Assembly: GCA_963729625.1 (NCBI GenBank)
Contig: CAVSOU010000010.1
Location: forward strand, 928,001-992,000
DNA length: 64,000 nucleotides
Direction of reading: 5' to 3'
Origin: an uncultured bacterium
Lineage (GTDB): Bacteria > Chloroflexota > UBA5177 > JANWHV01
The notes under the pieces were generated by a model. That model was not told the DNA's origin, ran no database searches, and was given only the letters and a program-made list of their open reading frames with translations. Of this stretch, positions 1 through 64,000 are shown piece after piece (the stretch's first letter is position 1; the number at the start of each line of letters is the position of its first letter). The position numbers and the translations under genes were made by a program.

Positions 1-141
1 GATGTCTATGTGGTGGTAGCCCAGGGCGTCAACATGGTCGCGCTGGGAAACGAAGTACAGCGCAAGGTGTCTCAGGCGGTCCATGAGATGCTGGGCATGT
101 CGGTGCGCAACGTCAACGTGTATATTCAGGGCGTGGAATAG
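1..141 (+). CDS. Asp23/Gls24 family protein, C-terminal part (5'-truncated by window)
   Basis: Frame 1 reads DVYVVVAQGVNMVALGNEVQRKVSQAVHEMLGMSVRNVNVYIQGVE*, a typical Asp23 C-terminus; stop overlaps the nusB start. Confidence 0.8.
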   Translation, partial: DVYVVVAQGVNMVALGNEVQRKVSQAVHEMLGMSVRNVNVYIQGVE

Positions 142-575
142 TGGCCACCCGCAGACGTCTTGCCAGGCACGTTGCCGTCCAGGTGCTCTACGAGGTGGAC
201 GCGGTGGAGCACGATCCAGATGACGTAGTCGCTCGCTGGGCGGCCGAGAGCAAGGCCAGCGAGGCGACGACGGCGTTCGCTCGTGAGCTTGTTACCGGTG
301 TCTTGCAAGAACGCGAAGAACTCGATACCCTGCTGCAAGGGTCGGCGCCGCTATTCCCAGTGTCGCGGATTGCTCCTGTGGATCGGGCGGTCTTGCGCCT
401 TGCGCTCTTTGAACTGTTGCACGTCCCAGCGACGCCGCCCAAGGTCGTAATCAACGAGGCGGTGGAGCTGGCGAAAGAATTCGGGGGAGATAAATCAGGT
501 AGTTTTGTTAACGGTGTCTTAGGTAACGTTATGGTGCGCCATGAGGTCGCAATCGCGGCTCGCGACAGCGGATAG
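141..575 (+). CDS. nusB: Transcription antitermination factor NusB
   Basis: [16 protein letters not shown]-terminus, [36 protein letters not shown]. Confidence 0.95.
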
Positions 576-603
576 TGATCCGACTGCGAAAAGGAGTTCC
601 ACA

Positions 604-849
604 GTGTCAGATACCCAGGCAATTGAAGAGAAACTGCGCCCGATCATCGCCGAGCAGCTTGGCGTGGAGGAGTCGAAGGTTACGCGTGACGCAAGCTTCC
701 AGGACGATCTCAATGCCGATTCGCTCGACCTCGTCGAGCTGATAATGTCCCTTGAAGAGGAATTCAAGCTCGAGATCTCCGACGAGGATGCCGAGGGGAT
801 CAAGACGGTTGGCGACGCCGTAGACTATATCGTGGAGCACGGCGAGTAG
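604..849 (+). CDS. acpP: Acyl carrier protein
   Basis: [20 protein letters not shown] phosphopantetheine motif; AAGGAG RBS before GTG at 604. Confidence 0.95.
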
Positions 850-916
850 GTATCTGCGGCGCCAAACTCGTCGTCGTGGGATCCCACTCGCGAGACAGTA
901 AGAGTCGGATAAGGCG

Positions 917-1708
917 ATGGCTGTGACTGGGCCACGTGTGCGCCGTGCCGCATCAATGGGTACCGGCAGGCGCATGCCCGTTCTCGCAGCCACTCGTCGA
1001 CCGTCGGCGACGTGGAAGGTGCGCGACGCCGTGTTCATTATGGGTGCTGGCCTGGCGTTCCTGCTGGCCGCGCTTGTCATGAGTCTTGGCGTCTTTGAGC
1101 TGCAAGGAAGCGCGTTTGCCGGCTCAGAGAGCAGAGCGGCACTCAGCACATTCGTACCCGCCGCCTTCTCGCTATTCCTCTTCTGGATGATCTACGTCGT
1201 CGTCGTGCATCGCTACCGCTGCAGCTGGCGCATGCTGGGTGTCCGGCCTGTCTCTTGGCAATGGCTTGCAGCCGTGCCTGTCGTGTTCGCGCTGCTAACC
1301 TTCTGCTATGTGCTGATGCTGCGAGGTGCGGTCGCTGTATGGGGTCCGACGGTGCACTGGCCCAGGACACTGACCACGTCGACCGTGGATGCCACGCACG
1401 TGCCTTTGCTCGAGGCCGTGGTGATCCTCTCAAATGTTGTGCTGACCCCAATCAGCGAAGAGCTTCTGTTCCGCGGGGTGCTCTACCAGGCCTTGCGGCG
1501 GAGCCTGCCTGTAGGCAGTGCTATCGCCATAAGTGCCATCGTCTTCGCCTTTATGCACCTGAGCCTGGTTCTCTTCATCCCGTTTGTGCTGATGGGCTTC
1601 ATGCTCGGACTGGTTTTCGAATGGAGTGGATCGCTGATACCCACCATTCTGCTTCACGCCTGCAACAATGGGATAATCCTGCTGTTCATGGCCTACGGCG
1701 CGACATAG
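917..1708 (+). CDS. CPBP (CAAX/Abi) family intramembrane glutamic endopeptidase
   Basis: Multiple TM helices; EELLFRG, FAFMH and HACNN motifs. Confidence 0.9.
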   Translation: MAVTGPRVRRAASMGTGRRMPVLAATRRPSATWKVRDAVFIMGAGLAFLLAALVMSLGVFELQGSAFAGSESRAALSTFVPAAFSLFLFWMIYVVVVHRYRCSWRMLGVRPVSWQWLAAVPVVFALLTFCYVLMLRGAVAVWGPTVHWPRTLTTSTVDATHVPLLEAVVILSNVVLTPISEELLFRGVLYQALRRSLPVGSAIAISAIVFAFMHLSLVLFIPFVLMGFMLGLVFEWSGSLIPTILLHACNNGIILLFMAYGAT

Positions 1709-1895
1709 CAGCGATCAACCGCCGGCAGGGTCCACGGTCTGGCGGCAAGGTGCAGGGGGGCCTGGCTCACTCCAACTGCGGCCTCACGTCCCTGCCCTGG
1801 CAGTTCCTGGCTGACACTTGAAGGTCGATGCGGCGGGGCATCCGTACAACGGCTTCTGCCCACAGGCCTGCCCTCCAGTGCGCGTGTCGTGCCGG

Positions 1896-2375
1896 CTAGA
1901 TGCTGTGCTCATACACTGCGACGCGTTGCAGTGCACCTTGATGGTCATAGTAAAAGCAGATCTCAAGCCGCTTGTTGGTGCTCATGCCCAGCGAATGGAT
2001 CGTGCCAAGCGCGGCCGCGAAGAGGGTGGCGCCCTGCGAGTACCGTTCCGATCGGCAAAGCTGGCCGGTGCGCTGAGCATCATCGGGCGCCGGCACCTGA
2101 ACCATAGCCGTATCAGGCGTGACGTTGCTAAAGTCGTGCGTTGCCGTAAACCCACGCAGCGAGGAGGACTCCAGAAAGCGAAGCGTGGCCGCGATGCTTG
2201 AACCGGTCCTCAATCCCTTGGCGACGGCCGATTTCGCGGCCGCCATATCGCTCTGCATCACCTGACCGGGGAGGTATTGGGCAGCGAGAACCCACCAGGC
2301 AACCGCAGCGATCACGCATGCCACTAAGGCTGTGTTCAGCCCTGATCCGCCACCCGAAGCTGCCCGAACCCGCAT
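1896..2375 (-). CDS. Hypothetical single-pass membrane/exported protein
   Basis: GGAGG RBS upstream; hydrophobic segment LVACVIAAVAWWVLAA; no family recognised. Confidence 0.55.
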   Translation of the reverse strand: MRVRAASGGGSGLNTALVACVIAAVAWWVLAAQYLPGQVMQSDMAAAKSAVAKGLRTGSSIAATLRFLESSSLRGFTATHDFSNVTPDTAMVQVPAPDDAQRTGQLCRSERYSQGATLFAAALGTIHSLGMSTNKRLEICFYYDHQGALQRVAVYEHSI

Positions 2376-2441
2376 GGCGCCCTCCGCGGCACGCCCGATC
2401 GGGCGCCGCAGGACATATCGTACACCAAAGGCGCCATCCGT

Positions 2442-2747
2442 CTACACGCGCGTGAGCATACTTATGCTTCGACCGATGACCTCGCGCGCCTGATCCGGCG
2501 GCAAGGCAAGGCAGGTGTCAATGCTCGTCGACACGACAGCCGCGGCAATCTTCTCGAGCGCCGCTCGAACAGCCATGATCTGCACCAGCACCTCGTCGCA
2601 TGGGCGCCGATCGTCGATCATCTTGCTCAGGCCACGAACCTGCCCCTCAATCCGAGCGAGGCGATCGCGAAGGTCACGCGGTGACTCGCCCTCAAGTTTC
2701 GGCTGCACAGTGCTCACCTCCAATGTCTTGCCGCCGGTATGGCCCAT
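2442..2747 (-). CDS. CsoR/RcnR/CstR family repressor
   Basis: RLARIEGQVRGLSKMI..RPCDEVLVQIMAVRAAL...STSIDTC; the usual His ligand position is Ser. Confidence 0.9.
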   Translation of the reverse strand: MGHTGGKTLEVSTVQPKLEGESPRDLRDRLARIEGQVRGLSKMIDDRRPCDEVLVQIMAVRAALEKIAAAVVSTSIDTCLALPPDQAREVIGRSISMLTRV

Positions 2748-2753
2748 ATGCTC

Positions 2754-3221
2754 TCAAACAGTTGCGACGTCGATTTGAACCCCGACGGCGGTGTCCTGCG
2801 ACCGCTCTTCATCGACCACCGTATACGATGTGTGAATAGCCGCGACACCACGCACCGTCGCGGCAACCGAGCAGTACTTTTCCTCAGATAGCTCGATTGC
2901 CCGCTCCACGGCTTCTTTGCTCACGCTGCGCCCCCGCACGGCGTAATGAACGTCAATGTGCGTAAAAGCGTGCGGGAACTCCGTTTGCTGCCTGCCAGTC
3001 ACGGTGATTCGCAAGCCAGTCACCTGCTGGTGCTTCTTGCGCAGGATATCTACGACATCGACACCGGTACAGCCGCCAACTGCCGCCAGCAGCAGCTCGC
3101 TCGGCTTGAAGCCATCCCATGCCGACCGACCGGCTGGAGCGTCCAGCACAACACTGTGGCCTCCAGATCCCGTGCCGACAAACTGAACTCCCTGTACCCA
3201 TGTCACGGTCACTTCGGCCAT
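2754..3221 (-). CDS. OsmC/YhfA family protein
   Basis: PSELLLAAVGGCTGVDV and AIELSEEKYCSV, with two conserved Cys. Confidence 0.9.
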   Translation of the reverse strand: MAEVTVTWVQGVQFVGTGSGGHSVVLDAPAGRSAWDGFKPSELLLAAVGGCTGVDVVDILRKKHQQVTGLRITVTGRQQTEFPHAFTHIDVHYAVRGRSVSKEAVERAIELSEEKYCSVAATVRGVAAIHTSYTVVDEERSQDTAVGVQIDVATV

Positions 3222-3407
3222 GCCAGCCTCTCCTCCAATGCTGTCCAGCGAGCAACATCTGCGGACCTCGTCGAGCCCTGGATCTGGATGCCTGTGTGCC
3301 AGCCCACGCAGCGGCTTGAGCCCACGGATCCCTGGGCTCAGGTCGCGAACAATGTGACTTCACGCTGAGCTAGGCACCATGCTTTCGCATGAACCAGCCC
3401 GCGCGCC

Positions 3408-3556
3408 ATGCCTCTCTTGACTCAGTATATCCGATACCCCGGTACGGTATCAAGTCCCCTGCAGGTCGGACGCGGTCGGGCTCTGTGGTCCGGGTGCGCA
3501 GGTCAATGCGAGCGCGCAGAGCCGGACACTTGAACCGGCGTAATGCGCCGGGGATC
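3408..3556 (+). repeat. Diverged ~150-bp direct repeat, copy 1 (copy 2 at 9753-9899)
   Basis: 3408-3454 vs 9753-9799: 40/47 identical; 3491-3556 vs 9834-9899: 51/66 identical (manual alignment). Confidence 0.85.
3424..3453 (-). promoter_or_regulatory. Sigma70-type promoter with embedded CsoR/CstR-type operator for the osmC-csoR operon
   Basis: Minus strand reads TTGATA-N18-TATACT; palindrome ATACC-CCGGTAC-GGTAT (3434-3450) overlaps the -35 box and the spacer. Confidence 0.65.
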
Positions 3557-3887
3557 CGGGTGGTGGGAGGAGCTCGAACTAGTTCGGCGGGACGTGCATA
3601 TCCGGCGCGACGTTCCCTTCGAACTTGATCGCCCGGCACTCGTGAAGGCGCAGGAGGCCTCCTGAAGTATTGGGCAAATGGGTTTCAGACCGTGAGGGTC
3701 TTCCCGTCGAACGTCGTGAGAGAGAGCCCGGCGAACTGCTCGTTGTAGGTGCGGCGCTCGCTTTCCGGGGGCAGTTGCCATCCAGGCGGCCCGATGGCCG
3801 CAGGCTGTCCCTCAGTACGGTGCGCGACACACATATGACCTTTCTGCCCTACCGGTAGCACCGGCAAGACCCCGGGGACTGCCGTTT

Positions 3888-5194
3888 CTACCAAGAGATT
3901 GCTGGTTGGATGCGAAAGACATAGGCAGCCCCGGTGCCTTGGTTTCTGAAGCCTGCTCCCACAAGGCCTGTGGCCCCGCTCAACGCCACAGAGGTGCCAA
4001 AGTAGTCTTGCGCCACCTCGTCACGGGCCGTGAGCCGGGCCTGCTGGACCCAATTCGAGCCGCGCCGCGCAAACGCGTAGGCGGCGCCGAAGTCGTCATT
4101 CGCGTACCAGGCGCCGACCAGGGCGGTATCCCCACTCAGCGCCACTGCGCGACCGAACCAGTCGCCAGCCGCACCATCGTAGGCGGCAAGTCTGGCCTGC
4201 TGCATACAGTGGCTCCCTAGGCGTGTGAAGACGTAGGCGGCTCCCGCGTCGTGCTGCGCAAACCCTGCGCCTATCAGGGCTGTGCCGCCGCTCAGCGCGA
4301 CAGAGGTCCCGAAGGTGTCGCCCGGTTTTCTGCCACCGGCGTTGAGCGTCGCCTGCTGGGTCCACTCGCGCCCGCCCTGCACGAAGATGTAGGCGGCGCC
4401 GGCGTTGCTGTTCACGCCTGCAGCTCCAACCACGCCGGTGCGCCCATCCAGGGCTACCGAGGTGCCGAAGAAGTCTTGCGCCGCCCCATCGCGGGCGGTG
4501 AGGCGAGCCTGCTGGGTCCAATGCCTGCCAATTCGCGTGAAGATGTACGCCGCTCCGAAGTCGTCATGGGCATACCAGGAGCCGACCAGGGCGGTGTCCC
4601 CGCTCAGTGCCACTGCGCGACCGAACCAGTCGCCAACTGCACCATCATCGGCGGCAAGTCTGGCCTGCTGCATCAAGTGGCTCCCGACGCGCACGAACAC
4701 ATAGGGGCCCCGGCTCGACCGGCCAGTGGCGCACTCACCAGGGCGGTATCCGCGCTCAGCGCCACCGAGACGCCGAACCAGTCGCCCGGCCTGCCGTCGT
4801 CGACGGTGAGCTCGGTCTGCTCGGTTCAGCCATTCCCGTGCTGCACGAAGATGTAGGCGGCACCGGCGCCCTGGTGTCTGTCCCACGCGCCGACCAGAGC
4901 AGTGCCATGGCTCACGGCGACGGGACCGCCCAGGTGGTCGCCCGCCTCGCCGTCGCTCGCGGTCAGCTCAGCCTGCTGCTGCCAACGCGCCGGGGTTGTC
5001 GCCGCCGCACGCGCTGGAGTATGGCTCAGGGCGAGCTCCAGGCTGCCCTGTGGCTGGTAGCGATCCGCTCGCAGGATGGCGACACGGCCCGGCGCGCTGA
5101 CCTGGTGGAGTGCTGGACCCGCGGCTGCCGAGGCGGAGGCGGACAGGCAGCCCACCAGCAGGATGGACGGTAACATGCTGTGGATCGTGATCAC
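3888..5194 (-). pseudogene. Secreted FG-GAP (integrin-alpha-like) 7-bladed beta-propeller, disrupted
   Basis: Signal peptide; seven W.QQA.L.A.DG..GD.FG.SVALSG.TALVGA...GAAY.F repeats; in-frame TGA at 4826-4828 where other repeats have Trp, plus a frameshift near 4705-4715. Confidence 0.8.
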
Positions 5195-5462
5195 GGTATG
5201 GGACCTTTTCCATGTCGCGCGAACTCGGACTTCGCCAAAGAGGGCGGCGCCACGGCCGCGCGGTGCTCCTGCGGCGCCGGTGCCGGTCTCAGCCCGTCGG
5301 CAGGTCAGCTATTTCCGGATTGCGTGGGCACGCATCGTCAGGGTGCGGAAGCGGTGCGCGCACGCCCTTGCGTGGTTGCGGCCCGAGGTGCGCAGTCACT
5401 GCAAGGCATCGGGGGGGGGGTGCCCGCTGCAAGCAGCAGGTTGGGACCCACGGGCACAGGAA

Positions 5463-5493
5463 GCGAGCGATGTAGGATTCCTGCATCGCTCGC
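5463..5493 (-). terminator. Hairpin, probable terminator of the 5517-6044 gene
   Basis: GCGAGCGATG...CATCGCTCGC inverted repeat just downstream of the stop codon. Confidence 0.5.
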
Positions 5494-5516
5494 ATCCTTC
5501 TCACGCCAAGCTCAAC

Positions 5517-6044
5517 TCACTTCCAGGGGACTACCGCACTGATCGTGAATTGCCAGTGATTGTAGTCCTTGTCGGAGCCGACCCACGAACCTGAGCCGTG
5601 CAATCCGGCGAACCCTCCCGTACCGGGGCCCCACGTGGCGGGGCCCTGCTCGAACTTCCCGTTGTCGCTACCGTAATATTGATCCGAGATCGTGCCGGAA
5701 AGGCCTCCACCAGTGCAAACGCAGACGTCGACACCGACATCCACCGACGTGCCGTCCGGATAGGTCAACACATTTGAAAAGTCGTGGTCAATGCCATTGA
5801 GTACACCACTGTACTTCCAGACATAGGTGTAGGACGTCAAGGTGATCCCGTTCACGTGCACCGTCCCTGTCGTCTTGCTGCTGACAATTGAGGCGGTGCC
5901 CGATCCCGACAGGATGGTGGGCGCTTGGGCGCGCAAGGTACGCGCTATTGCCGGCGTGGCGCCGACGTGTAAACAGGACACCGCCAAGACTGCGATAACC
6001 AAGGCGGCGCGCACGATGGACGGACGCAGGAACCTCTGTTGCAT
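5517..6044 (-). CDS. Hypothetical secreted beta-rich protein
   Basis: Signal peptide MQQRFLRPSIVRAALVIAVLAVSCL; G/T/S-rich body with GPGTGGFAGLHGSG; divergent from the XRE-ATPase regulator. Confidence 0.7.
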   Translation of the reverse strand: MQQRFLRPSIVRAALVIAVLAVSCLHVGATPAIARTLRAQAPTILSGSGTASIVSSKTTGTVHVNGITLTSYTYVWKYSGVLNGIDHDFSNVLTYPDGTSVDVGVDVCVCTGGGLSGTISDQYYGSDNGKFEQGPATWGPGTGGFAGLHGSGSWVGSDKDYNHWQFTISAVVPWK

Positions 6045-6518
6045 GGCTCTTGTACCTCGCTTCTCGGGGGAGCGAGCTCCCATGTTGATGGGTACCGTCT
6101 CGCTCCTGCTTCATGTTCATTTGTGCTGGGTCCCGCAAGCTCACCCATCCCCGATCGCGGCAGGGCATAGCCGCTGCTGGGCCTGCGGCGACGTGCTCAC
6201 CTCTGGCGCGAGAGTGCCCGCCGATCGGTCGTCCGGGTGCCGGTGACGATCACCGCCGCTGTTTGATCCAAGGCTGGCTGCAGTTTCCTCCCTCCGACGC
6301 TCACAGACACCAGGCCTGTCGCCGCAGTCTGCGCTGTCGCCTGCCAGCGAGGTCCTGTCCGCCTACCTGCCGCACTGCTGGTATGTTGTTCTCAACACTG
6401 CACGATCCGGTCGGCCGGCACCAGGCAACTCGCCACAGGAACTCACGTATCGACCCACATGTACGCTGGTGCGACTGCCGGCCGGCCGCCCTCGTCGGGT
6501 CATGGGAGTGAGGCAGAC

Positions 6519-9448
6519 GTGGACCAAGCGCCCTCCTTCGGCACGCTGCTCAAACGCCATCGTGCGAGGGCCGGCCTGACCCAAGAGGCGCTGGCCGAGC
6601 AGGCGGGCATGAGCGTGCGGGGCATCAGTGACCTGGAGCGCGGGATCAATCGTGCGCCGCGAGCGGTGACGCTCGGGCTGCTGGCCAAAGCCCTCCGCCT
6701 GACAGAGACGGATCGTGCGCAACTGGAGGCGGCAGCCGACGTAGCCGGGAGCGTGGCGGCGGCGCTCACCGACGGCGAGCAGCCTGGCATCGCCAGCCGG
6801 CCGCCCCTGGTGGGGCGACGGCGTGAGCTGGCGCTGCTGGAGAAGCACCTGGCCGGGGAAGGGCCGTCAGTGCTGCTGTATGCGGGTGAACCCGGCATCG
6901 GCAAGTCGCGCCTGCTGCAGCACGCCGCGCAGCAGGCCCCGGCGGCAGGCTGGCGGGTGCTGGAGGGCGGCTGCCAGCGACAGGGCGGTCAGGCGCCCTA
7001 TGCCCCGCTGCTCGAGGCGCTGGAGCAGCACCTGCGGAGCCGGTCGCCGGTCCAGCTGCGCGCGGACCTGCAGGGCTGTGCCTGGCTGGTCCGCCTGCTG
7101 CCGGAGCTGGCAGAGGGGCCGATCGAGCCGCTGCCGCGCTGGGTTGTCACGCCTGAGCAGGAGCGCCGGCTGCTGTTTCGGGCGGTGGCCAGGCTGCTGG
7201 CCAACGTGGCGGGGCCGGCAGGGACCGTGTTGGTGCTGGACGACTTGCAGTGGGCGGCTGCCGACGCGCTGGAGCTGCTGGTGACGCTGGTGCGCGCCGC
7301 CGGCAGGCCACTGCGCGTAATCGGCGCCTACCGGACCACGGAGATGACACCGGACCAGCCCCTCGCGGTTACCTGTGCCGAGCTGGCCGAGGCCCAACTG
7401 GCGACCCTGCAGACGCTCGGGCCGCTGGCCGAGCATGAGGCGGAAGATTCTGGTTGCCTCGCTGCTCGGTGGCCGGGAGGGGATGGCGCCGGCAGCGGCG
7501 GCACAGGTCGTGCGGCGGGTGGGTGGCGTGCCCTTCTTCCTGGTGAGCTACGCCCGGAGCCTGGAGGGCGAGGGCGGTGCGGAGCGCGGCCCCGGCGGGG
7601 CTGCCGTGGGACCTGCGGCAGAGCCTGCGGCGACGGATGCGGGCGCTGTCGGAGGCGGGGCAGGCGCTGCTGGCCGCGGCGGCGGTGGCGGGGCGGGTGA
7701 CGCCGCGCGCGCTGTTGCTGGCGGTGCTGGGCCGGCCGGAGTCAGAGGTGATCGAGGCCCTGGAGGAGGCCTGCCGGGCCGGGTTGCTGGAGGAAGTAGG
7801 CGATGACGGCTACGGGTTCGTGCACGACGTGATTCGGGAGGTGGCGGAGAGCGACCTGGGGCAGGCGCGGCGGCGGCTCCTTCATCGGCAGGCGGCCGAA
7901 GCGCTCGAGGGGTTTCCGGGTGGAGCGCCCGCTGAGCTGCTGGCCTACCACTACGGGCGCAGCGACGTGCCGGACCGAGCCCTGCCGTACCTGGAGCAGG
8001 CCGGTGACGCAGCGCGGGACCAGGCGGCCCATGATGCCGCGGAAGGATACTACCGGGAGGCGATCACCCGCCTGGACGGGCTGGGCCGCCTGGTCGAGGC
8101 GGCGCGGATTCGGGAGAAGCTGGGCGCCGTCCTGTACACCAGGGCTCACTTTACGCGGGCGCTGGAGGTGCTGGAGCAAGCGGCGACGGCGCTGCGCCTG
8201 GCCGGGGACGTGGAAGGCCTGGGCCGCGTGGTGGCACGCATAGGGCGCGTGCACGATCGCCAGGGAACGCTGGAGAAGGGGATCGAGCGCCTCCTACCAC
8301 AGATGGAGACGCTCGTTACGGTTGGGCCGTCCACCAGTCTGGCGGCGCTCTACCGTGCTCTGGCCGGTCTCTACATAGGTCAGGGGCAGTTTCGCGCGGG
8401 ACTGGCGGCAGCCACGCGAGCGGCGGAAGTCGCTCGCCTGGTCGGTGATCACGGGCTGCTCGTCCGGGCGGGGTGGACGCGCGGTGTGGTGCTGCTCTAT
8501 ATGGGGCGTGTCGAGGAGGCCCTGGCGGTATTCCAGGAGGCCAGTGTGCTGGCCGAGGCGGAGGGCAATCTCGAAGTCGTATGCGGTGTGGCAGCGAATC
8601 TGGCATGGCTGGCCGAGGAACGGGGCGAGCTAGAACGGGCCAGGCAGCATGCGACCAGGGCACGCGCGCTCGGTGAACGGCTCGGCGATCCTGTCCTTAT
8701 GCAGAGGGGCCTGATCAGGCTTACGGGCCAAGCCTTCTTCAGCGGTGCGTGGGGCGAGGCACACGCGTACATCGACCGTCTCCAGGAACTGCCCGACCGG
8801 TCGCCCGTGGAGGATGCCGCGGCGGCGCTCGAACCCGGCCGCCTGCTGCTGGCCGAAGGGGAATGGGAGCAGGCGGCCCGCTATCTGGAGCAGTGCAGTG
8901 CCATCGCGCGGCAGGCGAGCTATCTCCTCTTGCAACGGGTCGCGCAGAGTTTCCTGGCCGAGCTGGACCTGATGGAGAGGCGACCCGCGTCGGCACTTGC
9001 GCGCCTGCTGCCGTTGCTGGACCGCGACGGCATGGAGGAGTGGATTGTGACCATCCACGTGCTGCCGGTCCTGGCCTGGGCCTACCTGGAGCTGGGCGAG
9101 ACCGAGCAGGCCGCGCGCACGATCGAGGACGCGCTGCGGCGGCAGCGGGCAGGGCAGTGCCGGCGCGCGCTGGTGGACACGCTGCGAGTGCAGGCGCTGG
9201 TTTCCCTGCGGCAGGGCACGATGCAGACTGCGGCGGACGCGCTGGAGGAAGGGCTGAGCCTGGCCCAAGCCATGCCGTATCCCTACGGCGAGGGGCGGCT
9301 GCTGGAGGTGTGCGGACGGCTGCACCTGGAGCGCGGCGAGATCACGGCTGCACGAGAACGTCTGGAGGCGGCGCTGGCCATCTTCGAACGCCTGGGTGCG
9401 CGAAAGGACCGCGAGCGGACAGAGCAGTTCATAGCTGCACTCGGCTGA
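6519..9448 (+). CDS. XRE-HTH + AAA/STAND-like ATPase + TPR transcriptional regulator (two +1 frameshifts, near 7445 and 7582)
   Basis: FGTLLKRHRARAGLTQEALAEQAGMSVRGISDLERG HTH; Walker A GEPGIGKS; Walker B LVLDDLQWA; GGVPFFL; FVHDVIRE; TPR-like tail, spread over three frames. Confidence 0.85.
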
Positions 9449-9752
9449 TGTCGATTCGTCAGCATTCGCGGAGCCAGGCCGAGGTGAGGGCAACTTTGGA
9501 GGCACCTGGGCCGCCGCGATGCTCGCTCTGGACGGTGACGCCTCGCTGCTGGTGGAGGCCCATTGAGCCGTTGAGCAGATCGTAGGGGCCCTTCCGGACA
9601 CGGGAGTACGCCGGACGGTCCCAGCGGCAGAACCGGTGCGCCTGGTCACCCGCCTACACGGATGAGCTCGGCTGCCTATATGCAGGCAGATCATGGCACT
9701 CCCGCCGATCCCTGATTTGGCAACGACCGGCAAGCGTGCTCACTTAGGAGGT

Positions 9753-9899
9753 ATGCCTCCTTTGACGCAGCGTATCCGATACCCCGGTACAGTATTAAGG
9801 CTCTTGCCGAACCCGTGTTCGGGGCTTATGCTACGGATGCGTCGGTCAACGCGAGCGTGCTCAGCCAGACGTTTGAACCGGCTTGATGCGTCGAGGAAC
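9753..9899 (+). repeat. Diverged ~150-bp direct repeat, copy 2
   Basis: Shares an identical 18-bp core TATCCGATACCCCGGTAC (9773-9790 = 3428-3445) and flanking similarity with copy 1. Confidence 0.85.
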
Positions 9900-9915
9900 T
9901 CGGCGAGGGAAGTAC

Positions 9916-10968
9916 ATGCGCAGTGTGATCACTGTGGCGACGACACGCCGATTGCGTGCGCTGAGCGCAATCCTGTTATGCTCCACGCTTCCATTGGCCG
10001 GTTGCGCCGGGCAGGCACACTCGACATCACCCACGCCGGTGCCGGCCGCCGCGGTTTTGATGGAGACGAATCTGGGAAGTGGGCTTGCCAACGCGTCGCT
10101 CATCGTAGAGCCCGACGACAAACGCACTGAGGTGACGCGTGCGCTGCGGGCAGCTTCGAAAAGCGTCGATTTGACCATGTATCTTCTGACGGATCGCACA
10201 CTCATACACGCTCTGGAATATGCTCATGGCAATGGAGTGCAGGTCAGGGTGATTCTTGAGCGATACCCGTACGGCTTCGGGGTATCAGGCAGAAGTGCGA
10301 ATCAGAACGCCTACGACCAGCTGACGGCTGCAAACATTCAGGTCCATTGGTCTCCTTCGCGCTTCGCCCTTACTCACGAGAAGGCCATGATCGTGGACGG
10401 CAAGAGTGCCCTGATTCTCACGCTGAACTTCACGGCGTCCGCGTTCACCACGAACCGCGAGTTTGGCGTGATCGACCAGGATCCGACCGACGTGCGGGCC
10501 GCGGACGCAATCTTCAGTGCGGACTGGAATGACCGATCGCATTCACCTTCCGACCCGCACCTCGTGGTGAGCCCCAGCAACAGCCGCGCGAGTCTTGATG
10601 CATTGGTCCGGCGCGCGAAGCGGAGCGTCGAAGTCTACGCCGAAGAGGTGCAGGACACGGCCATCGAGGCAGCACTGGCGGCAGCCCAAAAACGCGGCGC
10701 CGCCGTGCGTCTGATCAGCAACGCGAACGATGCCAGTAACACGAAGGGGCTGAACAGGCTACGGAACGCCGGCGTGAGGATCCATCTGGTGACGAGTCCA
10801 TACATACACGCGAAGGTCATCATCGTAGATCGGTCGCTGGCCTTCGTCGGTTCCGAGAACATCTCTTCGGCGTCGTTGGACGAGAATCGCGAGCTAGGTG
10901 TCATCCTCTCCGACAAACGAGCCATCAGTCGGCTGGAAGTCACCTTTGACCACGACTGGTCGCGCTAA
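9916..10968 (+). CDS. Phospholipase D superfamily lipoprotein (two HKD motifs)
   Basis: Lipobox LAGC; HEKAMIVD and HAKVIIVD...GSEN; start codon uncertain. Confidence 0.88.
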   Translation: MRSVITVATTRRLRALSAILLCSTLPLAGCAGQAHSTSPTPVPAAAVLMETNLGSGLANASLIVEPDDKRTEVTRALRAASKSVDLTMYLLTDRTLIHALEYAHGNGVQVRVILERYPYGFGVSGRSANQNAYDQLTAANIQVHWSPSRFALTHEKAMIVDGKSALILTLNFTASAFTTNREFGVIDQDPTDVRAADAIFSADWNDRSHSPSDPHLVVSPSNSRASLDALVRRAKRSVEVYAEEVQDTAIEAALAAAQKRGAAVRLISNANDASNTKGLNRLRNAGVRIHLVTSPYIHAKVIIVDRSLAFVGSENISSASLDENRELGVILSDKRAISRLEVTFDHDWSR

Positions 10969-11050
10969 CACCGCACGCCGTCGCCTCACTCCGTGCCGCG
11001 CAGCCTCACACGACCGTGCAACTATGGAAATGTCTCGCCCGCGACCGTGT

Positions 11051-11683
11051 TTACGCCGCCAGCACCTCGCTCACCATGCGCACGGCGCTCGAGGCATCGG
11101 TGGCGTATCCGTCCGCGCCAATCTCGTGCGCGTAGGCACTGGTGATCGGCGCTCCGCCCACGATAATGCGCGCCTTGTCTCGTAGCCCTGCCGCCTTGAT
11201 CGCCTCGATGATCACCTTCATGTTTGTCATTGTTGTCGTCAGAAGCGCGGACATCGCTACGACATTGGCACCCTCACGGATAGCCTCGACGAACTTCTCA
11301 GCCGGGACGTCTACGCCCAGGTCCATGATCTCGTAGCCCGAGCCTTCCAGCATCATCGCCACAAGGTTCTTCCCGATGTCGTGCAGGTCACCCTTCACGG
11401 TGCCAATCGCCACTTTGCCGCTCGAGGCGACACCCTGGCTCACCAGCTGAGGCTTGAGCACCGCGAGGGCCGAGCTCATTGCTCGCGCCGCCACCAGCAT
11501 TTCAGGCACGAATACTTCGCCCTCTTCGTACAGCTGGCCTACCTGCTTCATAGCCGCGATAAGCCCTTCTTGAAGCAGCGTGCCCGCCGGTATGCCCTCG
11601 GCCAAACCTTGCGTGACTCTTGCCACCGCAACCTTTGCCTGGCCCTCTGCCACGGCCTCGCGAAGCTCGTCTACCAGTGCCAT
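11051..11683 (-). CDS. Corrinoid (cobalamin-binding) protein, MtaC/MtbC-like
   Basis: Cap domain (VFVPEMLVAARAM) plus GDLHDIGKNLV (DxHxxG), SALLTTT, IVGGAP. Confidence 0.95.
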   Translation of the reverse strand: MALVDELREAVAEGQAKVAVARVTQGLAEGIPAGTLLQEGLIAAMKQVGQLYEEGEVFVPEMLVAARAMSSALAVLKPQLVSQGVASSGKVAIGTVKGDLHDIGKNLVAMMLEGSGYEIMDLGVDVPAEKFVEAIREGANVVAMSALLTTTMTNMKVIIEAIKAAGLRDKARIIVGGAPITSAYAHEIGADGYATDASSAVRMVSEVLAA

Positions 11684-11728
11684 AGAAGCCTTCCTCCCGT
11701 TTTGTTGTGTCTCTTCACGCCCAAACCA

Positions 11729-13001
11729 TCATAGTGGATTGCTGCGATACTCGTTGACCGCCTCGTAGAGGGCCAGCAGATTCTCGATGGGAATGCCGGC
11801 CTGAACATTATGGATCGTGGTGAAAACGAATCCGCCGCCGGCGCCGAAGACCTTCAGCCGATCCTTCACCATCTCTCGCACCTCCGCCGGCGAGCCGAAT
11901 GGAAGCACCCTCTGGGTGTCGATGCCGCCGCCCCAAAAGGTGATGCGCTCCCCATACTTGGCCTTCAGCGCGACCGGATCCATGTCGGCCGCGGAAGTCT
12001 GCACGGGATTCAGGCAGTCGAATCCGGCATCCACGATATCATCGAGCAGGCGCCAGATTCGATCCGCACGAATGGATAAAGCACTTCCATTGCGTATGGG
12101 AGTGAATCCACTCGTTCACCTTGACATGAAACGGCTTGAACAGGCTGCGGTAGGCCTTTGGCGAGATGAAGGGGCTGTTCTGCGCGCCAAAGTCTGTGCC
12201 GGTCACGAACGCACCGACCACCCGGTCACCAACAACTTGATGAATCTTCTCCAGGTTTCGCAGTCCGATGTCGCACTGCCGCTCGAAAACCTCGTACACG
12301 TAGTCTCGGCGCAAGCTCGTGCTCACGTACCACTCGTCGACGGCCCGGATGCCCTTTGGGTGCTTCAGGTTCATGCCCGGCACCAGGGCAATGTCGCCGA
12401 AAGCCGTACCCCCGAAGTTGGCTAGAATCGCCTTCCCGGTGGGCCACAGGCGATCGACTTCCTGCTTGAGATAGGCCAGGTCGGCATCGCTGATTGGCGC
12501 GAACTCCTCGAGGTTGTCCTCGACGTTCAGCCGGTCGTCGTCGATAGGGTCCTGCCTGGTTATCGCGTCGAAGTAGAAGCCGCCCCTGGGCATGCGGGCG
12601 CACGCCGCGACCGACATATCACCGGCGGGATAGGCCAGAATATCACCATTTGGCTCCGGAACTGTGTTGAACCCCTCGGGAACCAGCACCGGAGTGCCAC
12701 CGAATGTCGTCCAGGGCTTCCAACCTTCATTGCGAAAGCCAAGCATCGTCCCCGGCATCCCCAGCCCCACGATGTCGACGCCAAGCACGTCCATCAGGTC
12801 CGGAGCGATCTCGCCGAGCAGCTGGAACGGCTCGACTACCTTCACGGGCGTGCCAGGAGGATCCAGGTGCAGCGCCTGCCGCAGCCTGTACACCGAGTCT
12901 ACATGCATTCCTGTCACCGGGCTGCCGCCAAGATCGAGCGGCACCTTGTCTGGCTCCTGGTGCTGCACGGCACACTCGACACGAGCACGAGACGTCAACA
13001 T
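11729..13001 (-). CDS. UroD/MtaA-family (methyltransferase-like) protein 1, with +1 frameshift near 12058
   Basis: SRARVECAVQHQEPDKVPLDLGG, GTDFGAQ, FIHSCGS|IWRLLDDIVDAGFDCLNPVQ, TFWGGGIDTQ, IHNVQ; removing one A joins ORFs 12039-13115 and 11729-12034. Confidence 0.88.
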
Positions 13002-13197
13002 CGTTCGGTCCTCCTTCGGCCCGCTGAAGTCAGCCGACCCTCTCAATATCTCTCCGGCGGCATGGATAGCACAAGTCCAACCATCACCGCGAGAGCGCAG
13101 TTGAACATCCGGCACTCGCAGTCCAACACAACCTCGTTACGCAGCGTCGCAGCACAAGCAAAAGTGATCTGATCACCGGAAGATATGAGCCATGGTG

Positions 13198-13226
13198 AGC
13201 ATAGGCTAGAGCTTGCACGCTGTCAA
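13198..13226 (-). promoter_or_regulatory. Sigma70-type promoter of the UroD-corrinoid operon
   Basis: TTGACA-N17-TATGCT on the minus strand. Confidence 0.75.
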
Positions 13227-13257
13227 GAGCCAGAACGACCCATGGAGTGTGGATGTA

Positions 13258-13286
13258 TTGACAGCGCGCCGATCCTGCACTATGCT
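13258..13286 (+). promoter_or_regulatory. Sigma70-type promoter of the FadR-ABC-dehydratase operon
   Basis: TTGACA-N17-TATGCT. Confidence 0.75.
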
Positions 13287-13359
13287 CACACTGGCCTGAA
13301 ACAGTTGATGATCAGATCTCCTTAACAGTCATCTGATCACCGGTGTCCATCGCCAATAC

Positions 13360-14283
13360 TTGGACTGCATGGCGGTCGAGTTCACCTTCCATTACGGGGA
13401 ACGGTGCCCAAAGGTGCAGAAGCAAGCGCAACGGCGACAAGTCTATTCGGCAGTGATGGACCAGATCCGCGATGATATCGCCGTGGGACGGCTGCAGGCC
13501 GGCGATCGGCTGGAAACTGTCAGCAACTTGGCCAAGCGCCTGGGCGTCGGCCAGTCATCGGTGCGTGAGGCTGTCCGTGTCCTCAGCTACATGGGCTTGC
13601 TGCGCGTAAAGCATGGCGGTGGCATCTTCGTCACCGAGCGCCTTAGCAGTGGCGGCACGCCCGATCCTATCGATTCGATGGCTGATGTCGAGCGCATCTC
13701 ATTGTGGCACCTGATGGAGCTGCGCTTGGTCGTCGAGCCGGCTGCCGCGAGGTGGGCCGCGGAGCGCGCGACGGCTGCTGAACGCGCGGAGATCGTGCGC
13801 CGGTGCGCGGAAGTGCAGGACGAACTGCGCCGCAATATTGAGTTCCTTGAGAACAGCGAGTTCCAGGAAGACGACGTGGAGTTCCACCTGGCTATCGTGC
13901 GCGCCGCCCACAATCCCCTCCTGCTCGATACTCTTGAGCGCGTACACGCTCAGCTTCGGGTTGGACGCTACATCACGTCGCATGTACCCCAGCTGGTGGA
14001 CAGCGCCCTGCGATTCCACCCGCAGATCGCGCAGGCCATACTTGCACACGATGCGAGCCGGGCCGAGACTTACGCTCGTTCGCATGTTGAAGATGTCGTG
14101 TGGTGGCTGGAACAGCATGCGGCCGACCGCCTCGCCCTGGGCGACGAAGGGCGCGCAGGGCCTGCACTTGAGATCCCCGCCATAGTGACCGGAGAGCCGG
14201 CGAACGCGCCTGGATCCGGCGCACTATTGTCGGGTCGTGCTAGGTACGCGAGGAGCGACGCGTCGCCGGGAGGTCTAGCTTGA
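13360..14283 (+). CDS. FadR/GntR family transcriptional regulator
   Basis: wHTH LAKRLGVGQSSVREAVRVL; FCD domain ELRLVVEPAAARWAA, DVEFHLAIVRAAHN; true start may be 13369 or 13414. Confidence 0.92.
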   Translation: MDCMAVEFTFHYGERCPKVQKQAQRRQVYSAVMDQIRDDIAVGRLQAGDRLETVSNLAKRLGVGQSSVREAVRVLSYMGLLRVKHGGGIFVTERLSSGGTPDPIDSMADVERISLWHLMELRLVVEPAAARWAAERATAAERAEIVRRCAEVQDELRRNIEFLENSEFQEDDVEFHLAIVRAAHNPLLLDTLERVHAQLRVGRYITSHVPQLVDSALRFHPQIAQAILAHDASRAETYARSHVEDVVWWLEQHAADRLALGDEGRAGPALEIPAIVTGEPANAPGSGALLSGRARYARSDASPGGLA

Positions 14284-15845
14284 CTTCGGCTGCCAGCGCG
14301 GCTCCGCCCTTGGGTCGCACGCTTTTGCGCGCAAATGCCGTCACCAAAATCTATCCGGGCGTGCTCGCGCTGGATCAAGTCAGCCTGGACGTCTGTGCCG
14401 GCGAAGTACATGCCATAGTGGGGGAGAATGGCGCGGGCAAGACCACCTTGATGGCCATTCTGGCGGGCACTCAGCTTCCCGATGGTGGTCAGCTGTACAT
14501 GGACGGTACCCTCGTGCAGATCCCCGACAGGAAGACAGCAGAGCACCTTGGCATCAGCATCGTGTTCCAGGAGCTCAGTCTCGTCTCGAACCTGTCGGTT
14601 GCCGACAACGTGTTCGCTGCTCGCCAGCCCGTGGGCCTCCTCAACCTGGTGCGCCAACGCGAGCTGTACGCTCGCACCCAGGCGGTGCTGGACCGGTTCA
14701 ATCTCGGTCTCAACGCTCGCACGTTGGTGGGAATGCTGCCCACGGCCAGCCGCCAGGTGGTAGAAATCGCCAAGGCGCTGTCGCTTGACGCGCGAGTGCT
14801 CATCCTCGATGAGCCCACCTCGTCGCTAAACCAGCACGAAGCGCAGCGGCTTTTCGCGGTGATTCGCCGGCTGCGTGATGAAGGTATGGGCATTTTCTAC
14901 ATCTCACACCACCTTGACGAAGTGTTCGCTATTGCCGATCGCATCTCGGTCCTCCGCGACGGCAAGCATGTCGGCACGCGAGTAACGGCGGAGACGAACG
15001 AAGCGGAAATCGTGCGGCTCATGGTTGGCCGCGAGGTACAAACTCTCTATGGTCGAGCAGAAGCACTCGACCGCGGTACCGCTTCTCCCGCGCCGTTGCT
15101 CTCCGCGCACGCCCTCCGTTTTGGCGCGATGCTCAGGGACGTGTCTTTGAGCATCAGCCCAGGCGAGATAGTCGGCGTGGCCGGACTCGTGGGAGCCGGT
15201 AGGACGGAGCTTGGCCGTGCGCTCTTCGGGCTGCTGCCGCTGGAAGGAGGCAGCATGACGATCGACGGTAAGTCGGTCGAATTGCGATCGCCTGCCGATG
15301 CCATCCGGCACGGTCTCGCCTACATCCCGCAAGAGCGCAAAGAAGAAGGACTGTTCCTGATCATGCATCTGGCCGACAACATCGCGGCGCCAAACCTGCG
15401 ATCGCTCAGCCGGTACGGCATGATGCAGGCGGACGCCGTGCGCCGCCTGGCGGCCGAGTATACGAAGACGCTGAACATTCGCACGCCAAGTCTTTTCTCC
15501 AGAGTGAGCAACCTCAGTGGCGGGAACCAGCAGAAGGCGCTGGTCTCCATGTGGCTCGCACAGAAGCCGCGGTTGCTGATCGTGGACGAGCCCACCCGAG
15601 GTATCGACATTGGAGCGAAGGCAGAGATTCACCGACTTCTGCGGGAACTCGCCAGGGAAGGCATGGCAATCCTGATGATCTCCTCTGAGCTTCCGGAGAT
15701 TCTGTCACTCAGCCACCGGATCTTGGTCATGGCAAAGGGCCGTATCACGGGTCATTTCACAAGCGAAGAAGCGCAAGAGGAGTCGATCATGGCGTGCGCC
15801 TCGGGCCTTGCTTTGCATCTGCCGGCACAGCCGGACTCACTGTAA
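14280..15845 (+). CDS. Sugar ABC transporter ATP-binding protein (RbsA/MglA type)
   Basis: GENGAGKTT, LILDEPT, LSGGNQQK, DEPTRGIDIGAK; two ABC domains. Confidence 0.95.
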   Translation: MTSAASAAPPLGRTLLRANAVTKIYPGVLALDQVSLDVCAGEVHAIVGENGAGKTTLMAILAGTQLPDGGQLYMDGTLVQIPDRKTAEHLGISIVFQELSLVSNLSVADNVFAARQPVGLLNLVRQRELYARTQAVLDRFNLGLNARTLVGMLPTASRQVVEIAKALSLDARVLILDEPTSSLNQHEAQRLFAVIRRLRDEGMGIFYISHHLDEVFAIADRISVLRDGKHVGTRVTAETNEAEIVRLMVGREVQTLYGRAEALDRGTASPAPLLSAHALRFGAMLRDVSLSISPGEIVGVAGLVGAGRTELGRALFGLLPLEGGSMTIDGKSVELRSPADAIRHGLAYIPQERKEEGLFLIMHLADNIAAPNLRSLSRYGMMQADAVRRLAAEYTKTLNIRTPSLFSRVSNLSGGNQQKALVSMWLAQKPRLLIVDEPTRGIDIGAKAEIHRLLRELAREGMAILMISSELPEILSLSHRILVMAKGRITGHFTSEEAQEESIMACASGLALHLPAQPDSL

Positions 15846-15859
15846 AGGAGCATCGCGTC

Positions 15860-16942
15860 ATGATCAAGGAACCGCCTGTCGAGGCCGAACTGGCGGGCCA
15901 GGGCGCCGAAAGCGTGCCCGTAGCCGCGCTCAACCCAGTGATGCGCGCGCTTGGGGTCGTCGGGCAGGTCCGTGAGCTTGCATTGGTCATCATGTTGGTG
16001 CTCGGCAGCCTCATCGTCAACATCTACCTCCCGGGCTTCCTTGGCTGGACGAATTTCAAGGTCATACTCCTCGGCATGAGCTTCGATGCCGTGGTGGCCG
16101 TGGGCATGACTATTCTCCTCGTAAGCGGCGGATTCGATCTCTCGGTCGGGGCCACCATGGCTCTGGGCGGGAGCGTCACGGGCCTGGCGATTGGTAACGG
16201 CACGCCAATCGTGCTTGCCATGGCCGAAGGGCTTCTGGTGGGTGGGATCGTCGGACTCGCAAACGGCCTGATCATCGCCCGGCTGGGTGTCAACCCGCTG
16301 ATCACGACGCTGGGCACGATGAGCATCGTGAACGGCGCGGTCCTGCTGATCACGGCGGAGCAGGGCGTGAGCAACCTGCCCGACTCGTTCACCGGCCCGG
16401 TTGGCCAGGACACGCCGCTCGGCATCCAGGTGCCGATCCTGGTCATGGCGGTGTTCGTCGTCGTCGGCGATATCTTGCTGCGGCGATCGCGGTTCTTGCG
16501 CCAGAACTACTACATCGGCGCCAACATCAAGTCCGCCCGGCTCTCCGGCATCACGGTCACGCGCATCCAGATTTTCAACTACACGCTCATGGGCGTGCTG
16601 TCCGCCGTGGCAGGCATACTCACCGCCGCGCGCCAGTCCGGCATCTCGACCAGTACCGGTGGTCCGGACGCTCTCCAGGTCATCGCAGCGTGCGTGATCG
16701 GTGGCGCCAGCCTGAGCGGCGGTGAAGGCACGATACTGGGAGCATTTCTCGGACTCTTCCTTCTCAACGCAATCCTCAACGTTATCTCCGGCGCCGGCAT
16801 CAATCCTGACTGGGGTCCGGTCATCACGGGCGCGGTGCTCGTGATCGCCGTGTCGCTGGACCAGCTTGGTCGGGTGATTCGCCTGCAAGGCGGCTGGCGA
16901 AGCGCCACGCGCTACTTGCTGCGCATGGCACGGCGCGGCTAG
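15860..16942 (+). CDS. Sugar ABC transporter permease (RbsC type)
   Basis: GGFDLSVG, IGANIKSARLSGI, VIAACVIGGASLSGGEG. Confidence 0.95.
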   Translation: MIKEPPVEAELAGQGAESVPVAALNPVMRALGVVGQVRELALVIMLVLGSLIVNIYLPGFLGWTNFKVILLGMSFDAVVAVGMTILLVSGGFDLSVGATMALGGSVTGLAIGNGTPIVLAMAEGLLVGGIVGLANGLIIARLGVNPLITTLGTMSIVNGAVLLITAEQGVSNLPDSFTGPVGQDTPLGIQVPILVMAVFVVVGDILLRRSRFLRQNYYIGANIKSARLSGITVTRIQIFNYTLMGVLSAVAGILTAARQSGISTSTGGPDALQVIAACVIGGASLSGGEGTILGAFLGLFLLNAILNVISGAGINPDWGPVITGAVLVIAVSLDQLGRVIRLQGGWRSATRYLLRMARRG

Positions 16943-17089
16943 GCGCGGCACGAGGAGGAGAGGAGGACGAGAGTAGATCGATTCGCAGGTCGGGGCAATA
17001 CTGGTGGTCTCATTTGGGCAGCAGGTACATGGCTCTAGTCCGCATGCCACACTGATCGTGGTCCATGCGCAAGCAGAAAAGGACATACC

Positions 17090-18139
17090 GTGAACGATTT
17101 TGAGGATCAGTTGCCCGAGGCAGCACACGATTTTAGTCGCCGCGATATTCTTACAGCCGGCCTCGGCCTCGGAGCCGCGGCAGGCATTGCAACCCTGTTT
17201 CCCGGCTTCGCCGGCGTCGCCTCGGCAGCATCGCGAGCACAGGTGCCCGTGAGCGCTCAGGTGTACGTCGAAGTATCCGCACTGTCATCGCTTTCGTATT
17301 TCATCGACCATCGCCTTGGCATGACGTTAATTGGGAAAGATCTGGGCGTCAAGACGCAGTATGTGGGACCGTCGAACCTGGATCTCACGGCCATGTTGAA
17401 TATCATCGACCAGAAGATTGCTCAGAAAGTGTCCGGCATGCTGGTCGTCGGTTTTGATCCAATCCTCAAGAGTGGCATCGACAAAGCGATCGCGGCCGGC
17501 ATCCCGGTCGTCACGCTCGACGCCGATGTGCCCACGAGCAACCGGCAAGTATTCCTGGGCACGGGCAATGTCAATGTCGGCATCCTGGGCGGCAACCTTA
17601 TGGCGACCGCTATCGGCAAGAAGGGCAAAGTCGCCATTATCAGCAGGATCGGCCAGAGCAATCTTGACGAGCGCGTGCAGGGGTATAAGACTGCCCTCGC
17701 GGCCTATCCCGGTATTACGGTCGTTCAAGTCGCCAACGACGACAGCGACTCGACAAAGGCAGCGTCCGTCGTAGGCTCTATCCTGCGCACGCACTCCGAT
17801 CTTGCCGGCGTAGCCTGCGTTGAAGCGGCTGGCGGCGTGGGATCGGCTACCGCGGTGAAGGAAGCAGGGAAAGTCGGTAAGGTCCAGATCATCTCCATGG
17901 ATCGGGACGATCAGACCCTCAACTTCATTGAGCAGGGTGTGATCCTCGCATCCACTGCCCAAAAGACGGCTCTCATGAGCTACCTGGGTACACTGATGCT
18001 CTACTATTATGTCAACCATCCGGTGCCGATCGTCGCAGACAACATTGCCGCCGCCGTGACGCCGCTCCCGGCGACCGTAGACACAGGTGCGCTGGTCATC
18101 AACAAGGCAAACGCTCACTTCTTCTTCCACAAGAAATAG
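17090..18139 (+). CDS. Sugar ABC transporter substrate-binding protein with Tat signal
   Basis: SRRDIL twin-arginine motif; AGIPVVTLDAD, NLDERVQGY: RbsB-like fold. Confidence 0.92.
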   Translation: MNDFEDQLPEAAHDFSRRDILTAGLGLGAAAGIATLFPGFAGVASAASRAQVPVSAQVYVEVSALSSLSYFIDHRLGMTLIGKDLGVKTQYVGPSNLDLTAMLNIIDQKIAQKVSGMLVVGFDPILKSGIDKAIAAGIPVVTLDADVPTSNRQVFLGTGNVNVGILGGNLMATAIGKKGKVAIISRIGQSNLDERVQGYKTALAAYPGITVVQVANDDSDSTKAASVVGSILRTHSDLAGVACVEAAGGVGSATAVKEAGKVGKVQIISMDRDDQTLNFIEQGVILASTAQKTALMSYLGTLMLYYYVNHPVPIVADNIAAAVTPLPATVDTGALVINKANAHFFFHKK

Positions 18140-18212
18140 AGCAGTACCGGGCATCCGCCGCACGCGACTCGGGGCGGTCGCGTGCGGCGGCACCTGCCAG
18201 AGGAATCCCAGC

Positions 18213-19376
18213 ATGAAGATCACCTCCGTCAACACGGTCGTCGTCAACGCAAAGATGCGTAACTGGATCTTCGTCAAGGTCGCTACGGATGAGGGGCTGA
18301 TCGGTTGGGGTGAAGCCAGCCTCGAGTGGAAGACTCGAGCAGTGAGCGGTGCGGTTGCCGACCTTGCGCCGCTGATCGTTGGCCAGGATCCGACACGGAT
18401 CGAACACCTGTTTCAGATCATGTACCGCCATCCCTTCTTTCGCGCCGGCGTCGAAGGAATGAGCGCGATCTCCGGCATAGAACAGGCCTGCTGGGACATA
18501 GCCGGGAAAGCTGCCGGCAAGCCTGTGTATCAGTTGCTTGGTGGCGCCGTGCGCGATCGCGTCCGCATGTACGACCATCTTGGCGGCGGCGAGATGACGG
18601 CGCTCTATCTCCGCGATACCGCGGAAAGCATGGCAGAACGCGCCCGCGAGAGCGTTGCTTCGGGATACACGGCGATCAAGGTGCTCGTGGTGCCAAGAAC
18701 CCTACCGCTGGAAGGTAACGCACCAGTGCGGCATGCCGAGACCCTGATGCGGGCCATTCGCGAAGCCGTGGGCCCGGATATTGACATCATGGTCGATCTG
18801 CACGCGCGTACCACCCCTGCCATGGCTATCCAGTATGGCGAGGTGCTGCGCCCGTTCAAGCCGTTCTTCCTCGAAGAGCCCTGCCCTCCCGAAAACGTCG
18901 CAGGCATGGCGGAGATAGCGCGCGCGCTGCCGGGCATAGCCATTGCCACCGGCGAACGCTTGATCACTCGATGGGGCTTCCGCGAGGTGCTGGAGCGGAG
19001 CGCATGCGCGGTCATACAACCGGATCTCTGTCACTGCGGCGGCTTGTGGGAAGCTCGCAAGATCGCGGCGATGGCGGAGACCTACTACGTGAGCGTGGCG
19101 CCACACAACCCGTTGGGCCCGGTTGCCACCGCGGCCGCGATCCACTTTGCGCTGGCCACGCCGAATTGGCTGATTCAGGAGGCAATTCGTTCCGACGTAC
19201 CGTGGCGGGACGCGATAGTCGGCGAAGCCCTGCCGGTCGCGGATGGCTACATTCTTCCGCCAACGGCGCCGGGTTTGGGAGTCGACGTGGACGAGACCGA
19301 GGCCGCGAAGCATCCGTTTGAGCAGGAAGTGCTGATGCAGTGGTGGCACTCCGATGGCGCGGTGGCCGACTGGTAG
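18213..19376 (+). CDS. dgoD: Galactonate dehydratase-like enzyme (mandelate racemase/enolase superfamily)
   Basis: WIFVKVATDEGLIGWGE, MVDLHAR, FLEEP, ATGERL, QPDLCHCGG, APHNPLGP, C-terminal DGAVADW; exact substrate not certain. Confidence 0.8.
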   Translation: MKITSVNTVVVNAKMRNWIFVKVATDEGLIGWGEASLEWKTRAVSGAVADLAPLIVGQDPTRIEHLFQIMYRHPFFRAGVEGMSAISGIEQACWDIAGKAAGKPVYQLLGGAVRDRVRMYDHLGGGEMTALYLRDTAESMAERARESVASGYTAIKVLVVPRTLPLEGNAPVRHAETLMRAIREAVGPDIDIMVDLHARTTPAMAIQYGEVLRPFKPFFLEEPCPPENVAGMAEIARALPGIAIATGERLITRWGFREVLERSACAVIQPDLCHCGGLWEARKIAAMAETYYVSVAPHNPLGPVATAAAIHFALATPNWLIQEAIRSDVPWRDAIVGEALPVADGYILPPTAPGLGVDVDETEAAKHPFEQEVLMQWWHSDGAVADW

Positions 19377-19586
19377 CCGTCGCCGGCGGCTTCGCGGCGC
19401 TTTGGCGTCCTTCATGAGGCCGGAGAAAGAGCTGTGCCTGCGGCGCGCCAAACTTCTGAGCCGAGTGCTTCCAGGGTGTCATCGCTCAGTTCTGGGCGCC
19501 CGCGGGAATTCTCGCACAGGCCTTGACCCCGTGGCGCCCGGCTCGCTAGGATTGGCTATGGCAATAGGCAACCAGGGGAGGGGCGC

Positions 19587-20387
19587 GTGATGAGTCAGGG
19601 ACGAGTCGCAGGGAAGGGTGCCATCGTCACCGGGGGTGCATCCGGAATCGGATTGGCCACTGCTCGGCTGCTGGCGCATGAGGGGGCCGAGGTCATGATC
19701 GCCGACGTGAATGCCGCGGCCGGTGAGCTCGCGGTCGCGGAGATCGCGAAGTCTGGAGCACATGTTCTCTTTCAGGCTGCCGACGTGTCCGAGCCTGCAG
19801 CCGTTCAGGCACTGATCTCCCGCGCAGTGCGTGAGTTTGGACGCCTGGACATTGTCTTCAACAACGCCGCGATCATGCCATTGGGGTCCGTGCTGACGAC
19901 AACGCCGGCGGTGTGGGATCGCGTGATGGCAGTCAACCTTCGTAGCGTCTTCCTGGTTTCCCAGGCCGCGGCGCGCGCTATGCTCGACGGAGCGCTTCCA
20001 TTGGGCAACGTCGGCAGCATCGTCAACGCGGCGTCGCCGACGGGGTTGCTTGGGTATCCCAACCAGTTGGCGTATTGCGCCTCCAAGGGAGCGATCTCAG
20101 CCATGACCCGCACCATGGCCGTCGAGTTGGCGCCACGGATCCGCGTGAATAGCGTCGTGCCCGGCACCACCGACAGTGGTCTCTTGCATGCCTATATGGA
20201 GACAGTCGAAGACAAGGATCGCGTGTTGAGCGCGTTTGCATCGCAACACCTGCCGGGCCGCATTGGCAAACCCGAGGATGTCGCGTTCGCCGTACTGTAC
20301 CTCGCATCCGACGAGGCAGACTTTGTCACTGGATCGGCGCTCATGGTGGACGGTGGCGCCACCATCATGAAGGGCAATCCTCAATGA
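19587..20387 (+). CDS. Short-chain dehydrogenase/reductase
   Basis: TGGASGIG, NNAA, YCASK, VNSVVPG, VTGSALMVDGG. Confidence 0.95.
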   Translation: MMSQGRVAGKGAIVTGGASGIGLATARLLAHEGAEVMIADVNAAAGELAVAEIAKSGAHVLFQAADVSEPAAVQALISRAVREFGRLDIVFNNAAIMPLGSVLTTTPAVWDRVMAVNLRSVFLVSQAAARAMLDGALPLGNVGSIVNAASPTGLLGYPNQLAYCASKGAISAMTRTMAVELAPRIRVNSVVPGTTDSGLLHAYMETVEDKDRVLSAFASQHLPGRIGKPEDVAFAVLYLASDEADFVTGSALMVDGGATIMKGNPQ

Positions 20388-20421
20388 CGTCAGAAAGCCC
20401 GACGGGAGATTGGGTGCGCTG

Positions 20422-21618
20422 CTACGATGTGCCTGCCAGTCGCCCACGCAAGCACTCGAATACGGCTCGGCGTCCGGTCTGGTAGTCGCGACGCACCGAT
20501 TCGTACTTGCCGCCCTCCAGCAGGGCCACAACCGGTGAGTACTGCGAATTAATCACAAGCCCGGTGAAATCAAGACCGTCCAGCAGATCGCTGAAGTATT
20601 GCTCGTACTGCAAGGGAGTGAAATCGCAGACAAACAGCGCGACCTTCCTCCCCAGCTTCTCCCGCAAGCGGCGGAAGCCGTCGAGGTCGTAGAGCGTGTA
20701 GTTGTTGATCGCGCGAAGACCATCGATCGCCAGGAAGTTCTCCGCCTGGTGCGTAGCGTTGCCGCAGTAGTGCAGGCATCCTCCGTCGAAGGCGCGCAAG
20801 AGCCGTGAGTTGTAGGGCACGACGAACTCGCGGTAGTACTTCGGGGACATGATGACCGCGTCATCGTCGGAGAACCAGACGCCGGCGTGTCTGCCCGTAT
20901 ACACCTGCTGGTCCGCGATACATTCTGTCAGCGGCTCGCCAATCACCTCTTTCTGCACCTTGACCCACCGGATGAGGGCCTCGGTGACCTTCTCCATCAG
21001 CTCGTGAGCCGCCGTTGGGTAGTCTGCCATCAAGTAGATGAGCTTGTCGTAGCCCATCAGCTGGTTGGCCGTGGTGAGCGGTCCCTGCAGATCGGTGATT
21101 CCGACCGGCAGGAAGCTGTTCGACTTCATATAGCGGAGATAGTCGAGCACGCGAGGCATAAGGCCATCCCGGTGCGGATCTGGGATCTCCAGCTTCCGGA
21201 CGTCCTCCGGGGTCGTGACGGGATAGAAACGCGGATTGGCGGCGGGATCCTGCTTCGGAAAGAACTCGATCTGGCAGCCGAAAGCGGACGCGGTGACGAC
21301 TGTGCCAAGCCACGGCATCAAATAGGGAACGAAATCGTCGTCGATCTGCCGAACCTGGTCGTAGTACGTGCGCTCCTGGAAGGCCGTCATGACGGCGGCA
21401 TCCTCGCAGTACTCGGCCGGCAACACGTCCGTGTCCAGTCCGAAGATCCAGTAGAGCGAACCGTTCACACTGAACGGCGGTTCCTTGACCGGTCGAAACG
21501 CGAACACGTCGTCGGTCTTGGCCTTGACCTTTGCGAGCCGGCGCTCGAACAGGCGTTGAAAATCCTCTCGCTCAGCTGCTGAGAGCGGTTTGACCTGCGT
21601 TGCCGTTTCCATGTTCAC
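20422..21618 (-). CDS. UroD/MtaA-family protein 2
   Basis: TDLQGPLTTA, FSDDDAVIMSPKYYREFVVPY, LHYCGN; GTG start overlaps the upstream stop (GTGA). Confidence 0.82.
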   Translation of the reverse strand: MNMETATQVKPLSAAEREDFQRLFERRLAKVKAKTDDVFAFRPVKEPPFSVNGSLYWIFGLDTDVLPAEYCEDAAVMTAFQERTYYDQVRQIDDDFVPYLMPWLGTVVTASAFGCQIEFFPKQDPAANPRFYPVTTPEDVRKLEIPDPHRDGLMPRVLDYLRYMKSNSFLPVGITDLQGPLTTANQLMGYDKLIYLMADYPTAAHELMEKVTEALIRWVKVQKEVIGEPLTECIADQQVYTGRHAGVWFSDDDAVIMSPKYYREFVVPYNSRLLRAFDGGCLHYCGNATHQAENFLAIDGLRAINNYTLYDLDGFRRLREKLGRKVALFVCDFTPLQYEQYFSDLLDGLDFTGLVINSQYSPVVALLEGGKYESVRRDYQTGRRAVFECLRGRLAGTS

Positions 21619-22652
21619 TGCCTCCGATACGAGCCGTATTTCTTGGCTGACTCTACCAGCGCGTGGATGTTGTCGGCCGGCGTGTTGGGCGGCAATGCGC
21701 AACCTGGTCCGAGAATGAAGCCGCTGCCGGGTTGGCACACCGCGATCAGTTCGCGACACGCATCTTCTACCTCGCCTGGCTTTCCAAGCGCGAGCAGGTT
21801 GGTGTCGATGTTGCCGAGCAGCGTCGTCCTGCCGCGCGCTGCGTCCTTGAGCCGCCTCGCGTCGGTCTTGTGGTCAATTTCGAGCACCTGTGCGCCGGTG
21901 GCGATGTAGTCCTCGGTGATCTTCGCGGTGTCGCCGCAGATGTGCAGGTGCAGAATGATGCCGTGTTGCTTCAGCTCTTCGACCATGCGCTGCTCGTGGA
22001 TCCACGGGTATCGCCGGTAGTGCCGGGGCGAGAGCATCGCAGGTCCACCTACCGGCTCGCCAATCGACGTCGAATGGCCGCCGCACTCAATCAAGGCGAA
22101 TGCATAGCGAGTTGCCACGCGACGAGCATAGTCAAGCAGCGCATGGATCAGGTCCTCGCGTTCGCCTGTCGCTATGTCCATCATGAACTCACTCATCCCG
22201 CGCAGCTCAGCCGCCAGGTCCATCGGTCCCTGGTCTGCCCGCGCGCAGATCCACGCCTGGTCTCCGACCTCGCGCGCGAGGATGCGGGTCGCCTTAAGGA
22301 TTTCGCACATCGGGAACGCAGTATAGGGATCGGGCACCTCGAGCTCGGTCACGTCTTCGAGGGACTTCAGAAGGGGCTCACCGACGACCGGCGCTGTGTC
22401 GTCGCGGTAATACACGTGCATGCCGCATGCCTGCGCGTTGCAGGCCGTGCCGTTTTCCAGCAGGATCATGTCGTGATGAAACTCGCGCCACGCCTGCAGC
22501 ATTGACTCGGCCAAAAGCTCTCCGTCGCGGAACACTTGCGACATGGGTAGCCCCGAGGCATATGCTGCCGGCTGGAAGTTGTGCAGGTCGACCGGGACGC
22601 GGTCTGGCTCGCGCAGCTCGATAGCGGCACGAACGCGCTCAACGGAATCCAA
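21615..22652 (-). CDS. UroD/MtaA-CmuA-family methyltransferase-like protein 3
   Basis: ERVRAAIELREPDRVPV, QGPMDLA, LHICGD, LLGNID, FILGPGCALP: complete H-x-C...C zinc motif. Confidence 0.88.
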   Translation of the reverse strand: MDSVERVRAAIELREPDRVPVDLHNFQPAAYASGLPMSQVFRDGELLAESMLQAWREFHHDMILLENGTACNAQACGMHVYYRDDTAPVVGEPLLKSLEDVTELEVPDPYTAFPMCEILKATRILAREVGDQAWICARADQGPMDLAAELRGMSEFMMDIATGEREDLIHALLDYARRVATRYAFALIECGGHSTSIGEPVGGPAMLSPRHYRRYPWIHEQRMVEELKQHGIILHLHICGDTAKITEDYIATGAQVLEIDHKTDARRLKDAARGRTTLLGNIDTNLLALGKPGEVEDACRELIAVCQPGSGFILGPGCALPPNTPADNIHALVESAKKYGSYRRQ

Positions 22653-22777
22653 CTCGCCACCTTCCTCTCATGCTTCCAGTATGGTGCGCAATGCGGTAGC
22701 CTATTGGGAGATAGACCAGACGGTCGGCTCTGCCGAGGATACGGACTTTCCGCTCAATTCATGAAAGGAACCGCCAG

Positions 22778-23038
22778 ATGGCGAAGAGCACGGGCCCTGT
22801 AGCACGCGAAGCGTACCGCCGCGTGGCTCGACACCCGCGCACTCCGACGCCAGAGTCTTCCGACCGCCAAGTTGCCCTGCGCGAGGGTGCCAACAGCTTA
22901 CCGGCGGTGATCTCGATTGCTATCCTCCTCGTGATGACCGTGGTACTGGTGATCGACTTCCACTTCGATCCTTGGCTGTCACTGCTCACCTTGGTCCTAA
23001 TGGGCTCGGTCATCGCCGCGATCGCTACTGTTGGCTGA
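22778..23038 (+). CDS. Small hypothetical membrane protein (2 TM)
   Basis: AAAGGA RBS; two hydrophobic segments in the C-terminal half. Confidence 0.6.
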   Translation: MAKSTGPVAREAYRRVARHPRTPTPESSDRQVALREGANSLPAVISIAILLVMTVVLVIDFHFDPWLSLLTLVLMGSVIAAIATVG

Positions 23039-23099
23039 GCGTAGCTCAGTCGCGCCCAGACCCTAAATCACGGTAATACGGCACCTGCGGCGCTGGTCG

Positions 23100-23300
23100 T
23101 CAGATTGAAGCGCCTCTTGGGCGATACACGAAGGCCACAATTGCGGCTACAACGGCAACCGCGAAGCACGCTTCCGCGCGCCGGGAGTGCGATCCGGTGG
23201 CAATAACGGCCCCGGCGAGATACAGGATGCCTATCACAGCCAGGAGAACAGTAACACCGCAAGCGACCGTGAAGATCAGTTGGCGTTGTTGAGTGTTCAA
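23100..23300 (-). CDS. Small 2-TM membrane protein, paralogue of 23557-23766
   Basis: RQLIF..VIGILYL..G.H..A..FA..IVAFVYRP; purine-rich RBS. Confidence 0.75.
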   Translation of the reverse strand: MNTQQRQLIFTVACGVTVLLAVIGILYLAGAVIATGSHSRRAEACFAVAVVAAIVAFVYRPRGASI

Positions 23301-23556
23301 GCTCTCTCCCCTTCCATTCAGACAACCGCCGCGTCAGGACTCTCGCCGCGCTCGTTGACCGCCGACCCAGGCGATACGCTCAGTATACGCGCGCAGGGCA
23401 CTGCTGAGCGCGCTGGACGAGTGAAGCGGAGCGAGTTCCGTCTGTCACGGTCCGCATTACTAGCGCGCCGATCACTTCGGCGCCGAACGAAGAACCGCCG
23501 CGCGGGTCGGAGCGCGGCGGTCATTCAGCGTCGTCCCCATGGAACTCCGTCTGACG

Positions 23557-23766
23557 TCAGGATCTTCCAGCAATGGTCGCGCCGGGTCGGTTGAAGTTCG
23601 CCACGATCAACGACCCCGCGGCGAGCGCGAAGGACAGTACCGCGTGCTTCCAATGGAATCCGGACGGAATGAAGTGGCTCGTGAGATAGAGTATACCGAT
23701 GACGACGAACACTATGGCTGCCGCGATCGCCAGCAGAAAAACCTTCTGACGGTCATTCGCTCCCAC
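23557..23766 (-). CDS. Small 2-TM membrane protein downstream of uppP
   Basis: RQKVF..VIGILYL..GFHWKHA..FA..IVANFNRP; GGAGG RBS; hairpin 23494-23521 downstream. Confidence 0.75.
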   Translation of the reverse strand: MGANDRQKVFLLAIAAAIVFVVIGILYLTSHFIPSGFHWKHAVLSFALAAGSLIVANFNRPGATIAGRS

Positions 23767-23893
23767 AGTTTATCCTCCCTCTTAACACGCCGGCCTGCCA
23801 AACCACAACGCGGCAAGCGAACCGCAGAGCTCTCGCGAACTGCTGGTACGGAGCACGAGTCTCATTTCCAGCGTAGAATACCACCTCAGCATA

Positions 23894-24853
23894 CTAGCCG
23901 CGAAGCTTCAGGCCAACGAGCGCGAGGCTGCCCGCGGCCCAGCAGTAATATGCAAACGGAGTCAGGCGTCCGAAAGTGAAATAGCGCATCAGGAAGCGGA
24001 CACTTGCATAAGCTGCCAGCCCGGCGACCACGCCGCCCAGAACGGCATCGCCGAAAACCGATCTGCCCGATGAGCTCAACAGGCTCGGGATCTCGGCTAC
24101 ACCCGCAGCGAGAATGATCGGTGTCGCCAACAGAAACGCAAACCTCGCAGCCGCCTCATGCGTCAGCCCGGTCGCTAGGCCGGCGACCATGGTCACGCCT
24201 GAACGCGATATACCAGGCACCAGAGCAAGGGATTGAGCTCCGCCGACAAGCACGGCTTCGGTCCACGTCAACGTCGAAATGGGCCTGGGAGCACCTGGCA
24301 TCCTGGTGACGTCATGCTCAGCCTGGGCGACCAGAGCAGTCGCGCGGGCTCTAAGGCGCTCGCCAAAATACATCACGAAGCCGTTCACGACGAGGAATGC
24401 TGCCGCTATCCTAGGGTCGGCGAAGAAGTCCTTTACCCTTTGCTCGAAGAACACGGCGATGATGGCAGGAGGAACCGTTCCCACGCAGACCAGCCAGCCG
24501 AGCTTCTCCTCCGGACTGTCGCCCAGGGTGCCGCGCCGTACGCTTGCCACCATGGGTGTGACGACTGCTACCCATTCGGACCAAAAGTAGACGATCAGTG
24601 CGATCCCGGTACCCAAATGCAGCGCAACCACAAACGGCAGGAAAGTGTCCGACTTCTGATCGATATTCCAGCCAAGAAGCTTCGGCGCGATGACCGTATG
24701 CCCGAGACTGCTGATAGGGAACAGCTCTGCGACGCCCTGGAGCAGGCCCAGCAGCACGGCCTGCAGGTGACCTATGGTGGTCGTGGCCGCCGCCGCGGTT
24801 GCATGGATCGGCGCGTGCTGCAGCATCGTGGCCGCCGCGAGGATGACTAGCAC
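23894..24853 (-). CDS. uppP: Undecaprenyl-diphosphate phosphatase (BacA)
   Basis: QGVAELFPISSLGH, LHLGT, PGISRSG, AARFAFLLATP. Confidence 0.95.
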   Translation of the reverse strand: MLVILAAATMLQHAPIHATAAAATTTIGHLQAVLLGLLQGVAELFPISSLGHTVIAPKLLGWNIDQKSDTFLPFVVALHLGTGIALIVYFWSEWVAVVTPMVASVRRGTLGDSPEEKLGWLVCVGTVPPAIIAVFFEQRVKDFFADPRIAAAFLVVNGFVMYFGERLRARATALVAQAEHDVTRMPGAPRPISTLTWTEAVLVGGAQSLALVPGISRSGVTMVAGLATGLTHEAAARFAFLLATPIILAAGVAEIPSLLSSSGRSVFGDAVLGGVVAGLAAYASVRFLMRYFTFGRLTPFAYYCWAAGSLALVGLKLRG

Positions 24854-25019
24854 CTAAGACATGCTCCTTTCGGATTCGCCAATACGCGGACCCCGTGCTT
24901 CATTCGAGCAGGGCACGCCCTCCGAATCCATCACGCCCAGTGTACCGGACCGGACTGGCCTGATGGCCGGCAGGAGTATCTGGTACGACGGGCGTGAGGT
25001 CACTTGGAGCAGTCTGCCC

Positions 25020-26811
25020 TTACGGCGTGGCCGTGTCCCCTGAGGCGGCAACGGGCGTCGCGCCGCGGGCGGCAACAACGAACGTCACGCTTGCAAGGTT
25101 ATGGCCGTTGATGGTCGTGCTCACGGCATACGTGCCGGGCCCACGCGGAACGATCTGCGCGTACGCGGTGACGTCGCCCCTGTAAGGGGTCACGTCGGGA
25201 ATGTCCAGTGAGAATGAGCTTCCGTCGGGGTAATGCCAGACAAACTTGACGACGTCGCCCTTGGCCTTGCCGTGAATCTTGGCGACAGCATAGACGACCG
25301 AGGTCCCGGCCGTAAACTCAGTGGTCACTCCTTCTGGAGCATAGTGGTTGCCTACCTTGGACGCGGTAACGAGCGTGATCGTCGCGCCGTGACTTGAGCC
25401 AGGTGTCTTGGTTCCCGAGGCGGCAACAGGCGTATCGGTGCCGGAGGTCGGAGACCCGGTGCCGGCGGTAGGTGTCTCCGCGGCCCCCGTTGGAGTGATA
25501 CTCGCCAGGCTGGCGGTCGGCGTGGCTGTATCGGCTGGCGTCACCGTATCTAGCGGCGTGTTGCTGGCGACAGGCGTGCTGGACGGGATTGGCGCGGGAC
25601 TTGCCGGCGGCGTGTTCGTCTCGGGCGGAACGATAAACGTTGCCGTAGGCGGCCCGGACTGCGTGGGCACGATCAGCGGCACGCGCGTGGGCTCAACTGG
25701 CAGTCGCCGTCGCGACAAGGGTTGGCGTGGTCGTAGCGGTTGGGCCCGACGTCGCGGAATCGTTGCCCGAAATCGTGTGGTAGATCAGTACAGCCGCAAG
25801 CAGCAGGATTGCGGTCGTGATCAGTGCAGCGAACGCACCCCAGCTGCCACGACGGGCCCGATGCGGCGGAGCGGCGGCCAGTGCCTGAGATCCGGCGACC
25901 ACCGTGGGCGCCGCGCCGGCAGCGCCGGCTGCTGACGATGCGCGGCGCGCTCGAGGAACCTCCGTTTGCGCCACCACCGGCGGTGGCGGGGCCGGCTTCG
26001 CGGCGGCAGTTAGCGCCGCCATCAGCTCGTATCCAGAGTGGTAGCGCTGCGACGGATCCTTGGCAATTGCCTTGAGCACTACTGCCTCGACCGGTCTGGG
26101 CAGTTCAGGCACGAAATTCGTCGGGAGCGCCGGCGAATCGTTGACCTGAGCCATCGCGACGGCCACCGGATTGGGCCCGGCGAATGGCACGTGCCCTGTA
26201 AGCATCTCATAGAGCACCATCCCCGCAGCGTATAGATCGGACTCCGCGGTGGCCTGCTGGCCGCTCGCCTGCTCAGGGGAGAAGTACGACACGGATCCCA
26301 GGACGGTACCGGTCGCCGTCAGCGCGGAGCCAGCGAGCGCACGGGCAATGCCAAAATCGCCGACTTTCACTTCGCGTTTGTCGGTTACCAGGATGTTCTC
26401 AGGCTTGATATCGCGGTGGACCACTCCATGCGTGTGCGCGAAATCCAGCGCCGCCGCCAGCTGCCTCATGAAGCTGACCACGGTACCGAGCGGCATTGGC
26501 GCCTCACGGGCGATGATTTGTTTGAGATTGTCGCCGGGCACGTACTCCATAACCATGTAGTACTGACCGTTCTCCTCCCCCACGTCGTACACGCCGACGA
26601 CGTTGGGATGCGCGAGCGCGGCAGCCAGCCGGGCTTCTTGCTTGAAGCGTTCAATGAATTGTGGTTCGGCCGTGAATTGCTCGCGCAAAATCTTGATCGC
26701 AACGGTCCGGTCGAGCCGCGTGTCGGTGGCTCGGAAGACACGCGCCATTCCGCCGTCCCCGATCACGTCGAGGAGCTTGTAGCGACCGCCGTAGAGCCGA
26801 TCGTCGTTCAT
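25020..26811 (-). CDS. Hanks-type Ser/Thr kinase with TM helix, P/T-rich linker and extracellular beta domain (+1 frameshift near 25700)
   Basis: IGDGGMARV, VAIK, HRDIKPEN, DFGIA, YFSPEQ; TM AFAALITTAILLLAAVLIY; the 25020-25718 frame continues the P/T-rich linker. Confidence 0.88.
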
Positions 26812-27620
26812 CTATCCTCACCAGATACTCTGCCGGCCGTGCCGGCGACGCACGAACAACCTGGCCGCCAGTGGTGCCCGACACTCCCCGACGCGAGCGC
26901 CAGGGTGCGCAAGCGTCTCGGCGTATCGCGTCAACTGGCAGGCAAGTCCGTGACAGATGGATTGTAAACCGCGGCGCGCGTACCTCCAAGGGACAGTGAG
27001 CCGCAAGTCTCCGAGACTGGTGATCGCCGGTCCATGGTTACGGCACATCGTGCTTCACTCACTCGATGCACGGACAGGGCTGCCCGAATTGAACGACGCA
27101 CCTGTTGGGACAGTTGTCGGGCACACCACGCGCCGTTCGGAATGTGTATACTCTATCCAATCACCGCTGCCCATGATGGCTAGTGGAGAGTTCGACATTG
27201 TATCGTCGTCGTCTCCTAGCTTGCTTACGGACGTTCGTGTAGTTTGAGGTATGCGGGATCGTGCCACGGCATTTGAGCAAATCGACGCACTCGTCGTCGC
27301 GATTCCGCGTAGGTGGTCAGCAATGGCGCGTGCCAATCATGGTCGGATCACGTCGCGTTCGCGCCCGAAGCGAGGCGAGACCACAAATTGGCTTTGCTAA
27401 AGGAGGTTGAAGAGAGCAGATACTGACCGGAAGGGAGGAGTAGACGGCGCGACCTGCGGGTCGGGCATGACAAGTGCCGGAGCTGCATCAGGTAGTGCGT
27501 CGAACTCCTGTAGCAGCGTGGGACACGTAATCAATGATCGGCTCGCAGATAGTTGTTGCTCTGCCATGGCTATCAATTCATTCATCCCAGGAATTGCTGC
27601 ATAAGTGAGGGAATGTACCC

Positions 27621-28925
27621 ATGACGAAATCTCAACAGGCGCTTCGTGGACTCGGAGCGGTTGCCCTGGCTTCACTCCTGTTAGGCAATGCCATGCCGCG
27701 GGCGGCTCATGCGACGGCAAGCCGCGCCAGTGCGACGGTAACCATCGGCGTCAGCGTTCCGATCCTCCAGCTGGCCGACCTTGCCAACGGTATCGCCCGA
27801 GGCGTAAAGGTTGCGGCAGCCCAGGCAAATGCCAGTAACTTGGTGCCCGGCGTCACGTTTAAGGTCACGGTCCTGGACGATACTATCAATAACGCCAACA
27901 ACCCCGAGAAGGATGCCGCGAACGCCCGTTCGTTCATCGCGGACAACACGGTAATCGGCGAGGTGGGCCCGCTCAACACCGGTTCCGCCAAAGGTTCCGA
28001 GGCGGTATACAACCAGGCCGGACTGCTGCAGATCAGCCCCTCAAACACGAATCCCGACCTGACGAATCCCAAGTTTCGCGCCAAGTACGAGCCGCGCACC
28101 GCGTCTGGTAAAGGCCCTATCACCTACTTCCGCACGGTAACAAACGACATCCATCAGGGCCAGGATGACGCGGTCTATGCCGTGAAAGTGCTCAAGGCCA
28201 AGCGGATAGCCGTGACCGACAATACCGACCCATACGGCGTTGGCCTTGCCTCGTACTTCAAGTCAGAAGCCGTGAAGCTGGGCGCCACGATTGTCGGTAC
28301 CGGCGAGCTGGACCTCACGCAGCCCAAGCTGGGAGCGGACCAGGTAGCCCGAAATATCGCCAACGTCAGTGGCGGCAAGGTCGACCTGGTGTTCTTTGGC
28401 GGCGAGTATGACCCACATGCCGGTGGCGGCACCTTCCTCGCCGACGCTCTCAAGGCAGCAGGTTTGAACAGTTACTTCATGGGCGGCGATGGTCTCTACT
28501 CTCAGGACTTCATCACCCCCAGCGCCAACGGCGGCGTGCTGAAGGCCTACGCCAGCAGCATCGGACCCGATGCCCAGAACTTCCCCGCCGCGAAGTCCTT
28601 TCTGGCCGCGGAAGCCAAGCAGTTCCCTGGCACTAACACGGCTGCGTACGACGTCGAGTCCTACGATGCGGCAAACCTGATCATCCAGGCCTATGCTCAG
28701 GCCGTGAAGGCCGGCAAGGTCAAGGTCGGCCAGGCAGAGGACGTCGCCTCCCGCTCGATCCTCGCCAGCTATGTTGGCATGACCAAGAACTATCCCGGCG
28801 GGTCAGGCAGCATCACCTTCGACGCCAACGGCGACCTCACCAGTTTCGTCGTCTCGATGTACAAGGTCGTCGGCTCCGGCAAGACCGCTCACTGGATTTA
28901 CGCCGGCCTGGCGCCACAGCCTTAG
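27621..28925 (+). CDS. livK: Branched-chain amino acid-type ABC transporter substrate-binding protein
   Basis: Signal peptide; VGPLNTGSA, QISPSNTNPDLT, YFRTV, MGGDG, YDAA; first gene of a liv operon. Confidence 0.88.
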   Translation: MTKSQQALRGLGAVALASLLLGNAMPRAAHATASRASATVTIGVSVPILQLADLANGIARGVKVAAAQANASNLVPGVTFKVTVLDDTINNANNPEKDAANARSFIADNTVIGEVGPLNTGSAKGSEAVYNQAGLLQISPSNTNPDLTNPKFRAKYEPRTASGKGPITYFRTVTNDIHQGQDDAVYAVKVLKAKRIAVTDNTDPYGVGLASYFKSEAVKLGATIVGTGELDLTQPKLGADQVARNIANVSGGKVDLVFFGGEYDPHAGGGTFLADALKAAGLNSYFMGGDGLYSQDFITPSANGGVLKAYASSIGPDAQNFPAAKSFLAAEAKQFPGTNTAAYDVESYDAANLIIQAYAQAVKAGKVKVGQAEDVASRSILASYVGMTKNYPGGSGSITFDANGDLTSFVVSMYKVVGSGKTAHWIYAGLAPQP

Positions 28926-28942
28926 GCTTCGACGCAATGGCC

Positions 28943-28983
28943 CAGAGCAGGAGGGGCGGCAGCGCGCCGTCCCTCCTGCTCTG
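28943..28983 (+). terminator. Strong stem-loop between SBP and permease genes (partial terminator or mRNA stabiliser)
   Basis: CAGAGCAGGAGGGGCGGC-loop-GCCGTCCCTCCTGCTCTG. Confidence 0.6.
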
Positions 28984-29016
28984 TGAACATCACACCGAAC
29001 CTTACACTATGCGAGG

Positions 29017-29988
29017 TTGCGTTTGAACCAGTTCTTAACAGACTTACCGAACACGCTGGTGAGCGGCCTGGCGCTGGGGATGATGTATGCGCTTATTGCC
29101 CTCGGCTATACGCTGGTATACGGCATCCTGGAGCTGATCAACTTCGCGCATGGCGACGTGTTCATGCTGGGAGGCCTGTTCTCGTGGGCAATACTCCAGG
29201 ATCTGTTTGGAGGCCCAATAAGCAACAACTATGGTGTGCTCACGGGCGGTATGCTGATTGCCGCTTTTGTCGTGGCATTTATGGTTGCAATGGCGGGCTG
29301 TGGTGCGGTCGGCTTTGTCATCGAGCGCTTCGCCTATCGACCTTTGCGCGGGGCGCCCAAGCTCGCGCCGCTTGTCACGGCAATCGGCGTCTCATTCATC
29401 ATCGAAAATGCAACCCTGGTCTGGCAGATAGGCACGAATAATGGTGCGATCTCCTACCCCAGCCTGATCAATCCGCAGTACCTGCCGTTCCTGGGTCTCA
29501 GCATTTCCAATAAGGCCATTATCGTTTTTATTACCGCGCCGCTGCTCATGATGGGCCTTCTGTACCTGGTTGGCAGCACGAAGATCGGAAAGGCGATGCG
29601 CGCCACGGCTCAAGATCCCGAGGCCGCTCGCATGATGGGGATCGACATAAATCGCGTCATTTCGTTCACCTTTGTCGTCGGCTCCATCCTCGCCGGCGCC
29701 GCCGGTGTGATCTACGGTCTGTACTACAATTCGATCGACTATTCCATTGGTTTCCTGGCCGGGCTCAAGGCATTCACGGCCGCCGTATTGGGCGGTATCG
29801 GGAATATCCGGGGCGCCATGCTTGGCGGCCTGCTCGTGGGAGAAGTTGAGGCGCTGGTGGATGCCATCGACGCATCCCAGGGAGTCGGCCTGCAGTGGGC
29901 CGAGCCTGCGGTGTTTGCAGTACTGATGATGGTGCTGATCTTCCGGCCCACCGGCTTGCTCGGCGCTCAAGTCGTGGATAAGGCATGA
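29017..29988 (+). CDS. livH: Branched-chain amino acid ABC permease
   Basis: YALIALGYTLVYGILELINFAHG, GKAMRA, KAFTAAVLGGIGN. Confidence 0.93.
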   Translation: MRLNQFLTDLPNTLVSGLALGMMYALIALGYTLVYGILELINFAHGDVFMLGGLFSWAILQDLFGGPISNNYGVLTGGMLIAAFVVAFMVAMAGCGAVGFVIERFAYRPLRGAPKLAPLVTAIGVSFIIENATLVWQIGTNNGAISYPSLINPQYLPFLGLSISNKAIIVFITAPLLMMGLLYLVGSTKIGKAMRATAQDPEAARMMGIDINRVISFTFVVGSILAGAAGVIYGLYYNSIDYSIGFLAGLKAFTAAVLGGIGNIRGAMLGGLLVGEVEALVDAIDASQGVGLQWAEPAVFAVLMMVLIFRPTGLLGAQVVDKA

Positions 29989-31223
29989 GCCATATGGCGA
30001 CAACCGCATCAGCTCGTCGCAGCAGGTTGCTCTGGACATTGCAGCGCAACCGCAAACTGCTCATAGGCTGGGGCACGCTGGCGATCTTCGCCCTGATATT
30101 CCCCGTTCTCATCAGCTCGACCGGGCAGCTCCAGGTCATTACCGGCGATGTGGTTGAGGGCGAGATCTATGCGATGCTGGCACTTGGTTTGAACGTCGTC
30201 GTCGGCTTCGCGGGCCTGCTCGACCTCGGTTATGCTGCTTTCTTTGCCATCGGCGCCTACTCGTTCGGCATGCTCTGCTCGTCACACTTTACACCGACGA
30301 GCACGTTCAGCAGCCCTTTCATCAGCTGGGGTCCGGGCGGCGTTCATGCCAACTTCTGGTGGTTCCTGCCGATCTGTGCTCTGCTGGCGGCCGGCTTTGG
30401 CGCCATCCTCGGCGCCCCCACGCTCAGGCTGCGAGGCGACTACCTTGCAATCGTCACCCTCGGCTTTGGCGAGATCGTGCACAAGATTGTCGCGAACCTG
30501 GGTCCAGGCGCCACGCTCACGGCCTTCGGCTGGCCGGACATCACCGGAGGCACGAATAGCCTCGACGGCATCTTCGCGCCGAGCATTGGCGGGCTGCAGT
30601 TCGGGCAGTCCGACCAGGTGCCCTGGTACTACCTGGGCCTGGCAATCCTCGCCGTGATCATCGTGATCGCCTACAGCCTGCAGTCCTCACGTCTTGGACG
30701 TGCCTGGGTCGCGATGCGTGAAGATGAGCTCGCCGCGTCGTGCATGGGCATTAACATCATGCGCACAAAACTGATGGCCTTTGTGATGGGCGCCTTCTTC
30801 TCGGGCTTCGCCGGAGTGATCCAGGGAAGCCGCCTCGGCTTGGTCGATCCGTCCCAGTTCACATTCCTGGTCTCGATCTCCATACTGGTCATGGTCGTGC
30901 TCGGCGGCCAGGGCAGCGTGCCGGGCGTCGTACTGGGTGCCGGGCTAATCGCGTTCATGCAGTATTATCTGCTGCCGAATCTCAATAATTGGGCTTCCGA
31001 TGTGGGCAACAAAGTCAGCGTGTTGAGTTTCCTCCAGAATGTCGATTTTGTGCAGTCGCAGTACTTGATCTTCGGCATCATGCTCGTTCTGATGATGATT
31101 TTCCGCCGCGAGGGGTTGATCCCCAGCGCCACGCGCCGCCGCGAGCTTGCCCCTGGAGAAGAGTCGGTACTGGCGGAAGAGAACATCCAGCTCTACGATG
31201 TGCGCAGTGGAGGTGCAACGTGA
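29985..31223 (+). CDS. livM: Branched-chain amino acid ABC permease
   Basis: GLNVVVGFAGLLDLGYAAF, LRLRGDYLAIVTLGFGEI, SRLGRAWVAMREDE. Confidence 0.93.
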   Translation: MSHMATTASARRSRLLWTLQRNRKLLIGWGTLAIFALIFPVLISSTGQLQVITGDVVEGEIYAMLALGLNVVVGFAGLLDLGYAAFFAIGAYSFGMLCSSHFTPTSTFSSPFISWGPGGVHANFWWFLPICALLAAGFGAILGAPTLRLRGDYLAIVTLGFGEIVHKIVANLGPGATLTAFGWPDITGGTNSLDGIFAPSIGGLQFGQSDQVPWYYLGLAILAVIIVIAYSLQSSRLGRAWVAMREDELAASCMGINIMRTKLMAFVMGAFFSGFAGVIQGSRLGLVDPSQFTFLVSISILVMVVLGGQGSVPGVVLGAGLIAFMQYYLLPNLNNWASDVGNKVSVLSFLQNVDFVQSQYLIFGIMLVLMMIFRREGLIPSATRRRELAPGEESVLAEENIQLYDVRSGGAT

Positions 31224-32098
31224 GCACCGTCGCCGCCACCGCTCAGCCAGCGCTCGGCTCCACGGCTCAGCCAGGGCCGCTCCTGCAAACGATCAAGTTA
31301 ACCAAGACGTTCGGCGGTCTCGCCGCGGTGCAGAATATCGACTTCCAGATCCGTGCCGGAGAGATCGTCGGCGTCATCGGCCCAAACGGCGCCGGAAAGT
31401 CCACGTTCTTCAACCTGATTACCGGCCTCTACAAGCCGACCTCAGGCCGCATCTTTGTCGCGGGCAAGGATGTCACTGGCCGCAAGCCTGATGCGGTCCT
31501 GCGGGCCGGGGTGGCCCGCACGTTCCAGAACATTCGGCTGTTCCAGAACATGACTGTGCTGGAGAATGTGCTTGTCGGATACCATTCGCGCCTAACGTCG
31601 CAGGTCTTCGGCGACGTGCTCAAGCTTCCGCACACCCGCAAGGAGGAGAGCGAGGCGCATCGGCGAGCGCTTGAGGTGCTGCGGTTCTTTGGTACTCGCT
31701 TGCTCGCCCAACGCCACGATCTGGCGCGCAATCTTGCCTACGCCGATCGCCGCATGCTCGAGATCGCGCGGGCCATGGCCTCGTATCCCAAGCTGCTTCT
31801 GCTGGACGAGCCCACCGCCGGCATGAACCCTGCCGAGACCGACGCAGCCATTCGTCTCATCGCAACGATTCGATCCAATGACCTTGGCATCATCTTGATC
31901 GAACATAAGCTCAACGTGGTGATGGGCATGTCCGACCGCGTCGTCGTACTCGATTACGGGCAACAGATCGCCGAGGGCACGCCACGCGAGGTACAGACCA
32001 ATGAACTGGTCATCGAGGCGTATCTCGGCCGCAAAGCGGCTGCTCGCGCCGCGGAAATGCTCGACCGCCGTGACTCGACGGAGGTCGTCAAGCCATGA
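31220..32098 (+). CDS. livG: Branched-chain amino acid ABC ATP-binding protein
   Basis: GPNGAGKST, RTFQNIRLF, LLLDEPTAGMN, VIEAYLG. Confidence 0.93.
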   Translation: MSTVAATAQPALGSTAQPGPLLQTIKLTKTFGGLAAVQNIDFQIRAGEIVGVIGPNGAGKSTFFNLITGLYKPTSGRIFVAGKDVTGRKPDAVLRAGVARTFQNIRLFQNMTVLENVLVGYHSRLTSQVFGDVLKLPHTRKEESEAHRRALEVLRFFGTRLLAQRHDLARNLAYADRRMLEIARAMASYPKLLLLDEPTAGMNPAETDAAIRLIATIRSNDLGIILIEHKLNVVMGMSDRVVVLDYGQQIAEGTPREVQTNELVIEAYLGRKAAARAAEMLDRRDSTEVVKP

Positions 32099-32820
32099 GC
32101 ATGCTCCAGTTCAATGGGGTGCACACGCATTACGGACCTATTCACGTGTTGAAGGACGTCAACTACCGCGTCGACGAAGGCGAGATCGTGTGCCTGCTGG
32201 GCGCCAACGGCGCCGGCAAGACGACGACGATGAAGACGATACTCGGCCTGGTCCGCCCAACCGGCGGTCATGTCGTCTTCAATGGAAAGATTATCGACAA
32301 GATGTCGCCGAGCGAGATCGTGAAGGCCGGCATCGCGCCGGTACCAGAGGGGCGCCGCGTCTTCTCGCGCATGACCGTTGCCGAGAACCTTGAGCTTGGG
32401 GCGTTTCTCCGAACCGACCATAAGGCCATAGCCGAGGATCTGGCGCGCGTATTCGATCTCTTCCCAAGACTCAAGGAGCGCCGGAAGCAGCTGGCCGGGC
32501 TTATGAGCGGCGGCGAGCAGCAGATGCTTGCCATGGGCCGCGGGCTCATGGCCCGGCCTACGCTCCTGATCATGGACGAACCGTCCATGGGACTCTCACC
32601 AATCTTCGTGGAACGTGTGTTCGACACCGTGCAGAACATCAACCGCCAGGGCGTCACCATCTTTATGGTGGAGCAAAATGCGAACCTCGCCCTGACGATT
32701 GCCAATCGCGGCTATGTGCTTCAGACCGGCGAAGTGGTGCTCGAAGACTCTGCGGCAAACCTGCTGCGCAGCGAGCTCGTGCGGAAGACGTATCTGGGCG
32801 AGACGATCGACGTCAACTGA
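32095..32820 (+). CDS. livF: Branched-chain amino acid ABC ATP-binding protein
   Basis: GANGAGKTT, VPEGRRVF, MSGGEQQMLAMGR, DEPSMGL, VEQNA. Confidence 0.95.
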   Translation: MSMLQFNGVHTHYGPIHVLKDVNYRVDEGEIVCLLGANGAGKTTTMKTILGLVRPTGGHVVFNGKIIDKMSPSEIVKAGIAPVPEGRRVFSRMTVAENLELGAFLRTDHKAIAEDLARVFDLFPRLKERRKQLAGLMSGGEQQMLAMGRGLMARPTLLIMDEPSMGLSPIFVERVFDTVQNINRQGVTIFMVEQNANLALTIANRGYVLQTGEVVLEDSAANLLRSELVRKTYLGETIDVN

Positions 32821-32925
32821 CACTGTGACCGTTTCGCACGATGGCCTAGGCTGGAAGTACGGGGAACGGCGAAGGCGGTCACAGCGGGCAGCTGACCGAT
32901 ACTGTACCGTTGGCCCGACTCGTGG

Positions 32926-34113
32926 GTGATGAAGAACAGGCTGCTGCTATCCCTGGCGATAACGATCGTCCTGTCCGGTTTGGCCGGGCTGCGACAGGTA
33001 AGCAGCCGCTCCTTCGATCGCGTCGTCTCGCTGCCGGGCGACCCTGTCGCCGTCGCCGTGGACAACGCCACCGGACGGGCGTTTGTGATCAACGGAGCCG
33101 ACTACACTGTCGGTGTGCTTGACACTGCCAGCGGGGATCTGCTGCGATCCGTTTCCGTAGGCCGCGGCGCGCTGAGTATCCTGGTCGCCGAAAGCGCGCA
33201 CCGCGTCTTCGTGCCGAATTCAGGCGACAATACAGTCAGTGTCCTGGACGGAAGCTCCGGCCTGGCAGTCCGCACGACCGCGCTGGGCTTCACACCGCGG
33301 CTGGTCGCGGTGGACGAGCGATCGGGTCGAGTCTATGTGACGAGCGCCGGCGGCGATGTCCTCGCCACGCTCGATGCGCGTGCTGGGAACTTGCTCGGCA
33401 CTCTCCGGCTCCGGAGAGTCTTGCTCGCGTTAGCCGTGGATCCCGCGCTGCACCGTCTGCTGCTGGCGAACGCGGATAACACAGTCCAGGCAATCGACGC
33501 CGGCACAGGCAGAGTGCTGTTCGACGTGCGCGTAAGTGGCTATCCGTCCACTATAGATGTGGACGAGCAGACCGGGCGAGTGTTCGTCGGGGACGCGCTG
33601 CACGCCCAGGTAAGCACGCTTGACGCGCGCACCGGCGCAACGTTGGGTCGAGCACAGCTGGCGTCGAGTCCGGAGGCGTTTGTCGTCCTCAACGGCCTGG
33701 CCAAGGTGTTCGTCGCCTGCGTTCCCTCAATCTCCGGATCGAGCGGCGTAGCGGTGCTCGATGCTCGAACTGGGCAGCTTCTGCAGGAAATGCCGCTCAG
33801 CCAGAATCCCGCCAACATGATCGGCGACGATCGAAATGACACGCTTCTCCTCGACGTGGGCAACGCCGTCCTGGCTGTGAGAGTTGCTGACCCAAGTGTC
33901 GTCCGAACGTACCCCGTCCTCGGAGCGCGCTTCACCGCGCAGGGCATGGCGATCGATCGGCGCACGGGTCATTTGTTTGTCGTCAATACCGACAATTCCA
34001 ACGACAGCGCCACCACTTCGGGCTTTGATGTCCTGGGTCGTTGGATTCCCTGGCTGCGCTCCAGGACACTCGCCCCATACGGTAGCCTGAACGAGTTCGC
34101 GATCTCGAACTAG
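32926..34113 (+). CDS. Secreted YncE/YVTN-family beta-propeller protein
   Basis: Signal peptide; repeated P.AVAVD..TGR.FV.N..D.TVSVLD units. Confidence 0.85.
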   Translation: MMKNRLLLSLAITIVLSGLAGLRQVSSRSFDRVVSLPGDPVAVAVDNATGRAFVINGADYTVGVLDTASGDLLRSVSVGRGALSILVAESAHRVFVPNSGDNTVSVLDGSSGLAVRTTALGFTPRLVAVDERSGRVYVTSAGGDVLATLDARAGNLLGTLRLRRVLLALAVDPALHRLLLANADNTVQAIDAGTGRVLFDVRVSGYPSTIDVDEQTGRVFVGDALHAQVSTLDARTGATLGRAQLASSPEAFVVLNGLAKVFVACVPSISGSSGVAVLDARTGQLLQEMPLSQNPANMIGDDRNDTLLLDVGNAVLAVRVADPSVVRTYPVLGARFTAQGMAIDRRTGHLFVVNTDNSNDSATTSGFDVLGRWIPWLRSRTLAPYGSLNEFAISN

Positions 34114-34409
34114 TGGGTCGATTGCCTTGCTGACGGCCATTGCCTCCGCACTCGAGACCCGGCCGCAACCGGCGGGGAGCTTCGCCGGCCGGCCTCCGGG
34201 TACCCACGTGCAGCGTGGGTCGTGACTTCAGGCCGCTCCGTCCGAACGACATCGAGCGTGGCAAGTGAGCCACCACCAGTGCGTTCGGCAGGAATGCACT
34301 GGAGAAATCGGCGCCGGCGCTTCAGCACGGAAGACCTTACGTCATCGCTCAACGGCCGGATTGAGGCCTTCGCCGACTGCGGAACCAGGGTGGACGCGGT
34401 ATATAGCGC

Positions 34410-35057
34410 TCAGTGCACGGGCTGCCGATCGAGCGGCGGCTTGAGCGGGCTCAAGTGAGACGTATCGTTGAACAGCGAGAGGACAGCGTCGTCTTCGTAG
34501 ACCTCGACGATCGAAAGCGAGGCATTGTCGAGCCGCAGCTTCCGCGCGTCACGGTTCGACATCTCGAGATACTGCGCGACCAGTGTCCGAAGAGAACCGC
34601 CATGCCCGGCGACCAGGATTGACGCGTCGTCCTCGGACTGGTGGCGCGCCAGCGAGTTCGCGAAATCGCGGACTCGCCGATCGAGATCGGCCGCCGACTC
34701 GCCGCCAAGTGGCGTCTGGTTCTCTCGATCGGCAAGGAACGACTCCCATTCCTCCGGAAACTGCGCGCGGACCTCCTGCCTTGTCAGGCCTTCCCATAGT
34801 CCGTAGCTCACCTCATTGAGGTCGGAGGATGTGTACAGTGGGCAGGACCGGCCATTCAAGAGAATCACCGCGGACTCACGCGCCCTGTCAAGCTCGCTGC
34901 AGTAGCTTGCCTGGAAGTCCTCCGTGCGCAAGCGGTCGCGCAGCCTTCGCACCTGGTCCCGTCCCTCATCGCTAAGCGGCACGTCGACCCGCCCCTGGTA
35001 CATGCCGCCTTCATTCCAGGTGGTAATTCCATGTCTAACAAGAAACAACCGAATCAT
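34410..35057 (-). CDS. Histidine phosphatase family protein (CobC/GpmB-like)
   Basis: LVRHGITTWN, LNEVSYGLWEG, GGES, VAGHGG, LDNASLS, FNDTSHL. Confidence 0.92.
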   Translation of the reverse strand: MIRLFLVRHGITTWNEGGMYQGRVDVPLSDEGRDQVRRLRDRLRTEDFQASYCSELDRARESAVILLNGRSCPLYTSSDLNEVSYGLWEGLTRQEVRAQFPEEWESFLADRENQTPLGGESAADLDRRVRDFANSLARHQSEDDASILVAGHGGSLRTLVAQYLEMSNRDARKLRLDNASLSIVEVYEDDAVLSLFNDTSHLSPLKPPLDRQPVH

Positions 35058-35702
35058 CTACTCACGTTTCCTCGGTGCGAAGCCGTTATAGAGCAAGCTA
35101 GGGGCAATCATCAAGCGTCCGGACTGCATCAACACCGGCAGCGTCTCCTGAATGAATACCTTGACAAGCCGCCTGTCCCACGTCGTGCCGGCCTCCCTGG
35201 CAAGAATGACGAGCGCTTGAGCAAGCGGGATGCCGGCCCGGAATGGACGCTCGTGCGTCATCGCTTCGAAGCTGTCGCAGATACACAAGATCCTGGAGCC
35301 CAACGGAATACTCTCACCGCTCAGGCCATCGGGATAGCCTTTCCCATCAAATCGCTCGTGGTGGTGGCGCACGAGCTTGGCAAGGGCCTTCGTTTCCAGT
35401 CGCTCCAACAGGGACTCGGCGCCTCGCGCCGCATGGGACTGCACGATCTCCCACTCGTCCGGTGTCAACGGGCCTTGCTTGCAGAGCACATCGCGGGGCA
35501 GTCCGAGCCGTCCAATATCATGCACCCGAGCTGCATCGAGAATCAGCTGTTCCGTCTCACATTCGCTGCCAAGGCTTTTGAGAAGATACGAGACGTAGAG
35601 CGCCACTCTGCCGCCATGTCCAGGCGTCCCGGCATGCAGATCGGCGCGGTCGGCCATACTCACCAGGTTGAGCATTACATTCTCGGCAATCATGCTTCTC
35701 AT
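35058..35702 (-). CDS. Stand-alone HD-GYP domain phosphodiesterase
   Basis: HDIGR, HHHERFDGKGYPDGL, IPLGSRILCICDSFEAM..RPF. Confidence 0.9.
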   Translation of the reverse strand: MRSMIAENVMLNLVSMADRADLHAGTPGHGGRVALYVSYLLKSLGSECETEQLILDAARVHDIGRLGLPRDVLCKQGPLTPDEWEIVQSHAARGAESLLERLETKALAKLVRHHHERFDGKGYPDGLSGESIPLGSRILCICDSFEAMTHERPFRAGIPLAQALVILAREAGTTWDRRLVKVFIQETLPVLMQSGRLMIAPSLLYNGFAPRKRE

Positions 35703-36077
35703 CCTAACGCCGGTTCCGGCCCGGCGCTAGAGCCTGATCATGCCAGTTCGACTCTGCCATATGTCACGAAGTATTCTGGCTTCGAGCTTGTTCGAGCGCG
35801 CCTGATGTACTGCCAGGAAGGCCGGACCGGCCCTCCGATCTGCTACCGTGATTGCCGTGGCCCTGCACGTAAGAGCGCGTTGCGGGGCACGGTGATCCCG
35901 GGCAATCACAGTGTGACGGGAGGATCGATTGATAAGCCCGTTGCCGGAAAGGTGCAGACTGGCGATACTGTCCGTCGTGGCTCGTGTCTGCGTCTTGATG
36001 CCATTGCGTGGAGATACACGCGGGCTGACGAGCGTGCGGTACATGGCGAATGCGTGCGAGACTAGAAGGCTGCTCAG

Positions 36078-36731
36078 TTGAACGGATTCACACCACCTGC
36101 AACGGTCGACAGACTCACGATCTTCGCCGCACTGCTGGCAGTGCTGGCGCTTGCTTCGTTTGTGTCCGGAATCACGCGCATGCTTACCGAGCGCCGCGCT
36201 CGAGTGTTCAGGCTGCTTGGAGGCCCCGCCATTCTGCTGGCGGCGCTGGCGGTCTTCGCCGTGGCAGGCTGGGCGCAGACCTATCGTGCGCTGATCCGCA
36301 ACCAGCTCGTGGCCACCGTGACCGCCGTACCTGTGCCCGGGAAGGCACAGACAATGCAGGTCGTCTTCACGCCGATGCTGGACGGCAAATCTGGACGTGC
36401 GAAGACGTTCACGATACGAGGAGACGAATGGCAGCTCGGCGGGGACGTGGTCACGTGGCAAGACTGGCTGAATATTCTCGGCGTGCACACCGGATATCGG
36501 ATTACGCAGTTGGACGGATACTACGAGAACCCGAACGACTACAAGACAAGGCCGGTCACGCGCTATGACCTCGGCAGCGCCCATGACACCGTGAGCGAGT
36601 TTCAGCACCAACACGCGAACCTGATGGCGTTCGTGCGCACGACACACGGGAACGGCGTGCGCATGCTGCCCAGCCCGGCTATCTACCAGGTGTACCTCTC
36701 AACGTCAGGCTATTGGGCGGCACAGAGCTAG
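36078..36731 (+). CDS. Hypothetical membrane protein (2 N-terminal TM)
   Basis: Two TM helices, then soluble GDEWQLGGDVVTW...GYRITQLDGYY segment. Confidence 0.75.
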   Translation: MNGFTPPATVDRLTIFAALLAVLALASFVSGITRMLTERRARVFRLLGGPAILLAALAVFAVAGWAQTYRALIRNQLVATVTAVPVPGKAQTMQVVFTPMLDGKSGRAKTFTIRGDEWQLGGDVVTWQDWLNILGVHTGYRITQLDGYYENPNDYKTRPVTRYDLGSAHDTVSEFQHQHANLMAFVRTTHGNGVRMLPSPAIYQVYLSTSGYWAAQS

Positions 36732-36750
36732 GTGCACGCCCGGCTGATAT

Positions 36751-36828
36751 TTAGCAGCCCTTGATCGAGACTGCTAAACGACGTATACTACCTTGTGGAC
36801 GTTAGCAGTCGAGCTGCCCGACTGCTAG
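36751..36828 (+). promoter_or_regulatory. Two tandem CIRCE (HrcA operator) elements overlapping the groES promoter
   Basis: TTAGCAGCC-N9-GACTGCTAA (36751-36777) and TTAGCAGTC-N9-GACTGCTAG (36802-36828); -35 TTGATC (36761) N17 -10 TATACT (36784). Confidence 0.9.
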
Positions 36829-36869
36829 CCTTAGGTTGTAAGCAGCATGGAATTCAGGAGGTTCAGGCG

Positions 36870-37172
36870 TTGGCAACGGATGTTAAGGTTCAGGTCCGTC
36901 CCCTGGGCGACCGCGTGGTGATCAGGCCGGCGAACAAGGAAGAAGTAAGCGCTGCTGGCGTCATCCTGCCGGACACTGCCAAGGAGAAGCCCCAGAAGGG
37001 CACGATCATCGCAGTTGGTCCTGGTCGCATGCTCGACAATGGCACCCGCCAGGTACCCGAGGTCTCCGTCGGCGAGGAAGTGCTGTATGCAAAGTATGCC
37101 GGCACCGAAGTCAAGGTCGAGGGTGAAGAGTATCTGATCCTGTCTGAGAAGGACATTCTGGCAATCGTCTGA
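36870..37172 (+). CDS. groES: Co-chaperonin GroES
   Basis: [44 protein letters not shown]. Confidence 0.97.
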
Positions 37173-37242
37173 GGCGCATCCCTGTGTTGAAGCAGGATGA
37201 GGAATGGCCGGCACGTGTGTGCCGCTGAAACAGGAGGAATGA

Positions 37243-38865
<1,623 letters not shown>

Positions 38866-38886
38866 ATCGGCAACCAACGCTTCGTG

Positions 38887-38922
38887 AGGAGCCCGGCACA
38901 ATGATTGTGCCGGGCTCCTTTG
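38887..38922 (+). terminator. Rho-independent terminator of groESL
   Basis: AGGAGCCCGGCACAA-TGA-TTGTGCCGGGCTCCT followed by T residues. Confidence 0.85.
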
Positions 38923-39082
38923 TCACTTCTCCTTGCCGGCCCACAGAGCCGGTGTCCTGGCAATGGGACGGCGTGTCTCACCGCATCGCGGCGACACTCG
39001 AGATAGGCCTCGAGCTCCCACGTGTTCAAGCCATCACCGTTGTCCGGGGACGAGTCGGGACAAGGCGCCGAGTCCGCCGACA

Positions 39083-40903
39083 TTACGGCGTGAGACAGAC
39101 GAGTTGCTCGAGGCGATCGATCAGACCGGCCATCACGTCGAATGTCCGGTCGATGGGCTCGGCATCGGCAAGATCGACGCCTGCACCTTTGAGCAAGCTC
39201 AGCGGGTAGTCAGACGAGCCGGATTTCAGGAAGGTCAAGTAGCGGTCAACCGCATGTGGCTTGCCATCGAGCACCGCTTGAGCCAGCACATTTCCGCCCG
39301 AGATTCCCGTAATGTACTGGAACACGTAGAAGTTGAGATACATATGGGTGGGGAACTCTGCCCAGGTAATCCCCGTCCGATCGCGATCTTCCGCCACCTG
39401 CGGACCGTAACCCTCCGCAAAGAGCGCGGCGGTGCGCTCGACCATGAAGTCGGCCGTCAGCGGCTGCCCGTGCTCGGCGCGGTCGTGCAACTCAAGTTCT
39501 AGCTGCGCCAGAATCGGCATGATGAAGAAATAGCGGTGGAAGTTATTCATCGCCTCCTCAATCACCGCGATCTGGAAGTCGCGACCGGCGGCGTTCGCCA
39601 GCAGATGAGCGCGGACCATCGCCTGATGGAAGTTCGATGCAACCTCGGCCGCGAAGATGCCGTACCAGCAGTAGATCTTCGGCTGCGTCCGCCAGGTCAT
39701 GTACGAGTGCATTGAGTGGCCGAGTTCGTGCGCCAGGGTGCTCATGCTGTAGATGTCGTCCGCGTAGCTCATCAGGATGAAGGGATGCGTACCAGGAACG
39801 CCGCTAGAAAACGCTCCAGCACGCTTACCCTTGTTTGGATAGCGGTCGACCCAGCGCTGCTCGAATACACCGCGCTGCATGGCGGATACATAGTCGTCGC
39901 CTAAGGGCTGCATAGATTCGAGGATCCAGGTCATCGCCTGGTCGAAGGTGACCCGAAGCGGGCGTGCGCTGAGCGGAGCCTTCCGGTCATATGGCTGAAG
40001 CAAGCCGGTGCCCAGCGCCTGCCGCCGGACAGCCCAATAGCGATGCCAAACCGGAAGGTGCCGTCTGAAGGAGGCGACAACCGCGTGGAATACACCTGTC
40101 GGAATATGGTTAGGGGTGAGCGCAGCATCGAGCGAACTCGCGTACTTACGCACGCGGGCCTCGAACACATGTTGCTTGACCCCTGCCGATATGCAGTTCG
40201 CCATCGTGCCCTTGAAGGCGACGTGCGCATCAGCGTAATGCTCGAACGCAGTGCGTCGCACCTCACGATCGGGGTCGGCCAACAGCGAATCGATGTTGCC
40301 ATGACTTATCTCAATCGCCACTCCGCCCGCGTTGCGCGCAGGAACGATCGGCAGGTTCGTATCGGCCAGGATGCCATGTGTGGCACTGGCCACGGTGAAC
40401 GGATCCTGCAGGAGGCCAAGCACTTCCTCGATCTCGGGCGAGCAGACGTGCTCTTGCAGCCGTCGCAAAGTGTCGAGATAGTGCACGTACACGTGAAGTC
40501 GTGGTTCCTGCTCAATCCAACCAAGCACGAAATCCAGACCTATGCCCAGTAGTTCAGGCTCGATGAAAGCCAGCGCTGCACGCACCTGGGCGAGGAGGCT
40601 GAGCGACCTGTCGCGCTTGGCGACCGCTATCGGATCGCCTTTGTCTACCTCGTAGAACATCGAGGCGTAGAGGCGCAGCCGGTCCGTGCGCAATGCCAGG
40701 TCGTCCGACATCTCCAGAGCGTCGCAGAGTGTCGAAGCGCTTTCGTGGAGGCGTCCTCTGAAACCAGAAACAGCTGGAAGTAGGGCAGTGACGTGCTCGA
40801 TCTCTGCTTCCCAAGCGCCATCGCTCTGAAACACACTCGAGGCGTCCCAGGTGTCTTCGATGGAAATCGCGCTCCGAGGCGGAACCGCTTGCCTAGCCAT
40901 CAT
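39083..40903 (-). CDS. pepF: Oligoendopeptidase F (peptidase M3B)
   Basis: WVDRYPNKGKRAGAFS, TLAHELGHSMHS zinc motif, AEVAS, FYVFQY. Confidence 0.95.
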   Translation of the reverse strand: MMARQAVPPRSAISIEDTWDASSVFQSDGAWEAEIEHVTALLPAVSGFRGRLHESASTLCDALEMSDDLALRTDRLRLYASMFYEVDKGDPIAVAKRDRSLSLLAQVRAALAFIEPELLGIGLDFVLGWIEQEPRLHVYVHYLDTLRRLQEHVCSPEIEEVLGLLQDPFTVASATHGILADTNLPIVPARNAGGVAIEISHGNIDSLLADPDREVRRTAFEHYADAHVAFKGTMANCISAGVKQHVFEARVRKYASSLDAALTPNHIPTGVFHAVVASFRRHLPVWHRYWAVRRQALGTGLLQPYDRKAPLSARPLRVTFDQAMTWILESMQPLGDDYVSAMQRGVFEQRWVDRYPNKGKRAGAFSSGVPGTHPFILMSYADDIYSMSTLAHELGHSMHSYMTWRTQPKIYCWYGIFAAEVASNFHQAMVRAHLLANAAGRDFQIAVIEEAMNNFHRYFFIMPILAQLELELHDRAEHGQPLTADFMVERTAALFAEGYGPQVAEDRDRTGITWAEFPTHMYLNFYVFQYITGISGGNVLAQAVLDGKPHAVDRYLTFLKSGSSDYPLSLLKGAGVDLADAEPIDRTFDVMAGLIDRLEQLVCLTP

Positions 40904-41412
40904 GCCTCCGTCCCTTTAGGCTCACTACAAGACGCGACGAATCTCGTTGCCTAGCACGAGCGTCGGTACGGCGCCGGGTCAACTCCGGCCCAGCGCCATG
41001 TCGTACACGTTTGCGAATTCGAGTAAGCCATCACCACGTGCTCGGTTAGCGCCCACTCAGGGCCCATGCGTCGCGAGCAAGCCACATGCGCGCCGGCGCT
41101 CGATGCATCCGGGCGCCCCCGGGCGCGCGGACCGCCCGCGCTCGCGAACGAAAGCAAACCGGCAGCGGCGGCGCTCACGATCGCTTCCAATCGTACCAGG
41201 CTCACCCGCGCGGCGGCGCAAGACGCTGGAGACCAAGCTCGAACAGGCCCACGTCCGCGACAACGCTGCGACCCTCCTCGTGCCCGCTCTTGTGGGCACA
41301 TGCGGAACACCTGACGTTGCGAGCGGAGCTCGATCCGCAGGCGCAGAGGATTCGGCACCGCACCTGACCGGTCGCGCATTGATCCCGACCGCTTGCGCCC
41401 ACTTGCGATCGG

Positions 41413-42957
41413 CTACCGCGACACCCCCGCAGCCTGCACAATCCGCTGCCCGACCAGCTCCGCGGCCAGCGCTTCGACGACCTCGGCGTCAAACTGTGTG
41501 GCTGCGCAGCGGCGCAGCTCTTGCAGGCTGTCCTCCGCCGAATGGCGCTGCTGATACGGGCGGTCCGCCGTGAGTGCGCGATAGGCGTCAGCTACTGCAA
41601 CGATGCGTGCCCCAAGCGGGATCTCTCCACCAATCAGGCGGTCCGGGTATCCACGCCCGTCCCATCGCTCGTGGTGTGCGCGGATGATCGGCGACAGCGG
41701 GCGGAGGGCGGGAACGCGGCCGACGACGTCCGCTCCGATTTCCGGGTGCCTCCGCAGGATCTTCCACTCCTCATCGGTGAGCGGAGCACCCTCCTTGACG
41801 AGAACGGAGTCCGGAACCGCGATCTTCCCTATGTCCTGCAGACGGGCGGCCATCTCGACCAATCGGATCTCCTTTTCGCTCATGCCGAGCCTGACCGCCA
41901 TACCCGTGGCCAGGCTGACGACAGCCTGGCAGTGCTCGCCTGTGTAGCGATCCCGGGCGGAGACCAGCACTGCCATGGCTTCGACCGTCCCGGCAAGGGT
42001 GGCATCCTCGTGCAGATCTGAGCGAGTGTCCACCCGCTCCAGCGCACCGACCGCAGGATCGGAGGCCGATCTGACTTGGTTCCGCCCCAGACGCTTCGCA
42101 GCATACATCGCGGCGTCGGCGGCCGCCACCAGTCCATTGCTGCTCTTGGAATCATCGGGATAGACCGCGAGACCGATCGAGGAGGTCACGCGACCGGCCT
42201 CGCCCGATACAAAGGGGTGTTCGGCGATAGCGGTGCGCAGGGCCTCCGATGCTCGCATGCCACCGTCGGAGCTGGTCTCCGGCAATATGGCCAGAAACTC
42301 CTCGCCACCCCACCTGCCTGCCACGCTGGTAGGACTGAGTGTGGCGCGCACTACCTTCGCGAGCTCGACCAGCGTGTCATCGCCCGCTTGGTGGCCGAAT
42401 GTATCGTTCAGCGCTTTGAAGTGGTCGAGGTCGATGAACAACACGGTGAAGTGGCGGCCGGTTGTCTGTGCCCGTGCCACCTCGCGATCGAGCTCGTCAA
42501 CCAGCGCGCGGTGATTGAGCAGGGCAGTGAGCGGGTCCGTTGTTGCCAGCCGTTCGAGGCGCGCATTTGCGTCGGATAACGCCACGTTCTGTGCCTCGAT
42601 TTCGGCTTTGAGACGCACGGTCTCGTCGTCGAACTCCTTCAGCGAGCTGACGAAGTCTTCGAGAACCTGCAGCTCTTCCTTGAGCGCCGTTTCCTCCCTG
42701 TCCGCTTCCTGCATGCGGACTCGCAGGCCCCGAAGCTCCCGGCGTGAGCGCGCGCCACGCAAGACGCACAGCAAGAGGCCGCTCAGCGCGACGAGCATGC
42801 CAACCGCGAGCCATACGCTGCCTCGCGTCACGCAGATGACTCCGAGCCCGACCACGAGGCAACCGACCGCTGCGGCGTCCAGACTGCCTACTGCGATCGC
42901 CGTACGCCGGTACTTGACATCAGCGAGGCTTGTTTCTGCCAAGTCTATCGCCGCCAA
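41413..42957 (-). CDS. Membrane-bound diguanylate cyclase (GGEEF) fused to HD-GYP domain
   Basis: 2 TM, coiled coil, DLDHFKALNDTFGH, RWGGEEF; RLQDIGK (HD changed to QD), HHERWDGRGYP. Confidence 0.92.
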   Translation of the reverse strand: MAAIDLAETSLADVKYRRTAIAVGSLDAAAVGCLVVGLGVICVTRGSVWLAVGMLVALSGLLLCVLRGARSRRELRGLRVRMQEADREETALKEELQVLEDFVSSLKEFDDETVRLKAEIEAQNVALSDANARLERLATTDPLTALLNHRALVDELDREVARAQTTGRHFTVLFIDLDHFKALNDTFGHQAGDDTLVELAKVVRATLSPTSVAGRWGGEEFLAILPETSSDGGMRASEALRTAIAEHPFVSGEAGRVTSSIGLAVYPDDSKSSNGLVAAADAAMYAAKRLGRNQVRSASDPAVGALERVDTRSDLHEDATLAGTVEAMAVLVSARDRYTGEHCQAVVSLATGMAVRLGMSEKEIRLVEMAARLQDIGKIAVPDSVLVKEGAPLTDEEWKILRRHPEIGADVVGRVPALRPLSPIIRAHHERWDGRGYPDRLIGGEIPLGARIVAVADAYRALTADRPYQQRHSAEDSLQELRRCAATQFDAEVVEALAAELVGQRIVQAAGVSR

Positions 42958-43158
42958 CTCTCCCGCGACTCAACGCGCGGTCTCGAATGCTCTACGCCAG
43001 GACATGGTTCCAGGCGGACGCTACGCAAGCCGTGCGTATCACCTGCCGCCCGGAGTACAGCCTCGTTTTGACACCTTGCCGCTTGCAATGAGCCTATCAC
43101 GACTGATAGCACGTCGATACTCCCCCATTTGGCTGAATCAGCCCAGGAAAGGACGCGC

Positions 43159-46100
43159 TTAAGCCTTTCGCAGCACGAAGCCAACCGGTTCTCCTTCGAG
43201 TGGCGCGCTGTCATGGAAACCGTCCGCGCCCGCCACCCCAGGGTGCAGCTCCAGTGCCAGGGTCTCCGCGCGTATGTAGGCGTTCCATTTGTCAAACACG
43301 GGCCGTAGATTCTCACCCGTTTCGTGGTACACGACGATGCGGTCGGCTACGTCGAACCCAGCCGACTTTCGCAGCGTCTGCAACCGATGGACGATCTCAC
43401 GCGCCAGCCCCTCTTCACGCAGGTCAGCGGTCAGTTCGGTCACTAAACCCACCAAATAGCCGTGCTCCTCTGCAACGGCGTAGCCGGGAAGCGCCGCGGC
43501 CAGCGGTTGAACATCGTCCATCCCCAGGCTCAACTCGCGATCCCCGACGAGTACCGCGAGGCGCTCGCCTCGCCTGAGTCTCGCAACAGCGTCCCCGGCA
43601 TTCAGGGCCTTGAGCGCCCCGACAAGCTTGGGTAGATCGGGCCCGAGCCGCGGGCCGAGCGCCGGCAGATTCGGACGCAGCTCGTAGTGCGCGACTGCCG
43701 CCTCGTCCGCCAGGTACCGGACCTCCTTGACGTTGAGCTCTTCCTTTATCTGCTCGACGAACGGCAGCAGCTTTTCCCACTCCTCGACCCGTCGCGTGCG
43801 GATCAGCGCCGCGGCAAGCGGCTGGCGAACCTTCAGTTTCCCGGCATTGCGCGCCGCTCGCCCAAGACCCACCACGCGAATGGTCAGGCGCGTGGCCTCG
43901 ATGAGCCCGCGGTCCACGAGTGCCTGGTCCGCCACCGGCCAGTCGGTCAGGTGAACACTCTGCGGCGAACCGGAGACGACCCCGGCCTCAAGGTTTTGAT
44001 AGAGTTCCTCGGCGAAGAACGGCACCATTGGAGCCAGGAGGCGCGTGATGGCGGTCAGCAGTTCATAGAGCGTGGCGTAGGCAGCCGCTTTGTCCTGGTC
44101 GTCTTCGCCCTTCCAGAAGCGGCGTCGGCTACGCCGGACATACCAGTTGGAGAGCAGGTCGACGAGGTTCTCCAGATCGCGAGTCGCAGGTGCTGCCTCG
44201 TATCGTTGCAGAGCGGCCGTCACACTCTCAACGGTGGACTGCAGCTCCGCGAGGATCCAGCGGTCGAGAGCGCTTCTCTCGTTCACGACCGGGCGCCGAG
44301 CCTCCGGATCAAATCCGTCCAGGTTCGCGTAGAGCACGAAGAATGAGTACACATTCCACAGCGTCAGGAAGAATCGCCGGCGCACCTCCTCGGCGACGGA
44401 ATACCCGAAGCGCAGGTTACTCGCCGGGTTCTGGCTCAGATAGATCCAGCGCATGGCATCGGCGCCCATAGGCATGTGCTGCTTTCCCTTGAAATCTTTG
44501 CCACCGGCGTCCGCTGCCTCCTCAAATGGAATGGAGTTTCCCCACGACTTGTGCATCTCGCGGCCGGTTTCATCCAACAGTGTGGCGAAGCCGAAGCACG
44601 TCTGGAACGGCGGCACTCCAGTCAGCGCGGTACCCATCACCAGCACAGCGTAGAACCAGTTTCGGAACTGACCAGGAAAGCTCTCGGTGATGAAGTCCGC
44701 GGGAAACCACTTCTGCCAGTACTCGCGATCGTGGCGGTACTTGAGCGTCGAGAATGTCACGATTCCGGCATCCAGCCACGGCGTGCCGACGTCCTTGACA
44801 CGGGCGACAGGCGCGCCGCACTGTGAGCAGCGGATCTTGACGCCGTCAACCCACGGCCGGTGCGGAGTGTGGCCGACAAAGGCATCCCAGCCTTCAACCG
44901 CCCTGGCTTGCAGCTCGTGTTCGCTGCCGACCACCTCGAAGTGTCCGCAGGCTGCGCAGTCGTAAATCGGGAGCGCGAGTCCCCAGTACCGCTTCTTGGA
45001 GATCATCCAGTCACCCATGTTCCGAAGCCAATCGAGTTCACGATCGCGACAGAACTCGGGAAACCACGCTATCTGGTTCACGACGTCGATTAGCGGCTGG
45101 CGAAGCTCCTGCACGCTGATGAACCACTCGTTCACCAAGCGGAACACCAGCTCCGTGCCGCAGCGCCAGCAGTGCGGATAGCGGTGCCTGTACTCTTCGG
45201 TGCGGTAGAGCGCCTGTTTTTCACGCAAGGAGTGAAGAATCGGCTTCACCACTTCCTTAGCGTGCTGGCCTGTGAGGAATCCGTAACCCTCGACGTAGTT
45301 TCCGTTCTCATCGATCGGGGCCAGCACCGCCAACGATTCCGGTCCAGACAGTGAAAAGTCCTCGCGACCGCAGCCAGGAGCGATATGCACGATACCCGTG
45401 CCCTCGGTGTCGCTTACCTCCTCCCAGGCGATGACCCTGTGCTCGACTCCGTGCTGGGAAGGCAGCTCGTCGAAGGGACCACGGTAAAGCCGTCCTAGAA
45501 GATTGGACCCGCTTAGTGTGCCAAGCACGTCGTAGTCGCCGCGAAGCACGGTGAGGAGCGGCTGCGCCAGATAGTACACATCGTCGCCTTGCCGAACCCG
45601 AACATATGTGAGATCCGGCTTGACCGCCGCCGCGACATTCGCGGCAAGCGTCCATGGGGTCGTCGTCCACACCAGGAGCGCCGCACCAGGTTCGTCAAGA
45701 AGGGGAAGCTTGACATACGGGCTCGTATGCGTGGTCTCGAAGTATTGATCGATCATCTCATTCTCAGTAAGCGCCGTACCACAGCGCGCACACCATGGCA
45801 ACACATCGCGACCCTTGTAGATCCAACCTCGCTCGAAGCACGTTTTGAGAAAGAGCCAAATCGTGTAGTTGTTCTCGTCGGACATCGTGTAGTACGAGTT
45901 GTCCCAATCCATCCAGTAGCCAAGTCGAATGGACTGCTGAGTCTGGATACCTGCGTACTTGAGCACGCGTTCCTTGCATTTTTCGACGAACGCAGCGATG
46001 CCATACGTCTCGATGTCTCGCTTGGACTTGAAGCCGAGCTCCTTCTCAACCTCAACCTCAACCCAGAGTCCCTGGCAGTCAAAGCCATTCTGGTAGCGCT

Positions 46101-46362
46101 GCTCCTCACCCAACATGGTGTGAAAGCGCTGATAGAGATCCTTGTAGGTACGGCCCCATCCGTGATGCACGCCCATCGGATTGTTGGCAGTAATGGGCCC
46201 GTCGATGAAGCTATACCGTCGAGTGCTCCGGCGGTTTCGCGCCAGGTACTTGTCGACAATCCCCTCATCCTGCCACCAGCGGAGCAGCTTGTGCTCCACG
46301 GCCGGGAAGTCCGGCTGCGCGGAGACGGGCGCGAAGCGCCGCGAAGTCGATTTCCCTGTCAT
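43159..46362 (-). CDS. ileS: Isoleucine--tRNA ligase (type 2-like)
   Basis: [65 protein letters not shown]; Ile T-box upstream. Confidence 0.96.
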
Positions 46363-46414
46363 CCGACCCTCCAAAGCAATGCCAGATTTCACTCACTGGC
46401 TGGCAGCGCAACCA

Positions 46415-46690
46415 TCAAAAAACCCCATCCCACAAAGGGACGGGGTCGGCTCCCGCGGTACCACCCTGGTTTGGCCGGCGCCGGCAGACGCAAGCCCACT
46501 CGCTCGGACACGTATACATGCCCACGCCGGGATAACGGTCGGCGATTCCGGGTACGGCTGGGGCGCCTGGCCCGCGCCACATCAACTCGGAAGTGATCTT
46601 CAATCGCCTTTGCCCGGCTTCCCTTGCACCGCCCGGAAGCTCGCTTGCGGGAGCAGACGACCTACTGGCTCCGTCAAAGTCACTGCTACG
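46415..46690 (-). ncRNA. T-box riboswitch (Ile) leader of ileS
   Basis: Antiterminator motif AGGGTGGTACCGCG (46454-46467), terminator hairpin with U6 (46417-46447), specifier AUC in GAAGATCAC (46595-46597). Confidence 0.92.
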
Positions 46691-46804
46691 AGTTTCCCAC
46701 ACGGCGGCCGGACCGTCAAACCCGATCGTTTGCGGCTGCCGAGGGCGCCCGCACCGAGTTTGGCGTGGGCTATTGAGGTATCATGCACCGTAACAAGGAG
46801 CATA

Positions 46805-47803
46805 ATGGCACGCGTGATGGAAGACGCCGGCATCGTGCCGGCGGCGGTGCAGCCGCGCCCTCCCGTGATCTCGGTAGTGGCGCCGGTGTTCAACGAGCAA
46901 GACAGCCTGCCGCACTTCTACGAGCGGGTCGTGGCGGTCATGGAGGGCCTGGGCGAGCCGTTTGAGCTCGTGCTCGTCAACGACGGCAGCCGGGACAACT
47001 CCTTCACACTGATGCGCGAACTTCACGTCAAGGATCCGCGCGTGCGCGCCATCAACTTCTCTCGCAATTTCGGCCATCAAGCGGCGATTTCGGCCGGGCT
47101 GGATCACGCGCGCGGCGACGCGGTTGTGATCATCGATTCCGATTTGCAGGATCCTCCCGAGGTCATACCCGAGATGGTCGAGCGCTGGCGAAGCGGTGCA
47201 CAGGTTGTCTACGCTCAGCGCCGCCAACGCGTGGGCGAGACACGCTTCAAGCTGCTCACGGCTGCCTTGTTCTACCGGCTGATCAATCGCCTTACCACAA
47301 TGAAACTGCCGCGAGACACAGGCGATTTTCGGCTTCTCGATCGCAAGGTCGCCAACGCTCTGATCCAGATGCGCGAGCACAACCGCTTCATGCGCGGGCT
47401 GTCTGTCTGGGTCGGGTTCCGGCAGGAGGTCGTGAAGTACGACCGACACGAACGGTTTGCCGGCAAGACCAACTACCCACTGTTCAAAATGGTCCGTCTT
47501 TCTATGGATGCAATAACCGGATTCAGCTACGCACCGCTGCAGCTTGCAACGTCGCTCGGCTTTCTCTTCGCGGGCCTGAGCCTCATAGGCATCGTGCTTG
47601 CGATCATCGCGCGTATCGTCGGCGGCGCCATTGTCGGGCAGGGCACGACGCTGATCGTTGTACTGTTCCTGGGAGGCATCCAGCTCATCTTTCTCGGTGT
47701 GATCGGAGAGTACCTTAGCAGAATCTATGACGAGGTGCGAAACAGGCCGCTCTACATCATTAGCGAGACGCTCGACAATGCGGACTGTCCTGCTCAGCCG
47801 TAG
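46805..47803 (+). CDS. GT2 polyprenol-phosphate glycosyltransferase (GtrB/YkoT-like)
   Basis: [45 protein letters not shown], two C-terminal TM. Confidence 0.93.
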
Positions 47804-47898
47804 ACATGGCAAGCCGGCTCACGTTTGGGGACGCGTGGCTGGAGGCGCGCGGACGCAGCGATCGGTGCATCGCCCTAGAGATCCCGACGAACGATGGG

Positions 47899-49182
47899 CT
47901 AAGCGGTTGATGGCGCCGCCGTGCGCAACGCCAGGCCCACCGTCGGCGCCATCACGGCCGCCTCGATGCAACTGGCGATGAGCAGCCCCACGCCCAGCCC
48001 CACGAGGCCGTCAAGTGTCGCCCCCTTGGCGCCCATAACGAGCTTGAGCACGCTGCCTAGCAGCACCAGCGGGGCGGCGCCGGCCGGTCGCCCGTACACT
48101 CGCTGGATCGCGGCGTAGTGCTCGCGCACGCAGAGAGGAAGGTTAACCGCGGCAAATAGCTCGAGCGGGATAGTCCCATTTTCGGAATAGCTATGCCCAA
48201 ACACGCCCATCACCGGACCTGCCGCCACCGACATCAGGGCGATTGCCAGCGTGGTCAAGAGCACTGACAGGCCAAGACTGAAGCGAAACCGCTGCACCAG
48301 GGTCGCAGGCTCCGCCGCCCCAACCGCGAAGAACACAGTCGCAAGGGACGATGGCACGATGAAGACAAGTGAGCCGACCATCGAGGCAGTGTAGTAGTAC
48401 GCGTTGGCAGTGGTCGACAGAATCACGGTTACGATAAGCGGCATGGCCAGCCCAGCCAGCTGCATCGTGACGTTCAGTACGTGATGTCCGACCGCCTGCC
48501 AGCCTAACCCGCGCAAGAGCGACGGCCGCGGCCTGTGCAGGTGACGGGTGCCACCGACGAGCGGTAGGACCAGGGCCAGACACACAACGTACCCGACAAC
48601 CCACGTAGCATACAGGGCACCGCCGCCCCCGTTGACCAGCCACATGCCGGCAAGCGCAAGCGCCAGAAGCTTTGCCACACTGAACAGGCCGTTGCGCCAT
48701 AGCTGCAAAGATCCACGCAGCAAGCCGATAAAGGCCTGGTCGAGTACCACTGAAAGCGCCGTCAATGCTACTCCCAGGGCGAACAGCAGGACTTTCCACA
48801 CGCTATCACCCAGGGGTCGCAAGCTTAACGAGAAATGAGGAGCAAGCGCCGCGAAGCCGGCGCCGAGCGCGAATCCCGCTATTCCCGCCGCAACCATCGC
48901 CGTCACTATAAGTTGGCCACGTTGTCCCGGGCGTCGCGGCAGCTCGCCGATCAGCAGGCTGCCGAGTCCCAGCATGGCAAACGACCCGAGGAGACTCATC
49001 GCGGCGATGGCCGCCGATGCCAGGCCGATCGCCGAAGGGGAGAACCAACGTGCCGCCAGCCACCAGTACACGAAGCCCAGGCCGAGAGTCAGCACATTGG
49101 TGCTTGCCAGCGTCCCAGCATTGAAAAGCACCGACCAGTTCGCGCCTCCTACGCGCTTCGCGGTCTGGCGTAGGCCGAGCAT
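47899..49182 (-). CDS. Polysaccharide flippase-like (Wzx/MATE superfamily) membrane protein
   Basis: About 12 TM helices; LGFVYWWLAAR, NAYYY; located among glycosyltransferases. Confidence 0.8.
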   Translation of the reverse strand: MLGLRQTAKRVGGANWSVLFNAGTLASTNVLTLGLGFVYWWLAARWFSPSAIGLASAAIAAMSLLGSFAMLGLGSLLIGELPRRPGQRGQLIVTAMVAAGIAGFALGAGFAALAPHFSLSLRPLGDSVWKVLLFALGVALTALSVVLDQAFIGLLRGSLQLWRNGLFSVAKLLALALAGMWLVNGGGGALYATWVVGYVVCLALVLPLVGGTRHLHRPRPSLLRGLGWQAVGHHVLNVTMQLAGLAMPLIVTVILSTTANAYYYTASMVGSLVFIVPSSLATVFFAVGAAEPATLVQRFRFSLGLSVLLTTLAIALMSVAAGPVMGVFGHSYSENGTIPLELFAAVNLPLCVREHYAAIQRVYGRPAGAAPLVLLGSVLKLVMGAKGATLDGLVGLGVGLLIASCIEAAVMAPTVGLALRTAAPSTA

Positions 49183-49240
49183 GGTCACGTGACATACCCC
49201 ACAGCTAGCGTGCCGATCGACTGCCGCATACATGGCACAT

Positions 49241-50461
49241 TCATGCGCTAGACCAGGAAACCGACGCGCGAGTGGGATACCATGGCCGCTTTGCCAGCGC
49301 CTCAAGCCTGAACGCTCGGTCGTCTCCGAGGATGAGCCTTGCCGCGATACCAATCATTGGTCGGTGACCGAGGAGACGGTACTCGGTCTTCAGCGCGCAG
49401 ATGACGTAGGCGCAGATCTCTCTGTTCGTCCTGGACGGCTGCTTGTCCAGAAGTGCCTTCAGATATGAGATAGCAACAACGCTCCGAGCTTGATCCGACG
49501 TGCCCAAAGCATGTCGCTGCAATAGCGATAGCAAAGGCCGACACACGTTCGGAGCCGTGTCTCGACCGGCATACGACCGGCCGAGCAGTCGCCGGCACAT
49601 ATCGTGCCACTCTGAGAGCCGGCGATCGTCGAGCAGTGAGTCCCGTAGCAATTGATCGGAAACGGCTTCGTCACCTTCGACAAGGCTCACAAGAATGGCC
49701 TCGAAAGTACTGTGCTGCACGGCGGCAGCCACCCTGAGCCGGCGCTTGGGCGGCAACGCAGGACTTGCGGCAAGCCGCCTGAGCGCTAGAACGGTTTCAA
49801 GACGATTGGTCAACCATCCCGTGGCCGTCAGTGCTGCGGGCAGCTGACGAAACGCCCCCCAAACACCGGGGAGGCGCACCAGCTTCGACCGTACGCCAAG
49901 GCGAAGCCAGAGGTCATAGTCCATTGCGTATCGCATTTCTGTGTTGAGGCCCCCAACGCCGAGCAAGTGACGCTTCCGCATGAGCGCCGACTGATTGGGT
50001 ATGATATTCGTCTCAAGGAGATCGGAAAACCGAAATCGTGTGGCATGCCACGTACCGTCAACATCCCGTTCAGGGCTTACGAAGTGGCAGCTCGCATAGA
50101 CCGCCGCGATATCTGGGTGAGACGTCATGTAGCGGGCTGCCGTGCCGAGCACGCCTGGATAGTAGTAATCGTCGGAATTCTGCCAACCGATTAGCTCTCC
50201 CTCAGCCATCGCGAGGCCCTTGTTAAAGGCATCTGACTGGCCCTGGTCCGGTTCGCTGATCCAGCGGAACCGGCCAGGATATCTCCTTCCATACGCTTCG
50301 AGGATCTCGAGCGTACCGTCTGTCGAGCCGCCATCGACGATTATGTGCTCAATATCCGACCAGTCCTGTGCTAGAACACTCTCGATCGTGTCCCGAACGT
50401 AGGCAGCGTGATTAAGCGATGGAGTTATCACGCTGATCCGAACTGTGTCATGTGACCGCAT
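49241..50461 (-). CDS. Glycosyltransferase family 2
   Basis: ISVITPSLNH, VDGGSTDGT, GQSDAFNKG, QNSDD, MDYDLWLR. Confidence 0.92.
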   Translation of the reverse strand: MRSHDTVRISVITPSLNHAAYVRDTIESVLAQDWSDIEHIIVDGGSTDGTLEILEAYGRRYPGRFRWISEPDQGQSDAFNKGLAMAEGELIGWQNSDDYYYPGVLGTAARYMTSHPDIAAVYASCHFVSPERDVDGTWHATRFRFSDLLETNIIPNQSALMRKRHLLGVGGLNTEMRYAMDYDLWLRLGVRSKLVRLPGVWGAFRQLPAALTATGWLTNRLETVLALRRLAASPALPPKRRLRVAAAVQHSTFEAILVSLVEGDEAVSDQLLRDSLLDDRRLSEWHDMCRRLLGRSYAGRDTAPNVCRPLLSLLQRHALGTSDQARSVVAISYLKALLDKQPSRTNREICAYVICALKTEYRLLGHRPMIGIAARLILGDDRAFRLEALAKRPWYPTRASVSWSSA

Positions 50462-50541
50462 CAATTGGTCCTCCAGAACTCGCCCACTGCGCGCAACAGA
50501 GCGGCTCCCATCCGCCATGCCGAATCGTCACCGGCACCGCG

Positions 50542-51549
50542 CTACCAACCCGCGAGCTTGAGCAGCGCGTTCACTCCTCGAACGGGCAGGGTCCCGGCAT
50601 ACCGTTGGCTGGCGTACAGAATACTGAATACAACTCGCTCGACCAGAGATCGAGGATCGCCATAGCTTACGTCGTCTCCAGCGAGTCCACCTCTTGTCGC
50701 AATGTCGCGCCAATCCACGTCCCAAATCGCTACCCGCTTGAAATACGCCGCGCCGTGCCTCCGAAGGAGCTCGAGCACCTGAAAATCCCAGTAGTAGAGG
50801 CCCGCCGAAAACACTGTAGTCCTGTCGATCCCACGTTCCTCGTACGCCTCAACCCATTCACGAGGAATAGGGCGCCTATCTGCTGGACCAACGGAGAACA
50901 TGTGATGGTACTGCCTGAAGACGTCGACGACATGCCGCTCCGGATGATTGAGGCACTCCCAGCATTGGTACCAACGATGCTTGCTTCTCATCCGCTCCCA
51001 ATCGGCGTACTGGTAATGCAGCACGTGGATCGCAGTCAAGTCGACTGTATTGGCGTTGACCGGATGCGGAATGCGAAGCCCGTGAATGTCCTGACCATGG
51101 TGAGCGGATCCATCGTCGACGAAGCCAAGATGAAACCTCGAACAGTCCATCAGCCAGTAGGATTCTCCGTCAGGCCATATCTCGGCCCGAGTGAACGTGA
51201 TCACCGTCCCAGGCGGCGCCGCCATCGCGGTTTGCCACTCAGGATCGGTAAGCACGTTCGCACTCAGGATCTCGTCGGCATCGAGGGCGATCAAGACCCT
51301 GGGACCGCTGATGGACCGTGCGGCGTCGATCAGCAAGTCTTGCCGAGAACTCTCATTGAACGCCGGAGAAGTGTTTTCGATCAGCCTGGCCTTTGGACAC
51401 CGATCGACTATGGCGCGAGTGCCGTCATCCGACTGTTGATCAGCAACGATGATGACGTCGGCCCACAGGCTGGCAGTTGCGAGGTAGTACTCGAGAGCCC
51501 ACGCCTCATTCTTAACTGGCGCAAGGCAAACTACTGTAGGCTTCCTCAT
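50542..51549 (-). CDS. Glycosyltransferase family 2-like protein
   Basis: PVKNEAW, VADQQSDDGT, ALDADE, VLHYQY. Confidence 0.85.
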   Translation of the reverse strand: MRKPTVVCLAPVKNEAWALEYYLATASLWADVIIVADQQSDDGTRAIVDRCPKARLIENTSPAFNESSRQDLLIDAARSISGPRVLIALDADEILSANVLTDPEWQTAMAAPPGTVITFTRAEIWPDGESYWLMDCSRFHLGFVDDGSAHHGQDIHGLRIPHPVNANTVDLTAIHVLHYQYADWERMRSKHRWYQCWECLNHPERHVVDVFRQYHHMFSVGPADRRPIPREWVEAYEERGIDRTTVFSAGLYYWDFQVLELLRRHGAAYFKRVAIWDVDWRDIATRGGLAGDDVSYGDPRSLVERVVFSILYASQRYAGTLPVRGVNALLKLAGW

Positions 51550-52294
51550 CTCAGTATGGCACGTGTGACTATACGGCCTGGCTATGGGGTGGGACATGCG
51601 AGCAACGGGAACGGGTGGCGGCCGCAAGTGGATGCATACACGCGGAAGCCTCACGCTTGTCGCCGAGGTGAGCGCAATCTCGATGCTGTGGGATCGCCCT
51701 GACCAATACTCTCCCGTATTCTCTCGGGGTCGTCCCCGCGGTGATTGACAGTTGCCTCGTAGGGCACCTATATGTGCCATCTCCGGCGTCTCCGGCGCAT
51801 GCCCAGGTGCTCTCTCTAGTGTACCGGCCTCTCCAGCAAAGATCGGCATAGGGAATGGTGGGCGGATTCTCCTCCTGGTCGCGCTTCAGCAGACAGGCCC
51901 TTGGGCCGGTTCTGGCCTGCTGTTCCATCGCGGGGGGCGGCGATGCTCGTTCGCGTTGTTGGCGGCAAGCAGACGCGCGGGGATGTCGCCAAACTCGTGT
52001 GCGAGATTACAGCGCACACCCGATGCTGACGGAACTGCTCACTGACAGGCATCTTGGGGCCTATTTGGCTATCATTGAAAGGACGAGGCAGCTTGAACCA
52101 GGTCATCATCACCTACCCCCCAACCCTGGGGCGCACAGACGGCGTGCGAAGGAGGTCGGTGCGTGCGGCCAAAGACCGGCAGGCAGGGCATCGCTGTCGC
52201 ACGCTTATCGGGAGGCTCCTGGCGCTCGACATCGATCGTTGCCAGGCAAGCTGCTGAAGAAACACCTGGCGAAAATGATCGAGAAGGATGGGTA

Positions 52295-53398
52295 GTGAAG
52301 TCCGAACCGTCTCTCCCCCTCGTATCGATCGTCATCGACAACTACAACTACTGCCGGTTCCTGGGTGCTGCCGTTGACAGCGCGCTGGGCCAATCCTACC
52401 CGAATGTTGAGGTTATCGTCGTCGACGATGGCTCGACTGATGGATCGCGACAGTTGATTGCAGGCTACGGCTCGAGCATTGTGCCCGTATTCAAGGCCAA
52501 CGGAGGTCAGGTCTCGGCGATGAACGCCGGCTTTACCCGTTGCAGCGGCAGCATCGTATTCTTTCTCGATGCGGACGACGTGCTGAGGCCGGATATTGTC
52601 ACCAGGGTCGTGCAAGCCATGCACGAGAATCCGCAGCTCAGCAAGGTCCAATTCCGGCTGGTCGTGACGGACGCTACAGGTAGGCCAACAGGTGAGGAGA
52701 AGCCTCCGACGCATATCACGATGCTCGATGGCGACCTGCGCCGACATTACCTAACGTTCCCGGACGATGTGTGGAGGCTGCCCACCTCGGGGAACGCATT
52801 TACTCGTCGCGTTCTCGACCAGATTCTGCCAATCCCCGAAGCGCAGTATGGAACGTTGCCCGGCGATACGTACCTCACGCACGTCGCGCCGCTGTTCGGG
52901 CCGGTGCGATTCCTCGACGACGTTGGCGGCGAGTATCGCTTGCATGGTGGGAATGGCTACGAGTTGGCGGAGAACGTCCTGTCACTGGATCGAATTCGAG
53001 TCAATATTGTCCTTGCTCAGCGAACACATGTCGAGCTCAAGAGATTCGCGCGGCAGATCAACCTCGAGCTACCGTCTGCGCGAGGCGCTTTGTTGTCGAC
53101 CTCCTATCTGATAAACCGCATGATTTCCTGCAGGCTCGAGCCTGCCAAACACCCAATTCCCGGCGATACACGACTGGGAATTCTGCTTCTCGGCATCAGG
53201 TCGTCATCCCAGCGCTTCGACGTGTCGCTTCCGATGAAAGTAGTGTACGCACTGTGGTTCGCGGCGATGGCCGCTGTCCCGCGCGCGCAGGCGGCTCTGC
53301 TGGCGGAACGGGTGGTCTTTCCGCGGACGCGGCCCTGGGCTGGCCGTTTTCTCAAGCTTGTGCAGAGACCTCGGATATCACGCTCCGCCAACGCGTAG
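52295..53398 (+). CDS. Glycosyltransferase family 2
   Basis: VSIVIDNYNY, VVDDGSTDGS, NGGQVSAMNAG, FLDADD, YRLHG. Confidence 0.92.
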   Translation: MKSEPSLPLVSIVIDNYNYCRFLGAAVDSALGQSYPNVEVIVVDDGSTDGSRQLIAGYGSSIVPVFKANGGQVSAMNAGFTRCSGSIVFFLDADDVLRPDIVTRVVQAMHENPQLSKVQFRLVVTDATGRPTGEEKPPTHITMLDGDLRRHYLTFPDDVWRLPTSGNAFTRRVLDQILPIPEAQYGTLPGDTYLTHVAPLFGPVRFLDDVGGEYRLHGGNGYELAENVLSLDRIRVNIVLAQRTHVELKRFARQINLELPSARGALLSTSYLINRMISCRLEPAKHPIPGDTRLGILLLGIRSSSQRFDVSLPMKVVYALWFAAMAAVPRAQAALLAERVVFPRTRPWAGRFLKLVQRPRISRSANA

Positions 53399-53741
53399 GT
53401 CAGAAGGTGGCGGCCCTGCGGCTGCGCTTGTCAGCCTGTCAGAATATCTGTGCGGACCTGGTCCCAGTCTTGCGGATAAGCTGGATTTGGTCGCCGGCTG
53501 GTGCTACGCTGGCACGCAGCGAGCTTCTGGGCTCACAGGGCAGTTCCACAACTTCCGCTTCAAAGAGATGCCGAATGTGTGCGAAGCGCGCGACGGAAGA
53601 CTCTGGACCAGAGCACGCCGATCTGTCACGTTGGTCATGCTGGACGAGATCATTCGCGAGAAATAGCTGACTTCCCGGAGGCTGCCGGTCGGCCGACAAG
53701 GGCCTTGACGACATGGCCATACGACCCGTTGGAGCAAGTAG

Positions 53742-54626
53742 ATGATCGATACGTGGGACGATCTGCTGACGCATCTGCGCCACGGTGACGTGCCGGCTAC
53801 AAGTCTCTCCAAAGACACGTTGCGCCGCATAGAGGAGATCTCACTTGCCGCCGACGGACCCGCCGGTGTCCGACCGCACCGAACAACCGGCGACGTGCTG
53901 GAAAGCAGAATGCGGACGCTCGGGGTGGTACTGCCAGTTGACATGGACGATCTGGCTTACGGCGAGATTTCGTTCTTTTGGCGAGATTTCTTTCCCTATG
54001 AAACCCCGGATTACGAAGGTCGAGTATTGGCCATTGTTTACGACGCCGTTCGGGCAGTCCACATTGGCAACATCCAATGCTCGGTCGTATGGAATGGCAA
54101 CCTGCCGGTGGTTACAATGCCGCGCGAGACGCTCCAGGCCCCGCCGGAGGCGAATATCCCACAGTGGCTTCGGCAGGTCGGGTGCGAGATACGTTTCGGC
54201 AAGCGGGCCGCCGGCTGCGTGCGCTACGATCGCATCCCACGACCGGACGAAATCCTGGAACGCGCTGTAGAGTCGCTCGACCAACCGCAGTGGAGGGATT
54301 TGCACCATGACTGGCGCTTGCTGGCCCAGCCGGTCACGTGGACGAGCGACACCGGCCTAAAGGAGACCCGCTGGTGCGTGCCGGTAGCGCCGAAGACCGG
54401 ATCGGTTCCAACGGATGACTTCGCTGTTTGCGCGTCGCGACAGGCGGCGTGTGACGGCGCAAGGAGACTCCTGGCCGCCGGACTCGCACGTCAAGCGAGA
54501 ACCACGAGCGAGCAAGAGCTGGGTGATCTGATCCTGCGTATCATGCCTGCCTGGGAAGACCTCACGAGCGACGTGGTCGCCGGTCTGATCGTCAAAGCCG
54601 TGGCATCTGCGCACGCCCCGGCATGA
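53742..54626 (+). CDS. Hypothetical protein, no family recognised
   Basis: 294-codon ORF with GGAG RBS and protein-like composition, filling the gap between GT2 and SARP genes. Confidence 0.7.
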   Translation: MIDTWDDLLTHLRHGDVPATSLSKDTLRRIEEISLAADGPAGVRPHRTTGDVLESRMRTLGVVLPVDMDDLAYGEISFFWRDFFPYETPDYEGRVLAIVYDAVRAVHIGNIQCSVVWNGNLPVVTMPRETLQAPPEANIPQWLRQVGCEIRFGKRAAGCVRYDRIPRPDEILERAVESLDQPQWRDLHHDWRLLAQPVTWTSDTGLKETRWCVPVAPKTGSVPTDDFAVCASRQAACDGARRLLAAGLARQARTTSEQELGDLILRIMPAWEDLTSDVVAGLIVKAVASAHAPA

Positions 54627-54684
54627 CGCGACTCTGCCCCGGTCGTTCTCTCGCGGCGATCCTGCACGGGGAGGAGCGTTGCGG

Positions 54685-55698
54685 CTATCGCTGCAGCTGG
54701 GCGCTGGCGAGAAGATCTCGGTACATCTGCTGCGTCTGCACATCTGGGGCGATGTTGAGTTCTCGCCGAAGAACGTCTGCAAGCTTCCGGTACGTACGGA
54801 CCGCCTCGCCAGTGCGGCCGTCCGCGACCTGGAGTCGCATGAGGCCGCGCGTCGCGGGCTCGTGGTACGGATCCTGGTCGAGAACGGCATGCAGGCAGCG
54901 GGCGGCGGCGCTGAAGGCGCCATCATGCTCGCAGAGGGCGGCCGTGTGTAGCAAAATGGCAAGATAGCGCTGGCGCAACTCTTCCCTGCGGGTGACGGCC
55001 CATTCGTCGTACAGGTCTTCCGAGAGGTAGTCGCCCTTGTAAAGCGCCAGAGCAGCACGGCAGAGCGCGATGCTCTTGTGGGCAAGCGCGTTTGTCACTG
55101 CGCGATCGAAGACGGCGGCATCCAGCCAGTCCTGCGGCGCCGGCACGTCCGGTACGGCAGTCAGGACCAACATGTCTCCCTCCGCATGGATATAGCGGAC
55201 GCCTCCCGGGGTCTCGCCGAGAATCCGGCGAAGGCGGTGCACCGTGATGCGAAGGTTGTTCGCGCCGAGTTGAGGATCTGCATTTGGCCAGAGCATCTCC
55301 ATTGCATGTTCGCGGTGTACGCGCTGGCCCGGCGCACTGATGAGACATTTGAGGAGCCCGAAAACCTTGCGCTGTCTCAGGCTCTTCGCAGGCACCCGTA
55401 TATCGCCGCGCCATATTTCGAATGAGCCGAGGGTACGCACCCGGATGCAGGGGTTCGTCGGATCCGGCGACCGTGGCGTGACCGTCGGCAATGATAGGCC
55501 GGGCCCCGCGACAGCTGGCGGCAATTGCTTGCCCAGGTAGTGAGATCGCAGACGCCGGCCTTCGCGCCAATAGGCATACCAGTAGGGCCCATGGCCGGGT
55601 GCGCCGAGGCTGCAGCAGGAGCAGTCGGACTTATTGCAGCGCCGAAACTGCCGGCTGTACGTGACATGTGCCTGGGACTGAAGGTCACCGAACACCAT
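54685..55698 (-). CDS. DUF6788-like Cys/His domain fused to SARP-type wHTH and BTAD activator domain
   Basis: RRCNKSDCSCC..GHGPYWYAYWREG..RSHYLGK; VRTLGSFEI, MLWP..NNLRITVHRLRR; WLDAAVF, ALALYKGDYL, DPYHE. Confidence 0.88.
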   Translation of the reverse strand: MVFGDLQSQAHVTYSRQFRRCNKSDCSCCSLGAPGHGPYWYAYWREGRRLRSHYLGKQLPPAVAGPGLSLPTVTPRSPDPTNPCIRVRTLGSFEIWRGDIRVPAKSLRQRKVFGLLKCLISAPGQRVHREHAMEMLWPNADPQLGANNLRITVHRLRRILGETPGGVRYIHAEGDMLVLTAVPDVPAPQDWLDAAVFDRAVTNALAHKSIALCRAALALYKGDYLSEDLYDEWAVTRREELRQRYLAILLHTAALCEHDGAFSAAARCLHAVLDQDPYHEPATRGLMRLQVADGRTGEAVRTYRKLADVLRRELNIAPDVQTQQMYRDLLASAQLQR

Positions 55699-55860
55699 CC
55701 GCCAACCTCGAAGCAGCTCGCCCGTTCTTGGCAACAGCTTAAGAACAATTATGGACTCTCGCATGAGGTTGCACAAGGGGCCTCCAGATGTACACAAGGG
55801 CCACCTGAGAAACTGTGCAGCTCCGCTGAAACGAAGATGTTACGTCGAGGCGCTAGGCTC

Positions 55861-58800
55861 ATGTGTATGGAAGCTCAGCGGTTCGACGTCTTTCTCTCGC
55901 ACAATAGCCGGGACAAGGCCGCGGTCGAGCGCTTGGCCGTGAAGCTGAAGACCGCGGGCTTGGAGCCCTGGCTCGACAAATGGTGTTTGACGCCTGGTGG
56001 TCGTTGGCAGGAGGAGCTCGTCGCTGGGTTGCGCGCATGTTCGGCCTGCGCGGTTTTCGTCGGCCCGCACGGGCTTGGCGATTGGGTGCATGAGGAGCTC
56101 GGGGTCGCTCTTGACCGTGCGGCAAAGGATCGCAGCTTTCGTCTATTCCTGGCCCTGCTACCCGGGCTGCCCGAACCGTTCGACGCGACGACGCTCCCTC
56201 CGTTTCTCAGCACCCGCACGTGGGTGGACATGCGCCCGGGAATCGAAGACACGCGATCCTTCCAACACCTGATCAGCGCGATCAAGGGAGTGCCTTTCGG
56301 CCAGCAGATGCCCTCGGAACCGAACACCGATGTCTGTCCGTACCGGGGACTGCAGACCTTTGACGAAGAGCATGCTGAGCTATTCTTCGGGCGAGAAAAC
56401 GACGTGCAGAGGCTCGTAGAAAAGCTGAAGGCGACGCACTTCCTGGCCGTGCTTGGTCCTTCAGGTAGCGGCAAGTCCTCACTGGTGCGGGCAGGGCTTG
56501 TGCCCGCACTTCGACATGGGGCGCTTTCCAACAGTAACTCCTGGACGATCACCGTGTTCGCCCCTGGCGCCCATCCCTTGACCACTCTGGTCGCGCAAGT
56601 GCTGCGCCTTGGCGGTCACGGCAGCATGAACCAGACGCTTGACGAGATGGGAACCGACGCGCGCACCTTACATCTCGCGGTGACCTTAGCGATGGCCGAC
56701 CGCGTGCCCGCGGACCGCGTGGTGTGGGTGGTCGACCAATTCGAGGAAATCTTCACGCTGTGTCGCGACGAGCACGAGCGGAGCCAGTTTCTCGCGAATC
56801 TTCTGTACGCTGCGTCGGTGCATGAGGGCCGATGTATCGTGTTGCTAACCCTGCGCGCCGACTTCTACCAGAGGTGCGCAGTATATCCTGACCTCTCCGC
56901 ACGCATAGCGGCTCAACAATTCCTGGTCAGCCCCCTCGAGCCGGACGGACTGCGACGGGCGATTGAGGAGCCGGCATGGCATGTCGGCCTGGAGTTCGAA
57001 CATGGTCTCGTGGACACAATTCTCGAAGACGTCATTCGCCAACCAGGGGCTCTCCCATTGCTTGAACACGCGCTTCTGGAATTGTGGGAGCGCCGCCGCG
57101 GCCAGATGCTGACGCTCGAGGCGTATCGCCAGAGTGGGGGAGTGCAGGGCGCGATAGCGAAGCGTGCGGACACGATCTACAGTCGTTTTAGCCAGGAAGA
57201 ACAGGCGATTGCGCGCCGGACGTTGCTTCGCCTGACTCAACCGGGCGAAGGAACGGAGGATACTCGGCGCAGGGCATCGATAGGCGAGCTGGTCACTCGA
57301 CAGGGCGCCAATCCAGAGGTAGAAGCTGTTATTCGGGCGTTGGTCGACGCCAGACTGCTGACCACGAGCGAAGACGAGCCGAGCCACGAACACATGGTGG
57401 AAGTCTCGCACGAGGCTCTCATTCGCGGGTGGCCTCAGTTGCGAAGCTGGATCGACGAAGATCGCTCTGGGCTTCGGGTGCAGCGCCGTTTGACAGAAGC
57501 AGCGCTGGAATGGCAGCGCACGGATCGAGACGAAGGCGGGCTGTATCGAGGCGCTCGCCTGGCAACCGCGCTGGAGTGGAGCGCGCAGCACGAGGGCACG
57601 CTCAACGACCTCGAACGTGAGTTTCTTGACGCCAGTGCCGCCTTCAAACTCCGCGAGGAAGAACAGGAGTTGGCGCGCCAGCGCCGGGAGCTTGAAGCGG
57701 CCCGCCGGTTGGCCGATTCAGAGCGACGCCGTGCCAGGGTGGCTCGCTTGTTCTCACTTGGTCTGGTGCTTGTCTTGGCTGCAGCACTTGTCACTGCGGT
57801 GATCGCGGTTCAGCAGCGCACTCAAGCGCAAGACAGCGAGCGCAGAGCTCAAGACAGCGCGCGAAAGGCACAGGTCGCGGAGCAAAAGGCCCAGGTAGAG
57901 AAGCGGCTGGCCGACCAACAGCGCAGCGTGGCCTTTTCGCGCGAGCTCGCGGCAAATGCCCTGGCGAAACTGCAAACAGATCCGGAACTCAGTGTACTGC
58001 TGGCCAGTGCAGCTGAGCGCGCTGCGCATACGACTGAGGCGACTGAGGCGCTTCGCGATGCCCTGGGCCAATCCGCTGTGCGAACAGTGTTCCACGGGCA
58101 TTCCGGACCGGTCTTCACCGCACTGTACAGCCCGGATGGACGTCTCGTTGCAACGGCGGGCAACGATTCGACCGCGCGCGTTTGGGACGTGCAAACCGGG
58201 CGGCTGCTCTCGGTGCTCCGCGGGCATACCGGCGCCGTATACAGTGCGGTGTTCAGCCATAACGGCAACTTCGTGGTCACCGCAAGCAAGGACGACACGG
58301 CCAGAATATGGGAAGCACGAACGGGACGCCTCATCACCGTGTTGCGAGGCGATTCTCGCCCGGTTGTCTCCGCGTCGTTCAGCAAGGACGATCGCTTTGT
58401 CGTCACGGCGAGCTACGACAACACAGCGCGGGTGTGGGACGCACGGACTGGTTCGGTGGCAGCAATACTGAGAGGACACACCGCGCCGGTCTGGTACGCC
58501 GCATTCAGCCCCAACGGGCGCTACGTTGCCACAGCAAGTGCCGATGACACCGGCCGAATCTGGGATGCAGCGACCGGTCGCGCCGTAAGCATCTTGCGGG
58601 GGCATTCGAGCATCGTCGATGACGTGGCATTTAGCCCCGACGGCAACTACCTGGTTACCGGCAGTCTGGACAAGTCGGCCCGGGTGTGGAGTGTGCCAGA
58701 CGGCAAACTCGTAACCGTGATTCGGGGGCATCAGCAGGGCTGGGTGACGACGGCCACGTTCAGTCCCAACGGAAAGTACGTACTCACTGCCAGCGCGGAC

Positions 58801-60111
58801 GGATCGGCCGAGGTGGCAGACGCGCGAACAGGCGTGCTGTACAGTTGGATGCTCGGTCAGTCGGGCATACTATACAGTGCTTTCTTCAGTCACGACGGCC
58901 GGTACGTGGTCACCGCCGGCGCCGACGGAACCGCGCGGGTGTGGGCGGTTGGGGATCCGCCAATTGCGTCGCAAGCAGGGCCGATCCTGCGGGGCCATGC
59001 CAGCGATGTGTTCTTGGCGACCTTCAGTCCTGACGACCAGTATGTCTTAACGTCTAGCAAAGACGGCACGACGCGCATCTGGGATGTCGGCGCGGGCCAT
59101 CTGGCGGCGAAGGCGCCGGCCGGAGCTTCGTTCTGGGGCGTTGGTATCAGCCCGGACGGCACCCAGCTCGCTGCAGCCGCCGATGACGGCATCGTTCGTG
59201 TTTTCGACATTCGCACCGGACGGAGCATTGCAGAGCTTCGCGGCCAGGGCGGGACAGTTTGGTCCGCAGTGTATAGCCCGGACGGAACACAGCTCGTGAC
59301 GGCGAACAGCAATGGCACGACGAGGAACGGCACGGCGTGGGTGTGGCAAACCCGGACGTGGAAGCGACTTGCGATACTGCAGGGCCACGTTGGAAGCGTT
59401 AACCGGGCGGAATACAGTCCGGATGGGAGATACATTGTTACGGCGGGATCCGATGGCACGGCACGTGTGTGGGACACACGCACCTGGAAGACTGTCGTCG
59501 TGTTGCCAGCAAACAAGGGCAACGAAGGAAATGGTGCGTTTGCGCTCTATGATGCGTCGTTCAGCCACGATGGCCGCTACGTTGTACTGGCCAGCAACAG
59601 CGTCACGATTCACGTGCTGCTCGTATGGGATACCCACACGTGGCGCCTGGTGAAGAAGATTCCAGGCCCGTCCGACATCGTGTGGACGGCCGAGTTTAGC
59701 CCAGATGGCAAGTATATCGTGACGGCCGACAGCGACGGTTCAGCGCGCGTCTGGGACACGCAGACCTGGGACGTCTCGGCGGTACTCCAGAGCGGAACGT
59801 ATGGGCTGTGGACTGCGACCTTCAGTCCCGACAGCCAGTGGATAGTCACTGCCGGCCAGGATTCGACTTCGCATATATGGCAGGTGGGCACATGGGCGTC
59901 GGTCGACGTGCTCTACGGGGACAGCAACCAAGTGCATCGAGCAGCTTTCAGTCCTGATGGCAAAACTATTGCAACTGCGAGCGAGGACGGCACCGCGCGA
60001 ATCCACCAGTGTGACGTGTGCGGATCGGTCAGCCGGTTGCTTGCACTCGCCAACACGCGAGTTACACGTAGTCTCACGCCGAGCGAACGGAGGATATACC
60101 TGCACGAGTAG
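55861..60111 (+). CDS. TIR + STAND NTPase (nSTAND1-like) + TM helix + ~15 WD40 repeats
   Basis: FDVFLSHNSRDK..WVHEEL TIR; CPYRGL..FFGRE, GPSGSGKSS, VVDQFEE, LRADF, VSHEALIRGW; TM LFSLGLVLVLAAALVTAVIAV; 15 WD40 units counted. Confidence 0.93.
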   Translation: MCMEAQRFDVFLSHNSRDKAAVERLAVKLKTAGLEPWLDKWCLTPGGRWQEELVAGLRACSACAVFVGPHGLGDWVHEELGVALDRAAKDRSFRLFLALLPGLPEPFDATTLPPFLSTRTWVDMRPGIEDTRSFQHLISAIKGVPFGQQMPSEPNTDVCPYRGLQTFDEEHAELFFGRENDVQRLVEKLKATHFLAVLGPSGSGKSSLVRAGLVPALRHGALSNSNSWTITVFAPGAHPLTTLVAQVLRLGGHGSMNQTLDEMGTDARTLHLAVTLAMADRVPADRVVWVVDQFEEIFTLCRDEHERSQFLANLLYAASVHEGRCIVLLTLRADFYQRCAVYPDLSARIAAQQFLVSPLEPDGLRRAIEEPAWHVGLEFEHGLVDTILEDVIRQPGALPLLEHALLELWERRRGQMLTLEAYRQSGGVQGAIAKRADTIYSRFSQEEQAIARRTLLRLTQPGEGTEDTRRRASIGELVTRQGANPEVEAVIRALVDARLLTTSEDEPSHEHMVEVSHEALIRGWPQLRSWIDEDRSGLRVQRRLTEAALEWQRTDRDEGGLYRGARLATALEWSAQHEGTLNDLEREFLDASAAFKLREEEQELARQRRELEAARRLADSERRRARVARLFSLGLVLVLAAALVTAVIAVQQRTQAQDSERRAQDSARKAQVAEQKAQVEKRLADQQRSVAFSRELAANALAKLQTDPELSVLLASAAERAAHTTEATEALRDALGQSAVRTVFHGHSGPVFTALYSPDGRLVATAGNDSTARVWDVQTGRLLSVLRGHTGAVYSAVFSHNGNFVVTASKDDTARIWEARTGRLITVLRGDSRPVVSASFSKDDRFVVTASYDNTARVWDARTGSVAAILRGHTAPVWYAAFSPNGRYVATASADDTGRIWDAATGRAVSILRGHSSIVDDVAFSPDGNYLVTGSLDKSARVWSVPDGKLVTVIRGHQQGWVTTATFSPNGKYVLTASADGSAEVADARTGVLYSWMLGQSGILYSAFFSHDGRYVVTAGADGTARVWAVGDPPIASQAGPILRGHASDVFLATFSPDDQYVLTSSKDGTTRIWDVGAGHLAAKAPAGASFWGVGISPDGTQLAAAADDGIVRVFDIRTGRSIAELRGQGGTVWSAVYSPDGTQLVTANSNGTTRNGTAWVWQTRTWKRLAILQGHVGSVNRAEYSPDGRYIVTAGSDGTARVWDTRTWKTVVVLPANKGNEGNGAFALYDASFSHDGRYVVLASNSVTIHVLLVWDTHTWRLVKKIPGPSDIVWTAEFSPDGKYIVTADSDGSARVWDTQTWDVSAVLQSGTYGLWTATFSPDSQWIVTAGQDSTSHIWQVGTWASVDVLYGDSNQVHRAAFSPDGKTIATASEDGTARIHQCDVCGSVSRLLALANTRVTRSLTPSERRIYLHE

Positions 60112-60167
60112 CGGAACACGGCGGTCCTGTAGTCATAGCGACTAGCTTGTCGGGGGCACACGAGGGC

Positions 60168-60413
60168 ATGGCCCAGTACGATTCGTTCATTCTACGTGTC
60201 TGGCGAAGCACGGGCGACGACGGCTCCCAGTGGGCCGGGAGACTGGAGCATCTGCAGCAGGGTCAGAGCTGGAGCTTCGGCAGTCTTGAAGAGCTGCTCG
60301 AGCATCTGCGGAACGTCGCCGATGGTGGTGGTTCGACTGTTGTATCAGTGCTCGACCGGTCGGGCCCAGGCATCGCGACCGACGCGGCAGGAACGGGTAT
60401 GTCGAACGCGTGA
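60168..60413 (+). CDS. Small hypothetical protein (SFILRVW...W.GRLEH...F.SLEEL type)
   Basis: GAGG RBS; motif type I recall beside STAND/HTH regulators in Chloroflexota (not verified). Confidence 0.75.
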   Translation: MAQYDSFILRVWRSTGDDGSQWAGRLEHLQQGQSWSFGSLEELLEHLRNVADGGGSTVVSVLDRSGPGIATDAAGTGMSNA

Positions 60414-60496
60414 CAATGACCAGGGGTCATGGGCAGTGAGGAATCGACTGACGGACGACAGAGTTTGGAGGGTGGTCCGTCGAAGGGGGAGAGTAG

Positions 60497-61630
60497 ATGA
60501 AGTGTGTTCATTGTACGCATGACGTGCCCGATGGGGTCTTCTGCACGCGATGCGGTGCGCAGCAAGCGACTACGCAGCAGGCCGGGAATACCAGGATGCG
60601 AGTTTCGCATTACGCGGCACATCCGGGCGAGCACGTGTTTCACCCCGGGATTTTCACGACGCTGTTTCCACACCTGGGCCAACATAAGTTGCACGAGTTC
60701 CGCTGGGCTTTTCTTGCCGGACTCGCGGGTATCTTTGTGCTCGACGTGGCCGGGCTGATCTCGGCCGCTATTCTGTGCGCCGCGCTGCTCATTCCGATTC
60801 TCTACCTCATGTACCTCTATGAGGCGCAGGTCTATCGCGACGCGCCGGCCACCGCGTTGGGCTTCACAATTGGAGGCGGCATCCTGCTTGGCATTGTCGT
60901 CACGGCGATAGTGGACCATTTCTCGAACTCTCTGGAGCTTGGCGGTCCGTTGGGCAGCCAGACAAGCACGCTCGTCGGCTTGTGCGTCATCGTGCCGATA
61001 GTTCAGGAGGTGCTCAAGCCAATCCCAGCCCTGATCTTGCGCGAGTCGTCTGACTTTGCGGAGACGGTCGACGGATTAGTGTTCGGCGTTGCCGCCGGTC
61101 TGGGGTACAGTGTCGCGGAGTCGATCATTCGGTTTTCATCCGTGTTGGGAAATCTCCCCAATCGCGTCGACCCTGGAAACTGGATCTATCCGCTCATCAC
61201 CTTGGCTGTGACGCTGCCATTGCTTCAGGGGAGCGCGACCGGCGCGATAACGGCCGCCGTGTGGCGCCTGCGCAAAGGCAGAATCGGTGTTCGCGAAGCA
61301 GGTGCCATCGTGATGGCCATCCTCGCCCATATCGGATTCATTCTGGTGAGCCAGCTGATGAGCGACCGCGGCTTGTCGCAGCTCGTGATTCTGGCCTGGC
61401 AGGCCGCTGTCGTTGGCGCGCTTCTGATTTACATTCGGTATTTGCTGCACTATGCGCTGCTCGAGGAGGCAGTGCACATGGGCTTTGACGAGACCATGTG
61501 TCCGAACTGTCATCGGCATATTGTGGCCTCGGGATTCTGCCCCAACTGCGGCAGGTCCCTCGCAGCCACGTCGGCATCGATCAGCATGGCCCGCAAGCCG
61601 GCCACGACTTCGGCGCCGGCGGGGGGCTGA
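60497..61630 (+). CDS. PrsW-like intramembrane protease homologue with N- and C-terminal zinc ribbons
   Basis: CVHC..FCTRCG and CPNC..FCPNCG; multiple TM; QEVLK, DGLVFGVAAGLGYSVAE, AH. Confidence 0.82.
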   Translation: MKCVHCTHDVPDGVFCTRCGAQQATTQQAGNTRMRVSHYAAHPGEHVFHPGIFTTLFPHLGQHKLHEFRWAFLAGLAGIFVLDVAGLISAAILCAALLIPILYLMYLYEAQVYRDAPATALGFTIGGGILLGIVVTAIVDHFSNSLELGGPLGSQTSTLVGLCVIVPIVQEVLKPIPALILRESSDFAETVDGLVFGVAAGLGYSVAESIIRFSSVLGNLPNRVDPGNWIYPLITLAVTLPLLQGSATGAITAAVWRLRKGRIGVREAGAIVMAILAHIGFILVSQLMSDRGLSQLVILAWQAAVVGALLIYIRYLLHYALLEEAVHMGFDETMCPNCHRHIVASGFCPNCGRSLAATSASISMARKPATTSAPAGG

Positions 61631-61633
61631 TCG

Positions 61634-62684
61634 ATGGCTCGCCAGTGCGCGTCCTGTGGAGCACAGAACCCCGACATCGCGTCATTTTGCCAGAACTGCG
61701 GCCGCCCCATCTCGGCGGCGCCGGCGGCTGGCCAAGGGGCCCCGGTGGCGGCGCCCCAAGGCGCTCAACCGCCCGGACAATCTTCCCCCGGCACGCCCTG
61801 GCAGGGCGGCCAGCAGTATCCGGCGAGCGCGCCACCGCAGCAAACCACAAGGGATGCCGGTTCCGCCGTACCAGCAAGGGCACTCTCAAGGTGGGCAATA
61901 CGGCGGTTACTATCCTCCAGGAATGGGCAGCTCTCCATCGATGCACCGATTGCCTTTCACGTCGATAGTCGCGGTCGTGATCGGAGTTCTCGGGATATTG
62001 ACCGCCGCCGCGGTGCTGTTTCTGCACTCGTCGAATCATCCCATGCCGCTGCCGCCACTTCCGACCCTCACCGTCGTGCCGACTGTCGCTCCTGCGGTGA
62101 CCGGCACGCAACAACCCACCGCGACGCAGGTGCCGAATCCCACTTCGTTACTGAACCCCACGCAGCCGCCCAGCCCGAACCCCACGCAACCGCCGAATCC
62201 AAGCCCCACACAGCCTGCAGGCGGGCAGGTGCTGACCACACAGGGCTTCTCGATTGACGTGTTGTCTGGATGGAGCGTGTCCCAGCAGCAGAGCAATTCA
62301 GCGCTGTTAGCCCACGCTTCCGGATCGGGCACGAATGGACTGCTCTATGTGGGAGCAGGACAGAGCAGTTCGCCGACAACGGCACAAACCATCCTGCAAA
62401 ACACTTTGACTACGTTGCAGCAGCAATATCCCGATGCGAAGCAGTGCGGCGACCTGGCGCAGTTCGCCGTGGCGAACATTCCCGGCACGGCGATGCCCGT
62501 ATGCTTCACACTCACCCCCCAGGGAGGCGCCTCGTTCCAGGCGCTCAGCGTCAACTGGGCGGCAACGAACTCCGCTGGCACTACCATCTACACGCTGCAG
62601 GAGATGGGCGCCGAGAATCCGCCCGACTTCTTCAACAACGACGTACCGCCGATAGTCAAAACTGTAAATTGGACGGTGAGCTGA
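61634..62684 (+). CDS. Zinc-ribbon / single-TM / extracellular-domain protein (+1 frameshift near 61843)
   Basis: CASCGAQNPDIASFCQNCG, P/Q-rich linker, TM IVAVVIGVLGILTAAAVLFL, NPTQPP repeats; removing one A in CAAACC joins the frames. Confidence 0.8.
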
Positions 62685-64000
62685 TGCCGCGTTTCAGATC
62701 GATGCTTCTCGTCCCGGCAGCTGTCGTGCCGGCGCTTCTCGCAATCGTCGTCGGCGAGGCTGTGCCGGCGCAGAACATGGCGTCCCCGCGGGTGGCGAAC
62801 GCCCATGCCGGCGATCCGTACGCGCTCATGGTGGACCAATCGACCGACCTCGGCGCCGTGGCGCCGGGCCTTCGTGTTTCGCTGGTGCTAGGACTAAAAG
62901 ATCCACATGCAAAGTCCAGGGCGGCGGACTATGCGGCGATCAATACGCCGCACTCGGGCCAGTTCGGACAGTCGCTCACCTCCGCGCAGGTCGCGGCCCG
63001 CTACGGGCCATCGCCGGCCACGATGGCGCGCGTGACGACCGTACTGAAGCGCTACGGCCTTAGCGCGCAATGGCAGCCTGGCAACACGTGGGCCGTCATA
63101 ACAGGGCCTGCCAGGGCTGTGGAGTCCGCGTTCGGTGTGAACGTGCACTGGTACAGATCATCTCAAGGCGTTCACTACTTTTCTGCCGATCGCGTTCCAG
63201 TTCTGCCCCCGGCGCTCTCGGACGTCGCTACCGGCCTGAGCCGAATCTCAAGCTACTTTCCACAGCCGCGCCAGTCGGTGCCATCCGGAGGGGTAACGCC
63301 TACGGACCTGGTGTCGGCCTACAACATGGCGCCGCTTCGCAACATGGGACTCGACGGCACCGGCTCGACCGTAGCATTCCTGGAATCCGACGGCGGCTGG
63401 AACCAGCAAGACTTCGATACGTTTACTCAGAAATTCAACCTGCCGCCCTTGCACCCGGTACTGGCATCGGGCCCGTCGGGCAAGCCGCCCGATGGCGAGA
63501 CAGAAATGGATCTGGAGGTCGTGCATGAGATCGCGCCTGGTGCTCGCCTGGTCGTGTACAACTTCCCGTTCCAGGAGGAAGCCCAGGCCGCTACATCCGA
63601 CAGCGCGACGCTCACCGACTGGCTAAAACTTCAAACGCAGATGCTCAACGACAACAAAGGCGGCGTGCTGAGCATGAGCATGGGCCTGTGTGAGAAGATC
63701 TGGGACCCAACGCTGGCCAAGGCGTACAAAGACGCGTATGACAACACCACGCCGTTCCGCGAGAGCGTATTCGTTTCCACGGGAGACAGTGCCGCGTACT
63801 CGTGCATCATCACTGCTCCGAAGCGCGGTACGCCGCCGGCGCCGGATTACCTGGGAGCAGAGTTGCCGTCGGCGGTTCCAGGTGTTACGGCCGTTGGCGG
63901 GACCCGCCTGAGCCTGACCACCGACCATGCCTGGTACGACGAGACGGTGTGGGAGTATCCGGTGTCGACCAATGGCACTGGTGGTGGCGTCAGCGCCTAC
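62684..64000 (+). CDS. S53 family (sedolisin/kumamolisin) serine-carboxyl peptidase, 3'-truncated by window
   Basis: Own translation from ATG 62684: signal peptide, prodomain (LTSAQVAARYGP), GETEMDLEVVHEIAPGA (ExxxD), VSTGDS, VTAVGGTRL, GTGGGVS. Confidence 0.92.
   Translation, partial: MPRFRSMLLVPAAVVPALLAIVVGEAVPAQNMASPRVANAHAGDPYALMVDQSTDLGAVAPGLRVSLVLGLKDPHAKSRAADYAAINTPHSGQFGQSLTSAQVAARYGPSPATMARVTTVLKRYGLSAQWQPGNTWAVITGPARAVESAFGVNVHWYRSSQGVHYFSADRVPVLPPALSDVATGLSRISSYFPQPRQSVPSGGVTPTDLVSAYNMAPLRNMGLDGTGSTVAFLESDGGWNQQDFDTFTQKFNLPPLHPVLASGPSGKPPDGETEMDLEVVHEIAPGARLVVYNFPFQEEAQAATSDSATLTDWLKLQTQMLNDNKGGVLSMSMGLCEKIWDPTLAKAYKDAYDNTTPFRESVFVSTGDSAAYSCIITAPKRGTPPAPDYLGAELPSAVPGVTAVGGTRLSLTTDHAWYDETVWEYPVSTNGTGGGVSAY

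What the first reader, a model, noticed from the sequence alone, without database searches (positions are those of the whole stretch)
11051..22652. Candidate B12-dependent O-demethylation pathway for a methylated sugar
Seen: a DxHxxG corrinoid protein and a UroD/MtaA-family gene are transcribed divergently from FadR, a ribose-type sugar ABC importer (Tat-exported SBP), a DgoD-like acid-sugar dehydratase and an SDR. Two more UroD/MtaA-family genes close the block. The first two arms share one operator motif. Established: MtaA/CmuA-fold zinc proteins paired with corrinoid proteins carry out methyl transfer in methylotrophic anaerobes. An aldose dehydrogenase plus an aldonate dehydratase forms the oxidative De Ley-Doudoroff-type route. 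The sugar O-demethylases I know of are O2-dependent P450s. Inference: this locus imports an O-methylated monosaccharide (plant, algal or microbial glycan derived), removes the methyl group onto cobalamin without O2, and catabolises the sugar. I know of no characterised pathway with this composition. Caveat: no RamA/ASKHA reactivase, methyl-THF acceptor enzyme, kinase or aldolase is in the window.
Basis: partly seen in the sequence, partly recalled or inferred. Interest (0 to 1): 0.82.

Follow-up and report, generated by a model that had tools for sequence, protein, structure and literature searches.

The report
Likely B12-dependent sugar demethylase locus
A soil or sediment Chloroflexota bacterium carries a vitamin-B12 methyl-carrier protein and three uncharacterised methyltransferase-like enzymes wrapped around a sugar import and oxidation module; these enzyme families are widespread and probably strip methyl groups from sugar-like compounds without oxygen.

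Summary
Four points correct or add to that list.

1. The UroD gene beside the corrinoid protein (UroD1) is split by a one-base frameshift near 12058 in this assembly.
2. The "missing" RamA/RACo activase is encoded elsewhere in the genome, next to a second corrinoid protein.
3. The genome has 44 URO-D-family matches, and many of them sit inside sugar operons.
4. A sister genome has UroD3-UroD1-corrinoid contiguous, without the 8.4-kb sugar module.

**Corrinoid link: strong.**
- 49 of 50 genomes that have a UroD1-family gene but no corrinoid gene nearby still encode RACo.
- In a sample of the same phylum, RACo is present in 11 of 11 UroD1-bearing genomes against 126 of 390 others.
- A corrinoid protein lies in the same gene string in 17 of 79 loci from many phyla.
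- Strings such as LacI-CP-UroD3-UroD2-CobW recur in metagenomes.

**Sugar link: good but circumstantial.** It rests on sugar ABC and MFS transporters, LacI regulators and glycoside hydrolases as neighbours.

**Limits.** The substrate and the methyl acceptor are not shown. Seven literature searches found no described corrinoid-dependent sugar demethylase. This scan had already flagged similar URO-D-in-sugar-locus cases on two other genomes (AI notes, not independent evidence).

**Verdict.** I class it as a new variant of a known kind, of high interest.

The parts
11051..11683 (-). Corrinoid (B12) methyl-carrier protein, 210 aa, with DxHxxG
   Evidence: PF02310 scores 95.9 bits and PF02607 68 bits. 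The best NCBIfam match is MtgC_2 at 224.9 bits, below its cut-off of 370. D99, H101 and G104 are invariant in alignment A3.
11729..13001 (-). UroD1: about 423-aa UroD-superfamily protein (HSCG...IHN metal motif), split by a +1 frameshift near 12058. The N part is 12039-13001 and the C part is 11729-12115, in another frame.
   Evidence: Searches show the two frames. The C part hits PF01208. The intact G001 orthologue is 85% identical. A 156-nt environmental contig (5 other letters) lacks one base at 12058. A GGAGG Shine-Dalgarno sequence precedes the ATG at 13001.
13160..13226 (-). Promoter-like site (13226..13198, TTGACA-17-TATGCT) and operator copy 1 (13160-13179) for the UroD1-CP arm
   Evidence: A homologous promoter plus a related palindrome lies upstream of UroD1 in G001.
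13258..13343 (+). Promoter-like site (13258..13286), a partial inverted operator copy (13309-13323) and operator copy 2 (13324-13343) for the FadR-ABC arm
13360..14283 (+). FadR-subfamily GntR regulator (HTH plus FCD); the start codon is uncertain (13360-13435)
   Evidence: PF00392 and PF07729. It has no orthologue in G001; the best match there is 32% identical.
14280..15845 (+). CUT2-type sugar ABC ATPase with two fused cassettes
   Evidence: PF00005 matches in 2 stretches. The best NCBIfam matches are the xylose, arabinose and ribose ATPases, all below their cut-offs.
15794..16942 (+). ABC permease (BPD_transp_2); the start codon is uncertain
   Evidence: PF02653 scores 117.8 bits.
17090..18139 (+). 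Tat-signal substrate-binding protein (Peripla_BP_4)
   Evidence: PF13407 scores 159.7 bits. The N-terminus carries SRRDIL. The best NCBIfam match, the rhizopine SBP, scores 91 bits, far below its cut-off of 420. The best match in 40 relatives is 37% identical, and no match reached E <= 1e-70 in 400 phylum genomes.
18213..19376 (+). Enolase-superfamily acid-sugar dehydratase (DgoD-like); the ORF is open from 18087
   Evidence: PF13378 and PF02746. NF010624 scores 370.6 bits against a cut-off of 311. The nearest solved structures are structural-genomics entries 3rcy and 3rr1.
19587..20387 (+). SDR oxidoreductase (glucose 1-dehydrogenase subfamily)
   Evidence: NF005559 scores 245.1 bits against a cut-off of 215.
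20422..21612 (-). UroD2: 396-aa divergent UroD-superfamily protein and candidate methyltransferase I. Its ATG lies 2 nt after the UroD3 stop codon.
   Evidence: PF01208 scores 73.4 bits, a partial match. 701 protein clusters match at E <= 1e-10, the listed ones 65-73% identical. H275, C277 and C323 are invariant. The model has pLDDT 81, and its fold matches UroD and MtaA.
21615..22652 (-). UroD3: 345-aa MtaA-like UroD-superfamily protein with H237-x-C239...C318, candidate methyltransferase II
   Evidence: PF01208 scores 197.9 bits over its full length. TIGR01463 scores 131.7 bits, below its cut-off of 235.4. The Zn motif is shown. Orthologues 68-77% identical lie directly upstream of UroD2 in 14 of 61 metagenome loci.

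Best explanation
The block encodes a three-component, cobalamin-dependent methyl-transfer system, physically and probably transcriptionally coupled to a sugar-type import and oxidation module.

**Components of the methyl-transfer system**
- The corrinoid protein (CP).
- UroD2, and UroD1 if it is intact, as substrate:corrinoid methyltransferases (MT I).
- The MtaA-like UroD3 as methyl-corrinoid:acceptor methyltransferase (MT II).

**Proposed course (all steps inferred)**
1. A methylated sugar-like compound (an O-methyl aldose, its aldonate, or a methyl-cyclitol) is imported by the Tat-SBP/CUT2 ABC system.
2. A metal site in UroD2 or UroD1 (His-x-Cys plus Cys or His) polarises the ether oxygen. 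Co(I) on the CP then takes the methyl group.
3. UroD3 passes the methyl group to a zinc-activated thiol, homocysteine or another thiol.
4. The single RACo activase, encoded elsewhere, re-reduces Co(II).
5. The freed sugar is oxidised by the SDR and dehydrated by the DgoD-like enzyme.
6. One repressor, probably the FadR-type protein, acts at the duplicated operator on both divergent promoters.

**What is shown and what is inferred**
- Shown: gene content, family membership, conserved residues, and co-occurrence and operon statistics.
- Inferred: every chemical step, the substrate, the acceptor, and which regulator acts.
For: **Corrinoid dependence**
- The own genome has two stand-alone CPs, one RACo, DUF1638 and BtuFCD. 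No MttB and no MtaB match was found in this 87%-complete genome. The 44 URO-D-family matches are therefore the only candidate partners of known type.
- Among 41 relatives, all 5 genomes with 7 or more URO-D matches have RACo, against 6 of the other 36.
- In 79 UroD1-family loci from many phyla, 19 contain a CP, 12 RACo, 8 DUF1638, 8 MtaB and 5 an S-methyltransferase. The CP is in the same gene string in 17 of the 79.
- RACo is present in 49 of 50 genomes whose UroD1 locus lacked any corrinoid gene (50 of 59 such loci were tested).
- In a 401-genome phylum sample, all 11 UroD1-bearing genomes have RACo, against 126 of 390 others.
- UroD3 orthologues sit directly upstream of UroD2 in 14 of 61 metagenome loci. 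Strings include LacI-CP-UroD3-UroD2-CobW.

**Conserved residues**
- UroD1 family: H310 in 81 of 81 sequences, C312 in 80 of 81, H397 in 81 of 81.
- UroD2: H275, C277 and C323 invariant in 10 sequences.
- UroD3: HxC...C.

**Sugar link**
- 20 of 44 own URO-D matches lie within 6 kb of an ABC transporter component, against a mean of 8.0 and a maximum of 18 in 1000 random draws.
- Own-genome operons include DeoR-ABC-SBP-UroD-FGGY-TIM. Five UroD genes lie with a GH29 fucosidase, and other UroD genes lie with MR_MLE plus SDR.
- In other phyla, a CUT2 ABC system lies directly upstream of UroD1 in 6 loci and an MFS sugar transporter in 4. Locus L072 reads SBP-ATPase-permease-UroD1-UroD-UroD-CP.
- UroD2 neighbours include GH3 (11 loci), LacI, RhaT, GH43 and ROK. 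Sugar-related genes occur in 26 of 37 loci of 5 kb or longer.

**Local co-regulation**
- The duplicated promoter-operator cassette is unique in the genome.

**Precedents**
- Aerobic bacteria use B12 methyltransferase systems for demethylation (PMC12478193, abstract).
- CP and MT II can be shared by several MT I enzymes (PMC13391211, passages).
Against: - The arrangement is not conserved in the nearest genome. G001 has UroD3-UroD1-CP with no counterpart of 13236-21614. The FadR, DgoD and SBP genes have no orthologues there. The adjacency of the sugar module could therefore be recent and fortuitous.
- UroD1 is frameshifted here.
- Most UroD1 and UroD2 loci have no CP nearby: 60 of 79 and 74 of 80.
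- MtaB lies next to UroD1 in 8 loci. This would also fit UroD1 acting as MT II for methanol-derived methyl groups.
- The very high conservation (52-73% identity across phyla) fits a common cofactor-like substrate as well as it fits a specific sugar.
- No stand-alone pterin-type MT II exists in the genome, and the acceptor is unknown.
- No kinase or aldolase for a 2-keto-3-deoxy-aldonate is in the window.
- Corrinoid O-demethylases with known substrates act on aryl, not alkyl, methyl ethers (recalled knowledge; PMC10418091 names OdmB and VdmB as phenolic O-demethylases).
- The baseline rate of sugar genes within 10 kb was not measured for the other genomes.
Confidence: 0.5

Rival explanations
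1. The two units are independent neighbours. CP, UroD3, UroD1 and UroD2 form a corrinoid methyltransferase system for a non-sugar methyl donor, such as methanol, methoxylated aromatics from lignin, or methyl-sulfur compounds. The FadR-ABC-DgoD-SDR module is an ordinary aldose or aldonate catabolic island that happens to lie between them.
For: - G001 has UroD3-UroD1-CP without the module.
- The SBP, FadR and DgoD genes have no orthologues in relatives.
- MtaB is adjacent to UroD1 in 8 of 79 loci.
- The mlp clusters of Kountz and Balskus are read as methyl-sulfur or methyl-selenide systems (PMC10418091, abstract and Results part 1).
Against: - UroD2 lies on the module side and is translationally coupled to UroD3. 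UroD3-UroD2 is a conserved pair, so G001 more likely lost a segment.
- Both arms carry the same promoter-operator cassette, which is unique in the genome.
- Sugar transporters, LacI regulators and glycoside hydrolases recur next to both families in unrelated phyla.
- Neither MtaB nor MttB was found in this 87%-complete genome.
Confidence: 0.22
2. Most of the expanded UroD paralogues, including UroD1 and UroD2, are not methyltransferases. They would be metal-dependent enzymes of sugar or sugar-acid catabolism on the UroD TIM-barrel fold, such as decarboxylases or hydrolases. Only a few MtaA-like members such as UroD3 would use the corrinoid protein.
For: - The genome has 44 URO-D matches but only 2 CPs.
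- Most paralogues sit with dehydratases, dehydrogenases, kinases and transporters and have no CP nearby.
- Several paralogues carry H-x-D instead of H-x-C.
- The top fold matches of the UroD2 model are true uroporphyrinogen decarboxylases.
- UroD1 and UroD2 have no sequence match to any solved structure.
Against: - RACo is present in 49 of 50 and in 11 of 11 UroD1-bearing genomes.
- The CP is in the same gene string in 17 of 79 UroD1 loci and present in 6 of 80 UroD2 loci.
- All 5 genomes with URO-D expansions have RACo.
- The conserved His-x-Cys motif is the MtaA/MetE-type metal site, which true UroD lacks (recalled knowledge).
- One CP can serve many MT I enzymes (PMC13391211, passages).
Confidence: 0.13
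3. The locus is decaying in this strain. UroD1 is a pseudogene, so the CP arm is no longer a working partner of the sugar module, whatever its ancestral role.
For: - A one-base frameshift lies near 12058. A near-identical environmental contig and G001 both have the intact frame.
- Other URO-D copies in this genome also look broken. These are C11:56358/56521, C8:772554-773673 and a 176-aa fragment at C10:1149735.
Against: - The extra base is in a short A run in a 21-contig assembly that is 87% complete with 5% contamination. An assembly error is equally possible.
- CP, UroD2 and UroD3 are intact.
- No run holding the source DNA was found to settle the question; the best share of words was 0.14.
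Confidence: 0.15

Closest known systems
Three-component corrinoid O-demethylases of anaerobes (MT I OdmB/VdmB or MtvB, corrinoid protein, MT II, ATP-dependent activating enzyme)
   Same: A UroD-superfamily MT I next to a small DxHxxG corrinoid protein. A RACo-type activase is encoded in the genome. Several MT I paralogues share one carrier.
   Different: - Known substrates are aryl methyl ethers. Here the context is sugar import and catabolism.
- No stand-alone pterin-binding MT II is present.
- UroD1 and UroD2 have no detectable sequence match to solved structures.
- The host has a haem-copper oxidase.
Methanol:CoM system MtaB/MtaC/MtaA of Methanosarcina
   Same: - UroD3 has the MtaA-type HxC...C motif. 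MtaA (4ay7, 4ay8) is among the best fold matches of the UroD2 model.
- Zinc-assisted activation of an aliphatic C-O bond for Co(I) attack is the chemical precedent (recalled knowledge).
   Different: - MtaB was not found in this genome.
- All NCBIfam MtaA/CmuA cut-offs are missed.
- The acceptor cannot be assumed to be coenzyme M.
Type 1 mlp gene clusters (Kountz and Balskus, PMC10418091)
   Same: Several MtaA-like UroD paralogues plus a corrinoid protein, with no H4folate methyltransferase in the cluster.
   Different: - In mlp clusters the activase is inside the cluster, and the hosts are obligate anaerobes, mostly Firmicutes (Results part 1).
- Here RACo is elsewhere, the host is an oxidase-bearing Chloroflexota, and the context is sugars.
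- Clade membership was not tested.
MtgBCD glycine-betaine demethylation in aerobic marine bacteria (PMC12478193)
   Same: A B12-dependent demethylation system working in an aerobe and linked to methionine synthesis. The best NCBIfam match of this CP is an MtgC model.
   Different: MT I there belongs to the MttB superfamily, which was not found here. The CP scores below the MtgC cut-off (224.9 against 370).
Cytochrome P450 sugar O-demethylases of marine bacteria (PMC6292453)
   Same: The proposed physiological role is the same: removing a methyl ether that blocks sugar catabolism.
   Different: The P450 enzymes are O2-dependent oxidative demethylases of an unrelated fold. Only the search listing and the start of the abstract were seen.

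Membership tests
Methyltransferase-type corrinoid protein (MtaC/MtbC/MtgC-like) | B12-binding Rossmann domain plus N-terminal helical cap | tested here: met
   PF02310 scores 95.9 bits and PF02607 68 bits.
Methyltransferase-type corrinoid protein (MtaC/MtbC/MtgC-like) | DxHxxG base-off/His-on motif | tested here: met
   D99, H101 and G104 are invariant in 15 sequences.
Methyltransferase-type corrinoid protein (MtaC/MtbC/MtgC-like) | Score above the curated cut-off of a named equivalog (MtgC, MtbC or MtaC) | tested here: not met
   MtgC_2 scores 224.9 against 370; TIGR02370 185.8 against 215.3; MtbC 184 against 350.
URO-D superfamily (PF01208) | Pfam gathering score reached | tested here: met
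   UroD3 scores 197.9 bits, UroD2 73.4 and the UroD1 C part 26.3, against a cut-off of 23.9. The UroD1 N part alone gives no hit.
MtaA/CmuA family (TIGR01463, PRK06252) | Curated family cut-off reached | tested here: not met
   UroD3 scores 131.7 against 235.4 and 134.9 against 244. UroD2 scores 39.7 and the UroD1 C part 20.2.
MtaA/CmuA family (TIGR01463, PRK06252) | Zinc ligands His-x-Cys ... Cys | tested here: inconclusive
   - UroD3 has H237, C239 and C318.
- UroD2 has invariant H275, C277 and C323, but their geometry was not checked.
- UroD1 has H310, C312 and H397, a His in place of the third Cys.
Three-component corrinoid O-demethylase | ATP-dependent reductive activase (RACo/RamA type) | tested here: met
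   One RACo gene (Fer2, linker, middle and ASKHA domains) lies at G000:C11:591320, outside the window.
Three-component corrinoid O-demethylase | Stand-alone pterin-binding methyl-corrinoid:THF methyltransferase (MT II) | tested here: not met
   PF00809 matches only MetH (C7:402297) and one 345-aa frame at C8:535088.
Three-component corrinoid O-demethylase | Methyl transfer from a methyl ether to Co(I) | not testable with these tools
   Needs an enzyme assay.
Type 1 mlp gene cluster | Mlp2 and Mlp3 clade members, a corrinoid protein and Ram/RACE in one cluster; anaerobic host | tested here: not met
   RACo is not in the cluster. The host encodes COX1. Clade placement was not tested.
De Ley-Doudoroff / dgo-type pathway | Galactonate-dehydratase equivalog | tested here: met
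   NF010624 scores 370.6 bits against 311.
De Ley-Doudoroff / dgo-type pathway | 2-keto-3-deoxy-aldonate kinase and aldolase in the locus | tested here: not met
   The Pfam scans covered the 11 locus ORFs and 39 further ORFs of the 58 of at least 100 aa outside the locus. They found no PfkB kinase and no aldolase.
CUT2 (ribose-type) sugar ABC importer | Fused double ATPase, BPD_transp_2 permease and Peripla_BP_4 binding protein | tested here: met
   No NCBIfam substrate-specific equivalog is reached.
FadR subfamily of GntR regulators | GntR winged helix plus FCD effector domain | tested here: met
   PF00392 scores 55 bits and PF07729 78.3 bits.

The most novel reading that the evidence does not exclude
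UroD1 and UroD2 represent two widespread, uncharacterised families of cobalamin-dependent methyl-ether demethylases. They would act on sugars or cyclitols, which are aliphatic ethers rather than aryl ethers. They occur in at least ten phyla, including oxidase-bearing bacteria. They would work with shared corrinoid proteins, a RACo activase and an MtaA-like or homocysteine-type MT II. Through them, methyl groups of plant, algal and microbial glycans would enter C1 or methionine metabolism without O2.
Probability: 0.42. Interest if true: 0.9.

Novelty: new variant of a known kind. Interest (0 to 1): 0.78.

Why it matters
Methylated sugars and cyclitols are abundant. Examples are 4-O-methyl-glucuronate of xylan, the methyl-fucose and methyl-xylose of pectin, methyl-galactose of red algae, and pinitol. 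The only sugar demethylases found in print here need O2 (P450, listing only).

If these UroD families are B12-dependent sugar demethylases, several things follow:
- They would explain how such compounds are used where O2 is scarce.
- They would give a function to hundreds of genes now annotated only as "uroporphyrinogen decarboxylase".
- They would add a B12 demand to polysaccharide degradation.
- They would extend corrinoid methyl-transfer chemistry from aryl ethers to aliphatic ethers.

The hypothesis is directly testable with four or five recombinant proteins.

Tried and rejected
1. **Complex prediction (CP with UroD2).** No result exists.
2. **Sequencing runs.** No run held more than 0.14 of the sampled words. 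The source reads could not be used to settle the frameshift, and no habitat is claimed.
3. **Pyrrolysine reading of the "stops inside".** Five UroD1 orthologues in the phylum search showed such stops. The idea is rejected. Four are the natural stop codons at the alignment end, and only G031 has an internal TAG, at residue 171.
4. **"The sugar module is a recent insertion."** This was my first reading. I weakened it after finding that UroD3-UroD2 is a conserved adjacent pair (14 of 61 loci). Loss in G001 is now at least as likely.
5. **The 410-aa protein between RACo and DUF2090 in the second corrinoid locus.** I suspected another UroD or MtaB. It matches none of my local profiles, and its motifs look to me like those of a cupin-type sugar isomerase (no family search was made).
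6. **Fusions of UroD with a corrinoid domain.** None was found in the 159 fetched loci.
7. **Sequence search of solved structures.** UroD1 and UroD2 gave nothing at E <= 0.01.
8. **ESM Atlas.** With PF01208 clusters excluded, the nearest named clusters carry B12-binding domains, but scores are 0.87 or lower. This is a lead only.
9. **SBP orthologue neighbourhoods.** No orthologue was found, so conservation of this particular module could not be tested.
10. **Structural and family matches of the SBP, DgoD and SDR.** They did not name a substrate.

Full report
**1. What is in the window**

The block 11051-22652 holds ten genes.

On the minus strand:
- UroD3, 21615-22652. This is a full-length PF01208 match at 197.9 bits.
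- UroD2, 20422-21612. Its ATG lies 2 nt after the UroD3 stop codon. It gives a partial PF01208 match at 73.4 bits.
- Further left, UroD1 (11729-13001) and the corrinoid protein CP (11051-11683; PF02310 plus PF02607).

Between them on the plus strand:
- an FCD/GntR regulator;
- a CUT2-type ABC importer, made of a double ATPase, a BPD_transp_2 permease and a Peripla_BP_4 binding protein with an SRRDIL Tat-like signal;
- an enolase-superfamily dehydratase that passes the galactonate-dehydratase model (370.6 bits against a cut-off of 311);
- an SDR that passes the glucose-1-dehydrogenase subfamily model (245 against 215).

The CP has the DxHxxG motif, invariant in 15 aligned relatives.

UroD1 is read in two frames. 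The N part (ATG at 13001, preceded by GGAGG) ends at 12039. The C part continues in another frame from about 12058.

**2. The regulatory region**

The divergent intergenic region has two promoter-like sites, both TTGACA-17-TATGCT. One points left (13226..13198) and one points right (13258..13286). The scan found 2 sites against a mean of 0.6 in shuffles.

Each site is followed by a copy of a 20-nt repeat, at 13160-13179 and 13324-13343 (18 of 20 identical). The exact 13-mer core occurs nowhere else in the 5.4-Mb genome. The "shared operator" is therefore confirmed as a duplicated promoter-operator cassette.

Which protein binds it is not shown. G001, which lacks an orthologue of the regulator (best match 32% identical), keeps a homologous promoter and a related palindrome upstream of UroD1.

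**3. The organism and the rest of its genome**

The IleRS gene places the organism among uncultured Chloroflexota. It encodes a haem-copper oxidase subunit I, so it is not a strict anaerobe of the classical methylotrophic kind.

Relevant gene content of the whole genome:
- 44 URO-D-family matches.
- Only two small corrinoid proteins plus MetH.
- One RACo/RamA-type activase.
- No MttB and no MtaB match was found; the genome is 87% complete.
- Pterin-binding domains only in MetH and one other frame.

The activase lies in a second locus. Its order is BtuFCD-like transporter, CP, RuBisCO-like protein, PfkB kinase, AAA_33, DUF2090, a protein whose motifs look cupin-like (no family search), RACo, DUF1638. 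That locus again combines corrinoid machinery with sugar-phosphate-type enzymes.

The URO-D paralogues are enriched near ABC transporter genes. Twenty of 44 lie within 6 kb, against a mean of 8.0 and a maximum of 18 in 1000 random draws. They also sit inside sugar operons:
- DeoR-ABC-SBP-UroD-FGGY kinase-TIM barrel;
- five UroD genes with a GH29 fucosidase and two ABC systems;
- UroD genes with MR_MLE dehydratase, SDR and GntR.

Most paralogues keep His-x-Cys (some have His-x-Asp) plus a His or Cys at the third position.

**4. Comparison with the sister genome**

In G001 (same genus) the order is UroD3 (84% identical), intact UroD1 (85%), CP (87%). blastn shows that window 13236-21614, which runs from the regulator to UroD2, has no counterpart there. 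The regulator, the dehydratase and the SBP have no orthologues in G001. The SBP has no match at E <= 1e-70 in 400 further genomes of the phylum.

I first read this as an insertion. However, orthologues of UroD3 (68-77% identical) lie directly upstream of UroD2 orthologues in 14 of 61 metagenome loci that have enough upstream sequence. The UroD3-UroD2 pair is therefore old, and loss in G001 is at least as likely as gain here.

**5. The frameshift**

G001 has the intact frame. So does a 156-nt contig of a permafrost metagenome (5 other letters), which lacks one base at 12058. No run holds the source DNA; the best share of words was 0.14. A real mutation and an assembly error therefore cannot be told apart. 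Other URO-D copies in this genome also look interrupted.

**6. The families elsewhere: the link to corrinoids**

The UroD1 family has at least 605 relatives in the species-genome collection. The best 80 kept (79 loci) are 52-69% identical and come from many groups: Acidobacteriota, Planctomycetota, Hydrogenedentota, Anaerolineae, Actinomycetota, Bacteroidota, KSB1, Bathyarchaeia and others.

Counts over 79 loci with up to 10 kb on each side:

| Neighbour | Loci |
|---|---|
| CP | 19 |
| RACo | 12 |
| DUF1638 | 8 |
| MtaB | 8 |
| Homocysteine S-methyltransferase domain | 5 |
| Pterin-binding protein | 2 |
| Any corrinoid machinery | 20 |
| Sugar transport or catabolism genes | 38 |
| Both | 10 |

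Counting only same-strand strings with gaps under 250 bp, the CP is in the string in 17 loci.

I then tested genomes whose UroD1 locus had no corrinoid gene (50 of the 59 such loci). Of these, 49 encode RACo elsewhere.

In an even sample of 401 genomes of this phylum, RACo is in 137 and the UroD1 family (E <= 1e-80) is in 11. All 11 have RACo, against 126 of the other 390. These 11 fall in 8 genera, and kin are not independent.

Among the 41 nearest relatives, the 5 genomes with 7 or more URO-D matches all have RACo, against 6 of the other 36. Three same-genus genomes with 2-3 matches lack it. These counts include one genome flagged as unpublished (G018: 1 URO-D match, no RACo).

**7. The UroD2 family**

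The UroD2 family has 701 protein clusters at E <= 1e-10. The listed ones are 65-73% identical and are named only "uroporphyrinogen decarboxylase" or "hypothetical".

In 80 metagenome loci, many of them short, the commonest neighbours are:
- further UroD genes;
- GH3 (11 loci);
- CP (6);
- LacI (5);
- CobW (5);
- RhaT (4);
- a GH67-N-like protein (4);
- GH43 and ROK (3 each).

Sugar-related genes occur in 26 of 37 loci of 5 kb or longer, and a CP in 5 of those 37.

Strings seen:
- LacI-CP-UroD3-UroD2-CobW (L139); L161 shows the same string but ends before the CobW position;
- LacI-CP-ABC ATPase-permease-binding-protein-like-UroD-UroD3-UroD2 (L140);
- RhaT...UroD-UroD2-CP (L151).

For UroD1:
- SBP-ATPase-permease-UroD1-UroD-UroD-CP (L072);
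- pterin MT-DUF1638-RACo-LacI-...ABC-UroD1-UroD-CP (L089).

These strings are the closest counterparts of the window locus.

**8. Residues and fold**

- UroD1 family: H310 in 81 of 81 sequences, C312 in 80 of 81, H397 in 81 of 81. Many Trp, Asp, Asn, Gln and Arg residues are also conserved.
- UroD2: H275, C277 and C323 are invariant in 10 sequences.
- UroD3: H237-x-C239...C318.

The UroD2 model has pLDDT 81.2 and pTM 0.85. It matches uroporphyrinogen decarboxylases and Methanosarcina mazei MtaA at TM 0.57-0.69 and 13-18% identity. This confirms the fold but does not discriminate function. Neither UroD1 nor UroD2 matches a solved structure by sequence.

**9. Reading**

The corrinoid dependence of these families is well supported; I put it at about 0.85. 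A sugar-like methyl donor is the best reading of the contexts, at about 0.55.

The specific route is inference and weaker, at about 0.3. That route is demethylation, then SDR oxidation, then DgoD-type dehydration.

By analogy with known systems, the divergent UroD2 and UroD1 would be MT I and the MtaA-like UroD3 would be MT II acting on a thiol. Homocysteine S-methyltransferase domains in 5 related loci point to methionine as one sink.

The chemical precedent for Co(I) attack on an aliphatic C-O bond is zinc-activated methanol in MtaB (recalled knowledge).

**10. Literature**

Seven full-text searches found no corrinoid-dependent sugar or cyclitol demethylase. The library does not hold most subscription journals.

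What I saw of each paper:
- PMC10418091, abstract and Results part 1: mlp clusters of MtaA-like genes in anaerobes, read as methyl-sulfur or methyl-selenide metabolism. It names OdmB and VdmB as UroD-superfamily phenolic O-demethylases.
- PMC13391211, passages: the MT I / CoP / MT II scheme, with CoP and MT II shareable among MT I enzymes.
- PMC12478193, abstract: B12-dependent glycine-betaine demethylation in aerobes.
- PMC6292453, listing and start of abstract only: P450 sugar demethylation.

**11. Earlier notes of this scan**

Two AI notes on other genomes (e1-692599 and e1-3707841) reached a similar reading for URO-D paralogues in a maltodextrin-type locus and a mannan locus. They are leads, not evidence. 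The co-occurrence tests here were made independently of them.

Noticed in passing
G000 whole genome: Neither this genome (87% complete) nor the sister genome G001 (95% complete) has a URO-D match of HemE strength. Their best matches are 222 and 217 bits, against about 395-440 bits in most relatives. Yet a haem-copper oxidase is present. Haem synthesis may use another route, or one paralogue may be HemE.
   Followed up: no
G000:C11:584000-603999 (L001): A second corrinoid locus lies on one strand. Its order is BtuFCD-like transporter, corrinoid protein, RuBisCO-like protein, PfkB kinase, AAA_33, DUF2090, a 410-aa protein that looks cupin-like (no family search), RACo activase and DUF1638. It pairs B12 methyl-transfer machinery with sugar-phosphate or inositol-like catabolic genes.
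   Followed up: partly
L139, L141, L147, L157 (metagenome loci): A CobW/COG0523-type metallochaperone gene follows UroD2 directly in 4 of the 8 loci displayed; CobW was found in 5 of the 80 UroD2 loci. This fits a metal-dependent (Zn) enzyme that needs a chaperone.
   Followed up: no
L044, L045, L055, L057, L062, L080, L112, L113: MtaB (methanol:corrinoid methyltransferase family) lies beside the CP and UroD1-family genes in non-methanogen MAGs: Solirubrobacterales, KSB1, Phycisphaerae, Acidobacteriaceae and a Steroidobacteraceae MAG. Either methanol and the UroD1 substrate share a carrier, or UroD1 serves as MT II there.
   Followed up: partly
window 12721-12871 and 12960-13092: Contigs of a wetland metatranscriptome run (X4) match the UroD1 N-terminal region and its 5' leader with 2-3 differences over 133-151 nt. 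This hints that a near relative's gene is transcribed. DNA carry-over cannot be excluded.
   Followed up: no
window 6459-9448: The HTH-AAA_16 ORF (6459-7700) and the MalT-like TPR ORF (7577-9448) overlap by 124 nt on the same strand. They may be one STAND-type regulator split by a frameshift. That would fit indel errors in this assembly.
   Followed up: no
window 55525-60111: A 1528-aa nSTAND1 NTPase with long WD40 arrays lies next to a BTAD/Trans_reg_C regulator.
   Followed up: no
G000: C10:718192-720530, C10:1107253-1110033, C10:1184307-1191113; G001:C10:425407-428277: Enolase-superfamily dehydratase genes lie next to URO-D paralogues at 4 of the 10 dehydratase sites in the own genome and at further sites in G001. 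The dehydratase-UroD pairing recurs beyond the window.
   Followed up: partly
L015 (G031:C310) 6468-7715: The UroD1 orthologue of another Chloroflexota genome has an internal TAG at residue 171, at a conserved acidic position. It lies near a CP and a GH3 glycosidase. This is probably a point mutation or an error, not pyrrolysine.
   Followed up: yes
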